Assembly (NCBI RefSeq): GCF_964204645.1
Contig: NC_134026.1
Location: forward strand, 10,377,950-10,441,949
Direction of reading: 5' to 3'
Origin: Tubulanus polymorphus
Taxonomy: Eukaryota > Animalia > Nemertea
DNA length: 64,000 nucleotides
Numbering within the stretch: the first letter of the stretch is position 1; every line of letters begins with the position of its first letter. Position numbers and translations under genes: made by a program. The notes under the pieces are model-generated. The model was not told the origin of the DNA. It was given only the letters and a program-made list of their open reading frames with translations, and searched no databases. Shown here in pieces: positions 1 through 64,000 of the stretch.

Positions 1-37
1 TGGATAATGAAGAAATATATCCCCAGCGAAAGATTAA

Positions 38-170
38 AGAGCAAATGCCATCAAAATAGAATATTGTGTAAAAGTAATTTTAAAATGTGATGTATTCACA
101 AATATCAAATATGCTACTGGTTTGAATTTTAGTTTAGCCGTTACTGAGAAATACGACTTTTAAATCGGCA
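38..170. repeat. End of a TTAA-flanked (Kolobok-type) non-autonomous element, same family as 26092-26486
   Basis: ttaa|agagcaaatgccatcaaaatagaatattg...actgagaaatacgacttttaaatcggcaa matches the reverse complement of about 26355-26486. Confidence 0.6.
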
Positions 171-913
171 ATTTCAGCACGTGCTCACAGTTATTGTTTA
201 TGTAAAACGTGCGTGTTTCTGACGTCATCTCTGACAAACGCTCATGGCTTGCATTCATTTCACTAGACATTTCATGCGATATTTTATCGTTTTGGAGTGA
301 TTTGAATTAAACTCTTACCATTGTATACAGTTGCTACCATTGTATATATGATAACGAATGTTTAGGCCTTTTTTTAATAGCTTGGTTTACGGGGTAGACT
401 ACTTAAAAATGATTTTCAGTTTATCGATTATACATAGGCTATGCATACTAGCGCGCACAAGCGCTTGTGTCGATTGTCATAGATAACATCATGAATAGCG
501 CCACTGCAGGCTGTACGTGAACTATACACACGAAGTGAAGGATAAATAAATGACTAATTTACGGCTAATTTGAGCTAGATAAAGTTTCTTCTGGTTAAAA
601 AATCGCGGAATGTTCAATTTTGACTGCAATTAACCTGCTGAGCACCATACAGGGTCTTATTAGCGGTATTATTAGCAGGTTCGAGCATTCTTTATTCTAC
701 AATTCAAGGGAGTGAGCCTAGAAAAGCTCCTTTGACCAAAAAAATCTTGTCGTCACCAGGATTCTAACCCACCATCCTTTGAATCCACCATCATTCGAAA
801 CCCACTGTAACTTTGACCCTCTAACTTAGGTTCATTCGAGAGCCAAATTTCAAGCCATGAAAACTGATGGATCCCGATTATAAGTTGACAAATTAGATTT
901 TTTTGTTTTGTAG

Positions 914-1302
914 GATTAGGCGTACCTGAAGGAAAAATCTGGGAGCGAGTATTAGCACTGGGACACGAGTGTCAGGACAGCGACCTGGAAATCATTCCAA
1001 CAATCTACGGCGAGCGCCACAAGCCCGATCAGGTCGCGTCCGTATCGCACATCACGACGGAGAACATCTCGCTCGGTAGCGTTTACCGGTCCTTGTGCAA
1101 AGGCATCATCAAAAACCTGCACGACATGTTCCCTTGTCGAGTACTGAAACAACAACGCGTGCAGCGTATCGTCGGCAGTGGCTCGGCGCTGACGAAAAAT
1201 CACGTGCTACAAAAAGAGGTCGAAGCGCAGTACTCGTTGCCGGTCGTCTACGGTAACGGTGCCGATGCGGCAGTCGGCGTTGCCTTAGCGATGATGCTGT
1301 GA
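914..1302 (+). CDS. SHPK: Sedoheptulokinase (CARKL), last coding exon; upstream exons lie outside the window
   Basis: Acceptor ttttgttttgtag ends at 913. Translation LGVPEGKIWERVLALGHECQDSDLEIIPTIYGERHKPDQVASVSHITTENISLGSVYRSLCKGIIKNLHDMFP...IVGSGSALTKNHVLQKEV...DAAVGVAL* matches the SHPK C-terminus from memory (PTVLGERH, LCRGIVQNL, GSGSALSRN, DAAVGAAL). Confidence 0.93.
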
Positions 1303-2789
1303 TGAGAAATTCCATCCATTCGTATAATATGTATGTAGTTTAACTGTTAATCAGAGAGATAGAGAGAGCGAAAGAGAAAGAGGGAAGAGTTATGGCAGAT
1401 TTATCGTTTGTCATAGTGTGTGTTGCGATTTTATGGTTTCATCGATGGCTGAATTGCCGGTTATTGTGTTGCATTAAATCAAAAGATTCGATACCAGAGA
1501 ATTAAACAGTGACATTTCGCCTTGTACTAAGAGTTTATATGGTTTATATGTTGCAAAAAATAGGTTTTCATGCTGTGGATAAAACTGCAACGTAACGAAA
1601 TGATTGATTAAAACTGGATCAAATGAACCATTTGTGATTGATTTCCAAGGTTCAGTGAGGGCTTATTATGGTGAAGATAGTCAATGTAATAAAAGCGTGC
1701 AAATATGCACCCAACAATGCTCATGTTATTCAAGGATAAAATTGCTAGCTATTTGATTTTTTCTAGTGTTTTAGAAAATGTTATCTGTAAATGTGAATTC
1801 TGATGATAATGATACTGAAGTAGATATTCCATTTGGCCTACAATGCATTCTGTAAGCTTACTGATACCAGGCTTAAAGAGATACATGTACATCATTCGAA
1901 ATCTTCAATCACTTAAAGTCTTAAGAGGCTGCACTTGCCTTTGATAAAGAGTCAAAATGTTTGTTGTGGAGGCATAGCAAAATTTCACTTCACTTTCAGA
2001 TAGTAGGCTTCAAAATAGCCTATGGTAGCCTATGGTAGTTAAAAACCATGCCTCTGAAGTTAGCATTTCTATGGATGTCCCCTGAATTGAGAATCTGTGA
2101 CTTGTTTCATGTTGAGGTCCAACTCGCTATTTAACTTGCTGGTACCTCATGAAATTGAGCCATTAGCCTAGGGACTTGCTCAAAATATTTTATGCCACTA
2201 GTTCTCACCAGTTACAGCTGTATCCGTTGCAGTGGTCAATGACAATCCTGTATCCAACTAGACAACTTGGCACTAGATCGACATCATTATCATTTTCTTA
2301 CTGTCAGTATTCGACATCAATCTGCTTTACTAAAACCTTTGTGGTAGAGATTCTACTAGAAAACAGAATCGAGAGCGACTGAGAATTCCATGGTACTATA
2401 TGAGACTTTATTGGAGTGACAAGTGGCGGGAAAGGGCTGCATGCAGAGTAATAGGTATCATCTAGTTATTTCCAACATTTGCCTGGGCCTTAAGGTGATA
2501 CCCTAAAACAAATAGGTGTAAAGAAAAAGTAAAGATACGTCTAAGATTGCTTATATTACATTGTGTTTAGAAATTGCATAAGAAGATTTTTAAAAATTAT
2601 TCAGATTAAGTAGAGCAAATATTTGGATATAAACGTAAGTATATATGGTAAGATATTACCGGTAATATAGATATAGGTACACATAAAATGCAGTTAATTA
2701 ATCAAAATTTTAAGTCAATAAGAAATTACTCCTGTCCATTTCTTAATGTTCTGTTGAGCTCTGATCGCTGAGTCTCTTAGTTTTCGTGT

Positions 2790-3690
2790 TTCGATCTGGT
2801 TGATCGCCCATAGAACTATCGGGTTTGGGATCAGCTTCATCATTTTCGGGGCTTAATACCTCGAACGGATAAAGTTTATCAATTGGTCTCAAGTGGTTAC
2901 ATTGTTCGTACGTATTTTAGCAGATCGAACTAAACCATCGTTTCCGCGACAGAGTTCAGTAACAACTGCCATCTTCCAGTTAACGCGGTTTTTTACGTCA
3001 TAGTAAATGAGTAGAACATCTCTGATCTTTGACCTGCTCGTTTTCGAAGGGTATTGTGTCTTTCATACCACATGGTTATGTATTCGGGCAACCACTTATT
3101 CCAGAAATGTTTTTGCAGTTCAGCAAGTCTTATCGTGTGTTTTAAGTGTTTAGAACAGTCGGTACCGACGAACGGGTCGTTAATTTCGTCGTCCGAGATT
3201 ACATTGTAGGGGAGGTGGTTTAACGTACCATACAACAAGTAGTGCCGGAGTTAGCGGCATCAGATCATTGACATCCGCAGAAAAATGCGTTATCAGACGA
3301 TTGTTTAATACCGATTCGATTTCTGTTATAAGAGTTATTAGCTCTTGAAGTGATAGAAGTGCACGTCCTAACACTTTCTTGAGAATAGATTTTGTAACAC
3401 CTTCTAAACATTCCCCCAGAACCCACCGAACCAGGGTACTCGTTTGGGAATGATCCACCACGCGGTTTTTAGATAGGTTCTCGTAGAAAGAACTGTTGAG
3501 GCATTATCCGAAATTATTTTATTTGGAATGGAATGATGAGCCGCAAAACGATGGAACACGTGTAAGAACATCAAAGTTGGCACCTGGATATTGTTATACA
3601 AAATTAAGCAGAATTCTTTCAAGTCATTAAGGGATAAAACTTGGCTATTATTTCCATTGTTCAGCGCTTCATGAATAGATAAATCATTGT
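2790..3690 (-). mobile_element. Degenerate BEL/Pao LTR retrotransposon fragment (integrase C-terminus plus DUF5641-like tail)
   Basis: Frameshifted pieces: FHRFAAHHSIPNKIISDNAST, PWFGGFW, KKVLGRALLSLQELITLITEIESVLNNRLIT, LTPA, QKHFWNKWLPEYIT, DGLVRSAKIRT and RPIDKLYPFEV. All are typical of the BEL/Pao pol C-terminus. Confidence 0.88.
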
Positions 3691-5137
3691 ACTCGTAATT
3701 ACTATCATTTATTATGGATTATGGACGTAATGAAAATTTGTTACTCAACTAGAAAGCCAACATTGATATGAAATTGAACAAATTTGACGTTGAATACGTG
3801 TCTATGACTGACCGGGTGGGGGAGGGCAGGGTGGGGATTTTGTCATTGACTCCTGCATAAGCAAGCCTCTATCAGCTCGTAAGTGATGCCTGAATTATAG
3901 GCCAATTATTATTCATGTTTCTGCTTCGTCTTATCAGGTTGTATATAGATTGTGTGATAACGATAAGCATGCTGCTTTTTATGTGTATTTTTAATAATTT
4001 TGATGTAGTATTCTTTCTCTGATAGCAATACATATATTTCATGTTTTACTCATTCTCAAACATGATGTAAGTTAATGTACAAAGCAAGCAAACATGTTAT
4101 AATAGTGTTCATAGTTGATCTTTGATATATACAATGTACTATCAATAGCCAGATTCTTTTTAAAGGTGTTGCCTGATGGATTGAGTACGGTAAATGCTTT
4201 TGTTGGGAAGTATTATCGCTATGTAATTGAGTGTTATCTTATATTGGCATTTACATAAAATTCTGGGTTACATATAAAAGAAAAATATCCACTTCCTTTG
4301 TTAAAACACTTAGAAATTTGTTTGAGGCAGGCTCGTTGGAAGCAATTTTTGATTGCTGATTTTTCCACAGGTTCTGATATTGCCACAGCGAATTTACTTC
4401 AATTTTGTCAAAAATATAGTATAGAAAGAAAAAAAACGTCATTCAGTAAATTATTGCCACGGCTTTCGCCGCTGCAGTCGCTACGGTCCCAACGCCACTG
4501 TGAGTTAGGTGATCTTAGAAAAATATATCGTCGTAAATTACTTCATTGGTTCACATTGTTCATTCACAATACATGGAATGAATAATTTCAGAAATAAGAT
4601 GTCACATGCATCAGCTTGCACCAAGGTTTAGATCTACCGCAAGCATCCATACATCTGCTCCTGTTTGTTTCACGTTTGTTACATCTACACCATGGGGAAT
4701 TAACATCTAATAAATGCTTAGTTTTATTTGTAATTTAGTTACATAAGTAAATATTTTGTTCACATTTTATGAGAAATCATTTATTCCAATTGGGAGGAGT
4801 ATTTTAACCATTTCGAGCCTAAATCGTACTTCAAAACTAGAACTTCCCAAACTGTTGGGCCCGAGAAATATAAAAGTTGTCTTAAGATTTCATAAGGCTG
4901 GTCTTACGTTTTTAGATTGGCCATATAGAACAAAGACTGGCCTTAAATCTAAGCGACTGTGCAACTGACCCCTTGGTCCAGTTTCAACGTAGCTTTATTG
5001 AATCAGTTTATTTTGATTGTTTACTCTTATAATTATGTTTTGTGAAACTGTAACATTTTACATATATTTAAGTATAGATGGACTATATGTAGGTGAATAA
5101 TGTCAGGATTAGAATTTAACTGATCGGAATTAAGCAG

Positions 5138-5242
5138 GACCCAGTTCCACAGTTGTGAGTTAAGATTTGACTCAGAGTTGATTGGAAAAAAAACTGGTTT
5201 TCATAGAGAGTTAACTCTAATTCACATCTGTGGAACTGGATC
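5138..5242. mobile_element. Harbinger/PIF-type MITE
   Basis: TIR gacccagttccacag / ctgtggaactggatc with a 3-bp TSD (CAG at 5135-37 and 5243-45). Same family at 30558 and 53803. Confidence 0.75.
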
Positions 5243-6917
5243 CAGGTTTGACTGTGAACAACTATAAGTTCACTTTGTGAGACCCTACTCATACATGTTT
5301 TTCTGATTTTTCAGATCGAGTCAGTTTAAAACCTTCAAGAATTTAGAATGTAGTAATGATTTTGTACTTATTGTTTGTTATTATTGACCTGAAATAGCAT
5401 CTGTTAAAGATTTATATTATGTTTTAGATGCTCATATTTAATAAGTATTACATAGAAGTGAGTTAATAACATGAAAAAAATTGTTCGTTGGAAATAAAAA
5501 TTGTCACCTTTTCTGTTAAAAATTGAGTATTTTTCAGTTCATTTTTCGGTTGAAGTAGAAGAAATTTGGGAAATATTGTGTGTAGGTCTTACTGTTAAAC
5601 ATTCTGCGGTGACTGTGAATCAAGGGAGTGTTTCGAGACGTTTGGATCCCTGCCTTCCCATTGACACTACCCTTAATATCAATGCAGAAATAGTTAAAAC
5701 CTGCTAATTTGACACTCATCCTCTCCTTTTCAGATGTATTTCTTCAAAAACTTTCATTTCAAATTTTCATATTGTATGTTTTATTTGGGAAATGCCATTT
5801 TACAATTTCCAGTGCGGAATTACTATCTATAATTGAGACAAGATAGAGAATTAAGGTGTATTGTGTCACAACATTTTCGGAAAAATAACAAAATGTAACT
5901 TATAGTTGTACTCCATGTCAGTCATCTTGAATTGATGATCAAGTGCATGGAAACCCATAATAGTAAACCTAGCCTGAATGGACAAGTTTGATTAGTGAAA
6001 ATACCTTAGGGAGGAATAAGATTTTTTGTCGGAGTTAGTCGAAAGTCTTGAGCTAGGGTGGATGAGGTTTACTGTATTAATGGATTTATCAGGGCGGCCT
6101 CTCAGTGACGAACGCTTTCCATCCTGATTCTAGGTCGTTAACGCCTAGGTTTCCTCATTTAGAAAAATAAAAAATAGTCACCCTCATCACTTTGGGAATT
6201 TTGGATAAGGCTTTTTATTTCTATCTTTTTATTAATAAGGGAGGTAAAAAACGCTGCTGCCCTCGTCACATCCAAAAAGGGGCTGATAAGAAACAAGGGT
6301 ATTTCTTTGCGTGGCCTATGTTTAAGCACTGTTGTTTGTTTTTTCATTTGAAATTTTCGAGTTCCTAGTCTCCTGACATGGTGAGATAAAAATGCAACAC
6401 AGCAGTTTGTTTGAGCACAGGTGTTCAAGATGGTGGTTCATGATTCTGCATGGTAATTAAGCATCAATCGATTGTCTCTTCCAAGAGTCTTTCAATAGTG
6501 TCCCTGCATTTGTATGATAAACACGATGTAGCTTTTAGTACTTTCGAGTGATTTACAGTTTGAACAGAAAAACTTTCAATACCGGTAATGATTCTGCCCA
6601 ATGGGCTTCACTGTATCACATCAGCAGAGGTTTTTAATTCATTTGTGGCTTTTCAGCTGAACTTATATGATGATTTGAAAGAATGGATACACAGCTAAAT
6701 TTTCAGTTCTTCAAAAGGAGCATTTTGCATCAATGCATTCCTTGAAGTACCTTTGGAAGGATTGTACGATTTTGACAAATTTCTTTGAATTACCTGTGTT
6801 TTACCATTTCTGCATTTTCATTCGACAACATATTGAATATTCAAATGGTTTTTTCTCAAAATCTCTGACCAAATAGGGAGGTGGGAATTTTTTAATGTAT
6901 TGTATGTAATTTTTACT

Positions 6918-7250
6918 TAGCAAGCGATGTGGGAAAGTGGTTAGAGCGTTCGACTTCAGGAAGCCAGGTCGTGGGTTCAAAACCCCCTCCGTACATAAAC
7001 GTAATGTCCCCAGGCACGACACTTATCCTCATCACCTCTCTCCACCCAGGAATAAATGGGTACCTGGTCCGATAGATGACTCCTGAGTGCCTAGCAGCTG
7101 CTCGGATGTTATTTCTCCCCATGGAGAGCTGACTGATAAATGGTTAGTTATAGGCTGGGGGTAATAGTACCGATTTAATAGAAAGCGCCGTTGCACATTG
7201 TATCACAGTGAAAAAGGCGCTATAGAAATTAAATTACTATTACTATTACT
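6918..7250 (+). mobile_element. tRNA-derived SINE with a Deu/Nin-like central domain
   Basis: A-box gtggttagagc, B-box gggttcaaaacc, central ctctctccacccaggaataaatgggtacc, LINE-like 3' end ggcgctatagaaat followed by a (tattac)n tail. Confidence 0.78.
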
Positions 7251-9202
7251 TTATTTTACCTGAATAAAAATCCTTAATTAAAACAAGATAATTCGCATAA
7301 AGTAACAACATTGATGCACAGGGAACAAAAAGCTGTGCATAATTCCCCTCTTAAAATAAAGGAAAGACAGATTTTTTCAGGATATTTAACCTCAGCTCCC
7401 AAGGCGAAATGTTTTAAGTCGCAAGTAGCATAATTATCATGATATACAAGCTCTTATGCAGTCTCATTGATGCAACCACGGAAAGTGTGGTGAATCTCTA
7501 CGGTACAATTCAATATGCGATAGTGTGATATCTGCATTGTGATACGCCATGATTTTAGCAGCTCATAAAAGGCTAGTATATGAGGTTAAAATCATTTGCG
7601 TGATAGCTCCAATCTCATCCATAGAAGATTACAAATGATTGGAGCTTTATTCAGGACCCAAGGGTCTCTACTGAATCTACAGCTCATCAGCTAATGACAA
7701 GATATTCTGTAGCATTCGTGAACTCATTAGGTCTCATGACTACGGTATCAGTATTGCCCGTAGGTGAAGATCTCTAATGGTAAAGGTTAAGAACCTTGCG
7801 TCGTTAATTAGAAAATGATATGACCTTCTGTGGTGGGGTTTCTCAATATTGAGAAGACATGAAGCCTCAGGGATATGTTTGTCAGGTGATCTTTCTCAAA
7901 AATGTGTGAACGGATTGATATGCTCGACAACCGGATATATATCCTTAGGCCACACCAAAAAAAACCTGTTTCTTGGGCGGGGCAATCACCAAAATGGGCA
8001 GGTAGGTAGGGAATTTTTTTTAAATTTTGATAGAAAAGAAAATTTTGGTTATTCTTCTAACAGTGGGTAGATCGCCGTAAATAATTTTTACTGGACCAAA
8101 TTTTTAGTCAGGAATATGATTAACAGCGAGTAGACTACAATAATAAAAGGAAATTGTGGTGTTTGTACAATTACCTACAAAAGTAAACTATATTAACGGA
8201 ATTCCTGGAATTTTACAATACAACGCCATCAATGTCCGATAGCAAAGTTGTCTGAGCATGGCTGTGCCATTTCCAGAATCAAATTGTTAAATCTAATGTA
8301 ATAAAATGTTTTTATGATGTTGATTTCAGTGCCGACATCACGATTTGATTAAAAAGAAAAAATCATCTGTCGGCCACATATTTTTGAAAAAAGTTATTTC
8401 ACCCAAAATTTAGCTTGCAAAATTGTTTATGCTTGATCTATGTAGATGAAGATGAAGATCTTGAGTCGAGTTGTTGTGGGTTGTTCTTTTCAATGCTCAA
8501 GCTAAAAACATGTGGGTTGGAGGTGGAAAAAGCTGAAATTTTACAGGTTTTATAGCAGCTAGAAACGGCAGTTGGATCCAAGTCAATATCCTGCTCCTAC
8601 CGCAACTCTAAGTTTTAATCATTGGTCAGAGGCACCTGGTTCCTGTGAACCAACAGAGATAGCGGATTGATTTGTCAATTATCAGTTGAATGTCACATTC
8701 AATGTACATACAGACCTCAGACACACTAAGACCTCAGACCTCAGACACACTAAACGACTTAGACACAGTGATTTTCAAATTTGTGTGACATGCAGCGAGG
8801 CCATGATGCGAGGGAGGCTGACTGTGAGTTATTGTAGTGCACCAACAAGCCATCGTTTACTGGTATTTCTGCGATGAAGAGTAATAGCCTTGTGAAGAGC
8901 AGTGAAGTGCGACAAGAAATCCAATATTCCTGCCAGAGAAGCAGTCACTGTGTACACCAACTCCTCATTTACAATGAGTCAATAAACAATCCCAGTTTGA
9001 AATACCCTCAATATTTGTCAATCTTTATAGAGTTAATATGCAAGTGTACTATTGCCAAAGATACCAAGGCATATCATGCTTAAGACAGCAATATGGAAGC
9101 TTATTTTTCCTCTTGCTTAAATTAATGAAAGATTGCTTACCAGGGCCCAGTTTCATGAAAGAATATAAGCTTAAAATGGTTAAGCTTAATTTATACAGGA
9201 AG

Positions 9203-9615
9203 AAAGACACTCTAAATATTTGGATGGATATATGAAAGCTGTGGGTACTGGAGTGTGTAATGGGTAGCGTAGTTTGATCTGTGTGCATTTGTGGCCAGCA
9301 CACAGATCACATTGTTCAATGGGGTTTGGTCCAGGACTCGCGAGATTTTCAACAACACGGAAGTAACGTGTAATAAATGATGACTTGAATTGCATGACTA
9401 CCTACCACCCCTCACTGCGCAATTATCATTAATTAACATCGCCATATCACATCATCAACTTATATTGTGCCTTAAAACCCTAACAGCCGAAATAATTGAA
9501 ATGCACACACGATTTCTATCATTGAAAATTGAGAGAGTGGCCATGTTTGTGTTTGCTGCTTCGCGTAAATCCCGCACGGTGGCGCAGCCGCGCGGAGTGG
9601 GGCCGATACGTCTAG
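9203..9615 (+). mobile_element. Helitron-like 3' fragment inside a Harbinger-type MITE (about 9144-9665)
   Basis: Homologous to the reverse complement of 25349-26008. Ends in a GC-rich hairpin (gcacggtggcgcagccgcgc) followed by ...gatacgtCTAG. Flanks read ggcccagtttc...gaaactgaacc. Confidence 0.6.
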
Positions 9616-9695
9616 ATATTTTAGGTAAGAACTAAACCAACAATCTGTTTGGTGAAACTGAACCCCCGAATTGTCTCCTAATACAAGGTTTCATA

Positions 9696-10406
9696 AGGTG
9701 CGTTCACACGACGAAATTTAGACCAGTCTAAATTTGACCAAGCGTTCACACGGGCAAAAATATCGTTCCAAATTAGACCGGTCTAGTTTAGACCGGTCTA
9801 ATTTGGCACCGTCTAAAAGAGCGAACCAGGTCCGGACCAAATTTTGGACCGGTCTAAATATGTGTGTGTGTGGACAGAAACTGGTACCAGGTCCAGTCTA
9901 AATCGTAATTCTGAATCTCTGCAGTATAGATGCCGCGACCTCTGCAGCAGAGTGTGAGTCCAGTTTATTAAGTTTTAAATGCTTTTATTACCGTTTATAT
10001 AATTATTCTTAAGAACTGTTTTTCCTCCCTATACTATGGAAAGGTTTGGAGCATAATTCGTATTCGTATATCGCGATCATCATCCATTTTACTGCCGTGC
10101 TTTGAACCGTGTTTAAATGACACTTAGAGTTTCAGCGTGATAGAATAAAATCGAATGTCTAAACCTGTCTTGCTATACTTCAAGAATGTCTTGCTATACT
10201 TCGAATCCGGAAGCAAGACTTCATCCAGGCGCAATTGATTATTTAGCAGATGGCGACATCTTGTGGGCCTGGTGACAAGCGATTTTATCACCGCGTTTCA
10301 AAACGCCATGTGAACGCTCACCAAAATTTGGTCCGGTCTAAATTTGGACCGGACCAGGTACGGTCCCATTTAGACTGGTCTAACTAGTTGTCGTGTGAAC
10401 GCGGCT
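9696..10406. mobile_element. TIR MITE (Harbinger-like) with subterminal tagaccggtcta palindromes
   Basis: Ends aggtgcgttcacacgac / gtcgtgtgaacgcggct, flanked by ata on both sides. Many (t/g)agaccggtcta motifs near both ends. Confidence 0.75.
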
Positions 10407-11209
10407 ATAAACTTCTTTAAATTGTTTGACCAATTATCTATGAAAATGCTTAACCGGCTGGGGCTATATGGACATTTCAGAGAAAATAGTGCACAGCCCA
10501 CTCACTCAACTGAAAACCCCCCTCCTTAATACTCAAATAAACTATAAGTATTTTGATAAATAATATAATTATTAATCTTTGAATTTACAGTTGACTAGCA
10601 TTATGTTACGCTACATTTTTCTAAATGTGTTAAACCAACGTTGGTTGCATTTCTTTTCCACTCGGCTGAAATAGAGATGATGTTGACATATAATATTCAG
10701 AAAATTCACTCAATTGTCTTACTTCACATTCATATGTAAGAATAAGTAACTGTGAGATGATTTTCAGGATTTAGTCTCAAGACTCATAGATGTAAGTTAT
10801 TATACCAACAAACTCGCTTAAACAGGATCATTTTGGCCTGATGAATCCATCCAGTCTATCAGAAATCTGGATTAAACATATTTTACATACATTTATGTAT
10901 CGGTGGACCGAAAATAATATCTGGATTAGATAAAAAATTCTAATTAAACTGATCCGATATAAGCGCGTTTGGCTGCAACGCCACATGCATAATTACCTGT
11001 CGATGAAGTGCTAATAATATATTTGTATTAACATTATTTTGTCAATGATACAGATTTCACGGAATGACATCAACACTTTGAAGACAGATAAACGAACATG
11101 GAACAACTGGAGAAATTTATAGAGGAAAGTAAGAGATGAAGATCTATGTATGAAATAGTACACTAATTCAAGTACCGAAGCACAAAATGTACAGATTTTT
11201 ACATACATT

Positions 11210-11655
11210 GGGCACCTCTATTCATTGCACATATGGCATATCAAATATGCAACTTCATTCATTGTGCACCATACCCCTACAGTATGTATATTGTACAGAG
11301 TAGATCCATTGCACATACATGGAAATCCCATTGTTCACCTTTAGTAGATCATTTGTACATACATGAAACTGCAAATGTATACCTAGAAATCACCCAATGT
11401 ACATATATGGAACTGCCAAGGTACACCTAGCAAACATCCAACATATATGGAACTTCCGATGTTCATAACTTCAATTGTTCATATAATCATGGAACTGCCA
11501 ATGTACACCTAGAGAAAATCCATTGTACATACAACAAAGAACATCCAATGTACACATCCACCAAAAAATCACTCTCAATATGCCCATAGGATAAATCCAT
11601 AAACTTTGGCACATCCATTGTACATCTAGTATGAATACATTGTCACATCCATTAT
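11210..11655. repeat. Degenerate tandem repeat (tccattgtacatacatggaactgccaatgtacacctag-like, about 45 bp)
   Basis: Recurring ccattgtacat, atggaactgcca and tacacctag motifs. Confidence 0.55.
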
Positions 11656-11993
11656 ACAGTAGACTCCGTTAACCCTGGAGTTGATTGCCTCAGATTATTG
11701 AATGCCCCAGACAATATGTATAGACCCTATTTTCTTACTGCAATCTATATATTAATACGAAACTATGTACCAAATAGCGTCGCCGTGGAGAAGATTTGGG
11801 CCTTGAAATTTGGGCCTTGAAATTTTGTGTGGTAGTCAATCATTGTATATACTAATGCAACGGGTATAAACGGGTGGAAAATATTTATAGGAGGCCAAAC
11901 GGAGGCAGACAAAATTTCAGCCAATCAGTTAGCAGGAATTCTAATCATAGACTCTTACTGCACCATAACAATTCTACAGTACTGTATCACTAT

Positions 11994-12070
11994 GCTGTTT
12001 CACTGGCCCAGTTAGTAGAGTACAAGACTGGCACCTGCTGGGTCAGAAGTTCGAGTCCCGCACAACACCA
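11994..12070 (+). pseudogene. tRNA-like sequence (pseudo-tRNA or SINE head)
   Basis: A-box tggcccagttagtagag and B-box gttcgagtccc are present. Acceptor and anticodon stems pair poorly. Confidence 0.5.
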
Positions 12071-12973
12071 TACATATTTTGTTTACCTCTGATAGTTCCC
12101 GGTCTCCACGGGTACAGGTCATCAAAGCTCATAGGGTCTCCACGGGCATGGACACATAGATTTTAAATGGCCCGACTTAATTCCATTGCGAAAGAATTGA
12201 ACAGTTTGAAGTTCTGGGCCAAAGGAAATCACCCGTGGTTTCCACGGGTATTACTCTAGTTCATCATTATAACGACCTATCCCTGCTCCGACTGCCCCAG
12301 AATTCATAAACCTCGGAGAAAATTTATTGATCCCATGAGATCCGAGGCAAGCAGTGTCTACTGTGCATCTTTGGTACAATATATGTACAATACGATACAG
12401 TAACATCACGATATTTCCAAGATCATCCTCGGAAATAAACATCAGACTTCATTATACGATATAACAGTATAAGATACATCATGTACTCGATCAGTCAGTT
12501 TTCCAGTTTTAATCATTTTGACTAACAAAAAGTTTCCACAAATTTACGATGACACTTTGAAGTAAAATATTTTGAATCGTGAACTGAAAAAGTAACTTGA
12601 AAATTAGAATGTATAACACAGTACAATGTAACGCGAAATGAAACAACATTAACCACATTTACCAATGAAATGACAGTACATAGTGGTTTTTTGATAATGA
12701 AAGTGAAATCATAGAAGGTATTTTGGATAACTGAATGAATTACATACAAATGTGGGACATCACAGCACAATAGTTGAATAGGTATCACAAATCTCTAAAA
12801 ATACAGTAAACTCTGGCTCAGTTGACTCAACTTAATCATCAGGCGCCATTTGTGCAGTTAGGGCCTAGATTTTAAGGCCAATCTTAGCGGATTTCAGTTG
12901 TATAGAATCATCTACCAATTAAGCCCTAGTTGCAACTAGTTAGTTGCAACTAGTGGCATCATTTGATCCTTTC

Positions 12974-13127
12974 AGTGCTTCTACACTGCAAAATCAGTAC
13001 ACTGCACCACGGTGTATTGATGTATTAGTAATTAATTTTCATCTCTATTTAAAAAATGGCATCACCTGTCCAACATAGTAAAATATTAGTTACTAACGAT
13101 ACACCGTGGCACAGTGTAGAAGCACTA
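12974..13127. mobile_element. Small TIR element
   Basis: agtgcttctacactg...cacggtgtat is inverted with atacaccgtg...cagtgtagaagcact. Confidence 0.5.
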
Positions 13128-13699
13128 TAGCAGTGTGCCCATTATACAACACACTGGGGTAAAATCTTTTTAAATGTTCAAATAATCTCCAGCACTTTCA
13201 GGTATTAATTAGTCAGCACTAAAATGGTTAAGACCATTATGGATTGCAGTCACAGCTGTGTAACTTGGCTCAAAGTTTACTATATGTAAGCTGCATACAA
13301 GACAACTTAGGCATAGGTATTACCTTCAAAGAAATATGAGGGATGAAATTGACCTCATCCAAATTCGAAACTTAAGTTACAATAACTGGCTGAATTCTTT
13401 GTATCAATTAAAATGCAAATCTTTTATTCAAAATTTTGATCTCATTTGGGTCTTATTTACTTCAATGAACTTCAATATAGAATATAATTTATCTTCACAT
13501 TTTACATGAACCAAATGAAATACATTCATCCAAAATGATCCAGATCACTTAAGATAATGACATCTTACTTCATACATTTCTTTCGTATGCAGCTTTATGC
13601 CTAACCATCAAAGCAATCAGAAAATGAAAACTCCAAAAAGCTTAATACATTTCGATGACGAACACGTACACACATTTTATAAATGTACAAGAAGATCTC

Positions 13700-13903
13700 C
13701 TAAGAATTGGGATCCTCATTTAGCTTAGCACTTGCCTTGATAAATATGTGCGAAGGCAACATTTTCGGTACGATATCAGTCATTAAGCCGGCGAAACGCA
13801 TCATGTTCACTTGGAATTTCGGTAGTTCTATATAACCGGGAGCTAACGGGAATAAGTTATACATTAACTTATGATTACTCAACGGCAGTATTCGAAAGTG
13901 CAC
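13700..13903 (-). CDS. TRAPPC11: TRAPPC11 coding exon 27 (last, unless the GC donor at 13735 is used)
   Basis: ttttcag|[30 protein letters not shown]...[16 protein letters not shown]. Confidence 0.85.
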   Translation of the reverse strand: MHFRILPLSNHKLMYNLFPLAPGYIELPKFQVNMMRFAGLMTDIVPKMLPSHIFIKASAKLNEDPNS

Positions 13904-16900
13904 CTGAAAACAAGAAAGAAATTGCTTTAGATGGACTTGACTTTGGTCAGTTTCAACTTTTAATAAAACTCATTTATTATAACGAAAATTCTTGAATGAC
14001 ATCTAGGAAATAATGATTATCGGAATTTTAGACTCAATAATGTTTGTAATTTTAATAGATCCTGAGAGAAAATGATGTAAAACAACTTGCAACACACAGG
14101 ACAGCTTATTTTATAAACAAATGCTTCACAAAAGTCATGGAAAAACAAATGAAACCAAAATCTTTTGAAACGTACACTTAAAGTACGATATTGTCACATT
14201 ATTGGATACCTGATCTAAAACCACAGATCAAGTATGAAAGAAGTATGGAGTATAAAGAAAATTGATCTAAAACTCTCCACTGGGCCCAGTTTCCCAAAAA
14301 GGATTAAGTCCTAAATCGATCTAAGATAAGCTGAATTAATGAAGAAATTAAATCGATTTGAGAGTTAAACCTTTTTGTGAAACTGGGCCCTGGAGCAGTA
14401 ACAAGCTCAAATCTGGCTATTTTAGACACTGACATAACTGAAGTGGCCAACTAGGATGACCTACATAGATCTAAAACAGTAGAGCTCATTCTCCTAATGA
14501 CTTTAGTCCACATATCAAGTCATAAGAAAATCAGTATAAAACTGTAGACTATAGAATGGGAACAAGCCTCAAAATGGCTATTTCACACACCAAAATGACT
14601 GTGGTGGCCATCTTGGATGACTTATCCTATACGTTAAAAAAAATAAAGTTCATCCTTCTTCTATCGTAAAACCACAGATCAAGTTGTAAGAAAATTAGTC
14701 TGAAACTGTCGATTGTAGAGCGGGAACAAGCTCCAAAATGGGTATTTCACACACCAAAATGACTGTGGCAGCCATATTGGATAACCTACATAGGTCAAAA
14801 ACAATAGGAATCATCCTCCTCCAACCTAAAACACCTATATCAAGTCAAAAACCACAGGGACTTGTCACAATTGATACTGAATGAATAAAACCAATATCAA
14901 TGACCAGGTCCACTATCCCTGTATAATATAAAAAACAAGGGTGGCAACAAATTTTCAATCTGACAATGACTTCTCCACTTCAATCGACTGTAATTCCAAA
15001 AATTCTCAACCGATTCACATGAAATAAGCTTTAATACAACCTAGAAGACTTTCTGCTTCCAACGAGCCTTTAACCACCACTCTAGGACAATTATCTCACA
15101 ACGAAATCACCGTTTTTTGACGAGAGATAGCTCAAATTGGAGGTGTACCGATTCTATGGTGGACAGCAAAATGGTCGTATTTTTCACTTCAAACGATGAT
15201 TTCTATGTGAAATCTTAGAGATAACCCCAACAAACCATACATTTTTTAAAACTACGCGGTCATACCTGTACGCTTATCTCATTTATTTGTATAATCCACG
15301 CGATGGGTGAGCTCGCAAGCTCAAAATCGAACAAATATACGAAAAAGTCACCTCGCACTATCGCGCTGGCGGCCATTAATCACGTGACGTGCAGGTTCGG
15401 GCTATGTTAATAAAACCGCGACAAGTCTACGTCTGTAGACTTGAAAAAAGGAAATGTTTGCTAATAATACCACCCCTCAGACGAATGTTGCACTATATTT
15501 TCATAATACGGATATTTTATTAATTAACAGAACTTTTAATAAATTTTGTAATGTTTTTCGAAATCTCTAAGCCAATCAATGCGCGTGAAATATTTAGCCC
15601 GTTACTACGATATCACGTGATTAATGGCCGCCCAGTTGATGACAAGTTGAACGCCGTGTTCGTCCTCATTTTCGATTTTGAGCTTGTGAGCTCACCCATC
15701 GCGTGGATTATACAAATAAATGAGATAAGCGTACAGGTATGACCGCGTAGTTTTAAAAAATGTATGGTTTGTTGGGGTTTTCTCTAAGATCTCACATAGA
15801 AATCATCGTTTGAATTGAAAAAAACGACCATTTTGCTGTCCACCATAGAATCGGTACACCTCCATTTTGAGCTATCTCTCGTCAAAAAAAGGTGATTTCG
15901 TTGTGAGATAATTGTCGGAGAGTGGTGGTTGTAGGCTCGTTCGAAGCAGAAAGTCTTCTAGGTTGTATTAAAGCTTATTTCATGTGAATCGGTTGAGAAT
16001 TTTTGGAATTACAGTCGATTGAAGTGGAGAAGTCATTGTCAGATTGAAAATTTGTTGCCACCCTTGTTATTTTATTATACAGTTGCAGGGATACTGGTAC
16101 CCCCATCATTGGTCTCATCCATTATCAGTCGTGACAAGTCCCTGTGTCAAAAACGGCAAACTGTAGAATGGGAACAATATCTGGATGGCTGCCCTCCCGC
16201 TGGGCTAAAAAATGTCTCCATCTATAAGTTTGAATGATCAATAAAGGGAAAACAGATTATAAAGCATCGAATGTTTGAGGTAAGGGATGAAAATTCGGAA
16301 ATGAATATCATAAACACATAGGCCTACCTGTTTATGGCCAGAAAACATGAATCCCTCGGAGTTATCCATAATCACTTCGATTTCTTGTACGTACGCTGTT
16401 TTGTTGTGTATCGTATACGTAACTGGTAGACTTTCACGTACACTGCCATGAGATGGAAAATCTGCCTCGACGAACAAAGGAATATGCTCGACGGATATCG
16501 TTGGTAATGTCATCGTTGTCGTCACATATGGATGATCTTCTCCAGTGTTCTTTCTTTGGTAGAAAACAAAATACCCAAATATTTCACTATACATCTATCC
16601 TTTGAATTTATCAGTAGGTAATCAACTATTTCTATCATCGATTTCTCTAGATTTTGCGGCAAAGTTCGAAAGACAAGCACTTTCAACCCAACCTCCAAAT
16701 CAATAAAGCCTTATAGCTCTCCTAATGCACAAAAATCCTCTAAAATTAGGCAGTTACTACTGAAAATTTATCTACATCAATTTATGATTGTAGCATTTTT
16801 GTTTTCCTCCTGTTTGTATTGAGTCTCTGGTACATACGGTACCTTGTCAGATATACAAATTTCTCCCCGATTTGCCCTTATTCAAGATCTATTGCCCCAT

Positions 16901-19900
16901 TAAGGGCAAAAAATACTGTCAAATAAAAACCTGTATCCGTCCCTTACTTTACCTTTTCCAGTATACAGTATAAATCCCAAGTGGAATACTGGGTTGAATA
17001 GCGGGAGGTGATATTAGACAGTAACACTCGGCCGCGTGCTCGGACTTCTGCAGACACACCGAATCCAACAATGACTTAATATTTTCATCGCCAGCCTGTA
17101 CATAGTGGGACTGAAATACGCAAATGATATTCACCATAAAAGATAACATGCCAATACCACTAACTATACACACATGGAAATGACATGTCGCATTGTAGTC
17201 CGTACCAGTCTAAACGCTTTTTCTCCAAGTACCCTGCTATGCAGTGTATAATCCACCCACCCAATATTGCGTGTATCGTTACAGTGTCTCCATGTAATTG
17301 TTAATAAGCTTAAATCTCTATTGAAAGAAGATAGCACCTATCAAACATTAATATCAGTAACTAAATATAGCTGCACAGCGGTGATAACGGGTTTTCTGCA
17401 TTCATGACTCGGTTACTTGGGAGAAATAAATCTGTCCAAATCATAGTCACACAATGGGGAACTAATATCATTGCCGCCAAATACATTTGTTTTAATTTGA
17501 AGACCTTAAATACACCTTAAGACAGTGCGGATTTTGTTTCTGTTACATGAAAGCAATAAATCTTATTCAATTTAGCAACAGCATCATGAAACTAGCAGAA
17601 TGGCATCGTACAAAAAATAGTGGCTGTTTCATTTAAGTCATTCTGCCATGTTTAACAACAAACAGGGATTTTTTAGTGATTGCATATTCGTAAAAATTCC
17701 CATGCAGCATCGCTACATCATTTCTTCAAAATCAGGTAATGACAGCAATATTCAACTTTCAGTACGCGGAATGTGGAATAAAAAACTTTTTTAAACAGTC
17801 AACGGAATTATAAGGTTTTCAGTCAAACGATCAGAAAACCTTGATAATACACTGCACTGAAGTGGTAATATAGCCGTACATCCACTACATATCACTGCAG
17901 TGGAATTTTCCAAGATTTTCCAATTTCCCCAGCAATATTGGGTGGGAAACTGTAAGCAGCGTAAGGATTTATTTGTACTGACAATGAACAACTGGTGATA
18001 AAGAATGAACGATCATTTTCAATAGTACTCATTACAACTGTGTGTGCATTTCTTACACACCACACATTCTTTTTATCATAAATCATAGGTCCTGTGGTGT
18101 GGTTATAAAGAATTCTTCGCTTTTATGACTATCGAACGATTCTAGTAGACCAAATGAGATACAAGTTTTATTCATCTTTTCATAGCCTAAATCATATTTC
18201 CTATCTTACCAGTTTAACTTCACTAGTTAGGATTTCAATAGGCCATGGCGATGTACAATGAATACCGCAGTGCAAGAAGAAAGGCTCATCAGCATGTACA
18301 CATTCAATAGTTTCAAACTGAAATACAAAAGAAAATTGGGGTTGGCAATGGTACTTCCACATGCAATATTTTGTAGCCATAATCAGTTGCAAATTCGTGA
18401 CATGTTTCATGATTGTGTCAAGTTTCAAAGTAATAATTGATGCCTGTATTAGTTTACCAGCGGTTTTTGAAGATTGTTAATCCTTTCACCTAGTGGGTAT
18501 GGTGCCCCTAGACCCTTCGTTTAAGCTACAAGTACCGGAAACTGATACATCTACTTTCAAGACACATTCAAATTACAAACCAGCATCCGTCAACAGAGGT
18601 GTCCTTCAATTTTTGCGTTGTTCATTATTGGCTCATGAGACATTGAGCCTTTAAGTTCTAACATATGAGTTTTCAGACTTATGGTCAGTTTATTGAACAT
18701 TTCTGTCAATTTTCATGAAGTATTTACTGGTATTGATGTTTGAACAATTGCGTATATCATAATGATGACAATTTATGGGTTGTCCTAAATTGAGATGATT
18801 TTGTATTTCAGTTGACTGATATTTCATTTGATACGTACAAACCGGGCCTCCACAGGAAAAGAGTTAAATTGATAATATTTATGAAAATCCACAGTCAAAT
18901 GATACAACCATGAGCCATGAAATCGATTTATATAATCGATGTACAGATGATCACTGAAACAATTTGGTATATGAGTTAAATGAGCATTTACAAGTTCTAC
19001 TATTGGTTGTTATGGGATGAGGGGAGGGGAGATTTCTAATGAGTCGAAGGAGATGGTTGCTCTGCATCTGTATAAATTGTGATCACCTCTTCTTCAGGAA
19101 GGATTTATTGTTTTCTGTTTTCATTTAGCATACCCTATTTACGTACTTTGAGAGAATTCAGCTTCACAGAGACTTCAAATGGAGCAACAGTTGATAGATT
19201 CACTTGTTGCTCTTTTTGGCAAGTGCAGCTGATGATTTTACCATCAACTTCCGCTTCGACATCGTAAACAATCTAGCAAAAAGCAAGTCACGAATTAAAG
19301 GTTTTTTATACATACGTCACGACATTAGCTTTCATCACACAAATTCACCAGATAGCTTCATTTCATATACATGATAAATGGTAACATCGTTATGAATCTT
19401 TAAACAGCACTTAATGTAATGAATTCATAGCATGTCAATTAATAAGAAAATGATTAACCACTTCAGTGCTTAAGATAACTTAATTGATTGGCAATTAAAA
19501 CTGAACTATTTTTACCACTAAGTGCCAGGTTTTTCTCATGCAAAGGGAGCTAAGTTTACCAATTTTGTGCAGAAGTTTAATTTCTTTCACCAATAATGAA
19601 TTAATAATGAGAAATGAATTTATTTCATTTGAAACTTAATTCTACCGGTATATAATAAACTTTTTTTCTGTTCCCTACCATTTCATTCCGTTTTATTGTG
19701 GCCCCTGGCCCTGAACCATTCTAAGTAATAATTACTGATTAAATATACATCATACCCCGCCAGTTGGCACTTTTGGTTGCCAAACGTTGATTATTTAAAA
19801 GTTAATCCCATTTGAGAAACTGGTCCCTGATAAATAACAAGTTGGGGAGGGCCTGATTTTATCATTATTAATTTAGTTAATTTGAATAAACAAACAAAAA

Positions 19901-20748
19901 ATTGCTAAGAGTACAGAAAGAAATTAACAATATATGTGTACATACATGTATGTATGAATAAATGAAAATATGTTGGATGAAATAAATATCAATTACAATT
20001 ATGGCATGGTTTTTAACTCAGACCCTTATATGAAATACCAGATTTTTTCAGAGTTGTTTATTTGAATTAACGAGAATACCCAAATTCAGGAATCGCACAA
20101 GAGGCAGTTTCATAGCTCTTCATATATTTACGCTTTTCAAAATATGATTTAGCACGTACCTTGACAAATATGAGTCTATCACCTCTCTGCATACATTTCA
20201 AATACATCATAGTTTTTGACTGAAAATATTATCAACACATACTACGTAAAGGTTAAAAGTATGATCAAGACTGAGGCATTCTATTTTAGCATTGCACTTC
20301 ATGAACCCGAAATCGAACGGGACCTTTTTGAGTCATGCATCCTCATCATCATCTTAGGTCATCCCTTATCGGTTTTTGAGCGTACATTTATGATATATTT
20401 ATCTGAGAATTTTGGATGTACATTTACGCCCATGTCAACACCCATCGTCTGAGCGCTTTGGACATAATTATGTGTCCGTGTTGTTATTTGGTCTGCCTGA
20501 TATGCGATAGATGTCATGAGGGTCTTCATTCAAAACAAACATGGTAGCTCCAGAGAAGGTGGAATTTTCAAAGGTTGTGCAATTAATATAAACCCTGGGA
20601 AAATGGACCCCAGAAACAATCGAAACCTTATAAGGGGTTCAACAGCTTGACAATCATATAATGATTTTCGAGGTCCTGATGATTGTCATGTATAATGAAT
20701 GATATATAACTAGTTATGAGTTTATATTTGTACTTTGGTAATCATCTA

Positions 20749-20782
<34 letters not shown>

Positions 20783-23700
20783 CAATAGAAGACTTATGCA
20801 ACTACCAATGAGACACCCGACACCTGCCACCTCAGGTTCGAAGTGCATTTGATGTCAGAACGATGTGAATGATGAGAATGTCGATAATATGCTGAGTGAA
20901 ACTCAATATCAAATGGCGAAATTCAATCTTTACTAGATTTAGGTCTGGTTACCAGTAGTAATTTTCTGGTAGTCCAGCGTGCATTCGAATTCTAAATTCA
21001 ACTTGAAATAACTTAATAGTCAGTAACTGACTATTTATCATTAAAAGCATCATCAAAATGATATCAATGAGTTAGTGCACATAAATGGCGAATGTCTGGA
21101 AGCTAGAACATAATTCCGGCCAATGCTTGATATCAATTATTTTTTAAAGTCAAAATCTTGTGAAATAGATTATATATGTATCTAAAGGGGCGAAAATCAT
21201 TTCAAAAACCTCTGTTAGGTGATCATTAGGTTATCGTAAATCAGTTGAGTCACTATAGCATATACTGAGCTATAGCTGTTTTTTAAAATGACCATTCTTG
21301 CTATTTGATTTGTCACTCCCTAACTGTTCAGAGTTGTACTGTTGGTCATTTTTTCGTCATCAATCAAAAAAATCTGTGATATAGATTATTTCTGCTTCAA
21401 ATTACTTGTAGATCTAAACACTCAATTATGAATCAAATATCTACATGTATATCTAAAAGATGTTATTTCCATGTAAGCACATACCTGTTCTCCAGGTTGC
21501 AGGTCAGCCAATGATATTTCCTTTCTTCTGGAAACGACTTTGCCATCAAATTCAGCTTTATCCAATGTCATAAGAGCTGCAACAAAAAATACAGACATTA
21601 CCGCCAAACCCATTTGCTTCAGATCAACATTGGACCAAGTTCCAAAGTTTTGGTTTAGGCCTATAAGAGTTCAATATTTTCAAACTCAACCAAATGTACC
21701 TCACACTTGTGGAAGTAGGCCCTTATTTTACTCATCTAATATTTTCAGTACACCATAAAATGCAATGTATTCATGTATATGATATGTTTCTTTTAAATGT
21801 GCATGTCGTTTTGTTGGCTTGAAATATTTCGATGAAAAGCGTTTTTTGTGGTTTTAAATACCAGGAGTGGTATGTACTCAGGTTTAAGTTTTTGTAGACT
21901 GGATTGTAGTCCATAGCCCTGACCCATAATTGCAGAATTAAATCAGAGCTGAATAGAACTACGTAAATATATCCATACATACTAGTTTGTTCAAGCATTG
22001 CATCTTGTCCCTCGTTTAGTCCAGCCGACAAACTGAGGCACGTTATTTTCCCAGCTTCGCTGTTATTTATTGCAATTTGAATAGCGTAGAATTCATTAAC
22101 TAAAGATGGTGGGGCGTGATCCAGTACAATGTCTATTTGAGCCTGGCGAGGAAGAATGCTGTAAAGAAATATAGATTTCATTAGATATCTTTAGACAACC
22201 CGCACAAGAATATCGCGCAAATAGTTTGAATCTTGTCTGTCCAGTACAGCTTGGAATTCCAGCATTGAAAAGAGCATGTCAAACACATATGAAAGATAAC
22301 ATGTACAACATAAATCTATGTTTATGATTAATGAACCATGATTAATGAACCATGCATATATTAGTTTCAAATACCCAGTATCATAATGGAAAATGAATGC
22401 CTGGCAAAATGATATTGTGGGTAGTTCATTGGTCGGAGGCTCATATCAGCTACTGTGTTGTAAATGTTGAAAATCCCTTCCCAAAATATACACATCACAG
22501 AGTTCAATGAAAAATTGCAGTCAGTTGTAACTGGTAGTAAGCTACGGGTCTTGGAATTCAGGCCAGAAATGACTTTTTAAGCACAGAAAAGATCACAGGG
22601 CAGCCATCTCGTTTCCGATCGACCAAAATTTTTCTATGATGATAGGCCTTAAGATATGATATGAAACATCAAGAAAATTGATCCTCTCTTCCTCAGCCTC
22701 TTCAAATTATCCATTGAAAACTTAATTATGTTTAAAGTGCTGATCTTGGCAAACAACTATAGCGGCCAGTCAGCCATCTTGATTATGATCTTGGAGTTGT
22801 GATTGGGCCAGTTGTTTGGATATACTGGGAGTAATCACTTGTCAAATGCCAAGGGCTATGGATGAGAGTGTATAAACCAAATATCAGGACAATCCATTGA
22901 AGTGTCTTCAAAACTTCCCAAAATAACTGGATTCCGTCTACAGATGAACGGATGAAGACAGAAAGCACTAGCTCGTTGGGCCCCCTGAACTTTCTAGCTT
23001 ACTCATATAAACTCTCCTGAAATCTGTCAAAAATTATCAACTATCATTTCCTTTCCCTTCATTTCTTCATTTTCCTTTCGTTCCTTTTCTTTTACAGAAA
23101 GCTACTTTTCTCTCTCTTTTATAATTGTGCTTGTTTAAAAATTGTTTGCACTTGTTTAAAAACTTGAACTTGACTTAAGTCCCATACAGGCTGACAAATT
23201 GACAAAGGCAGCACTTATTAGAAAGCTCCAATTTCTTCTCTAACGGAGAGAAGCACTTACGTGGTAACTGGATTGACTGATATTCGTTCCCATGGTGCAA
23301 CCGTGACATCGTCAACAGGTTGGAGATAGCATCCTTCACAACCTGGGTGTAGCTGTTGAACTAGTGCTTCACCGGACCAATGTAAAACCGCACAGCGAGT
23401 CGTTTCGCTGCCTAGTTCTAATGCAACTGATGTTATCTGAAATTAGGATAGAGCGAATCATTAAGCTCTCAAGAATTTGCACAAATCTTAATTGAAGTAT
23501 GTTTCATTAAGACATGTCCTTTTGAAAATCCATTTCAAAAAGAAGTGTAAATGAGTTTACTGGAGTTTAAAATGTGTCCTATCTAATTTTCTGATACCCC
23601 AAAAATAGGCCATGTGGCCTCAGAGAAATGGTCTTTTTTCTAACTTCTGACAAAAATAATTAAAACAATAGTTATACACGTGGTTTGTGCCATCAAAGTT

Positions 23701-26700
23701 TAACACCCTTTTTGCCCCAAAAAGATTCTACCACTCAGATGGTCCTAATAAGCAGAAATATAAACAGACCTCGATTTTTTTGCCAACATCTTCTTTCTGT
23801 GGAAGAAATGAGAAGGAATGAAGCGAGACTTGATTTGGCATCAAATTCAGGCTCTCCATGTCCGCCGTATCACTGCTCGCTATACAAAACTGGTTGTAAT
23901 ACTGAAAAAGAATCCATACTAATTTTCATCACCATGATCAGCATTTTGTATCGAAACTAATATGAAAATTTTAACACTCATTTCCTCATTCATTTGGGCA
24001 ACAACTATCTGAATCTGAATGTACTGTGCTGCCAGGAAGGAGTTCTGGTGAGTGGTTGGCAGGTGAGAGAGGCTTATTGTGTAAGGTTAGCAATAGCGGA
24101 GCCTGGCTCGACGGTAGTGTCATCTAAATTGTTCCATGGTTCCATACAAAGAACAATTTCTTGTAGGTTTTTGCTGGTGGGACTTTGCAGCATTTCATAT
24201 AATCAACTATAAGGTACTACACATATTTCTTTTTCTTGTACCTGAATAACAATTCATTCTTTAATCAAAAGCTTAATGTTTTCTTGTAAATTGGTATCAG
24301 CCCAGTCATCAATGGGCTACAGTCAAGAACGAAATGGCTTCTTACGTCCAATAAGAAAATATTCTCATCTAAAATATATAGCATGATTGTATAGAATAGG
24401 ATTTACTTACAGCATTATTGAGCAATATTGAAAGCTTGCTGAACTGAATCGGAAATTGGCAGTGAGCTCTGAAATAGAAAACGAATCATATTAAACATGT
24501 TATCCAAACACAATGGCTTGCTCCGATGTTCACTGAAAACTACGAGATATCGCATACACTAGCAGGGTTGTCATTTGCAGCCGGAAACCGGTTAAATTAG
24601 CCGTCTATTAAGTATCAATAAACCGGCTACTCAAAACCTCAAAGTTTTCTCTCAGCTGTTGTCCGCGCCACCCGGTAGACGCGCGTCCAGCCAGGGCCGG
24701 AATGCGGGCCGGTTTCGCGAGCTAACTGTGGCAATCGACTCCACAGCCAAAATCGCGCTCAAGGTCAGACGATCACTACACTGAATGAAATGTCAGAAAA
24801 TGTCCGGGGCAACAGACGCTAGGATTTTTTGGGTTCTGTAAACGCCAGAATATTGTTAAAATATGATCGTTAGCCATTACGAATCGCGTTCAACAACAAA
24901 GCTTCCTTAAACTAGCACTTAATTATCGCGCATTTTCCAGCGATAAACCCGGAAGTAATTTGACATTTCTTTCATTCCAATCCTACTTTCGTTTTCAAAA
25001 GTAGGGATGGTATTTGATTTAGGCGTTCTAGTCAGCAAAGTTTAATAGAAATTACTTGCTTATTTGAGCCACCCACCCGTACCATTTATAAATTCAGTAA
25101 AACGAAAGGCCTAAGATGTGTCCTACCTATAATAATTTAAATAATGATTCTTACAAAAAAATTCACTCAATATTTTTAGTTACTGATAACGAGTCAGAAT
25201 CAGCAGTAAGCGTAGATTCTACACAATTGCCACCAAATGACGACAACAACAATCAGCTCGATAACCTTATAACCGAAGATACTGGTGTTATGAACCATCT
25301 ACTTTGGTGAATTACCCACCTATTCAAAAACTAAATGACAACCCTGCACTAGACGTATCGGCCCCACTCCGCACGGTGGCGCCACCGCGCGGGATTTACG
25401 CGAAGCAGCAAACACAAACATGGCAAGTCTCTCAATTTTCAATGATAGAAATCGTGTGTGCATTTCAATTATTTCGGCTGTTAGGGTTTTAAGGCACAAT
25501 ATAAGTTGATTATGTGATATGGCGATGTTAATTAATGATAATTCCGCAGTGAAGCTAGTGACGAACGGTGCCGATTGAGTGTACAGCTGCCAAAAACACT
25601 GAAATGTGCGTGGTTGCGTAACTATTGCAGTGAATTGCAGACGAAACATGAAGCCTTAACGGCCGTTAAAAAGAAAATTATACCAATGGCAATTGTAAAA
25701 TAAAAATGAGATAGAACCTAACTTAAAATTCTGGCCATTTCTAAAATGTTATTACTAATTTTTAGTCAGTGCCGAACGTTTAGTTTTCCAACAATAATGA
25801 GGGGTGGTAGGTAGTCATGTAATTCAAGTCATCATTTATTACACGTTACTTCCGTGTTGTTGAAAATCTCGCGAGTCCTGGACCAAACCCCATTGAACAA
25901 TGTGATCTGTGTGCTGGCCACAAATGCACACAGATCACACTACACTACCCATTACACACTCCAGTACCCACAGCTTTCATATATCCATCCAAATATTCAG
26001 AGTGTCTTTGTTCCTGGATTCTCCTTGTTCACTGCTAACTGACATTCACTAAAGATCATCGTCACAGTGAGCAATTGGATTTTAACTTTAAAGGGCAAGT
26101 GCCCTCGAAATTGTGCTTTCCGTGATTACTTAACCAGAAGAAACTTAAGTATATATAAAACGACCTGAGATCTGTCTGATTGATAAAAAGTATCTCTAAT
26201 AAGTCGTAAATTAGTCATTTACTCATCCTTCACTCAGTGCGTATAGTTCACATACAACCCGCCGTGGCGCTATTTATGAAGTTATCTATGACAATAAACA
26301 CAAGCATGTGTGCGTGTGTGCGCGCGCGCACGTGTGTGGGTGCATGCGTGCGTGTTTTGCCGATTTAAAAGTCGTATTTCTCAGTAATGCCGCAAATAAA
26401 GTTCAAACCAGTTCTATATTTTTTGTGAATACATCACATTTGAAAATGAATTTTAGACAATATTCTATTTTGATGGCATTTGCTCTTTAAGATTTATATA
26501 AAGTGGGTTTTGCATCTATTACAAGATAACTCATAGCATAGAACTCAAATCAATTTGATTCGAGTTCTATGCTTGTAGCAGCAGCTGGGAGGATCATGGT
26601 GACATCGAAACAAGTCAAACTGAATAATCTGAACAGATTTGATGTTAATTTTACCTCAAGAAAACCTGCAATACCACAGCATTATCAGCTCTGAACGAAC

Positions 26701-29700
26701 TACAAGTGAATCTGGCCTTACATTCAGCTGTAGAAATAAACAATTTCTAATTACATATGCATCCAAAGAATATAAACGGAAGAGAAACATGATAGCAGTA
26801 GGGTAGGGGCACACACTAGATAGCATTACTAAACTGCTGTCAGAACAAGTTCAATGAATTTTGATCAGGATTTTCTGGCTTCCTAATCAAAATATTATCA
26901 AAGAAGAAATAGATATGACACTGACCTTTCTAATCAGAGTTTGGCAAAGCATTAATTGATAATCGATTTACTTATGTGGAAATTGCTATGATTTTAATGG
27001 AAATATAGAATAAATGAATATGGCAGATCCTCGAATGCCATATTAGCTGGTACCCATTAAATTTTTTGTGAAATGAAATGTACCAAAAGGAATGATATTG
27101 TTCATCTCGACGGTGAATATGCACGGTTCTGGAACAGATGGTGGTGAACTAGATGACTCCGCCAAGCTTGAGTTCCATAGATTAATTGCTTTCTCGATAC
27201 AATCATTGTCGCAGCCGGGCTCTGGATCTGGGGCCTCATTCTGAAAATACAAAAGACAATCGGGTGAATAAAATCATAATCATAAATATGCTATATGCAA
27301 GTATTTTGAGTACTCAAATTCAGTTAATCTAGATTTCGATCTAAAGCAGACATTGTTCAAAGTTCTCTCATAGCAAGTATAAAATACGCGTTTAAATCCT
27401 AATTTCTCATCAACTCAATTCATTTACCCCATTACACATCTCTTAATTCACATACACAGCCAGTCAGCCATCTTGAAAGGTCATTTAATTTCAAAAGATT
27501 CCATACAAAACTAGAAAATACACCCTGAGCGTATGTCGACCTATTTATGATAGTAGGAAATGAAAAATACAAAACAGCTTCCATAAAATTTCACCAAGTT
27601 TTCTTACACCTTTCATGAGTTAGAGCTTGGAAACAAGAATTACAAAATCTAACACAGCACAACTGTTGAATTTCAGGAAAATCAGTTAAAGGGTTTAAGT
27701 GCTAGGGTATGGAAACCTCTGCGGCCAGACAGCCAGATGGATGGATGATGAAGTGAATACAGTATCCCCCCATAGCACAAGGCATAAAAACATATCCTGT
27801 TCATTAGAAATGCACAGATGGATGGACGGTATAGTCCCCATTCTGGTTAGTGGAGCCCATGATAGGACAATAGCTACCATAGTAACAATGAGAAACAATA
27901 GCAATAATTGACATACGTGTTTCAAAATGTTCCCAGTGCCCCTCCCCACACCTATGAAAACGTCAATGGAACCCCATCGAGATCAAAATCAGATATCTGG
28001 ATTAAGCAGGGATTACTGTAGTCATGTCTAGGTCATACATTCTAGGTCATACATGTACATACGTTCATAACTTTGTTCAGATTATTCTGAAGACGTTTCT
28101 TTTCCTCCGATGACAACAGAATTCCGTCTGCCATCAATTCCATGCAAATTGTGACATATTCTTGAACATTGCCGACCAGATACGCACACCTCAGCGATGT
28201 TATCAGTATCGACGTCAGCAACGGCCACCACCGTTCATTGCGATAATCCCATGTTACACGACTCAGAATCCTACATTTGAAATACATCGAATAGATTCTG
28301 CCAGGATTGCTAATAAGTAGTTAGATCTTCTGCATTTATTCAAAATTTCTCTTCGGCAAACCAATTATGAATATAAAACTTTTACTGAATGAATTATCTT
28401 TCCTAGGTCATAATATCAGCATTTTGGGAGCCTAAATCCAAATGACGTTGGTGGAAAAACTTAACTGATTTTGATAACAAGTAAGATTGACTGTTAAGTA
28501 ATGAAATCTAGCGAGGAAGCATGGGCAACAGTTCCATCGCAATCATTCAGTGCATACATACGTTAATGCCTTGTTATAGTCTTTAGCATGATAATATTCT
28601 TCTCCCATTTGAACCACTAAAACCAATAAAAGACAATGACATTACAGTTTTTCAACAAGGCATGGTTTCAGGGGCGGATCTAGCCTAGATTTTTGTCTTA
28701 GGGACCTAGAAAATTGTCATAGAAAATTTTGAATTTCTCTGCGATGCAATCTGAGTCAATTTGGGGCATCAAGTCCTTCTCTGCATCCACGAAATATGAC
28801 ATTTTGACATTCTAAAGAAAAATCATGAAGTTTACCCATTTTCGATTATTCAAATTGACCATGTTGATAACCAGAACTTGAACAAGAAAATTAATTCAAA
28901 AAAATTATTTGACGCCTGTGAAAAAAATGTAGAATTTTTGGGATAAGCTAATGTGGGATTGCAAATTTGAAATCGAAGTTTTAAGAAACTTGAGGAATTA
29001 CGAGATTTGGCTGCCAGTCGATATCCTCTTTAGTCTGGGTTTAAGTATTGTATTTGGGAATGTGATGTTAAACCTAAGGATCAATAAAGAATTGAATTGA
29101 ATTGTTACCCGATTCACATGTTGGAAAAATTCACTCTTAGAAGTATATTCATTTATATGTACATATTTATCAATCCGTCTGGAATAGTCTCAAAAGCCCA
29201 TAAAATGTGACTGTGCCTTTATATTTGATTCTATGTTGTATTCATTGTATTGTATTCAGTAAACTTCTGCTACTGTACAAGACTATAGCTGAAATAGTTG
29301 AATTAACATGAATGTTTTTGTCACTGCTGTTTTATAAGCCAGTGTAAACCTTTGTAAGACTCAGAGCGGACTTGGATATCACATGAGGTAGACTAGACAG
29401 ATATCACATATTTCAACAACACATGCCATCAGTGGACACAGAGCTGTATACGACAGCTAATTGCTAATGGGATTGTTCTCATGAAACCTACAAAATTACC
29501 CCAAATATCGAACATATTTTCTAAAACATTCGAATATCTAAATAATATGTTTACACATTTTTATATTGACCGCTTGTAGCTGCCGATAAAATTCATGCCG
29601 GCCCTACACAGATCGTAGATAGCTTTGTCAATCCACCAGCATCCCCATATCATATTTTCCATCTTACTTTTATATCAGACTTCCACATCCAGTATACATC

Positions 29701-32700
29701 CACCATTTTGACCGACTAATCCCATTAACTTATCATTTCTATTTATGCCTGCCGCTTCTGATATATTCATACATCAATTACTATTGAAATACGTCTTCCC
29801 ATGATTTTCAATGCAATATAACATTTCGACGTTCAAATAGGGCTCATTATATAATCACAGGAAGACATTCTACATCTTTGTCAATAATATTTTGCAAAAT
29901 AGTTTGTATGTGTACACATAGACCAGTGATGTTTTGCACATTGATTTACGGTTGTGATTTGTAAAATGACACTGAATGGTTAACATTGTTTAGGTTTCAT
30001 AATGGTAACGTTTTATAAGGCGTCAAAAAATAAAAGGGCACTTCTACAATCATGAGTACTGCTCAGGCGGGGCTGGATCCGCCCCTGGGTTTAAAACTTC
30101 TAAAAAAAATGCTTGACTCATATTCATAGCACGGCAATCAAAATCTATAAGTTTAGAATGATTCTTACTCAGGTATCTTTTCATTCTCGGTGATTTATAT
30201 TTCTTGAACTGTGCCACTGCACTACTCAACAAAGGTATGATAATCCACTGAAAGAAATCCGATGTTATCATTCTCATTATCATTTAAGGTGAGTTTGTAC
30301 AATTGTGAAATTATTTGCATACTCAAACATTATATCAGAGCATAATAAGAGACATAGTTAATCCTATATATAATGTGCCTTCTTACTGAATGATCGACTT
30401 GCCATTCCAGATTCTGCAAAGCCTTAATTCCATCTCTTTCTTTCAAAGCATCAGGAGGATCAATACCTGTAAAATGCAGATGAAAAGCCTATACCATACT
30501 CATTAAGCTGACATTTAAAAGACAACATCATACTTTAACTGACAGTGAACAAATATGGACCCAGTTCAACAGTTGTGAGTTAGAGTAAGTTCATTTTTAA
30601 TGAGTTAACTCAAGAGTCAAATCTTAACTCAGAACTGTGGAACTGGCTCCTGAGGACTATAGGTTAAAACCTGTTGATATTTTTCTCAAAAACCATTTTT
30701 CCGTCTAGAGATGAGAACTTTTGACACTACGATGGCCTCCAATTGCGTAACAAATGATTGTAATAAAACCTGTCTGTTATGTTAAAGATCCCTTCTCAAA
30801 GTATACTGAAAAGTGGCAAACCTTTAATAAGCTACCGGTCATAGAATTCAGGCCAAAACGACCTTTTTGGGCAGAAAATGTTACAGGACAGCCATCCTTT
30901 GTCTAATCAACCCAACTTTTCTCCTCAAAATTTCCCTTGGAAACTTCTTTCTCTTTTCTCGGATTTGCAATAACATATAAACAGCTGATAAAGATGAAAT
31001 CACGGTGCACCTTGTAGTAAGCATGTTCAACTTTTTGATATACATGGTAATGGGTTTTCCCTATAACTCACTAGCACATGGCAAAACAATAATAAGGATA
31101 AAAAATTGATAAGGACATCACAGGGAAAGCCCTTCTGAAGGGCTTTCCCAGTGATGTCCATATGCAAAGCCCTATGACCTCGAAACTCACCATAATCATG
31201 GAACATGTCATGAGCTACAACTTTGCAATTGATCATGGCAAGAAAGTATGCCTAGGTACCAATATTATAAGGAAATACTAAGTAATTCTACTATTCAACG
31301 CCCTCTAGTGACCATATAGAGCTACAACTTTCCAATTGATTGTGGTAACAAAATATGCATAGGTACGAATATAATATAGAAATACTAAATTAATGCATTG
31401 TTCAACGCCCCCTTGTGGCCATATGCAAAAACCAATGACCTTGAAACTCACCACAATCATAGACGATGTCATGAGCTACAACTTTCCAATGGATTGTAGT
31501 AGCAAAATATGAATAGGTACGAATATAATATAGAAATACTAAGTTATTGTATTGTTCAACGCCCCCTGGTGGCCATATACAAAAACCAACCAATGACCTT
31601 GAAACTCCCTACGATTATAGTCCATGTCATGAGCTACAACCTTCCAATTGATTGTGGCCACAAAATATGCTTAAGTATCAATATAATGTGGAAAAACTTT
31701 TTTCCACCTACGAATGAGTACTGATGACACATGATGGCCGCCAATTGCGTCATAATTACCTGATCAAATATACCTGTCTCGGGTATAAGAGATACCTTTC
31801 CAAAGAATACCCATCACAAATTGCAATGAAAAATGGCACGCCATTAGGAAGCTACAGGACTCAGAATTCAGGCCAAAATTGACATTTTTGGGCACAAAAA
31901 AGGTCACAGGACAGCCATCTTGGGTCTGATCGACCCACTTTGTTATGCTGATGGGCCCTAGGGGAATTGAAATATATACGAACGATCGAGGTAATTGATA
32001 AAAGCGTCTTCAAAATTTCCCTCAAAAACTTCGAAAATGTGTATTAAGTGCTGATTTGGGTGAACAACAATGGCTGCCAGTCGGCCATCTTGAATCTGAC
32101 AGGGCCAGTTTTAGGGCTGAAGATGTGTCTAGGGTAGATACATGTATAAACCAAATATCAAGACATTACCTTGAAGTGTCTTCAAAACTTCCCAAAATTA
32201 CTGGATTCCGTCTATGGACGGACGGACGGATGACGGACGAAAAGTGAACGCAATAGCCTGCTGGGACTGAAGTCCCAAGTGGGCAAAAAATGACATTGTA
32301 CAACATAAATTCAGGGAGTAGCATAGATCATAGATCATTGGTTGAATACATAGAAACATGCTTTACTTACTTTGGTGTCCTTGCCTCCATGGTCTTTGTC
32401 CATAGTAGTCTAAATTGTCCAGATTTTCAAGAGGATCTGGCACTGGGGTTGATGCAGCTGGCTGAAAAATTCAAATGATAAGTTTATTCATTATCTCTTA
32501 CGTATAATTCTTAGAATTTCTTTTCGGAGGGAGAAGTTAAAACCTACGTACATGGCATAATCCTCGACACAGTTGTTTTCGAGCTATGGAATGATTTGCC
32601 GCCTGTTGATAGTAGAATCCAGGATGCTGTGTTTGAACTGCTGTCAAACCAAACTTAATAGCCTCATCAAACAAATCTCCAAACACTTGAAACCTAGGGT

Positions 32701-35700
32701 CAAAATTTTTTAGATTTGTATATCCTAATATAACCTCGCTAACTGGAACAAGAGGACCATGAGGTCCTGTAAACGCGCATATTTTCCTAAGCTTCACAGG
32801 CGCGGATCCAGAGGGGGGTTTCAGGGGTCGTGACCCCCCTGCTCAGCTACCAAAAAAATGTTTTAATTGTTTTCTTGAAGGAATGTACTCAAGACAAAGC
32901 GGACGAACAGGACAAAGCGGATTGAACAGGACAAAGCGGATTGATTCAGGATTGGCAATAAAATTCAGAATGCCACATGGCTGAATTGTTATATCAGATG
33001 ATGCAGTAGATATGACATCTGTTGGAAGTATTTTAGGATCAGCACAATAGACCACTCATAAACCAACCAGACACTCTGAAGCGAAGTGATGACAGTCGGT
33101 GATCATAAAACATTAGTTAACCTAGTTTTGGATTCTGAATGCCCGTTAAGTTTGATCTATACACTCACAGTTCGTCAACTATCTTGTCTTTTATATTACT
33201 AAAACACGTTCCACAAATTGAGTGTCACACAATCGGATGTAATAAATGTCATAGGATATTAGTATCAGTGTCATATCTCAAGGGTGTGTCATCAAAGTTT
33301 GAATTTGAAAGGTGAAGTTTGTTTTTTCTGACGTCATCATGTGGAGCCAGCGGCCATTGTTTTTTAAACATATAAGAAGCAAGACATTTCATCTCTGATT
33401 TTCTAATAACCACAGATACAATATCAATAACCCCAGGAACTCTAACTTTATCCCAAGCCCATCGGTAAGTGCCTGTGATGCTGCAGCAGGGTGACTACTA
33501 TCTACTTGTTCCGTGTTTTTGCTGTAAAGCAAGACTTTATCTGTGGTCTGATGAAGGACGGCAGTAGGAAAGGCCAGATTTGTTATATTGACAGCAACAT
33601 ATACAGACTAATATCTTTTTCATAGGAATTCTAATTTCCCATATGAAAAGATGATTATGAAGTTGTAAAATTATGATGACAAGTGCGAAGAGCACAAAAC
33701 ACAATTCGCGAGAGAAAATGTGCAAACAACATAAATACCATTTCCCTGTGTTTCCTGAGATTTAATCAAGTTTATCTCAATGTCACATGATGTCTCGATT
33801 TTAATGAAGTGCTTGGACTACTCACTGCTTAGCCATCCAAGCACTGTGTTCAAATGCTAGTTCTGGACTGCCCACACGACTTTTGAAGAAATCAATATGT
33901 TTTCGAAACTGCGCAATGGAATCTAATGGAACATTGTGTTGGAAAGATATACGACAAATCTGCAAAAGGAAGAAAAAATACACATATACAAATATTTTTG
34001 AGATGGCAGAACGATACCTTTATAACATTTCAAATAGTTGTGATTGAGACGTGATGAGAATAGTTGGATTCGGTTTAATCCAAATTGTAGAAGAAATAAA
34101 AGTGAAACAAAATTGTAATATTTACTTCGAATACATTCCCTGGGAAAATACACTATAGCCAGAATCCCAAAGAATGGAGGAGGGAGGCGACCAAAAGTCG
34201 ATTTAAATTCTCTACACTTACACTCACCATAAAACTCTCTGCAGAAAACCGCAACAAACCCCAGGTGAGCCAGTGGAAAACCAAAAATCAGGGAGCTACC
34301 GTGCTGCTTCCTTTTCAGTTCCTAACTGTACTGGTAGATAATAACATGCCTATTATGACCCCGTTACGTTTGAGTCGAAAAAAGGAAATCAAACAACCCG
34401 GTGTCAACTGACTCCCGGATACCTTAGTAAGGCACTGACTGCCATTACCTCGATATTAACCTAAACCAGTAGGTAAAAAACTTAAACTCTAGAAGCAGCC
34501 TTGCCCAGGCTATATAAATGAAATCATGATTCATGTCTAAACTTAATACCTATAACAAAAGGAACCCTTACCACTAACTGTCTTAAGGTAACCTAGGCCC
34601 TGTAAAAGATGCCCACAACTTATATACATCAACTTTCTTATAGCTGAATACAGAAGAAACCCTTTAATCCCCAGGACCTGGTTTAAAAAGGTCTAACTGG
34701 GCCCGATGTTTTTTGGGTTTTTGTACGCTTATTCGTTGTGCAGTAACAATTGGACCCAACGTGGACAGTGAGCCTAACTGTCCAGAAACGTCCTTCAAAT
34801 AAAATGACGAGAAGGTAGATGGAGACGTCCAGAAGGCTGAACGACAAACCTGTTCCAAGGAAGCCCCCGTGAATAATGACCAGGATGTGGCTAATGCCCT
34901 CACCTGATGAGAATGTATCCCGAGCGGAGCCTGGGCCCCCTGAGAATGCAGAGTTTCTTTAATTAAAGATACAATCCATCTAGCGATTGTGTCCCTTGAG
35001 ATATCTCTCTTATCCCCTTGTCGGAGAGGAATAAAGAGCCTCTCCCTATCTTGTCTGTGGGGAAGTGTCCTCTCTAGGTACTCCTTTAAAGCTCTTACTG
35101 GACAGAGCGACGTATCAGGAAGATCGTGAGATACCCTATGCGTCAAAGCCTCGATCTTCCAAGATCTGGCTGCTACGGAAGCCTTTTGATTCTTGGCAAT
35201 GAAACTAAGACCAGGCCTTAAAATGACAAACCTATCTTGTGGACCAAAGGAAATATGACCCGGACGCATCGATAAAGCATGAACCTCCGAACGCCTCGCG
35301 GCCATCGCTAAGAACAGTAAGAACACCGTTTTCTTAGATAAGTCTGACAGGGTAGTATTGCGGATAGGCTCGAAGGGAGTGATCATAAGTGCTCTAAGAA
35401 CCACTGTTAAGTCCCATGGCGGGATATCTGAAACCTGTTTGGGTCTCTTAACCCCAAAACCTGATATCAATTGAGCTATTTTCACATCCTCCGTCAGTAC
35501 AGGGACGCCCGCTGAACGAAAAGTATGCCCTATTGCTGATCTGTAGCCTTTAATGGTTATAACCTATTCTTCTCTTCGAACAGGAAATAGAAAAAATCTA
35601 TTAACTCTGACACAGAGGGGTGGAGAGAATCCACCGCTCTCCTATTACACCAATCGGAGTAACATTCCCATTTGGAATCGTACAATGCTCCGGTAGAGGG

Positions 35701-38700
35701 ACGTTTGGATTCCACGATAAATCTGGCTGCCCCCGAAGAAATTCCTTGGTTTGAAAGCTGTCGCTTGACAATGGCCAGGCGTGTAGATTCAATTGGAATT
35801 GATTTGGGTGTAACTTGAATCGTCCCTGGGACAGTAACCCGGGGTAATTGGGTAGAGTGCGAGGGAAGTCCACCAGTAGATGCAGGAGTCTGACGAACCA
35901 TGTCTGAGTCGGCCAACAGGGAGCCACTAAGACCACTTGACAGTTGACTGCCCCCTTTATCTTCTCCAACACTCGATTGAGTAGGGGAGTGGGGGGAAAG
36001 GCATAAGCCAGCAGGTTGTCCCAACTCAGAGATAGAGCGTCCACCCCCCACGCCAAGTCGTCTTGAAATGGGGACACAAACACCGGACACCTCGTGTTGA
36101 AGCGAGTGGCAAACAGGTCCACGTTCGGACTTCCCATCAGGGCCCGGACTTGATTGGCTACCCTGACTGCCAATGTCCACTCGGTGGCTACTGGCTTGTC
36201 TTGGCGAGACAGAGCGTCGGCCACCACATTCAGGCTGCCGGCCAGGTGGGATACCGAAAGAATCATCCCTTGAGCCTGGACCCAGGTCAGAATCTGAGCT
36301 GCTAAGTTGGATAATGTTGGGGACCTGGTCCCCCCCTGGTTGAGCAAATAAGCCTTTACTGTGGAGTTGTCTGTTGACAGCCACACATGATGACCCCCTA
36401 ACCTCCTTTTGAAGTGTTTGAAGGCCTTTTGAACCGCTAACAGTTCCAGGTGATTTATGTGGAGATGAGCTTCTGCTCGAGACCAGTTCCCGGCTTTCTG
36501 AAAACCTTCTACATGTGCTCCCCAGCCCTGATGGCTGGCATCCGTGAATAGATGAATCGGGGCCTTCAATGGTGCTAGGGAGGTGCCTCTTGTCAAGTTC
36601 TGCGCGAGAGTCCACCACTCGAGGTCGGGGATTAGGTTCACCGGTGGTACCGGCAATAAGGTATCCCACTCTTCCCCTACCGATCTCCAAGCTTGCTTCC
36701 AGAATCTTTGAAGAGAACGGCTGTGTAAACGACCGAGCAGAACTACGAGTGCAACGGAACTCATCTGGCCCAAAACCTGGGACCAGGACCGAGCCGATCT
36801 GGGCGCCCCCGTCAGGACACCAAGCTGCCTCCCTCAGCTTCTGAACTCTGGCCTGTGCTGGTCTGACTAAGGCCTATGAGGTTATGATATAACGATTTAG
36901 AGCTGACAGATCTATTACCGTCCTTAAGCCCCCAGATGATTTTGGGACGGTGAAAATTCTTGAATACCATCCCGGGGATCCTAGAGGGATTTCTTCCAGC
37001 GATCTTTTTAAAATCATCTTGTTGATCGCTGGCATAACGTGGGACTCCTGCCCCCACTTCAGCCTCATTTCCACCCGCTGATGAGATAGATGCGGTTTGT
37101 GAACGAATTTCAGTCGGTATCCTTTGGAAACGATCTTTGTAGCCCAAGTGTCGCCAAATTTTTCTAGCCAGTGGGAAGAGGCGTCTTGAAGGCAAGAGCC
37201 CACTGGCCTGACATCTTCAACGGGTACCTGTGTTGGCGCGGCCACGAAAGGGTCGATTGAAGCCCCTACGTAATCTAGCCCTACCCCTTTGGGGATTGTC
37301 ACTGTAAGAACTTTGAGAATAACTGACATAGTTCAAATTGTTATTGTTGTCGCTTTGAGCTCTCTTGGAGCTTGTCCAACCCGCTTTTTTGAAGCTTAAT
37401 TTCCTGTTGACTTGAGATTGATTGTATCCGGGCTGATTTGCCGGTGAGTTTCTGTAAGTAGAGTTGCCGGCGTAATAACTAGGCTTTTTTGGTGTCTTCC
37501 ATGACTGCCTACCGGCCTTAGCCTGAGATTCTCTGATCTTGGTGGCCTCCGCATCGGCGGATGCGCAGCACCCAGAGAAAACCCGTGAGGAATTGCCCAG
37601 CGGTGCTCTGTATAGAGCTACTTTCACCGGTTCTGGAAGTTTGGAGTTGGCCAACAAGCTATATCTATTGATCAAGGCTAGGTTAGCCTGGATCCTTATA
37701 CCCAAAGGTACTTGGTGACACAACGCCTTGGCCATAGACTGTAGAATTCTCTCTATGGTCGCCACGTGTTCGGACATTGTCTCTAGATCCGGATTATCCT
37801 GGACTAGTTGAGACTTTACTTTTTCTAACTCGCCGTGCATGGCAACTAGTGAAATGTCTTGGAAAGACGTGATTTGACAAATGCTACGAGCTAATTGGTT
37901 CAACGCTCCCATTGCTTGTTTTGGTAAAGTGTAGGAGGGCGGTGGTTTTTTGGGTAGTCCTATCGTGGTTGACCCATCAGAGTCTAACTCAAAGTGTGGT
38001 TTGAATCCGGGATCATCAGCACCTGGTGTGGCGTAATAATAAGTCTTGTACCCTGATATGGGCGGATACAACGGAGAGAAAAATTTTGAATCCTTCATGC
38101 CTGCCTCTAATGGAGGATAAGACCAAGTATTGTCTGTACGCTTACCACCCCACAGTGTCGTGTCCAAAGTCTCACGCCATTCTTCTCTATATGCAGAATG
38201 TGGTGCTAAAACTAACTCTTCGGTGTCATCGGATGGACTGAAGATTTTGGCGGCCGACCCTCTTAGGCTGGGTTGTTTTAGGTTTGGCCTTGGTACCTCC
38301 GTACCGGGAGAAAACTTCTTTTACTAAGGAATGTCTCCCGTCTCTTCCATTGTGGATGGTGACGGAGAGCACGATCTGTGCATGTCTCCGTCCCTGGATA
38401 GACCAGGATCTTCTGGATCACGAGATTTTTCCTCGTCAGAAAAATCGTTGACATCATCCAACACTAACCCATCAGTTGGGTTGCAGGACAGCCCTGTTGG
38501 CACTGATGGAGGCTTGGGGCCCGGGGGTTCCTTACCTTTTAGTTGTTCCTTAAGGGAAGCGATCTCCTGCGAGAATATCGCTAGCATATTCTTGATGTCA
38601 CTAGAGTCAGACGGCTTATCAGCCGGTGATCTAGAACGTGAGCGACGACGTTGTTGCTTATGAGCACGCTTGCGCCTACGCCTGGTAGGTGACGGAGAAT

Positions 38701-41700
38701 AGGTTCGACTTACTCTAGAACGGGACCTAGAACGAGACCTTGACCCAGAGCTGGGGTCAGACGGTGAACGACGTCGTTTTTTATTAAAGCGCTGGTGCCT
38801 ACGTCTAGTAGGAGACGAAGAGTCGGACCGACTAAATCTCGATCGGGACCTGGACCTAGACAGGGATCGTCCCGGATCATTGCCCTGTTTCCGAGTATCC
38901 GGGCATTCAGGTGTATCAACCTTGCCCGATGAGGACGCTGGGGTCTTAGAAGGTGTATCAACCTTGCCCCAACGTTTAAATCTCGCTCCCCTAGGGGAGC
39001 TGGAGACGTCGTGATCCGACATGTTAATTATTGATACGATTTTTAGTACAGATTATTAATTTTCGTGAATGATGAGACGGAAATCAATTACGTTGAATGA
39101 TAATTATTAAATATATAAGGCGGGAGGAGCCGCTAAGAAAACAGCACGGCGCCCCCGCGAAACCGGAAGTAGAAAACCGGTGGCAAAATGTTGAAATGCG
39201 CATAGATTAAAAACGATCTCACCCGAAGTTCGACTTCTATTCCGAGATCAATCACTCTTATGTCTGTTTCTTATATCAATTAGAACGGATGTCCGATCCA
39301 ACACGAAGAATTTTAACCGATTTACGAGCACTGCCGAAACACGTTCTCTAGAGAACAAGCGCCAAGCAAAAAGAAGATGGCGTCTCGCCAGATGGCGCTA
39401 TGTTACGGCGCCCCTACCAAAAGTTACGGCGCCCCTACCTAATTTCTATAATCACCTTGTAATTAATGAATCCTGCGATTGATTTGATCTCCAGCAAATT
39501 TGTATCATGCATACGTAAGTCCAACACATGACCATAAGCTTGTTTGTAGTGCCTGTGAAAAATAGTGAAGAAACGGTAAAATAATTTGTGTTTCTCTACA
39601 GAAAGAAAAAAACTGCTAAAAATTTACGAAAAATACTCACTTCAATGCAATATGGGTATCTTGCTTGAGCTCGTTGAAAAATGCGATCTTAAATTGGTGT
39701 CGCACGAAAAGCAACTGGAAGAAATATTTGAAATACAATTATTTCAAGTTACTTCAAGTGACTACAATTAAAACAACACAGCTTCCTTCGTTTTTGGTCA
39801 ATAAGGGATAAGGAGAAATACTGAATTCACTACAATCTTTCCATTTTCTAAATTTCCAATTCGGTGCGACAATATAACAACCCGGGGTGGATCATAGGGA
39901 TCCCAATTCCATGTGCCGAGATGAATCATATGAAAGCGCTAACATCAAATATCAAGACAATTAGCTAAAACTTGTTGATATTTTCTTTGAAAATCCTTTT
40001 TCATCTGCAAATGAAGTCTGATAACACTAGATGGCCGCCAAATGCTTGACAATTGACCCTTCCAAAAGTGAAGTTGGCCATCTTGGTTCTGACAGGGTCA
40101 GTTTATAGGCTGCAGATGCGTCTAGGAAAGATATATATAAAGCAAATATCAAGACAAGCCATTGAATCAATTTCAAAACCTCTCAAAATAACTGGATTCC
40201 GTCTACGGACGCACAAATAATCCAATAGTCCATGGGGAATTACCGGGTAAGTCCCAACCTGAATGATATAAAATGACAAACTATGTCAACGCTAGCCTAA
40301 GAATTCAGACCACTATGAATACAAACGGTCACAGGACGGCCATCTTGTCTCCCATCAACCAAATTTTTCGTGATACTAGGCCCTAGGGGAATACATATGC
40401 ATACCACACCTAAAGACAATTAATAAAAGCCTTTTCAAAACTTCCTATGAAAACTTCAAAAATGTGCATGAGGGCTGATTTTGCTGAAGAAATCTTGATT
40501 CTGACTAGGCCAATTTTTGGGCTGACGGACAACAAGTGAATGTTAGTCCCATGTGGCCTAAAAAACCAGAACCAAAATTTTCTCTGACTTCGGCATTTAT
40601 CCTACTAATGGATGGCATGCTGTTTTATACAACAAATGGGCCTACATACCTGATGTGTAGTTTTATTCAGGAATTCCTTATGGGATTTTACTCTCCTCGC
40701 CTCTGTATAATAGTAACTCTGTGCAAGTTCGTAAAATGCATTCTCCAACCTGAATAGAATAGTTCACAATGATCAATGTTATGAAGCACAATCACATCTT
40801 TCTTAATGAAACTTAGATGAGTTATTTCAAAAACGTTATAGTTTTGGTTTCCGAGCAAAATATCTCAACATGAAATACATGCATGTTTCCTTCTAAAAGG
40901 GGACACTTGGTCAAATGCCTGATAATCTGACAATTTCAATATTCAACTCCCCTTGCGAAAAAAGAGAAATTTGTTCTAAACTAGTGACCTTGAAATTCAC
41001 CAAAATCTTAGAACATGTCATAAGCTTCAAATTTGCAATTGAACGTGGTTACAAAACATGCATACTAGAAGGTATCAATTCATATGGAAATAACATCTTA
41101 TTCCACTAATCATATCCTGGTGAAGATATACAGTCACATCAACGACCTTGTAACTCACCGCAATCACAGAACATGTGATGAGCTATAATTTTACAATGAT
41201 TATGTAACAAAATGTGCCTAGCTACCACTACATGGAAATACTAAGTTATTCAGCTATTCAATGCCCCTGGTGACCATATACAACAAGCAGCCTATCAGCT
41301 GATACAGCTCTGCTGTTTTACGATAAGATTTTACAAGGACCACCTACACAGCACTCTCAAGAGTTCAAATCCAGAAAACGGCTCCATAACTTTTTAGCCC
41401 TTGGCCCATAGCATCTACATACCAAGCTTTGTCAATATCAGATAATGATTGTAGGACTAGTAGCATTTGAAAGATTTTACAAGTGTGACCTGTACAGCGC
41501 CAGATTGGGAATATGGCTCAGCAACATTTAGCCCATGGCCAAAAATATTGACATACCAAATTTTGTCAAGATTGGATAATAATTGTAGGACAAGTAGCAA
41601 TTTAAAGATTTTACAAGCGCCACCTGTACAGCGCCCCCTAGAGATCAAATTGGTAAAACAGCTCCATAAATTTTTAGCCCTTGGCCTGTAGTATCTATTT

Positions 41701-44700
41701 ACTAAGTTTCGTCAACATCGGACAATAATTGTAGGACAAGTAGCGATTTAAAGATTTTAGAAGTGCCACCCGTACAGCGCCCCCTAGAGATCAAATTGGA
41801 AAAACGGCTCTATAACTTTTAAGCCCTTGACCCATATTAGCTTCATACCGAGTTTGGTCAAGATTAGAAAAGAACTGTAGCACTAGTTGCAAATTGAAGC
41901 AAAAGTTGACGGACGGACGGACAGACGATGACGGATAATCACTCTAACCCATCAGCTCTGCTGACCTTCGGTCACAGCCGAACCAATAACCTTGAAAATT
42001 ACTTCAAGCATAGCACTTGTCATGAGCTACAAACTTGCAATTGATTGCGGTTGCAAAATATGCATCAGTTCCAATATAAATAGACAAATTGTAGGCCTAT
42101 ATAATTCAATATTCAACTCCCCATGGTGACGAGATACAATAATAAAGTAATCCCAATTTCATGAGAGGACATAGGACGTATCCTATGACAGTGCTAATAG
42201 TAATAATCAAATACCAAGATTATAACCTCCAAAAACCTTTTTTTAAGAAACCTTTTGTTTCAGCATTCAGCGAAAACGAAGGTGTCACCGGAATACGGTT
42301 AAAAAAGTTCTTTTCATTTTAAATAGGATCCAATTGCTTTCTAACTTTATACATAGGTAGGGGCTGAACCGGGGAGCTAGACAATTTTAGATTTTTTCCA
42401 TCCAAGAAAGTGGTTTTCCATGAAGATAGTGTATTTTTGCAGCTGCATTACCAGCTTTTTTTTATCTAACATGTCACACCATGGGGCTGCCATCTTGATT
42501 CTCGCGTTAGTCTTGTGAGTCAGAAAATGAGATGGTTCGAATCCCATCAACGTTGAATGAGAACACTAGGGGCCGACTAGGATATCAATCCGGATAATGT
42601 GGTGAATTCCGTGAAATAGTGTAAATGGAAGAATAGTAGAAAACGACTGTGGTAACAGCTAATGGACTGGTTGCCTGTCAAATTCTGAGTCTAGACTGGT
42701 TGCCTGTCTAACATTGAATTATCTAAACGCACGTGTATCTTCTTAACTGTACAGCGAGATATATCCGCTTTCACACCACCTCGCCTTCTACGGTGCACGA
42801 TTGATTTTTTGAATGTTAATGTAACAACAACGATCGCGCTTATGAAAGCGTCACCAAGTGAGCATCGTCATTCTTCAGCCATCATCGCTAAGAATAACGA
42901 TGCTTTATAGTGAATTGGAAGAGCTCACCCTACCCCCTGCTTTATATTTTACACGAAATTTATATCGATCTCGGAGACTACAAAATCGCGAGCAAAACAG
43001 CTGATTTCCGCTGATCCGCGGAACTCTGGGATCCCTGTATAACTTTTCAAATATATATGAAAGATTAAAATAATTGATCTAGGTGTCAAATCTCCCACAA
43101 AAAACTTCAAAAATTCATAAAAAATGCTGATTTTGGTTAATATTAATGGCTGCCAGTCGGCCATCCTCATTCTGATCAGGCCAGTTTTTGGGCTGAAGAT
43201 GTGTATAGGGTACATGTATTAACTAAATACCATGAAGCATCTTCAAAACATTCCAAAATAACCGACTTCCGTCTATGGACAAACAAATGGATGAAAATGA
43301 ATGAAAAAGCCTGTTGGGACTTAAATCCCAAGTGGTCTAAAAGTTAAACTTTCCATCTTCCTAGTATATGGGTATAAATCTTTGGGGAAATTTATATGCA
43401 GGGGTGCAAAATTCAGGGCAGAGATCCTTGAGACACAGCCTCAGTAAACAAGTCAATAGTGTTGAGTTAATTATTTCAAGATTTGTAAATGAAAACTTAC
43501 CTAATAGTATAGCCTAAGAGGTGGTCCGTATGTGGGAGAACAAACAACGATTTAGCCGATAATTCACAAGCACTGCACAATGAAGCTGCCCGTTCAGCTG
43601 CAATCACATCCTCCCCTACAATATATAACAGAGTTCCTGCACTAATCGTCCCATGAAATTTCATGGCTTTCCATGACTTTTCTTCCCAATTTTCCATGTT
43701 ATTTCCTGAAACTCAAAAATCGCATGACTTCCCAGACTAGTAGGGAACTTCAAGTCATGTGAGAAGTTCATCAGAGCCAAAAAATTACCCAGGGAGGGAG
43801 GGAGGGAGGAAGAATATGACATGCCCGGCCTAGGAGGAGAGAGGCAGTGAGAATACATTGTCCTGTCTAGAGGCACTACGGTACTGGCTTCCCCCATTCC
43901 AAGGGTCTGAAACCACTTTGACACACTGCTTCTCAAAGCCTTATTACATTAGTCAACCATACAAGTACCAGTTGCATACTATTTCATTCTTGAATTAAAT
44001 TATGTAGGCCTACCTGGCGGTAGAGGAGCATTTTTCTGAATGAGAACAACAGCAACTTTAGTGCTTCTGCCTTGGAGGCTACTCCTAAAATGAAATTAAG
44101 AATATGTGTGTATCAGTATTAAGCATAGCATTGAATATCACTGTAATAATGTGTACTCTTCTATGATTTGAGGGGACTATCTTTCATGATTCGATCTCTA
44201 AAATTATAAAGGACATACATGTGCATATGTAAAATACAATGAACATCTAAATATCTCATTCATTTATTACCAATAGTCTGCCAAGGCTGCAGCAGGATAT
44301 ACAGTCAACTCGTGATATACCACCGACATCGGTGCAGAACGGTTTTACGGTATAGAGAGTATGGCAGTATATCGGGGTGTTTTACTATGTATTTGTATAG
44401 AGATGCACATTGAGAAAACCTGGCAGTAGGCAGGAGTGGGGGTATATGAGAGGGCGGTATATCAGGGGTTGATGGTATATTGACAAAATCTCACTGAAAC
44501 CTCTTGGCAGTAGGTAAGTAGGTATGATAATGCGAATGTACAAAAATGCAATTTATCATGTTTGAGTTCCAGAGACTTCTTTGTTGATGTGTTGATGCCA
44601 ACTATAATAAGAATTCCAATGCAAGTTCCTCAAGCAAAAGCTTGCGATCACCAACCTAACCATGTTTGATGAAAATAATCTAGGCCTATATGATAACAAC

Positions 44701-47700
44701 ATTGTTGGGATGCCAAAAACCTTCCTTAAGTAATCCCGTAATAAATATAACTGGCTCAAAATTAACATATTTAATAATACCTGATGGCATCGCTACACTC
44801 AGCTAGGCACGAACCCCTGCCACAGTAGATCAGGTGCGTAGGTACATGCGCAGCTTTGCCACACGAAAAACCTGCGGCACCAATCAGATTACTCATTGTA
44901 TAATTCCCGAGGTAAATTTCACAGAAGAACTATAAATGGGAAAACCCTGGCCAAAATAAAACGGGATATCTGATTGGCTGATAATGACATCATCTAAGCT
45001 GCACGTGCGCACTCGGTTTAGTGTGGCAGGGTTTCGTACCGTGGCAATCTTGATGCCATCAGGTCGAATCCCTGTCAGAGGAGGATGTTCAATAATGTGA
45101 ACAGTGACCCAAGCACTTCACTCAATTGAATCCTCATTCAATCTATTCGACGTTGTCATAACGTCATAAATATGTGATGTCATTATCAAACCAGCTTTCA
45201 ATACTTTACTTACCTAACGATCTCAACCCTTGTTGCGCATTCCATCTGCCTTTCTTTCCACATGACTTCATCCCAGTCGAGATCAAAGAATACAACTACT
45301 AACGCTGGTACTTCATCTAAATGTTTATGCATCCAGGATTTTTTCAGGATACCTTTCGGTATATACCACTCATAGGTTGTCCTCTGAAATGAAACATTAA
45401 TGGCATGAAGTCTCCATCTGTAGTCTTACGAGATTGGGGAATAGGCAAAAATGGTGGTTTATGATCTGCAACAAACTCAGTCCTAGAAGTAGGTTTTTTA
45501 ACAATATGTGCCTTGCATTGAAGCCCGGGAAAATCAATAAGCCCTTTGTAACATTGCAAATCTCAGGTGCATAGGGGAAGATAGCTAAATGACATGAACT
45601 AAAACCACCACACAACCATAACAGGATTAGCCCTATATACGAAGGTGAGAAATACCAGTAATACCCATTACAGTTGGTCATCATGCACCTGCCAACGCAC
45701 TAAGGTTATTGCCTGAAAAAACTTGGGGGTATTTTTTTCTTCAAGTCTTTTATTATAGAAAAATAGAAATACAATCCATAGAATTGACAAATTTCCAACT
45801 CGGGTCTCGAGTTGGAAAGATATTATCAGCAAGCTCTATTACGAAAGATGGCGCATATAGTTTTCTGCAATAATTGGTTGAAATATACATGGAAGAACAT
45901 TGTAAACGAAAGAAATTACAAAAAATAAAATGAAATAAAATCGAGAGTTGTAGAGGCAGATACAATTCAAAATAAAGTTGGAAGCGCTTTTAAAAATCGA
46001 ACAATTTTCAGCGTAGGCTACGATAAATTGTTATCACTATGTAATAGAAATTGACATTAACTTTGTTCAGTTTTACCTTGAAATACATGGTTAAGAGCTG
46101 TGAGCTGGTTGGAGAGTTGGCGGATATTTTCAGCGTGTTGGGGCTGTCGGCATTTGAACAAGAAATGTTTTGTTGTTAATTGAGCGTTGCAAAACGTACA
46201 CATTGGGCTGTCTATGTTTCAAAAATTGTGATAAAAAAATTTTTCTTTCTTTTCTGTTTAAGTCTTTCAACATAGACGTACTGATAACCTTTGCGCTTGA
46301 TTTGCAGAAACTAATTTTTGATTTGAATGCGGAAAGGGTGAAAGTGTTCCTAAGAGATGTAAGTGTACTGTTCCAGCATTTCTTGGGGGTCTAGGCCCTA
46401 GTCCAAGGACACAATGCTCATTAAACGAAGAAGTCTGAAATGTTCCACTATATGACAATTTCATTAATGAAAAATGGCTAACCATGAGAGAGCTACATCA
46501 GGGTTCATAGCCTCAAGACCAACCAAAATTCAAGGCCATTCAAGGCCGTTTGAGAAGCACATTCAAGGCTTTTTACCCCTATGAAAAACATTCTTTACGG
46601 CAATATTTCCTCGCTTCATCCATTCAAAAACAATAAAAACAGCTTTAACAGGGTTCATTGTGCCAAATTCACTGATATTTACCGACACAGCCAACTACAG
46701 CAACTTTAAGAAATTTAATTCTTTAATTAGTTGGAAGTGCAGATTTTTCGAATAAAATCTTGGAAATATAACGGAAAAAATAAGTGTGAAAACTGTATTG
46801 GGCTGAATTCAAATGAGGGGAGAAAACTTATTTTTTGCAAATAATTTAGATGGAAATATCAAGAAAAAAATCTTTTTTTTCTTAATTAAATCTGATGAAA
46901 AAACAACTTTTTTCAACCAGATGTTTTTGGCGGCATTACAGAGGGGATCCATGGCCCAAGTTGCCAAGTCAATTGACATCATCTAGCCTACATGAAAAGC
47001 GCTTTACATGCAGTAATCACACACAACTGACTGATGATACATCATGAATATACATAGTAGTGGGTTTTCCCCAATGACTCAAATAGACACCTACTGTGCA
47101 ACATAGGTCTCCAAGGATAACCAGAAAATTAATTTCAACAAATTATTTGACGCCTGCAAAAAAATGTAGAATTTTTAGGATGAGCTAACGTGGGATTGCA
47201 AATTTGAAATCGAAGTTCTAAATTTGGGGAATTATGAGATTTGGCGATTGGGTAGATGATAGAGGTCTTCGACTGTAAATAGTGGTTTAATATTTTTATC
47301 GAAAATTGTCAATAATGATTACTTGCGACCGACTTCATTCACTTTTGCCTCTAAGCTGGTCTGCAACTTCATTGCCTCCAGGGTTGAGGAAAGAGTGTAT
47401 GAATTATGCATGTGTCTTGTATGCTGTATTTTCTTATTTTAGAATTGGTAACTTTATAGAATTTGGAAATTTTATATGTAATAAGGATCAATAAAGAATG
47501 AATTGAATTGTCACCTAATACACATGCCATCAGAGGACGCGGAGCCGTATATGACAGCTATTAGCCTATAAATTGCTAATCTCATGAAACCTGTATATCC
47601 CTAATATCGAACATATTTTCTATAACATTTTAATAATACATTTTATAATTGACCGCTTGTAGCCGCCGATGAAATTCACGCCGGCCCTACACAGATCGTA

Positions 47701-49580
47701 GATAGCTTCGTCATTCCACCAGCATCCCCATGTCAGGGTCTTACTTTTATATCAGACTTCAAAATCGTGTATACATCCGCCATTTTGACCGAATAATCCG
47801 ATTTACTTATCATTTCTATTTATGCCTGCCGCTTCTGATATAATCATACATCCTTTACTATTACAATACGTCTTCTAATGATATTCAATGCAACATAACA
47901 TTTCGACGTTCAAATAGAGCTCATTATATAATCACAGGAAGTCATTCTACATCTTTGTCAATAATATTTTGCCAAATAGCTCGTATGTGTACACATAGAC
48001 CTGTGACGTTTTGCACATCGATTTACGGTTGTCGTTTGTAAAATGACGCTGAATGGTTAACATTGTTTAGGTTTCATAATGGCAATGTTTTATAAGGCGT
48101 CAAAAAAAGATATCAAAACGATTTATATAACAGGCATTAGACATCGTCTGTTATCAAAATTTCCATAATTACAAAAAACAATCATAAATTTACAGATTTG
48201 CAACATTTTCGAAATTCAAGGCCCTCAAATCGAGATTAAAGTGCTGAATTCAAGGCTTTTCAAGGCCTTGAATTTCCTTTTGACAATTCAAGGCTATTCA
48301 AGGATTTCAAGGCCCGCTTACGAAACTTGTACAGGTCTCAGAATTCAGGTCATAAATGACTTTTCTGTGCACTAAAAAAGGTCAAAGGGTGGCCAGCTTC
48401 AGTGGTGTTGGAACTTATATTGATGGTTTCTGGTAGGGGACAAACAGATGGACGAAAGTTGAACGCCAATAATAGCCGGCTGGGACTTATGTCCTTAGTA
48501 GGCTAACAAATAAGGTCACAAAACGGTCATCTTGTTTCGGCTCAATCCAATTATCCTCGAGTTACTAGGCTCTGCAGAGATACATGGGCCTATGGGCTAC
48601 ATACCAAACCTCAAGATATTGATCTTCAAAAGCACTTTCAAAATTTCCCATGAAATCTTCAACAAGAAGTCCATGAGCTTTGGCACTGCGGCTATGAATG
48701 TAATCACAGCAGGGGTGTGTGAACTTGTTTTTAGTTACCCCCTCAGCATTATAAAAGATATGATCTCAGTTATTCAAAGTTGATACGTGAACACATCATT
48801 GATGGTTTTAACTAAACCTCATCATCAGAGAAACGAGAATGAAAATAACGCATGTAATGGCATTCTAAGCACCATTTAAATGGAAACTGAAAGCTTGTGT
48901 CTCGATCAATGTTGCCGTGTTGGTCCCTGGGCAATCATTGACCAGTCTGTTTTTGGAATAGTCAGGAATTGACAAAGGGTCGGCAATTCAGATTGATTTA
49001 CTCTGCCGTTAAGCTGCACATTCTTATCTATATTTGTATGATTTACTAGAGCGATTTGTTTTGACAAGTCTGCAAATTTTGAACAATGATACATCAATTG
49101 AATTGAATTTGTAAAAATTGTTGCCAGACACTGCTGCTCTTCATAAGTATACTTGAAATGCAATTAATTATTCCGAAGAAAAGCCTCCTTAACTAGGCAA
49201 ATCATCAATAATATTTCATTTCATTGTAACCATAAATAGGCCTAGATATTGTTTTGTTTTGGATACAAGTCTTAATTTTCAAAACCATGTTGAACACATT
49301 GGCGAAAAAGTATAGAATCTTTTCAACTGTTTAACCCTCTCTCTTATATTAAGTTAGAATTATTTTCGTTTAAACATACCTTAGACCTGACTTTAGGATA
49401 TTCATGATCACCCTCGAATATTCTAAACTTCAGGGGAACCCTGTCGGCTCTTCTGTTATTTGAGAACGAGTCGGATATTGATTTATGTACTGCGTTGTAC
49501 ATTACATCGAGTCCTGTGAGCACTATCAAACCGGTAGGTTTACATAACAGTTCTCCGGGTAATTCACATGACCACGACAT
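13700..49580 (-). CDS. TRAPPC11: Trafficking protein particle complex subunit 11 (foie gras/gryzun), 27 coding exons, about 1120 aa
   Basis: Exons joined at GT-AG sites with consistent phases give 3363 nt including the stop. The protein matches TRAPPC11 throughout ([69 protein letters not shown]). Confidence 0.96.
14283..14389. mobile_element. Harbinger/PIF-type MITE
   Basis: TIR ggcccagtttc / gaaactgggcc with TSD CTG on both sides. Confidence 0.72.
14853..16146. mobile_element. Fold-back non-autonomous DNA transposon (P/hAT-like) with an 8-bp TSD
   Basis: Termini cacagggacttgtcac / gtgacaagtccctgtg. TSD tcaaaaac at 14845-52 and 16147-54. Near-perfect inverted arms at about 14936-15331 and 15671-16066. 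Confidence 0.85.
16328..16553 (-). CDS. TRAPPC11: TRAPPC11 coding exon 26
   Basis: [46 protein letters not shown]...FMFSGHKQ|gtaggc. The AAG acceptor is inferred from phase. Confidence 0.85.
16953..17110 (-). CDS. TRAPPC11: TRAPPC11 coding exon 25
   Basis: tttcag|[36 protein letters not shown]...GIYTVYWKR|gtaaag. Confidence 0.9.
18210..18317 (-). CDS. TRAPPC11: TRAPPC11 coding exon 24
   Basis: [36 protein letters not shown]|gtaaga. Confidence 0.9.
19147..19272 (-). CDS. TRAPPC11: TRAPPC11 coding exon 23
   Basis: [42 protein letters not shown]|gtacgt. Confidence 0.88.
20160..20219 (-). CDS. TRAPPC11: TRAPPC11 coding exon 22
   Basis: ttttcag|[20 protein letters not shown]|gtacgt. Confidence 0.82.
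20749..20783. repeat. (AATC)n microsatellite
   Basis: About 8 tandem aatc units. Confidence 0.9.
21485..21576 (-). CDS. TRAPPC11: TRAPPC11 coding exon 21
   Basis: [30 protein letters not shown]|gtatgt. Confidence 0.88.
21983..22158 (-). CDS. TRAPPC11: TRAPPC11 coding exon 20
   Basis: [24 protein letters not shown]...[16 protein letters not shown]|gtatgt. Confidence 0.9.
23261..23436 (-). CDS. TRAPPC11: TRAPPC11 coding exon 19
   Basis: [22 protein letters not shown]...[10 protein letters not shown]|gtaagt. Confidence 0.9.
23770..23901 (-). CDS. TRAPPC11: TRAPPC11 coding exon 18
   Basis: [44 protein letters not shown]|gtctgt. Confidence 0.9.
24411..24468 (-). CDS. TRAPPC11: TRAPPC11 coding exon 17
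   Basis: [19 protein letters not shown]|gtaagt. Confidence 0.88.
24563..25346. mobile_element. hAT/P-like non-autonomous TIR element with a 6-bp TSD
   Basis: 14-bp perfect TIR cagggttgtcattt / aaatgacaaccctg. cactag is duplicated at 24557-62 and 25347-52. Confidence 0.8.
25349..26008 (-). mobile_element. Helitron-like element (3' end)
   Basis: On the - strand: hairpin cgcgcggtggcgccaccgtgcg, then ...gatacgtCTAG|T. A second copy lies at 9203-9615. The 5' boundary is uncertain. Confidence 0.68.
26092..26486. mobile_element. Kolobok-type MITE (TTAA TSD, AG termini)
   Basis: ttaa|agggcaagtgccctc ... gatggcatttgctct|ttaa. Confidence 0.72.
26655..26727 (-). CDS. TRAPPC11: TRAPPC11 coding exon 16
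   Basis: [24 protein letters not shown]|gtaaaa. Confidence 0.88.
27084..27240 (-). CDS. TRAPPC11: TRAPPC11 coding exon 15
   Basis: [23 protein letters not shown]...[12 protein letters not shown]|gtacat. Confidence 0.9.
28063..28270 (-). CDS. TRAPPC11: TRAPPC11 coding exon 14
   Basis: [33 protein letters not shown]...NLNKVMN|gtatgt. Confidence 0.92.
28562..28616 (-). CDS. TRAPPC11: TRAPPC11 coding exon 13
   Basis: [17 protein letters not shown]|gtatgt. Confidence 0.92.
28866..30030. repeat. Interspersed composite repeat, direct copy at about 47117-48108
   Basis: Shared blocks gataaccagaa...gaaatcgaagtt, aaggatcaataaagaa(ttgaa)n and cacatgccatcag...ttttataaggcgtcaaaaaa occur in the same order in both copies. 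Confidence 0.8.
30169..30247 (-). CDS. TRAPPC11: TRAPPC11 coding exon 12
   Basis: [26 protein letters not shown]|gtaaga. Confidence 0.93.
30387..30466 (-). CDS. TRAPPC11: TRAPPC11 coding exon 11
   Basis: [26 protein letters not shown]|gtaaga. Confidence 0.92.
30558..30649. mobile_element. Harbinger-type MITE (family of 5138 and 53803)
   Basis: gacccagttcaacagttgtgagtt...aactcagaactgtggaactggctc. Confidence 0.68.
30660..32290 (+). mobile_element. Helentron/HINE-like non-autonomous repeat with an internal ~158-bp tandem array
   Basis: Tandem units (tcaacgccccctggtggccata...gagctacaacttt) at 31175-31690, a (ggac)n microsatellite at about 32216, and a 3' hairpin tgggactgaagtccca followed by an A run. 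Related pieces at about 22500-23000, 39950-40570, 43100-43345, 48330-48510 and 50410-51740. Confidence 0.6.
32371..32461 (-). CDS. TRAPPC11: TRAPPC11 coding exon 10
   Basis: [30 protein letters not shown]|gtaagt. Confidence 0.93.
32552..32693 (-). CDS. TRAPPC11: TRAPPC11 coding exon 9
   Basis: [47 protein letters not shown]|gtacgt. Confidence 0.93.
33826..33959 (-). CDS. TRAPPC11: TRAPPC11 coding exon 8
   Basis: [44 protein letters not shown]|gtgagt. Confidence 0.94.
34664..35800 (-). pseudogene. DIRS tyrosine recombinase (frameshift near 35560)
   Basis: [17 protein letters not shown]...FLFEEK then, in another frame, TIKGYRSAI...PPWDLTVVL...[17 protein letters not shown]...[11 protein letters not shown]...[10 protein letters not shown]...[12 protein letters not shown]. 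The R, HxxR, W and Y catalytic residues are present. Confidence 0.92.
35601..37200 (-). pseudogene. DIRS pol: RT N-terminus (core deleted), RNase H, Dam-like methyltransferase domain
   Basis: [29 protein letters not shown] runs directly into GLVRP...[11 protein letters not shown], with no YLDD motif. RNase H: [37 protein letters not shown]. Methyltransferase: [28 protein letters not shown]. Confidence 0.9.
37217..39022 (-). pseudogene. DIRS gag-like ORF1 (RS-rich N-terminus), interrupted by in-frame TAG TAA at 38321-38326
   Basis: ORFs 38324-39022 and 37217-38167 share a frame. The C-terminus overlaps the pol start, as in DIRS1 elements. Confidence 0.75.
39456..39552 (-). CDS. TRAPPC11: TRAPPC11 coding exon 7
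   Basis: [32 protein letters not shown]|gtgatt. Confidence 0.93.
39641..39714 (-). CDS. TRAPPC11: TRAPPC11 coding exon 6
   Basis: [25 protein letters not shown]|gtgagt. Confidence 0.94.
40650..40749 (-). CDS. TRAPPC11: TRAPPC11 coding exon 5
   Basis: [33 protein letters not shown]|gtatgt. Confidence 0.94.
41282..41990 (+). mobile_element. HINE/pearl-like non-autonomous element with tandem ~130-bp cores
   Basis: Starts aacaagcag...cagctctgctg, has tandem cores (aaagattttacaag...gtacagcgccccctaga...tagcccttg) and a (ggac)n microsatellite, and ends with the hairpin tgaccttcggtca. Confidence 0.68.
43501..43615 (-). CDS. TRAPPC11: TRAPPC11 coding exon 4
   Basis: [38 protein letters not shown]|gtaagt. 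Confidence 0.95.
44014..44084 (-). CDS. TRAPPC11: TRAPPC11 coding exon 3
   Basis: [23 protein letters not shown]|gtaggc. Confidence 0.94.
44780..45090. mobile_element. TIR-type repeat, related copy at about 49915-50225
   Basis: Inverted cctgatggcatc / gatgccatcagg with internal ccaatcag / ctgattgg motifs in both copies. Confidence 0.6.
45214..45383 (-). CDS. TRAPPC11: TRAPPC11 coding exon 2
   Basis: [57 protein letters not shown]|gtaagt. Confidence 0.95.
46499..48330. mobile_element. Degenerate hAT-like non-autonomous element with ttcaagg subterminal repeats, containing nested repeats
   Basis: Ends cagggttcata / tacgaaacttg. Clusters of ttcaagg at 46528-46570 and 48215-48315. Confidence 0.5.
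49380..49580 (-). CDS. TRAPPC11: TRAPPC11 first coding exon
   Basis: [67 protein letters not shown]|gtatgt. The ATG directly follows an acceptor-like ttcttactctag. Confidence 0.95.
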
Positions 49581-50674
49581 CTAGAGTAAGAAATGACAAT
49601 GCGTTAAGAAATGACAGTTCAGTTCAAGTGTCCCATTTAACTGCCTCTCAACTCTTCACCCTATAACTGTGACAAAAAAAGCAGAATTTGGGCATTGGAA
49701 AACATAGCTCCAAGCCTGGTCCAGGCATGTATGTTCAGCTTCCAGGTAAACCACCATTGGTACTCATGCAGTTAATGATTTTACTAGAAATCACGAGCTT
49801 TTGCTACTAATGTCTTGAATTTCAAATTGGTTTGAAAGGGTATCAGGTGCCATAGCTCAGTCATTTTTGTATACACAACAAGCTAGGCCACCTGATGTCT
49901 TTTCAACTTATGTTGAAATCATCATCCCTTGGCAGCGATTCAAACCTGATGACATCGCTAGACTTGAAACCCTGCCACATTAGCCTGAGTCCACAGGCAC
50001 ATGTGTCACACAAAAACTTGCAGCGCCAATCAGATTCCTTGTTGTATTATCGCTGGAGCGTATTTCAGGGGTACAATTATAGGTTGGGATAAGCCTGGCG
50101 AAAATAAAAGGTGATTTCTGATTGGCTAATAATGACAAAATTTAAGCTGCGTTGGGCAAGGTTTGTTATACCATGGCAGTATCGATGCCATCAGATTCAA
50201 ATCCCTGCGGGGCAGGATGAGTTGAAATAGGCGGTAGAACAAAGTAGTTTCACTATCATGTAAATCAGCGATGATAAGACACTGATAGGCGTATGTTAAA
50301 GAGTAAGAGTAATTTTCAGGGGTGGATTATCATATTGATAACTAGGGGTCCAGGGATGCCACACCCACTTGAGAAGTGCTTTGAAATGCTAAACTATCTG
50401 AGAAAATTTTGATATTCAACGCCCCCTGGTGATAATACACTGAAACCAATGACCTTGAAACTCACACTATCATAAAACAATATTGTTATTCCACTATTCA
50501 CTGCCCCCTGGTGACCATAGGCCTATATAAAAACCAATAACCCTGAAATTCACCACAATTATAGAACATGCCATGACCTACAATTGTGCAATTGATTGTG
50601 GTAACAAAATATATGCCTAGGTACCAACATAATATGGAAATACTGAGTTATTCTGCAATTTGATGCCCCCCGGT

Positions 50675-51150
50675 GGATTCTAGGATAATTGCCCCCGGAC
50701 AATTCCCCCCCCCCCCCCGAATAAAATCCTTTTTGATTGGGTTTAACACCACCTTAATACTTTACTTAGAAATCCATTTGTATATTATTGAATATAGATA
50801 TTGATTTATATAGATTTATAAGATATAGAATTACTGATGTTGTGTGCAGATCAAAAACTTTAAATGAGTCCTTGAGTTATAATAATTCACTTACCAAATT
50901 AGTAGTGCATTAGTTAATTTTGGCTAATTTATTGGAATAAGTTTTAGTGTTACTTTAGCCAATCAAAAACTTTAAATCAGTAAATGAATAATTAGCTGCA
51001 CTAATTAGCTAGAGTTAGTTCGCTTTGTCTAATTAATTAGAAGTAAATATGTGCTATTTTAATATCAAAGAAATTTAATTTGGGGGGGGCAATTGTCCGG
51101 GGGGGCAACTGTCCTGGGGGCAATTGTCCAGGGGCATTTGTCCTGATACC
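50675..51150. mobile_element. MULE-like non-autonomous element with ggacaattgcccc subterminal repeats
   Basis: Inverted clusters ggataattgccccc / gggggcaattgtcc. Imperfect TSD cccccggt / cccctggt. Inserted within a unit of the ~158-bp repeat. Confidence 0.6.
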
Positions 51151-53458
51151 CCCCTGGTGACCATATACAGAAATCAACAACATTGGAACTTACCACAATC
51201 ATAGAACATGTCATGAGCTACAACTTTGCGATTGATTATGGTTACAAAACATGCCTAGGTACCAATACAATATGGAAATACTAAGTTATTGTATTATTCA
51301 ACACCCGCTGGTGACCATATCCATGAACTAATGATCTTGAAACTCACCACAATCATAGAACATGTCATGAGCAACAACTTTGCAATTGATTGTGGTTACA
51401 AAACTGTTTTGTGGTTGTTTTAAATAGGTGCATAGGTACCAATTTAAATAGACAAATTGTATACGATTCAATATCAAACTCCCCCTGGTGGTGGGAACTA
51501 AAAACCTCCTCACAGAAAGAGCATCACAAATTTTGAAGAAAAATGGCAAACCATTAGCAAGCTACAGGTCTCGGAATTTAGGCCAAAATTGACCTTTTTG
51601 GGCCCAAAAACGGTCACAGGACAGCCATCTTGGGTCCAATCAATCTAATTATTCTTATGCTGATGGACTCTTGAGGGATATACAAATATACGTGTAGGCA
51701 TATATGAAAGATCAAGATAATTGATGGCTGCGCTTTCAAAATTTCTGCAATATTCAGAAAATATAGAATGGTGTGCGTATTTGAAGCCCTCAATCATCAA
51801 AATCAAACTCAATGTTTTAAATTTCAAAATCGGCAAAAACCAGCATCATAGCTTTTTCAGTCCAGGCGATTTCGGCTCTAATTTTGCGGTCAAAGACAGA
51901 TAATTCATGAACTATTCATTGGAAGTTAACAAATTTAGAACAAAGTGGCTATTTTTATGACGTCGTAAAGTGGTCTTAAATTCTATTTTCACGACAGTTA
52001 ATATTAAATGTCGGATTATGGTCTAGAGTGGAGAGGATTAGTGTCAAGAGAGTGAGAAGAAGGTCCAGAGGGTAAGGGTAAAGGTTCCGTTTTACAACTA
52101 GGGATAGGGTTACGGTAAGGTTGAATGCTGTAGCCTATGTAGTTAAAACATTCGGTCTAGTGGGAAGTTGCTGCGCTAGTACTAGGCCTATCTGGCCCAA
52201 GTTCGAGTCTCGCTCTATCCACTATTTTCTCTAATTCAGTTCTCCAAACCTTCTTCAATTTTCTAAGTCGCGCACCTCTGTGCGCATGCCCAACATAAAT
52301 TAGCCAATCAGAATGAAATATCGTAAATATAGCTCGTGTCGTCCGTTTACGGCGTCGTAAAAATAGCCTGAGCGAAAACAGAAAGCTTATTAGCTTTGAT
52401 TTCATGCCTGGCTTCATCGAAATCGGAAGAAAAGCAAGCAGCGATAACGGGTTCCTGCTTTACTGGCTAGATTGTCGTACAGGAATGCGTGCAAAGATTT
52501 CACCCGAAATCAGTTCGTAATATTCGGCTATTTAGGAGCGCCACCTAGAGGTCAGCTCATAACATGGATATGTTGATCCACATGTGCTCTACGCGCAAAG
52601 TACTAATGTGCCAAGTTTAGGGGATATAACAACGAGAATAACGAAGCTACGGTGGTTCTACTATTCCCTGGCAGTTTAAGCGCATTCGGTTATTATTAGT
52701 TCCGACCACTAGTCGACTGGATAAGAAAACCGAATTTGGCCGAAGGCACTCAACAAATTCAAGATGGCATCTCCATGAAATAACCAATAACAAGTTAGGC
52801 CTGCCTATAGGGTTAACTGTGCAGGAGGGAAGGTCTAGTAAGTAGAGGAGTGACAAGTCAGTCCGATGAGTCGACTACAATTCACATATGAAATTGATGT
52901 CCAATAACCATTATATAAATTGCCAATGGGCAAAGTGTGGTTTACCTTGAAAGCTAGAGGTCGTTTGGAGTAAGGGGCATTGCTTGAAAAATCTTTTTAA
53001 TTCGTGACTTCAAAGTTCTAGAAGTTTATATTGTATTTTATCTTTCTCAAAGAATTATTTTGTAGTCAAATAAGACCAAAGATAAAAGCTCAATTTTCGA
53101 GAATATTCATCAATCCTTCAAAACAGTGTAAAATGAATATAAAACCGATGATTTATCTGGACTGCACAACCCTACTGATTCGATTAAGACCTATTTGAGG
53201 TATGCACACCCAAAACTAAGCGAAATATCCCAAAAAGATCGTGGACAATCAAAAATAAATTGACTTTAGTGAATAGTCGAAATCCCAGTAATTCACAGTA
53301 ACCTGTGTTTGGATATTCTCGGAGCTTTCCTTCTTTATTTATTTATGAAATGACGTCACAAACTTTCAGATTCGCGCAAGTATGCGTGCCATGATTGATG
53401 ATTGCTATTTCCACCGGTTTTATCTGAAAGTAATTTTTAGTTTAAAATAGGATGCACA

Positions 53459-54110
53459 GGAATTACGGTCAAAACGTTCTCATGTCAAAACGTCCTCGCG
53501 CCAAAACGTCCTCCAGTCAAAACGTCCTCGGTCAAAACGTCCTTGTCTGTATTAGGGGTCTATGTCCTTTCCACACTCAATCAACAGTAGTGGGGAGAGG
53601 GCAGCTACTCACCAGTCACCAGGAACCTGATCAGAAGTTTTAAAAAATCTGAACTTTTTTTAGATGTATCTAGACCCCTCCTCCGATAGTATGTAATAAG
53701 TATGTTGTAAAAAACGTTTGTCTTATGTTTTAAATACTTTCATTTTCTGTTTTTGTAAATATTGATCGACTGCCTCATACGCCACTATACATTAAACGTC
53801 AGGGTCCAGTTCCACAGTTGTGAGTTAGAGTTAACTCTGAGTTAAAATTAGTTCATTTTCAATGAGTTAACTCAGGGTCAAATTTTAACTTAGAACTGTG
53901 GAACTGGACCCAGTATATTTAGCTTATTACTTGGATTACAGTAGTAATAACTATATGCATTGACGTAATTTATTGTATGATAAAGTTATTCTGGCGTGAG
54001 TGAGGACGTTTTGACTGACGAAAGTGAGGACGTTTTGACCGACAAAAGCGAAGACGTTTTGACCGGGTATGCAAGGACATTTTGACATGAGGACGTTTTG
54101 ACCCGACACC
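53459..54110. mobile_element. MULE-like non-autonomous element with gtcaaaacgtcc subterminal repeats
   Basis: 5 copies of caaaacgt(c/t)c on the left and 5 of gacgttttgac-like on the right. GG...CC ends. 10-bp TSD aggatgcaca / atgatgcaca (1 mismatch). Confidence 0.68.
53803..53910. mobile_element. Harbinger-type MITE nested in the previous element
   Basis: TIR ggtccagttccacagtt / aactgtggaactggacc with TSD CAG. Confidence 0.8.
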
Positions 54111-54173
54111 ATGATGCACAGTACATCCATAGAATCTACTATTATGCGGAGAAAGAGACTGTTATATTATCGC

Positions 54174-54550
54174 TGTGGCTACTCGTACGGACCCGTACGG
54201 ATTACTCTGGAGGCTATTCGTACGGGACTAGGATCTGTACGCTAATAACTGTCGCTGATTGGCCGATTAACGCCGCGCATGCGTACAGAGGTGCACGACT
54301 TAGAAAATTCAAGGAAAGTGTGGAGAAAAATAGCGGATAGAGCGAGACTCGAACCCGGGCCAGTAAATTACTAGCGCAGTATCATACCATTAGACCACCG
54401 AGCTCGGACAGTCGATCGAATGTTTTAACTACATATGGCCTCACCTTACCCTAACCCTATCCCTTCCCGTACACATAATTCCAGAGTTATCCGACGGGTG
54501 CGTACGAATAGCCTACGGAATTATTCGTACGCGTCCGTACGAGTAGCCAC
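54174..54550. mobile_element. TIR MITE carrying a tRNA-like internal segment; related sequence inverted at about 52070-52320
   Basis: TIR gtggctactcgtacgga / tccgtacgagtagccac. Internal gagcgagactcgaaccc (B-box on the - strand) and ccctaaccct. Confidence 0.68.
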
Positions 54551-54962
54551 TTCGACTTCGTTACATTATTATCAGACAGAGTTCAACATTTAATTTAAAA
54601 ACTGTTAGTAGTTGAATCTGATAGAAGATGATTTTTATGTGACAAAACTCAGTGGAAAACATGTTGAAATAATAATCAGCAGGAATGCAACAGAAACCCA
54701 CGAAACAGTCAGTAAAAGTAGTAAAGCGACTGAAGTTGTTGAGTAGTTTGTTACCGTCGTTAGACCCCTTGTTATTTAATCATATACATTATAGACACGG
54801 TGAACACCCCCTAACTTAGTCATCTAACTTAATCACCTTTTGATGTTATTGGTAGCAAGTATTTCGAATCGGATCGAATATATATAAGAAATAGTTCTTG
54901 TCATTCAATGAAATCAATTCAATTCAAAATGACAGCCAACATAAATGCAGGATGTTAGAGAA

Positions 54963-57150
54963 GGGTCATTCTTAAGAATCCGCAGACCTGCCCTGAGAGG
55001 CGACATGGCTTCTCAGGGCAGGAACCTGCCCTGAGAGGCCATTGGCGCAATTAAGCAGTATAAATGGAAAACTCGGCTATAATTCTGATGAAACGGCGAA
55101 CTATTTCGCCGATGTTTGCATGCACATTGTCGAGTATCATGAAATTAAATGGATTAAAATGAAATAGATTAAATGTATTGATATATCGATACTTAACAAA
55201 TAAACGAAAGTAATATTTCAATTAAAATTCATTCATAATAAGAAATGTATTTTTAAAAAGTCATGTAGTAACCGACGACGGAAAGTTATGGGGATTATAT
55301 AAATTTCAAAGCATTAATTTAATCATTCAAATATCCTATAGGCCTACATAAACAATTTGTGTCGTCCACTGATATAAGTGCGTTTCAATATGCTGTATAT
55401 TCTTATTCAACTGTGAATTTTTTGGGGGTTTCTACTGCTTTCGCAGCAACTCTATTGTAATTCTGCTGATCATATTTTTCTTCGGGGTAAGGGTTGGTTG
55501 ATCATATGTCATATTATTTTTTCGTTAGGTTAATTACCTAAGCGCAGGCCAACTTTTATCAGTTTTATACTTTATCTAATGACAATGGCATAATTATAGT
55601 TGCCACAAGCAATAAGGCATACACAATTAAATCTAATCTGATCAGCCCTGCGGGTGCAATTATATACGTAGTCTACTGTCGTCAACCTGCCCTGAAAGGC
55701 CAGTTTAACTACTGCAGTTTGAGTTCTGCAGATCACCTGCCCTGAGAGGCCAGTTCAACTGCTGCAATTTGACTTCAGATATCAACCTGCCCTGAGAGGC
55801 CAGTTCAACCTGCAGATTGACTTCCGATGTCAACCTGCCCCGAGAGGCCAGTTTCATTCTGCAGATATCACCTGTCCTGAGAGGCCAGTTTCATTCTGCA
55901 GATATCACCTGTCCTGAGAGGCCAGTTTAACTGATGCAGTTTGACTTCTGCAGATCACCTGCCCTGAGAGGCCAGTTTCATTGCTGCAGTTTGACTTCTG
56001 ACACCAACCTGCCCTGAGAGGCCACTTTCATTCTGCAGAAATCAACCTGCCCCGAGAGGCCACTTTCATTCTGCAGAAATCAACCTGCCCTGAGAGGCCA
56101 GTTCAACTGCTGCAGTTTGACTTCCGATATCAACCTGCCCTGAGAGGCCAGTTCGACTGCTGCAGATTGATTTCCGATATCAACCTGCCCTGAGAGGCCA
56201 GTTTAACTGCTGCAGTTTAGTTCTGATATCAACCTGCCCTGAGAGGCCAGTTTCGTTCTGCAGAAATCAACCTGCCATGAGGCCAGTTTTGATTCTGCAG
56301 AAATCAACCTGTCCTGAGAGGCCAGTTTCATTCTGTAGATATCACCTGCCCTGAGAGGCCAGTTCAACTGCTGCAGTTTGACTTCCGATATCAACCTGCC
56401 CTGAGGGGCCATTTGTTGCAAGTGCATTCATATCTATTGATGCAAACAATGTATAGAAATACGTATGCAATTGTAACACAAAAAAGTGAAGTGCAAAGAA
56501 ATTGGTCGAAGAAACATAGCACGTTAATTGTAAATTATAGATTACAAATAAAAACAGCGCCGCTTGGAATCATATAATTTAATTGTTACAAAAACTTGTA
56601 TCATCGTTATCATTAATTACCTAACATAGCAGCAAAATACTATTCCTGAGAATAATTGTGATTTTTCTTCTTCATTAAGTTATAGATGAAATTTTTGATG
56701 ATGTTTTGATAAGAAATGTTCCCACAGAAAAAAGTTTTTTTCATTTCTTTATTTCTATGAAAAATATTAGTATTTTTTAATTTGTTTCTGAAAAATACCA
56801 ATTCTAATTCTATTTTCTTATATATTTCAACAAAAATTCATATTTTGATTTTAGTTGTAACTTTTGTTTCCCTATCGTCTTGACTTATTAACTGTTTTAG
56901 CTTAATATGATTAAAAGCATTTGTATTTCTTAATTTATTTCTATAGAATACAGCGTAGTCTTCTATTGTATGATCGAAAACTTTAGTTTGAATCTCGAAT
57001 ATCCCGATCACCTTGCCACCATTTCAGCTCTCTGTTGAATGGGTTTTCATTTTCTATTGATTCAAACGACTGGCCTCTCAGGGCAGGTTCCTGCCCTGAG
57101 AAGCCATGTGGCCTCTTAGGGCAGGTTCTGGAAATTCTGCAGAATGACTC
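54963..57150. mobile_element. Non-autonomous TIR element (GRG...CYC ends, Sola2-like) with an internal satellite
   Basis: ~80-bp TIRs: gggtcattc...cctgccctgagaggcgacatggcttctcagggcaggaacctgccctgagaggcca versus the reverse complement of 57071-57150. No TSD resolved. Confidence 0.7.
55683..56411. repeat. Tandem array, about 17 copies of caacctgccctgagaggccagtt in alternating ~38 and ~50-bp units
   Basis: Core motif counted by eye. Spacers are variants of tcattctgcagaaat or caactgctgcagtttgacttccgatat. Confidence 0.9.
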
Positions 57151-57741
57151 ATATTGGATGTTAACCGAAAACCACGATCCACCAATTCAATCCAATATGC
57201 ATTTATTGTTCCCAATCGATGACGGAATCATGAGTCAAAAGCGAGGCATAGAGAATACTAACGGAGAACTTAAAACTGATAAAAGATTGGTTAGTAAAAA
57301 AAGGAAGGATAAGAAAAGAGAAAAGCTACAAAAAGAAGTCGTCGTGCATTGCATCGCTGACTGAGGACTGACTTAGACAGACTCAATACGATAAAGTATT
57401 GAATTGGCTATTGAGCAACGCCGCCAACAGCCGTTGGGAATGGCAGCGGCGGAAATATAGTGAAATGAAAAGAAAGAATCGATTTCCTAGAAAATGGTTT
57501 CATAAACCTAGAAAGCTTCATTTGGGCCTACTAGAGTACCGGTACTTTATCTTTTGACAAAGCGGCCGTGGGTGGACTATCGTCCGATGTTTACGCTATG
57601 GCACCGTGAGGAATATGGGTATGGGAACGATAACCACACTCAAACGTGGTGAACGGACAATAAGATAAAAACCCACTATCTACAGATTAAAAGAATTTAA
57701 AAACAAGAATTTACTTATTCAATCTAAAATATATAGAATAA

Positions 57742-57769
57742 ACGACGTTTCGATCTCACCCTAGAGACC
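57742..57769 (-). ncRNA. 3' half of a minimal Penelope-type hammerhead ribozyme (5' half at 63135-63150)
   Basis: The empty-site reconstruction on the - strand reads acCTGACGAt-ggtctc-tagggt-gagatc-GAAAcgTC-gt. Confidence 0.65.
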
Positions 57770-58234
57770 AGTAATAGGGGTAATGGGCTTTCAAGCCAAA
57801 GGTCGAACGGTCGAGCTCATAAAAAATGAAAAATATGAAAATAATAACAATTTCTACTTGAATTAGTCGCGAAACTCATAAAAAAATGAAAAATAATTCT
57901 CACACACTCGAATTTATTTTTCATTTTTACTCGCTAGAAAAAAGTGTGAGTAAAGTGTGAGTGAAATAAATTCGAGCGTGTGAGAATTATTTTTCATTTT
58001 TTTATGAGTTTCACTCCTAATTCAAGTAGAAATTGTTATTATTTTCATGTTTTTCATTTTTTAATGAACTCGACCATTCAACCTTTAACCTGAAAGCCCA
58101 TTACCCCTATTACTCTTAAAATATTCATATACATGAATAAAATATATATGAATAACATATAAATTGATAGATTATTCAATATAAAAGTGTGAGTGAAATA
58201 ATTCATATTTAAAACATTGAATATTTATATTTGA

Positions 58235-58885
58235 ATGAGTTTTAATAAAAGTTTTGTTATTAAAATGAAGACAGAAGAAGAAGAACCCAACTTTAAAATC
58301 GAAATCAATGAAACCAATAAATCATTTTCACAGTTTAACATTAAAAATTATATTTCAGCAACAAATCTAGTGTCCGCAAGGTATTATAAAATTGATGACA
58401 TTACTATGATTAATCAAATATCATCAAATGGAACATATTTAATTACTGAACTGATAGATACTTTTGATAATGGCGTTAAAAATCCTAAAATGTTCAATAC
58501 AGTTTTTAATTTTAAAGGAACTTTAGATGAAAACATAATTAATATTCTTAAAACTCCTTTCAATGAAAGAAATGATGATATAATACTTTCAAAAGATTAC
58601 AATGATTTGATTAACTTAAGAATTGAAAAAAGACAATTATATTATTTCAATTTTGATAATAAACAAATTATCTATAATGAAAATTCATCAAATATTGGCA
58701 TTCAATGTGAATTAGATAATGAAAAATCATTTAAAGATATTGCAGTTCAATGTAAATTAGATGATGAATTTAGAAAATTCAATCCTAATGAAAAAGTGCA
58801 TTGTTATTGCGGAGGTAAATATTTAAAATCACATAAATCAAAGCATTATGAAACAATTAAACATAAAAACTGGTGTAAAGAGTAA
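58235..58885 (+). CDS. Intronless 216-aa hypothetical protein with a C-terminal CxC-H-H zinc-finger-like motif (left-arm copy)
   Basis: Intact ATG-to-stop ORF in very AT-rich DNA, ending EKVHCYCGGKYLKSHKSKHYETIKH. Three full-frame homologous copies occur in the window. Confidence 0.75.
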   Translation: MSFNKSFVIKMKTEEEEPNFKIEINETNKSFSQFNIKNYISATNLVSARYYKIDDITMINQISSNGTYLITELIDTFDNGVKNPKMFNTVFNFKGTLDENIINILKTPFNERNDDIILSKDYNDLINLRIEKRQLYYFNFDNKQIIYNENSSNIGIQCELDNEKSFKDIAVQCKLDDEFRKFNPNEKVHCYCGGKYLKSHKSKHYETIKHKNWCKE

Positions 58886-58937
58886 CAATTCTACATTATA
58901 ATTATTTAATTGAGTTAAATGTTTTAAATATCTAATA

Positions 58938-59685
58938 GACTGTTAAAATGATAAATTGTTCGACTGTTGAAATGATAAGACAGTTGAAATGATAAATTGT
59001 TTGACAGTTGAAATGATAAATTGTTTGACAGTTGAAATGATAAATTGTTTGACAGTTGAAATGATAAATTGTTTGACAGTTGAAATGATAAATTGTTTGA
59101 CAGTTGAAATGATACATTGTTCGACTGTTGAAATGATAAGACAGTTGAAATGATAAATTGTTTGATAGTTGAAATGATAAATTGTTTGACAGTTGAAATG
59201 ATAAATTGTTTGACAGTTGAAATGATAAATTGTTTGACAGTTGAAATGATAAATTGTTTGACAGTTGAAATGATAAATTGTTCGACTGTTGAAATGATAA
59301 GACAGTTGAAATGATAAATTGTTTGACAGTTGAAATGATAAATTGTTTGACAGTTGAAATGATAAATTGCTTGACAGTTGAAATGATAAATTGTTTGACA
59401 GTTGAAATGATAAATTGTTTGACAGTTGAAATGATAAATTGTTTGACAGTTGAAATGATAAATTGTTCGACAGTTGAAATGATAAATTGTTTGACAGTTG
59501 AAATGATAAATTGTTTGACGGTTGAAATGTTAAATTGTTTGACGGTTGAAATGATAAATTGTTTGACAGTTGAAATAATAAATTGTTTGACGGTTGAAAT
59601 GATAAATTGTTTGACGGTTGAAATGATAAATTGTTTGACAGTTGAAATGATAAATTGTTTGACAGTTGAAATGTTAAATTGTTTG
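58938..59685. repeat. 24-bp minisatellite (gttgaaatgataaattgtttgaca)n, left arm
   Basis: About 31 units, with recurring 17-bp variants gttgaaatgataagaca. Confidence 0.95.
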
Positions 59686-59877
59686 GTTGTAAATTTAATT
59701 GTTATTTGATTTAATCATTTAAAAGTTTAATATTTTTAAAATGATTATAAAATATTTAATTAAAAACTAGCAAATATTTTATAAACTGTTTAATTTTTCT
59801 CTTAAATAAATGGATGGTTTCATCCCAACTGGGAAAAGTGATTTGAAACATTATTTAGCAGCAGGCGGATTAATATT

Positions 59878-59979
59878 ATAGAAATCAAAAAGATTTAAAT
59901 AAAAAAACAATAAGTTACTTTATCTAATACTAACTTATTTAACTTATTGTTTTTTTATTTAAATCTTTTTGATTTCTAT
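59878..59979. repeat. Perfect 40-bp hairpin at the inner end of the left arm
   Basis: atagaaatcaaaaagatttaaataaaaaaacaataagtta (59878-917) and its exact reverse complement (59940-979), with a 22-nt loop. Confidence 0.9.
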
Positions 59980-60396
59980 TCGCACTATTGGTTAACAAGA
60001 ATTGACTAGAATTCAAATAGATTTAACAAGAAATTCAATAACTTTAACTGTTAGTATCACTCTTGTATTATTTCATTGTTTCTCTTATTGAATAAGCCAA
60101 CTAACTAATATCACTCTTGTATTATCCTAGTAAAATGTAAAGAATTTAAAATATCATACTTGAATGAATTAAAACATAAATTACTTCTGTTACTTCATTT
60201 TCAGAAATAAAGCATAATATGTATTTAATACCATTAATACGTATTTAATACCATTAATACGTATTTGATACGTATTTAATACGTATTTGATACATTGATA
60301 CCTCAACCCCCTTTTTTAACATAAATATAATTTACTCATTTTCATACATTTCAACTAATATATTTTATATTTTCAGCTAATTTAACAGTCAATTTC

Positions 60397-60714
60397 TTAT
60401 TTTGATTCATATAATTTTTCATCAAGTTCGTGAAGATACATGTGATTCCTTAATGATTTTTTATTTTTATATCTTTTATTGCATATTTCACAGCTTTTAA
60501 TATTATTCAATCTATCTGAAATATAATTCATATTTTCTACTAATTCAGTGTATCTAATTTTACAGCAATCATAGAATTCTAACAACTGTTTTATAGTATA
60601 AACTGAGAATGAAAATAAACCTGTAAGCATAATAATTGATTTAATATTCTGTTGATTTTTATATATTAGATGTAATATTTCTAATACCTTATTTTCACTC
60701 ATTTTTATAGACAA
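60397..60714 (-). CDS. 105-aa hypothetical protein with one C2H2 zinc finger and an N-terminal hydrophobic stretch
   Basis: CEICNKRYKNKKSLRNHMYLH fits CX2CX12HX3H. IIMLTGLFSFSVYTI is hydrophobic. Confidence 0.62.
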   Translation of the reverse strand: MSIKMSENKVLEILHLIYKNQQNIKSIIMLTGLFSFSVYTIKQLLEFYDCCKIRYTELVENMNYISDRLNNIKSCEICNKRYKNKKSLRNHMYLHELDEKLYESK

Positions 60715-60749
60715 AATATATAGAATAAATTAAATTAAAAGATGTTGTT

Positions 60750-60968
60750 TTAATCCTCTAAATCATTTTCTAAATTAACTTTTCTATTGTTATTCTTTCT
60801 GTGATTGTTTCCATTTAACTTCTTTAATTTCTTGCTCAATTTTATATTTTCATTCATCAAATCCTTACTGATATTTTCATAATAAAAGAAAAGCGCAGCC
60901 AATATTAATCCGCCTGCTACTAAATAATGTTTCAAATCACTTTTCCCAGTTGGGATGAAACCATCCAT
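60750..60968 (-). CDS. 72-aa predicted single-pass membrane protein with a basic tail
   Basis: YLVAGGLILAALFFYY is transmembrane-like. A truncated mirror copy of the 5' end lies at 59810-59881 on the + strand. Confidence 0.5.
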   Translation of the reverse strand: MDGFIPTGKSDLKHYLVAGGLILAALFFYYENISKDLMNENIKLSKKLKKLNGNNHRKNNNRKVNLENDLED

Positions 60969-61092
60969 TTATTTAAGAGAAAAATTAAACAGTTTATGAA
61001 ATATTTGCTAGTTTTTAATTAAATATTTTATAATCATTTTAAAAATATTAAACTTTTAAATGATTAAATCAAATAACAATTAAATTTACAAC

Positions 61093-61967
61093 CAAACAAT
61101 TTAACATTTCAACTGTCAAACAATTTATCATTTCAACTGTCAAACAATTTATCATTTCAACTGTCAAACAATTTATTATTTCAACTGTCAAACAATTTAT
61201 CATTTCAACTGTCAAACAATTTATCATTTCAACTGTCAAACAATTTATCATTTCAACCGTCAAACAATTTAATATTTCAACTGTCACACAATTTATCATT
61301 TCAACTGTCAAACAATTTATCATTTCAACTGTCAAACAATTTAACATTTCAACTGTCAAACAATTTATCATTTCAACTGTCAAACAATTTATCATTTCAA
61401 CTGTCTTATCATTTCAACAGTCGAACAATTTATCATTTCAACTGCCAAACAATTTATCATTTCAACTGTCAAACAATTTATCATTTCAACTGTCAAACAA
61501 TTTATCATTTCAACAGTCGAACAATTTATCATTTCAACGGTCGAACAATTTATCATTTCAACTGTCAAACAATTTATCATTTCAACTGTCAAACAATTTA
61601 TCATTTCAACTGTCAAACAATTTATCATTTCAACTGTCAAACAATTTATCATTTCAACTGTCAAACAATTTATCATTTCAACTGTCAAACAATTTATCAT
61701 TTCAACCGTCAAACAATTTATCATTTTAACCGTCAAACAATTTATCATTTCAACTGTCAAACAATTTATCATTTAAACTGTCAAACAATTTATCATTTCA
61801 ACTGTCAAACAATTTATCATTTCAACTGTCTTATCATTTCAACAGTCGAACAATTTATCATTTTAACTGTCAAACAATTTATCATTTCAACTGTCAAACA
61901 ATTTATCATTTCAACTATCAAACAATTTATCATTTCAACTGTCAAACAATTTATCATTTTAACAGTC
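61093..61967. repeat. 24-bp minisatellite, right arm (inverted)
   Basis: About 36 units of tgtcaaacaatttatcatttcaac. Confidence 0.95.
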
Positions 61968-62019
61968 TATTAGATATTTAAATCATTTAACTCAATTCAA
62001 TAATTATAATGTAGAATTG

Positions 62020-62670
62020 TTACTCTTTACACCAGTTTTTATGTTTAATTGTTTCATAATGCTTTGATTTATGTGATTTTAAATATTTACCTCCGCAATA
62101 ACAATGCACTTTTTCATTAGGATTGAATTTTCTAAATTCATCATCTAATTTACATTGAACTGCAATATCTTTAAATGATTTTTCATTATCTAATTCACAT
62201 TGAATGCCAATATTTGATGAATTTTCATTATAGATAATTTGTTTATTATCAAAATTGAAATAATATAATTGTCTTTTTTCAATTCTTAAGTTAATCAAAT
62301 CATTGTAATCTTTTGAAAGTATTGTATCATCATTTCTTTCATTGAAAGGAGTTTTAAGAATATTAATTATGTTTTCATCTAAAGTTCCTTTAAAATTAAA
62401 AACTGTATTGAACATTTTAGGATTTTTAACGCCATTATCAAAAGTATCTATCAGTTCAGTAATTAAATATGTTTCATTTGATGATATTTGATTAATCATA
62501 GTAATGTCATCAATTTTATAATACCTAGCGGACACTAAATTTGTTGCTGAAATATAATTTTTAATGTTAAACTGTGAAAATGATTTATTGGTTTCATTGA
62601 TTTCGATTTTAAAGTTGGGTTCTTCTTCTTCTTTCTTCATTTTTATAACAAAATTTTTATTAAAACTCAT
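62020..62670 (-). CDS. 216-aa hypothetical zinc-finger-like protein (right-arm copy)
   Basis: Differs from the left copy at 4 residues (S6N, T13K, G66E, I116T). Confidence 0.75.
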   Translation of the reverse strand: MSFNKNFVIKMKKEEEEPNFKIEINETNKSFSQFNIKNYISATNLVSARYYKIDDITMINQISSNETYLITELIDTFDNGVKNPKMFNTVFNFKGTLDENIINILKTPFNERNDDTILSKDYNDLINLRIEKRQLYYFNFDNKQIIYNENSSNIGIQCELDNEKSFKDIAVQCKLDDEFRKFNPNEKVHCYCGGKYLKSHKSKHYETIKHKNWCKE

Positions 62671-63164
62671 TCAAATATAAATATTCAATGTTTTAAATAT
62701 GAATTATTTCACTCACACTTTTATATTGAATAATCTATCAATTCATATGTTATTCATATATATTTTTATTCATGTATATGAATATTTTAAGAGTAATAGG
62801 GGTAATGGGCTTTCAGGTTAAAGGTTGAATGGTCGAGTTCATTAAAAAATGAAAAACATGAAAATAATAACAATTTCTACTTGAATTAGGAGTGAAACTC
62901 ATAAAAAATGAAAAATAATTCTCACACGCTCGAATTTATTTCACTCACACTTTACTCACACTTTTTTCTAGCGAGTAAAAATGAAAAATAAATTCGAGTG
63001 TGTGAGAATTATTTTTCATTTTTTATGAGTTTCGTGACTAATTCAAGTAGAAATTGTTATTATTTTCATATTTTTCATTTTTTATGAGCTCGACCGTTCG
63101 ACCTTTGGCTTGAAAGCCCATTACCCCTATTACTGAGACCATCGTCAGGTGTGAGACAGATCTT

Positions 63165-63257
63165 GGCGGCAAATATTTAAAATCACATAAATCAAAGCAT
63201 TATCAGACAATTAAACATACCAATTATGGAAAGAATAATAATTCTATATTGAAATAA
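63165..63257 (+). pseudogene. 5'-truncated C-terminal remnant of a diverged homolog of the 216-aa protein
   Basis: GGKYLKSHKSKHYQTIKHTNYGKNNNSILK*. Confidence 0.75.
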
Positions 63258-63438
63258 GATTAAGCTGTATGAGTAATTGGAAAATTTCTGAATATATAAT
63301 AGTTAAAACATGAAACGTGAAATCAGTTAATGAATAACTGTTAAACTGTTAGACTGTTAACAGTTATTCATTAACTAATATCACAATGTTTTAACTATTA
63401 TACATTTGAAATTTTCCAATTACTCATACAGCTTGATC

Positions 63439-63999
63439 TTATTTCAATATAGAATTATCATTCTTTCCATAATTGATATGATTCATTTTCTGATAATGCT
63501 TTGATTTATGTGATTTTAAATATTTGCCGCCACAATAACAATACACTTTCTCATTAGGATTAAACTTATTAAATTCATTATCTAAATCACATTGAATTCC
63601 AATATTTGATGAATTTTCATTATAGATGCTTTGTTTATTATCAAAATTAAAATTATATAATTGTCGTTTTTCAATTCTTAAGTTTATTATATCATTGTAT
63701 TCTTTAGAAAGTATTAAATCATAATTTCTTTCATTAAAAGGAGTTTCAAGAATATTTATTGTGTTTTTATCTAAATTACCTTTACAATTTAAAACTGTAT
63801 TGAATACTTTAGGATTTTTGACGCTATTATCTAAAGTATCTATTAGTTCAGTAATTAAATATGTTTCTTTTAATGATATTTGATTAATCATAGTAATATA
63901 ATCGATTTTATATTGGCTTCCATACACTAAATTTGTTGCTGAGATATAATTTCTAATGTTAAATAATGAAAATAAGTTATCAGTTTCTTTGATTTCGAT
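63439..63999 (-). CDS. Diverged homolog of the 216-aa protein (5' end beyond the window)
   Basis: The frame is open to the window edge (IEIKETDNLFSLFNIRNYISATNLVYGSQYKID...). Roughly 75-80% identical by hand alignment; ends CYCGGKYLKSHKSKHYQKMNH. Confidence 0.72.
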   Translation of the reverse strand: MEIKETDNLFSLFNIRNYISATNLVYGSQYKIDYITMINQISLKETYLITELIDTLDNSVKNPKVFNTVLNCKGNLDKNTINILETPFNERNYDLILSKEYNDIINLRIEKRQLYNFNFDNKQSIYNENSSNIGIQCDLDNEFNKFNPNEKVYCYCGGKYLKSHKSKHYQKMNHINYGKNDNSILK

Positions 64000-64000
64000 T

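What the first reader, a model, noticed from the sequence alone, without database searches (positions are those of the whole stretch)
57770..63134. Gene-bearing giant palindrome with a Maverick/Polinton-type integration signature but no replication or integration genes
Seen: a sharply bounded 5365-bp, very AT-rich insert with ends AGTAATAGGGG...CCCCTATTACT and a perfect 6-bp duplication GAGACC on both sides. About 80% of its length is two inverted arms (2108 and 2234 bp). Each arm runs terminal hairpin, 216-aa gene, 24-bp minisatellite, start of a small membrane-protein gene; the 1-kb spacer holds the rest of that gene and a C2H2 gene. No pPolB, rve integrase, ATPase, capsid or transposase ORF is present. 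Known: 6-bp TSDs, 5'-AG(T) termini and long TIRs characterise Mavericks/Polintons, and rve-integrating virophages leave similar TSDs; genes and tandem repeats inside ITRs are typical of linear dsDNA viruses. Inference: a non-autonomous satellite or defective derivative mobilised in trans by a Maverick-like virus, keeping intact accessory genes. It could be an undescribed family. An alternative boundary (CAGT...ACTG with a 4-bp AGAC TSD) also fits the sequence.
Basis: partly seen in the sequence, partly recalled or inferred. Interest (0 to 1): 0.88.

Follow-up and report, generated by a model that had tools for sequence, protein, structure and literature searches.

The report
Fold-back satellite with Polinton-type ends
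This 5.4-kb mirror-image piece of mobile DNA is a real member of a many-copy family in an animal-like genome; it has the ends of virus-like Polinton/Maverick transposons and three orphan genes but no enzymes of its own, so it likely spreads as a folded-back parasite of a helper element that has not yet been found.

Summary
The 5365-bp insert has AGT...ACT ends, a GAGACC duplication and arms of 2108 and 2234 bp. The arms differ at about 1% of sites and in minisatellite order, so this is not an assembly fold-back. Raw reads of another individual put the family end at 57770 with diverse flanks, which favours the 6-bp TSD. They show the host repeat uninterrupted and a depth gradient from about 500x (end) to about 13x (interior) of the flank.

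One correction: the 1-kb spacer is not a separate interior. The hairpin at 59878-59979 is the element's symmetry centre. Nine reads and one contig show other copies staying palindromic past it, so this copy lost about 0.9 kb of one arm. An older neighbour folds back at a different point. Genes A and B show purifying selection, but none of the three genes has a homologue beyond zinc-finger motifs.

Best reading: a snap-back, non-autonomous derivative of one Polinton end, integrated in trans. No helper could be sought (no genome held). Non-autonomous Polintons and 2-kb gene-bearing TIRs are known. The fold-back form was not found in ten paper searches, but earlier AI notes report it in other genomes.

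The parts
57764..57769 (+). left copy of the 6-bp target-site duplication GAGACC
   Evidence: reads place the element end at 57770
57770..58114 (.). left terminal imperfect hairpin beginning AGTAAT; its halves differ by about 14%; shorter variants exist in other copies
   Evidence: joints 57871>58012 and 57923>57998-58000
58235..58885 (+). gene A, left copy: 216 aa orphan with a C-terminal CxC..H..H zinc-finger-like motif
   Evidence: dN/dS 0.30 against the neighbour's copy
58938..59685 (+). 24-bp minisatellite, left arm, 32 copies
59810..59881 (+). truncated left copy of gene B (23 codons, then a stop at the arm junction)
59878..59979 (.). central hairpin (40-bp perfect stem, 22-nt loop at 59918-59939): symmetry centre of the whole element
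   Evidence: opposite-strand joints; expectation
60397..60702 (-). gene C: 101 aa, hydrophobic stretch plus one C2H2 zinc finger
60750..60968 (-). gene B: 72 aa orphan, hydrophobic stretch then a Lys/Asn-rich tail
   Evidence: read variants 10 of 12 at third codon positions
61093..61967 (-). 24-bp minisatellite, right arm, 37 copies
62020..62670 (-). gene A, right copy, 216 aa (7 nucleotide differences from the left copy)
62792..63134 (.). right terminal hairpin ending ATTACT
63135..63140 (+). right copy of the target-site duplication
57625..57769 (-). host target, left part: high-copy repeat (about 900x flank depth) carrying a minimal hammerhead-ribozyme-like core that the insertion splits
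   Evidence: motif type from PMC4209133 passages
63141..63156 (-). host target, right part of the same repeat
   Evidence: 1802 reads leave at 57767 and continue into these letters
63163..64000 (-). older related element: gene A homologue (78% aa identity), own symmetry centre (loop 63345-63356) shortly after the gene, left arm cut at 63163, runs off the window

Best explanation
The insert is a real, multi-copy fold-back palindrome built from one element end copied twice around a central hairpin, and it is likely a non-autonomous derivative of a Polinton/Maverick-type element that would be copied and integrated by a helper's polymerase and integrase. Shown: the ends, the 6-bp duplication at this site, the symmetry centre, several turning points in the family, the loss of about 0.9 kb from one arm in this copy, and selection on genes A and B. 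Inferred steps: (1) during protein-primed copying from a terminus the new strand turns back on itself, giving a snap-back molecule with two identical ends; (2) copying round the loop gives a double-stranded palindrome whose two ends both fit the helper's integrase, which leaves a 6-bp duplication; (3) such palindromes spread as families of their own; (4) after insertion the arms drift apart and deletions near the centre make the element asymmetric.
For: End and TSD: AGTAAT...ATTACT matches 5 of 6 letters of the (AGT)2//(ACT)2 motif and the 6-bp TSD reported for Mavericks (PMC8097293 passages). 1680 reads of run X5 are clipped at 57770 with unlike flanks (agreement 0.34); the inner copy of the end is preceded by G, not C. 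Symmetry centre: 40-bp perfect stem at 59878-59979, and the left arm joins it directly. In X5, 9 reads (3 + 6; 6 starts) show opposite-strand joints at the two ends of this stem, against 2.0-10.5 expected, depending on the overhang needed, if all interior-bearing copies were palindromic there. About 45 clipped reads would be expected at 59878 if copies ran on into other sequence; none is among the 6 X5 loose-end rows shown (20-30 reads each; 235 rows not shown). One X1 contig joins 59901 to 60109 on opposite strands. Other turning points: neighbour at about 63350, 6 reads at 60543/60567. Depth falls inward: 519x, 228x, 190x, 66x, 37x, 32x, 13x the flank. Selection: gene A vs neighbour dN/dS 0.30 over 179 codons, Fisher p 6e-6; gene B 7 of 12 listed read variants synonymous (p 0.002). 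Not an artefact: arms differ, and at 4 of those differences 95% or more of X5 reads carry the right arm's letter. Analogy: AAV snapback genomes, symmetric and asymmetric (PMC8235507 section 3.1); polB-less polintons that stay mobile (preprint passages).
Against: No helper was found or could be sought: no genome is held. Viral and metagenome scans found nothing related (the 6 hits match only 19-24 letters). None of the three genes matches a known Polinton gene. Only one TSD was seen. The end is AGTAAT, not a perfect AGT repeat. The 9 joint reads could in part be library self-priming at the 40-bp stem. No read or contig shown spans this copy or its 59877/59878 junction, and X5 may lack this insertion. 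Gene C (5 of 14 synonymous, p 0.11) and gene A read variants (3 of 12, p 0.40) show no significant selection, and the variant rows are only the 40 best supported per call (358 and 162 not shown). The depth gradient may partly reflect AT bias and divergence, and the flank depth (5.1) is a rough yardstick.
Confidence: 0.64

Rival explanations
1. It is an internal-deletion derivative of an ordinary Polinton that has 2-kb gene-bearing TIRs; the spacer is what remains of the unique interior.
For: Butterfly polintons with about 2-kb TIRs holding genes, and polB-less mobile copies, are reported (10.1101/2025.02.07.637071 passages). The depth gradient also fits nested deletions.
Against: The left arm joins a perfect stem that is the symmetry centre, and reads and a contig show mirror sequence beyond it. 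The neighbour turns at a different point. No large set of reads leaves at 59878 among the rows shown.
Confidence: 0.12
2. It is a foldback-type cut-and-paste DNA transposon (long inverted arms with internal tandem repeats, as in FB/Galileo; recalled) moved by a DDE transposase of another superfamily, possibly with CAGT ends and a 4-bp TSD.
For: Long arms with a minisatellite and variable length. The 4-bp reading fits this one site equally well.
Against: Reads are clipped at 57770, not 57769. Three intronless AT-rich genes with selection, and a zinc-finger motif shared with unnamed proteins, some of them GIY-YIG-like by eye, look viral rather than like captured host fragments (inference).
Confidence: 0.11
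3. It is a long-standing satellite replicon or genome segment with genes of its own, never part of the helper, that shares only a short terminal signal with it (comparable to transpovirons, or to segmented viruses with a common terminal sequence).
For: 1074 reads share 57770-57826 and then run into one other sequence (agreement 0.79), so a second family shares only 57 bp. The genes are orphans under selection in two palindromes with different centres.
Against: No helicase or other replication gene as in transpovirons (PMC5499653 passages). The selection could have acted in two autonomous parents before each fold-back.
Confidence: 0.11
4. Assembly or library fold-back artefact.
For: No listed read or contig spans the element.
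Against: Arms differ at 16 sites and in minisatellite order; flush 6-bp duplication; host repeat resumes exactly after it; family present in a second study's raw reads.
Confidence: 0.02

Closest known systems
Polinton/Maverick elements (PMC8097293, PMC11296320, PMC4196379, 10.1101/2023.08.22.554363; passages read)
   Same: AGT...ACT-type ends, 6-bp TSD, long terminal inverted repeats, AT-rich intronless genes
   Different: No pPolB, integrase, ATPase, protease or capsid; 5.4 kb against 12.7-24.6 kb; arms longer than the 46-1447 bp range reported for vertebrate elements; one end doubled round a hairpin
Non-autonomous Polintons (Polinton-1N1_DR named in PMC9341505; that N means non-autonomous and that Kapitonov and Jurka 2006 described them is recalled, paper not held); polB-less butterfly polintons with gene-bearing 2-kb TIRs
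   Same: Mobile without its own polymerase; genes inside long inverted repeats
   Different: The butterfly elements keep core virion genes and a unique interior. Whether catalogued non-autonomous Polintons are palindromes could not be checked.
AAV snapback defective genomes (PMC8235507 abstract and section 3.1)
   Same: One genome end doubled into a self-complementary molecule, symmetric or asymmetric, variable turning point
   Different: Those are transient particles of a parvovirus. Here the form is integrated with a TSD and inherited as a family.
Transpovirons (PMC5499653 passages)
   Same: Small helper-dependent linear DNA with TIRs, a zinc-binding protein gene and no capsid
   Different: They encode an SF1 helicase and ride on mimiviruses; no helicase here
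Palindromic Polinton satellites in earlier notes of this scan (unchecked AI notes)
   Same: Giant palindrome, Polinton ends, no core genes
   Different: Different cargo (three orphan genes), nested terminal hairpin, secondary centre deletion; no sequence look-alike

Membership tests
Autonomous Polinton/Maverick | protein-primed DNA polymerase B gene | tested here: not met
   no ORF of 90 aa or more besides genes A, C and minisatellite frames
Autonomous Polinton/Maverick | rve integrase gene | tested here: not met
Autonomous Polinton/Maverick | virion module (capsid, ATPase, protease) | tested here: not met
Autonomous Polinton/Maverick | terminal inverted repeats | tested here: met
Polinton-mobilised (non-autonomous) element | 6-bp TSD | tested here: met
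   one site only; boundary at 57770 from 1680 clipped reads; TSDs of other copies not seen
Polinton-mobilised (non-autonomous) element | (AGT)2//(ACT)2 or (AG)3//(CT)3 end motif | tested here: inconclusive
   AGTAAT...ATTACT, 5 of 6 letters of the motif given in PMC8097293
Polinton-mobilised (non-autonomous) element | ends shared with an autonomous Polinton in the same genome | not testable with these tools
   no genome held; a second family shares the first 57 bp but its interior is unseen
Polinton-mobilised (non-autonomous) element | dispersed multi-copy family | tested here: met
   diverse flanks and depth 13-519x the flank in run X5
Snap-back (fold-back) defective genome | one end doubled round a short loop, variable turning point | tested here: met
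   centres at 59918-59939, 63345-63356 and about 60555
Snap-back (fold-back) defective genome | extrachromosomal self-complementary form that depends on a helper | not testable with these tools
   needs long reads or bench work
Foldback-type DDE transposon | a partner transposase element with the same ends and its own TSD length | not testable with these tools
   no genome; the 4-bp/CAGT boundary is disfavoured
Transpoviron | SF1 (Tlr1-like) helicase gene | tested here: not met

The most novel reading that the evidence does not exclude
The family is a self-sustaining hairpin-DNA satellite of animal Polintons: it lives as snap-back molecules, shares only a short terminal signal with its helper, and keeps three orphan genes under selection for its own transmission. 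It would be an animal counterpart of transpovirons, and its integrated copies would be a genomic record of how Polinton replication turns and restarts.
Probability: 0.3. Interest if true: 0.8.

Novelty: new variant of a known kind. Interest (0 to 1): 0.6.

Why it matters
Polinton replication in animals is known mainly as a model (racket-like single strand, protein priming; PMC4196379 passages). A family of integrated palindromes that each double one end round a short loop, at several turning points, is what snap-back errors of such replication would leave, so a census of turning points and TSDs would test the model from genomes alone. It also suggests that animal Polintons carry gene-bearing parasites, and it gives three selected orphan genes. 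The weight is limited by the missing helper and by the same kind having turned up in earlier notes on other genomes.

Tried and rejected
Whole-genome search: no genome held.
Homologues: none for gene A (83 candidates, 0 passed), gene C or gene B; only near-length proteins were searched. One search (1.84 billion representatives, gene A) gave 13 hits, all on the C-terminal zinc-finger motif. Atlas hits were all under 0.9.
Viral contigs: nothing in 5 scans. Metagenome scan: 6 loci, all chance 19-24-letter matches.
Structure of gene A: pLDDT 37, unusable; fold search 0 hits at E 0.001; PDB sequence search 0 hits.
A weak carbamoyltransferase C-terminal match for gene A (PHROG E 4e-4 to 0.14, Pfam E 0.24) is not backed or 64 and is left as a lead. 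A KilA-N resemblance (recalled motif) had no support.
Rfam: 4 weak matches, all far below gathering; it did not list the host hammerhead, which is split by the insertion.
Expression: no RNA holder listed.
Kapitonov and Jurka 2006 and one review were not held. No supplements were read; Repbase/Dfam entries could not be seen and may describe palindromic non-autonomous Polintons.
Target preference for the hammerhead repeat: rejected for now, since flanks at the element end are diverse.
The minisatellite reading frames are treated as by-products of the repeat.
Full report
Setting. The window looks like an intron-rich eukaryote, probably an animal: scattered exon-sized frames with a Gryzun match, and a retroelement with RNase H and tyrosine-recombinase matches. 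No genome is held, so family-level evidence comes from public runs of the same species label: raw reads X5 (a different study) and contigs X1-X3. The contig runs may include the source sample and are not counted as independent.

Observation. 57770-63134 is 5365 bp at 23.6% GC with GAGACC on both sides. The arms are 57770-59877 and 60901-63134. Each has a terminal hairpin (345/343 nt), gene A (216 aa), a 24-bp minisatellite (32 and 37 copies) and the start of gene B. No other frame of 90 aa or more exists outside genes A, C and the repeat. The arms differ at 14 of 1168 outer and 2 of 192 inner columns, and in unit order. At four of the differences (58367, 58431, 58907, 58922) 95% or more of X5 reads carry the right arm's letter, so the left arm has changed on its own since insertion. 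A chimeric fold-back would give identical arms and no TSD.

Boundary and target. In X5, 1680 reads have loose letters before 57770 with agreement 0.34: many insertions share this end, and it begins at AGT. The inner copy of the end is preceded by G. This favours the 6-bp reading over CAGT with 4 bp, though TSDs of other copies were not seen. The target is a repeat at about 900x the flank depth; 1802 reads leave it at 57767 and go on with the letters found after the right TSD. These reads come from the repeat's many copies, so they show the uninterrupted form, not the empty allele of this locus. On the minus strand the repeat reads as a minimal hammerhead core (type as in PMC4209133 passages; identification by eye).

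The correction. The 102-nt hairpin at 59878-59979 has a 40-bp perfect stem and a 22-nt loop, and the left arm runs straight into it. Read from the right end, the element is: end, hairpin, A, minisatellite, B, C, 0.4 kb, stem, loop, then the mirror image, from which the counterpart of 59980-60900 is missing. In X5, joints on opposite strands at 59878/59980 (3 reads, 2 starts) and 59918/59940 (6 reads, 4 starts, 47 letters on the short side) are the two ends of one 40-letter ambiguity and mean that mirror sequence goes on past the stem. If all interior-bearing copies were palindromic there, 2.0 to 10.5 such reads are expected, depending on the overhang needed; 9 were seen. If copies ran on into other DNA, about 45 clipped reads are expected at 59878, and none is among the 6 X5 rows shown (235 rows not shown). 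X1 contigs join 59901/60109 and 59959/61009 on opposite strands, which fit other asymmetric deletions. Library self-priming at the stem cannot be excluded for the reads. Other turning points: the neighbour at 63163 to beyond 64000 has its own centre (loop 63345-63356) just after its gene A homologue, and 6 reads turn at 60543/60567. The terminal hairpin is itself a fold-back of the end, with shorter variants.

Copy structure. X5 depth relative to the near-unique flank (5.1): terminus 519, inner hairpin end 228, next bin 190, gene A 66, gene B 37, gene C 32, interior 13. Both arms pile on one place, the two calls used 88% and 85% likeness, and AT bias is not corrected, so these give orders of magnitude only. 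1074 reads share the first 57 bp and then enter one other sequence: a second family with the same end, interior unknown.

Genes. No homologues were found (14, 26, 75). The representative library gave 13 hits, all to gene A's C-terminal zinc-finger motif. Gene C has one C2H2 finger. The fold model was unusable. Intactness in this young copy proves little, but selection shows between copies: gene A against the neighbour's homologue dN/dS 0.30 (179 codons, p 6e-6); gene B read variants 7 of 12 synonymous and 10 of 12 at third positions (p 0.002 and 0.0005). Gene C (5 of 14) and gene A read variants (3 of 12) are not significant. These use only the rows the tool listed. The indels listed inside the genes are in frame (58272, 60687, 60955; 41 and 1 rows not shown).

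Mechanism. Shown: ends, TSD, central symmetry, several centres, secondary deletion, multi-copy dispersal, selection. Inferred: snap-back during terminal-primed copying, conversion to a double-ended palindrome, integration by a helper's integrase. The match to Polintons rests on the end motif and the TSD (PMC8097293), not on any gene. I put this at 0.64. Rivals: deletion derivative of a long-TIR Polinton (0.12), foldback DDE transposon (0.11), independent satellite or segment (0.11), artefact (0.02).

Comparison. It is not an autonomous Polinton: pPolB, integrase and virion genes fail (definition in PMC11296320). Gene-bearing 2-kb TIRs and polB-less mobile polintons are reported (preprint). A non-autonomous Polinton name is in use (its meaning is recalled; the 2006 paper was not held). 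Snapback genomes are known for AAV. Ten full-text searches listed no paper describing palindromic Polinton derivatives; I read listings and abstract starts for most hits, the library lacks most subscription papers, and Repbase was not available. Papers seen as passages: PMC8097293, PMC4196379, PMC4028283, PMC6431247, PMC4209133, PMC5499653, PMC9341505, PMC11296320 and both preprints; PMC8235507 as abstract and one section.

Earlier notes. My fold-back reading was written down before the look-up. One search then listed five unchecked AI notes of similar palindromes in other genomes, among 8 shown of 75. They are not support, but they lower the uniqueness of this case. No note exists for this genome or these sequences.

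Verdict. A real and unusual element, a new variant of a known kind; interest 0.6. It would rise if the helper is found and lacks genes A-C.

Noticed in passing
window 57625-57769 and 63141-63156: The target is a repeat at about 900x flank depth whose minus strand reads as a minimal hammerhead ribozyme of the Penelope-repeat type; many X5 reads show opposite-strand joints at 57767.
   Followed up: partly
window 63163-64000: An older member of the same family starts 28 bp from the element's right end with its left arm cut off; such closeness may point to clustered insertion.
   Followed up: partly
window 57770-57826: 1074 reads share only the first 57 bp of the end and continue into one other sequence: a second abundant family, possibly the helper.
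   Followed up: no
window 57770-58114: Of 9 transition mismatches in the terminal stem, 8 form G-T pairs on the same strand (p 0.04), a weak hint that one strand's hairpin is favoured.
   Followed up: partly
window 58674-58768: Gene A has an in-frame 45-bp duplication absent from the neighbour's copy; the repeated GIQC/AVQC stretch recalls dynein light chain binding motifs (recalled, not tested).
   Followed up: no
window 57952-57969 and 58184-58201: An 18-bp sequence occurs both in the hairpin loop and upstream of gene A; a possible binding site.
   Followed up: no
window 34664-39052: GC-rich retroelement on the minus strand with long overlapping frames, RNase H and weak tyrosine-recombinase matches, DIRS-like.
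   Followed up: partly
window 54965-57148: Short inverted ends round an array of 38-50-bp repeats, probably a MITE or Helitron-like repeat.
   Followed up: no

What the first reader, a model, noticed from the sequence alone, without database searches (positions are those of the whole stretch)
57770..58114. Each end of the element is itself an imperfect ~345-bp hairpin
Seen: 57770-58114 (mirror 62792-63134) begins AGTAATAGGGGTAATGGGCTTTCA and ends with its reverse complement. Stems are about 150 bp around a ~44-nt loop carrying aaagtgtgagt twice. Outer and inner stems differ (ttcaagccaaaggtcgaacgg versus ttcaggttaaaggttgaatgg), yet outer matches outer and inner matches inner between the two ends, so the terminus occurs four times. 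Inference: either a hairpin telomere or self-priming origin, reminiscent of the mismatched terminal palindromes of linear DNA viruses, or a 345-bp mini-element whose two copies form a composite transposon around the cargo.
Basis: partly seen in the sequence, partly recalled or inferred. Interest (0 to 1): 0.72.

Follow-up and report, generated by a model that had tools for sequence, protein, structure and literature searches.

The report
Hairpin-ended Maverick-like satellite element
A 5.4-kb mobile element with no copying genes of its own, in what is probably an animal genome, has ends resembling those of virus-like Maverick transposons, and each end is a 345-base fold-back shared with many other copies, which likely lets the DNA prime its own copying and would mark which of two near-identical tips is the real end.

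Summary
57770-58114 and 62792-63134 are imperfect palindromes (150-bp arms, 44-nt loop; folding z -25 and -31). They are the tips of ~2.1-kb terminal inverted repeats of a 5,365-bp element with a 6-bp target duplication and AGT..ACT ends. It encodes no integrase, polymerase or capsid. Raw reads cross the loop and show a multicopy family carrying both arm types, so this is neither an assembly error nor a one-off. The composite reading is not supported: inner tips have no target duplication, and read depth does not fall where the inner tip meets the interior (621 vs 624). No flip/flop was seen, but the phased test is missing. New here: arm differences cluster just behind an identical 24-bp tip, and 8 of 9 transitions leave G.T pairs on the strand that ends 3', as a self-priming hairpin would need (p about 0.02, post hoc). 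Best reading (0.45): a helper-dependent Maverick/Polinton-like element with hairpin-primed, one-orientation ends. Palindromic tips are reported for protist virophages/PLVs (2026 preprint), and this scan noted a ~210-nt hairpin-ended animal Maverick on other DNA. No autonomous parent was found.

The parts
57764..57769 (.). Left copy of the 6-bp target site duplication GAGACC
   Evidence: same six bases at 63135-63140
57770..59877 (+). Left terminal inverted repeat (~2.1 kb)
   Evidence: 11 substitutions and 3 gap columns in 1169 columns, 2 in 192, outside the tandem array
57770..57919 (+). Left outer arm: AGTAAT tip, outer-type letters at arm positions 25-47
57920..57963 (+). 44-nt loop with AAAGTGTGAGT twice; identical at both ends
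57964..58114 (-). Left inner arm: second copy of the tip, inner-type letters, no target duplication beside it
58185..58202 (+). Further copy of the loop/stem-junction motif, 33 bases before the ORF start; candidate protein-binding site (inference)
   Evidence: reads show this unit tandemly repeated in other copies (joints 58230-58241 back to 58184)
58235..58885 (+). 216-aa ORF of unknown function with a C-terminal C2H2-like zinc knuckle; under purifying selection
   Evidence: dN/dS 0.25 against the sister copy
58938..59685 (+). 24-bp tandem array, 32 copies
59878..59979 (.). Perfect hairpin (40-bp arms, 22-nt loop) starting at the first base after the left TIR; likely fold-back scar
60397..60714 (-). 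105-aa ORF with one C2H2 zinc finger
   Evidence: PF00096 E 5.9e-05, below the curated cut-off; PF12874 just above it; one relative at 66% identity
60750..60968 (-). 72-aa ORF with a hydrophobic stretch; starts inside the right TIR, and its left-TIR copy is cut off
   Evidence: no Pfam family
60901..63134 (-). Right terminal inverted repeat (~2.2 kb)
61093..61967 (-). 24-bp tandem array, 37 copies
62020..62670 (-). Second copy of the 216-aa ORF (98% identical)
62792..62941 (+). Right inner arm
62942..62985 (-). Right loop
62986..63134 (-). Right outer arm, ending in ATTACT
63135..63140 (.). Right copy of the target site duplication GAGACC
63165..64000 (.). Sister element (80% DNA identity over the ORF): two tail-to-tail arms meeting at a hairpin at 63317-63384; left arm cut at 63165; runs off the window

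Best explanation
This is a 5,365-bp element with 2.1-kb terminal inverted repeats, a 6-bp target duplication and no replication or integration gene, likely a helper-dependent derivative of a Maverick/Polinton-like virus-like transposon, whose 345-nt terminal palindromes likely act as self-priming hairpins. Shown: the anatomy, the four tips, the fixed outer/inner difference in this copy, the multicopy family, the absence of core genes. Inferred step 1: on a freed or displaced single strand the 3' end folds back; on that strand the first 51 positions all pair (G.T wobbles), giving a primer-template junction that points into the element. Inferred step 2: copying gives head-to-head junctions that hold one hairpin unit; the differences just behind the identical 24-bp tip would let a helper's nicking enzyme or integrase tell the outer tip from the inner one, so ends are always made in one orientation and the unit is not released alone, by analogy with the asymmetric resolution of the MVM parvovirus left end. 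Inferred step 3: a retroviral-type integrase supplied in trans inserts the duplex with a 6-bp duplication. Inferred origin: the element is one end of a larger parent copied back on itself, since the unduplicated ORFs read inward from the right end and a perfect hairpin sits exactly at the left TIR boundary.
For: 6-bp TSD and AGT..ACT ends match vertebrate Mavericks, (AGT)2//(ACT)2 with 6-bp TSD, at 5 of 6 tip bases (PMC8097293 section 7; TSD). Gene-bearing ~2-kb TIRs and mobile polB-less copies are described in butterfly polintons. 8 of 9 transitions between the left arms (9 of 10 right) give G.T on the 3'-ending strand and A.C on the other; binomial p 0.02 one-sided; first 50 bp pair at -49.8 vs -41.7 kcal/mol. 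7 of 10 difference events lie in arm positions 25-51 (p 0.007 uniform, 0.011 GC-weighted). Arms differ by 8% while the two TIRs differ by about 1%, so the asymmetry is older than this copy's TIR pair. In run X5, 245 reads leave the inner arm at 58063 and continue with outer-type letters, at a depth of 569 near there, so both arm types are common. Further fold-back junctions at 59878-59979 and 63317-63384. Terminal palindromes beside TSDs, with a hairpin-priming model, are reported for protist virophages and PLVs (bioRxiv 10.64898/2026.07.28.741278 section 7).
Against: No autonomous parent, integrase, polymerase, capsid or nicking protein was found, so the link to Mavericks rests on ends, TSD and architecture alone. 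The G.T and clustering tests are post hoc and rest on about ten sites. All 8 G.T sites are also C-to-T changes on that strand, 4 of them at CpG by inspection, so strand-biased deamination explains them equally. In reads only about a quarter of the depth carries the outer letter at 57977 and 58049 (125 of 521; 143 of 554), so differences away from the tip are not fixed in the family. 228 reads join the inner tip from a different stem (58058), whose palindromy is unknown. Simple rolling-hairpin resolution predicts flip/flop, which was not seen; the model needs an added asymmetry step. An AGT-type tip is also what protein priming uses (established knowledge).
Confidence: 0.45

Rival explanations
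1. Ordinary protein-primed Maverick satellite. The palindrome is an old fold-back accident at one terminus, copied to both ends by TIR homogenisation and carried passively. The arm differences are drift, mostly C-to-T.
For: The element and its neighbour hold other fold-back junctions, so such accidents happen in this family. The differences are mostly C-to-T, several at CpG. Differences away from the tip are polymorphic in reads. A turn-around at the central bulge (joint 58012/58017; 102 reads in X5 and contigs of X1-X3) suggests that hairpin length can change.
Against: The first 24 bp of the inner arm are identical to the outer tip while positions 25-51 hold 7 of 10 differences. The strand bias of the mispairs. 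The palindrome persists in a family whose ORFs have diverged to dS 0.35, although the sister's own tip lies outside the window.
Confidence: 0.3
2. Foldback-type cut-and-paste DNA transposon of another superfamily with 6-bp duplications (hAT6, IS3EU or undescribed), where the hairpin serves as a transposase-binding end structure and no DNA synthesis is involved.
For: Long TIRs with internal tandem arrays are typical of foldback elements (recalled). hAT6 and IS3EU make 6-bp TSDs (PMC12730594 passages). No viral gene in the element.
Against: IS3EU ends there are TAYGG..CCRTA; these are AGT..ACT. The low GC (21-30% vs 38% for the rest of the window) and small compact zinc-knuckle ORFs fit a virus-like element better (inference).
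Confidence: 0.1
3. Composite transposon: the 345-bp unit is a mini-element of its own, and two copies mobilise the DNA between them, as in KolobokP or bacterial composites.
For: Each unit has the same 24-bp tip at both ends. Eukaryotic composite-like elements with solo units exist (PMC9587614).
Against: No duplication beside the inner tips. No solo unit in the window. The inverted repeat runs on for 1.8 kb past the unit, so the 'cargo' is itself TIR. Read depth is 621 inside the inner tip and 624 ten bases into the interior; abundant solos would cause a drop. KolobokP units are direct repeats with 3-5-bp TSDs.
Confidence: 0.07
4. Assembly or read artefact (fold-back chimera).
For: Palindromes are prone to such artefacts (established knowledge). 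Run X5 may share its source with the assembly.
Against: The arms differ at 12 fixed columns, mirrored at both ends. Clean 6-bp TSD. 69 short reads cross the loop, and contigs of three other runs carry the arm variants.
Confidence: 0.03

Closest known systems
Virophage subtypes 1, 2, 5, 6 and PLV subtype 4 of Halocafeteria seosinensis (bioRxiv 10.64898/2026.07.28.741278; section 7 and passages read; supplements not seen)
   Same: Palindromes inside the TIRs directly beside the TSD; the authors propose hairpin-primed replication and note an association with non-pPolB replication genes.
   Different: Protist host; 52-nt palindromes in the figured subtype against 345 nt here; those elements are complete with capsid genes, this one has none; fixed arm mismatches or a strand bias are not mentioned in the main text ('mismatch' and 'imperfect' 0 occurrences).
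Animal Mavericks/Polintons (PMC8097293, section 7 and passages; butterfly polintons, bioRxiv 10.1101/2025.02.07.637071, passages)
   Same: 6-bp TSD, AGT..ACT-type tips, long TIRs, in butterflies ~2-kb TIRs that duplicate genes, and copies still mobile without polB.
   Different: Tip is AGTAAT, not AGTAGT; 5.4 kb against 12.7-24.6 kb; no core gene; 'hairpin' and 'palindrom' do not occur in either paper's main text.
Parvovirus terminal hairpins, MVM left end (PMC1185569, passages)
   Same: Imperfect terminal palindrome whose unpaired bases go with asymmetric resolution of the dimer junction; one orientation reported for a left end.
   Different: Parvoviruses are ssDNA with an NS1 nicking protein and do not make TIR-plus-6-bp-TSD insertions (established knowledge). 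No NS1 or Rep gene here, and both ends are identical. This is a works-like analogy, not membership.
KolobokP composite-like transposons (PMC9587614, abstract and passages)
   Same: Four element tips per copy.
   Different: Units are direct repeats of ~450 or ~660 bp with short TIRs only, TSDs of 3-5 bp and frequent solos. Here the units are inverted, palindromic along their length, with a 6-bp TSD and no sign of abundant solos.

Membership tests
Maverick/Polinton (autonomous) | 6-bp target site duplication | tested here: met
   GAGACC on both sides
Maverick/Polinton (autonomous) | Long TIRs with AG..CT tips, commonly (AGT)2//(ACT)2 | tested here: met
   2.1-2.2-kb TIRs, AGTAAT..ATTACT, 5 of 6 bases as the common vertebrate motif
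Maverick/Polinton (autonomous) | Protein-primed PolB and retroviral-type integrase genes | tested here: not met
   Only ORFs of 216, 105 and 72 aa plus tandem-array frames; no such Pfam family in the four ORFs scanned
Maverick/Polinton (autonomous) | Packaging ATPase, protease and capsid genes | tested here: not met
Non-autonomous Maverick derivative | Shares its ends with an autonomous Maverick in the same genome | not testable with these tools
   No whole genome is held; no relative in viral or metagenome contigs
Palindrome-ended virophage/PLV (Halocafeteria type) | Palindrome within the TIR adjacent to the TSD | tested here: met
Palindrome-ended virophage/PLV (Halocafeteria type) | Capsid module and non-pPolB replication genes | tested here: not met
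   none encoded in the element; parent unknown
Rolling-hairpin replicon (parvovirus-like) | 3'-terminal hairpin able to prime synthesis | tested here: inconclusive
   Predicted fold pairs the last base and the first 51 positions on the 3'-ending strand; priming itself not tested
Rolling-hairpin replicon (parvovirus-like) | Flip and flop end forms | tested here: inconclusive
   Both window ends have one orientation; no loose end at 58114 or 58088-58091 among the six best-supported X5 rows (114-245 reads), 189 rows not shown; no phased data
Rolling-hairpin replicon (parvovirus-like) | HUH Rep/NS1 nicking protein | tested here: not met
   No such match for the element's ORFs; the model of the 216-aa protein was too poor to compare (pLDDT 37)
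Composite transposon / KolobokP-like | Terminal units mobile alone, with own TSD; direct orientation in KolobokP | tested here: not met
   Inverted units, no TSD at inner tips, no depth drop at 58114; genome-wide solo count not possible
IS3EU | 6-bp TSD with TAYGG..CCRTA ends | tested here: not met
   Ends are AGTAA..TTACT; definition from PMC12730594

The most novel reading that the evidence does not exclude
An animal lineage of Maverick-like elements has replaced protein priming by parvovirus-style rolling-hairpin replication with asymmetric resolution: 345-nt terminal hairpins are tuned with G.T wobbles on the 3' strand and carry an outer/inner recognition code behind an identical tip, and this 5.4-kb element is a natural copy-back (defective) genome of that system that still integrates with a 6-bp duplication.
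Probability: 0.25. Interest if true: 0.8.

Novelty: new variant of a known kind. Interest (0 to 1): 0.52.

Why it matters
How Mavericks/Polintons leave the chromosome and are copied has not been shown directly; the standard model is protein priming from a panhandle (as drawn in the preprint read). A 2026 preprint raised hairpin priming for protist relatives. A multicopy family with much longer hairpins and a fixed outer/inner code gives countable predictions: one orientation or flip/flop, absence of solo units, G.T strand bias across subfamilies, and which replication gene the parent carries. If the hairpins are passive, it is an ordinary non-autonomous element with an unusual end, still useful for annotation.

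Tried and rejected
No whole genome is held, so solos, insertion sites and the autonomous parent could not be counted. A second laying of reads, on the outer arm, gave no result; phasing of arm type to flank and the number of insertion sites stay open. Tip motif in viral contigs: 0 matches. In metagenome contigs: 11 of 11 loci match only over 18-24 bases, chance level. A gapped two-tip pattern gave 2 viral loci, neither palindromic (49-54% self-complementary) nor similar to the element. The 216-aa protein: 0 of 83 candidates scored in the 5.8-billion search; 13 weak hits in the representative library, nearly all confined to the zinc knuckle, 3 of them GIY-YIG proteins; no viral locus; no solved structure; fold pLDDT 37 with no match at E <= 0.001; PHROG and Pfam carbamoyltransferase hints are weak and were set aside. 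The 105-aa protein: one unnamed relative, no viral locus. The protein atlas did not complete. Rfam: 5 weak matches in the window, none in the element. No RNA holder listed. The original Polinton paper of Kapitonov and Jurka is not held. bioRxiv 10.1101/2022.05.25.493380 concerns protein beta-hairpins and is irrelevant.

Full report
Setting. The window is gene-poor eukaryotic DNA of about 38% GC. It carries a DIRS-like retrotransposon at 34.6-39 kb (RNase H and tyrosine-recombinase matches; the name DIRS is my recalled label). The host is probably an animal; that is inference, and the run list names it only as organism A. No whole genome is held.

The observation. The 24-nt tip is present exactly four times in 64 kb, against none in 100 shuffles. 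Each unit has arms of about 150 bp and the same 44-nt loop. Outer and inner arms differ at 12 of 151 columns on the left and 13 of 150 on the right. Outer vs outer differ at 2 columns and inner vs inner at 1. Both units fold at z -25 to -31.

The element. The units are the tips of inverted repeats 57770-59877 and 60901-63134. The element is 5,365 bp and flanked by GAGACC on both sides; the inner tips have no such duplication. Each TIR holds a 216-aa ORF and a 24-bp tandem array. The 1-kb centre holds a 105-aa C2H2 ORF and most of a 72-aa hydrophobic ORF. None matches an integrase, polymerase, capsid or Rep. The 216-aa ORF resembles other proteins only in a C-terminal zinc knuckle (13 weak hits) but has dN/dS 0.25 against the sister copy next door. 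Outside the arrays the two TIRs differ at 13 substitutions in 1361 columns, about 1%, so the 8% arm difference is older than this TIR pair.

Signs of fold-back origin. A perfect 40-bp-arm hairpin starts at 59878, the first base after the left TIR. The unduplicated ORFs read inward from the right end, and the left copy of the 72-aa ORF is cut at the TIR boundary. I infer that the element is one end of a larger parent copied back on itself. The neighbour at 63165-64000 is a sister (80% over the ORF) whose two arms meet at a hairpin at 63317-63384; its tip lies outside the window.

Family evidence. I laid 4 of the 10 listed runs on 57945-58930 at 94% likeness. In X5 (raw reads, 1934 Mb read) depth is about 94-233 on the ORF and about 570-735 on most of the inner arm. 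For a genome of 0.3-2 Gb (size unknown) that is roughly 15-240 ORF copies and 100-640 inner tips. 69 reads cross the loop. 245 reads leave the inner arm at 58063 and continue with the outer-type letters, so both arm types are common. Depth is 621 at 58077-58109 and 624 at 58124, so inner tips run on into the interior; abundant solo units would lower the second number. A 1:1 flip/flop should put many loose ends at 58114; none is among the six best-supported X5 rows (114-245 reads). This bound is loose: 189 loose-end rows and 132 of 172 letter rows are not shown, I do not know how the tool groups reads with unlike flanks, and the tables are not phased. Results against a fixed design: only about a quarter of the depth has the outer letter at 57977 and 58049, so distal differences vary; 228 reads reach the inner tip from a different stem at 58058; and an opposite-strand joint 58012/58017 (102 reads, also in contigs of X1-X3) most likely marks a shorter hairpin of about 200 nt, though another reading of the joint and a library artefact are possible. 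X5 may share its source with the assembly, and X1 and X3 are one sample.

Asymmetry. The first 24 bp of both arms are identical, and 7 of 10 difference events fall in positions 25-51 (p 0.007; 0.011 if G and C are four times as mutable). 8 of 9 transitions on the left and 9 of 10 on the right give G.T on the strand that ends 3' and A.C on the strand that ends 5' (p 0.02 one-sided for 8 of 9; the two ends are not independent). On the 3'-ending strand the first 51 positions all pair, and the first 50 bp are 8 kcal/mol more stable than on the other strand. Both tests were chosen after seeing the data. The same pattern is C-to-T on that strand, 4 of the 8 at CpG by inspection, so strand-biased deamination is a rival cause.

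Mechanism. I commit at 0.45 to a helper-dependent Maverick-like element whose 3' hairpins prime copying and whose tip-proximal differences mark the outer tip for cutting and integration. The split is about 0.75 for Maverick-like ancestry and about 0.6 for a working hairpin given that. The anatomy, multicopy state and lack of core genes are shown. Priming, asymmetric resolution, the helper and the copy-back origin are inferred. The analogy for resolution is the MVM left end, resolved asymmetrically at the dimer junction (PMC1185569, passages). The main rival, at 0.3, is a passive fold-back scar on an ordinary protein-primed satellite.

Comparison with what is known. Vertebrate Mavericks have 6-bp TSDs and (AGT)2//(ACT)2 tips (PMC8097293, section 7 and passages). 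Butterfly polintons have ~2-kb gene-bearing TIRs and mobile polB-less copies (bioRxiv 10.1101/2025.02.07.637071, passages). Terminal palindromes beside TSDs, with a hairpin-priming model, are reported in protist virophages and a PLV (bioRxiv 10.64898/2026.07.28.741278, section 7 and passages); its supplements were not seen and may list longer palindromes. KolobokP (PMC9587614, abstract and passages) and IS3EU (PMC12730594, passages) fail on orientation, TSD or tip. PMC12747079 and bioRxiv 10.1101/2023.10.16.562556 (passages) mention hairpins only for giant viruses and poxviruses. In the listings of searches I saw no paper on long terminal hairpins in animal Mavericks; I read passages of only some listed papers, and the library lacks most subscription journals and Repbase entries. 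This scan has unchecked notes on other genomes: a ~210-nt hairpin-ended animal Maverick with a Rep-like gene (e1-9909988), a hairpin near Giardia Polinton tips (e1-637947) and several palindromic Maverick satellites. They are leads, not support.

Verdict. A real feature and a new variant of a known kind. It is not filed as an autonomous Maverick, because the core genes are absent, and membership as a derivative could not be tested without the parent. Interest 0.52.

Noticed in passing
window 57730-57769 and 63135-63164: The site into which the element inserted reads, on the minus strand with one TSD copy removed, like a hammerhead ribozyme core (CUGANGA and GAAAC, motifs recalled) with the TSD as one strand of its middle stem. 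This fits a Penelope-type repeat and supports the TSD call. Stem I was not found, the predicted fold did not form a hammerhead, and Rfam had no match there.
   Followed up: partly
window 63165-64000: Sister element only 30 bases from the right end, with its left arm cut off; an almost pure snap-back with a very short centre.
   Followed up: partly
window 58184-58241: A unit starting with the loop motif is tandemly repeated in other family copies (joints back to 58184-58191, 11-35 reads each); possible iteron or promoter element.
   Followed up: no
window 58045, 58058, 58140, 58232: Large groups of loose ends (116, 228, 171, 116 reads in X5) mark sister subfamilies that share parts of the end but differ in stem or interior.
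   Followed up: no
window 34664-39052: DIRS-like retrotransposon on the minus strand with overlapping RT/RNase H and tyrosine-recombinase frames.
   Followed up: partly
window 14930-16072: Inverted repeat with 402-bp arms, 97% complementary, 339 bases apart; probably a small non-autonomous DNA transposon.
   Followed up: no
window 54986-57144: Array of 38-50-bp repeats (55662-56431) with related short palindromic units at 54986-55041 and 57071-57128, just left of the element; possibly another foldback-type element.
   Followed up: no
window 5131-5247 and 53800-53913: Two related ~115-bp palindromic units, probably MITE copies, hit weakly by plant miRNA models.
   Followed up: no
window 889-1302: Open frame that looks like the last exon of a sugar kinase gene (recalled resemblance to sedoheptulokinase; no Pfam match).
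   Followed up: no
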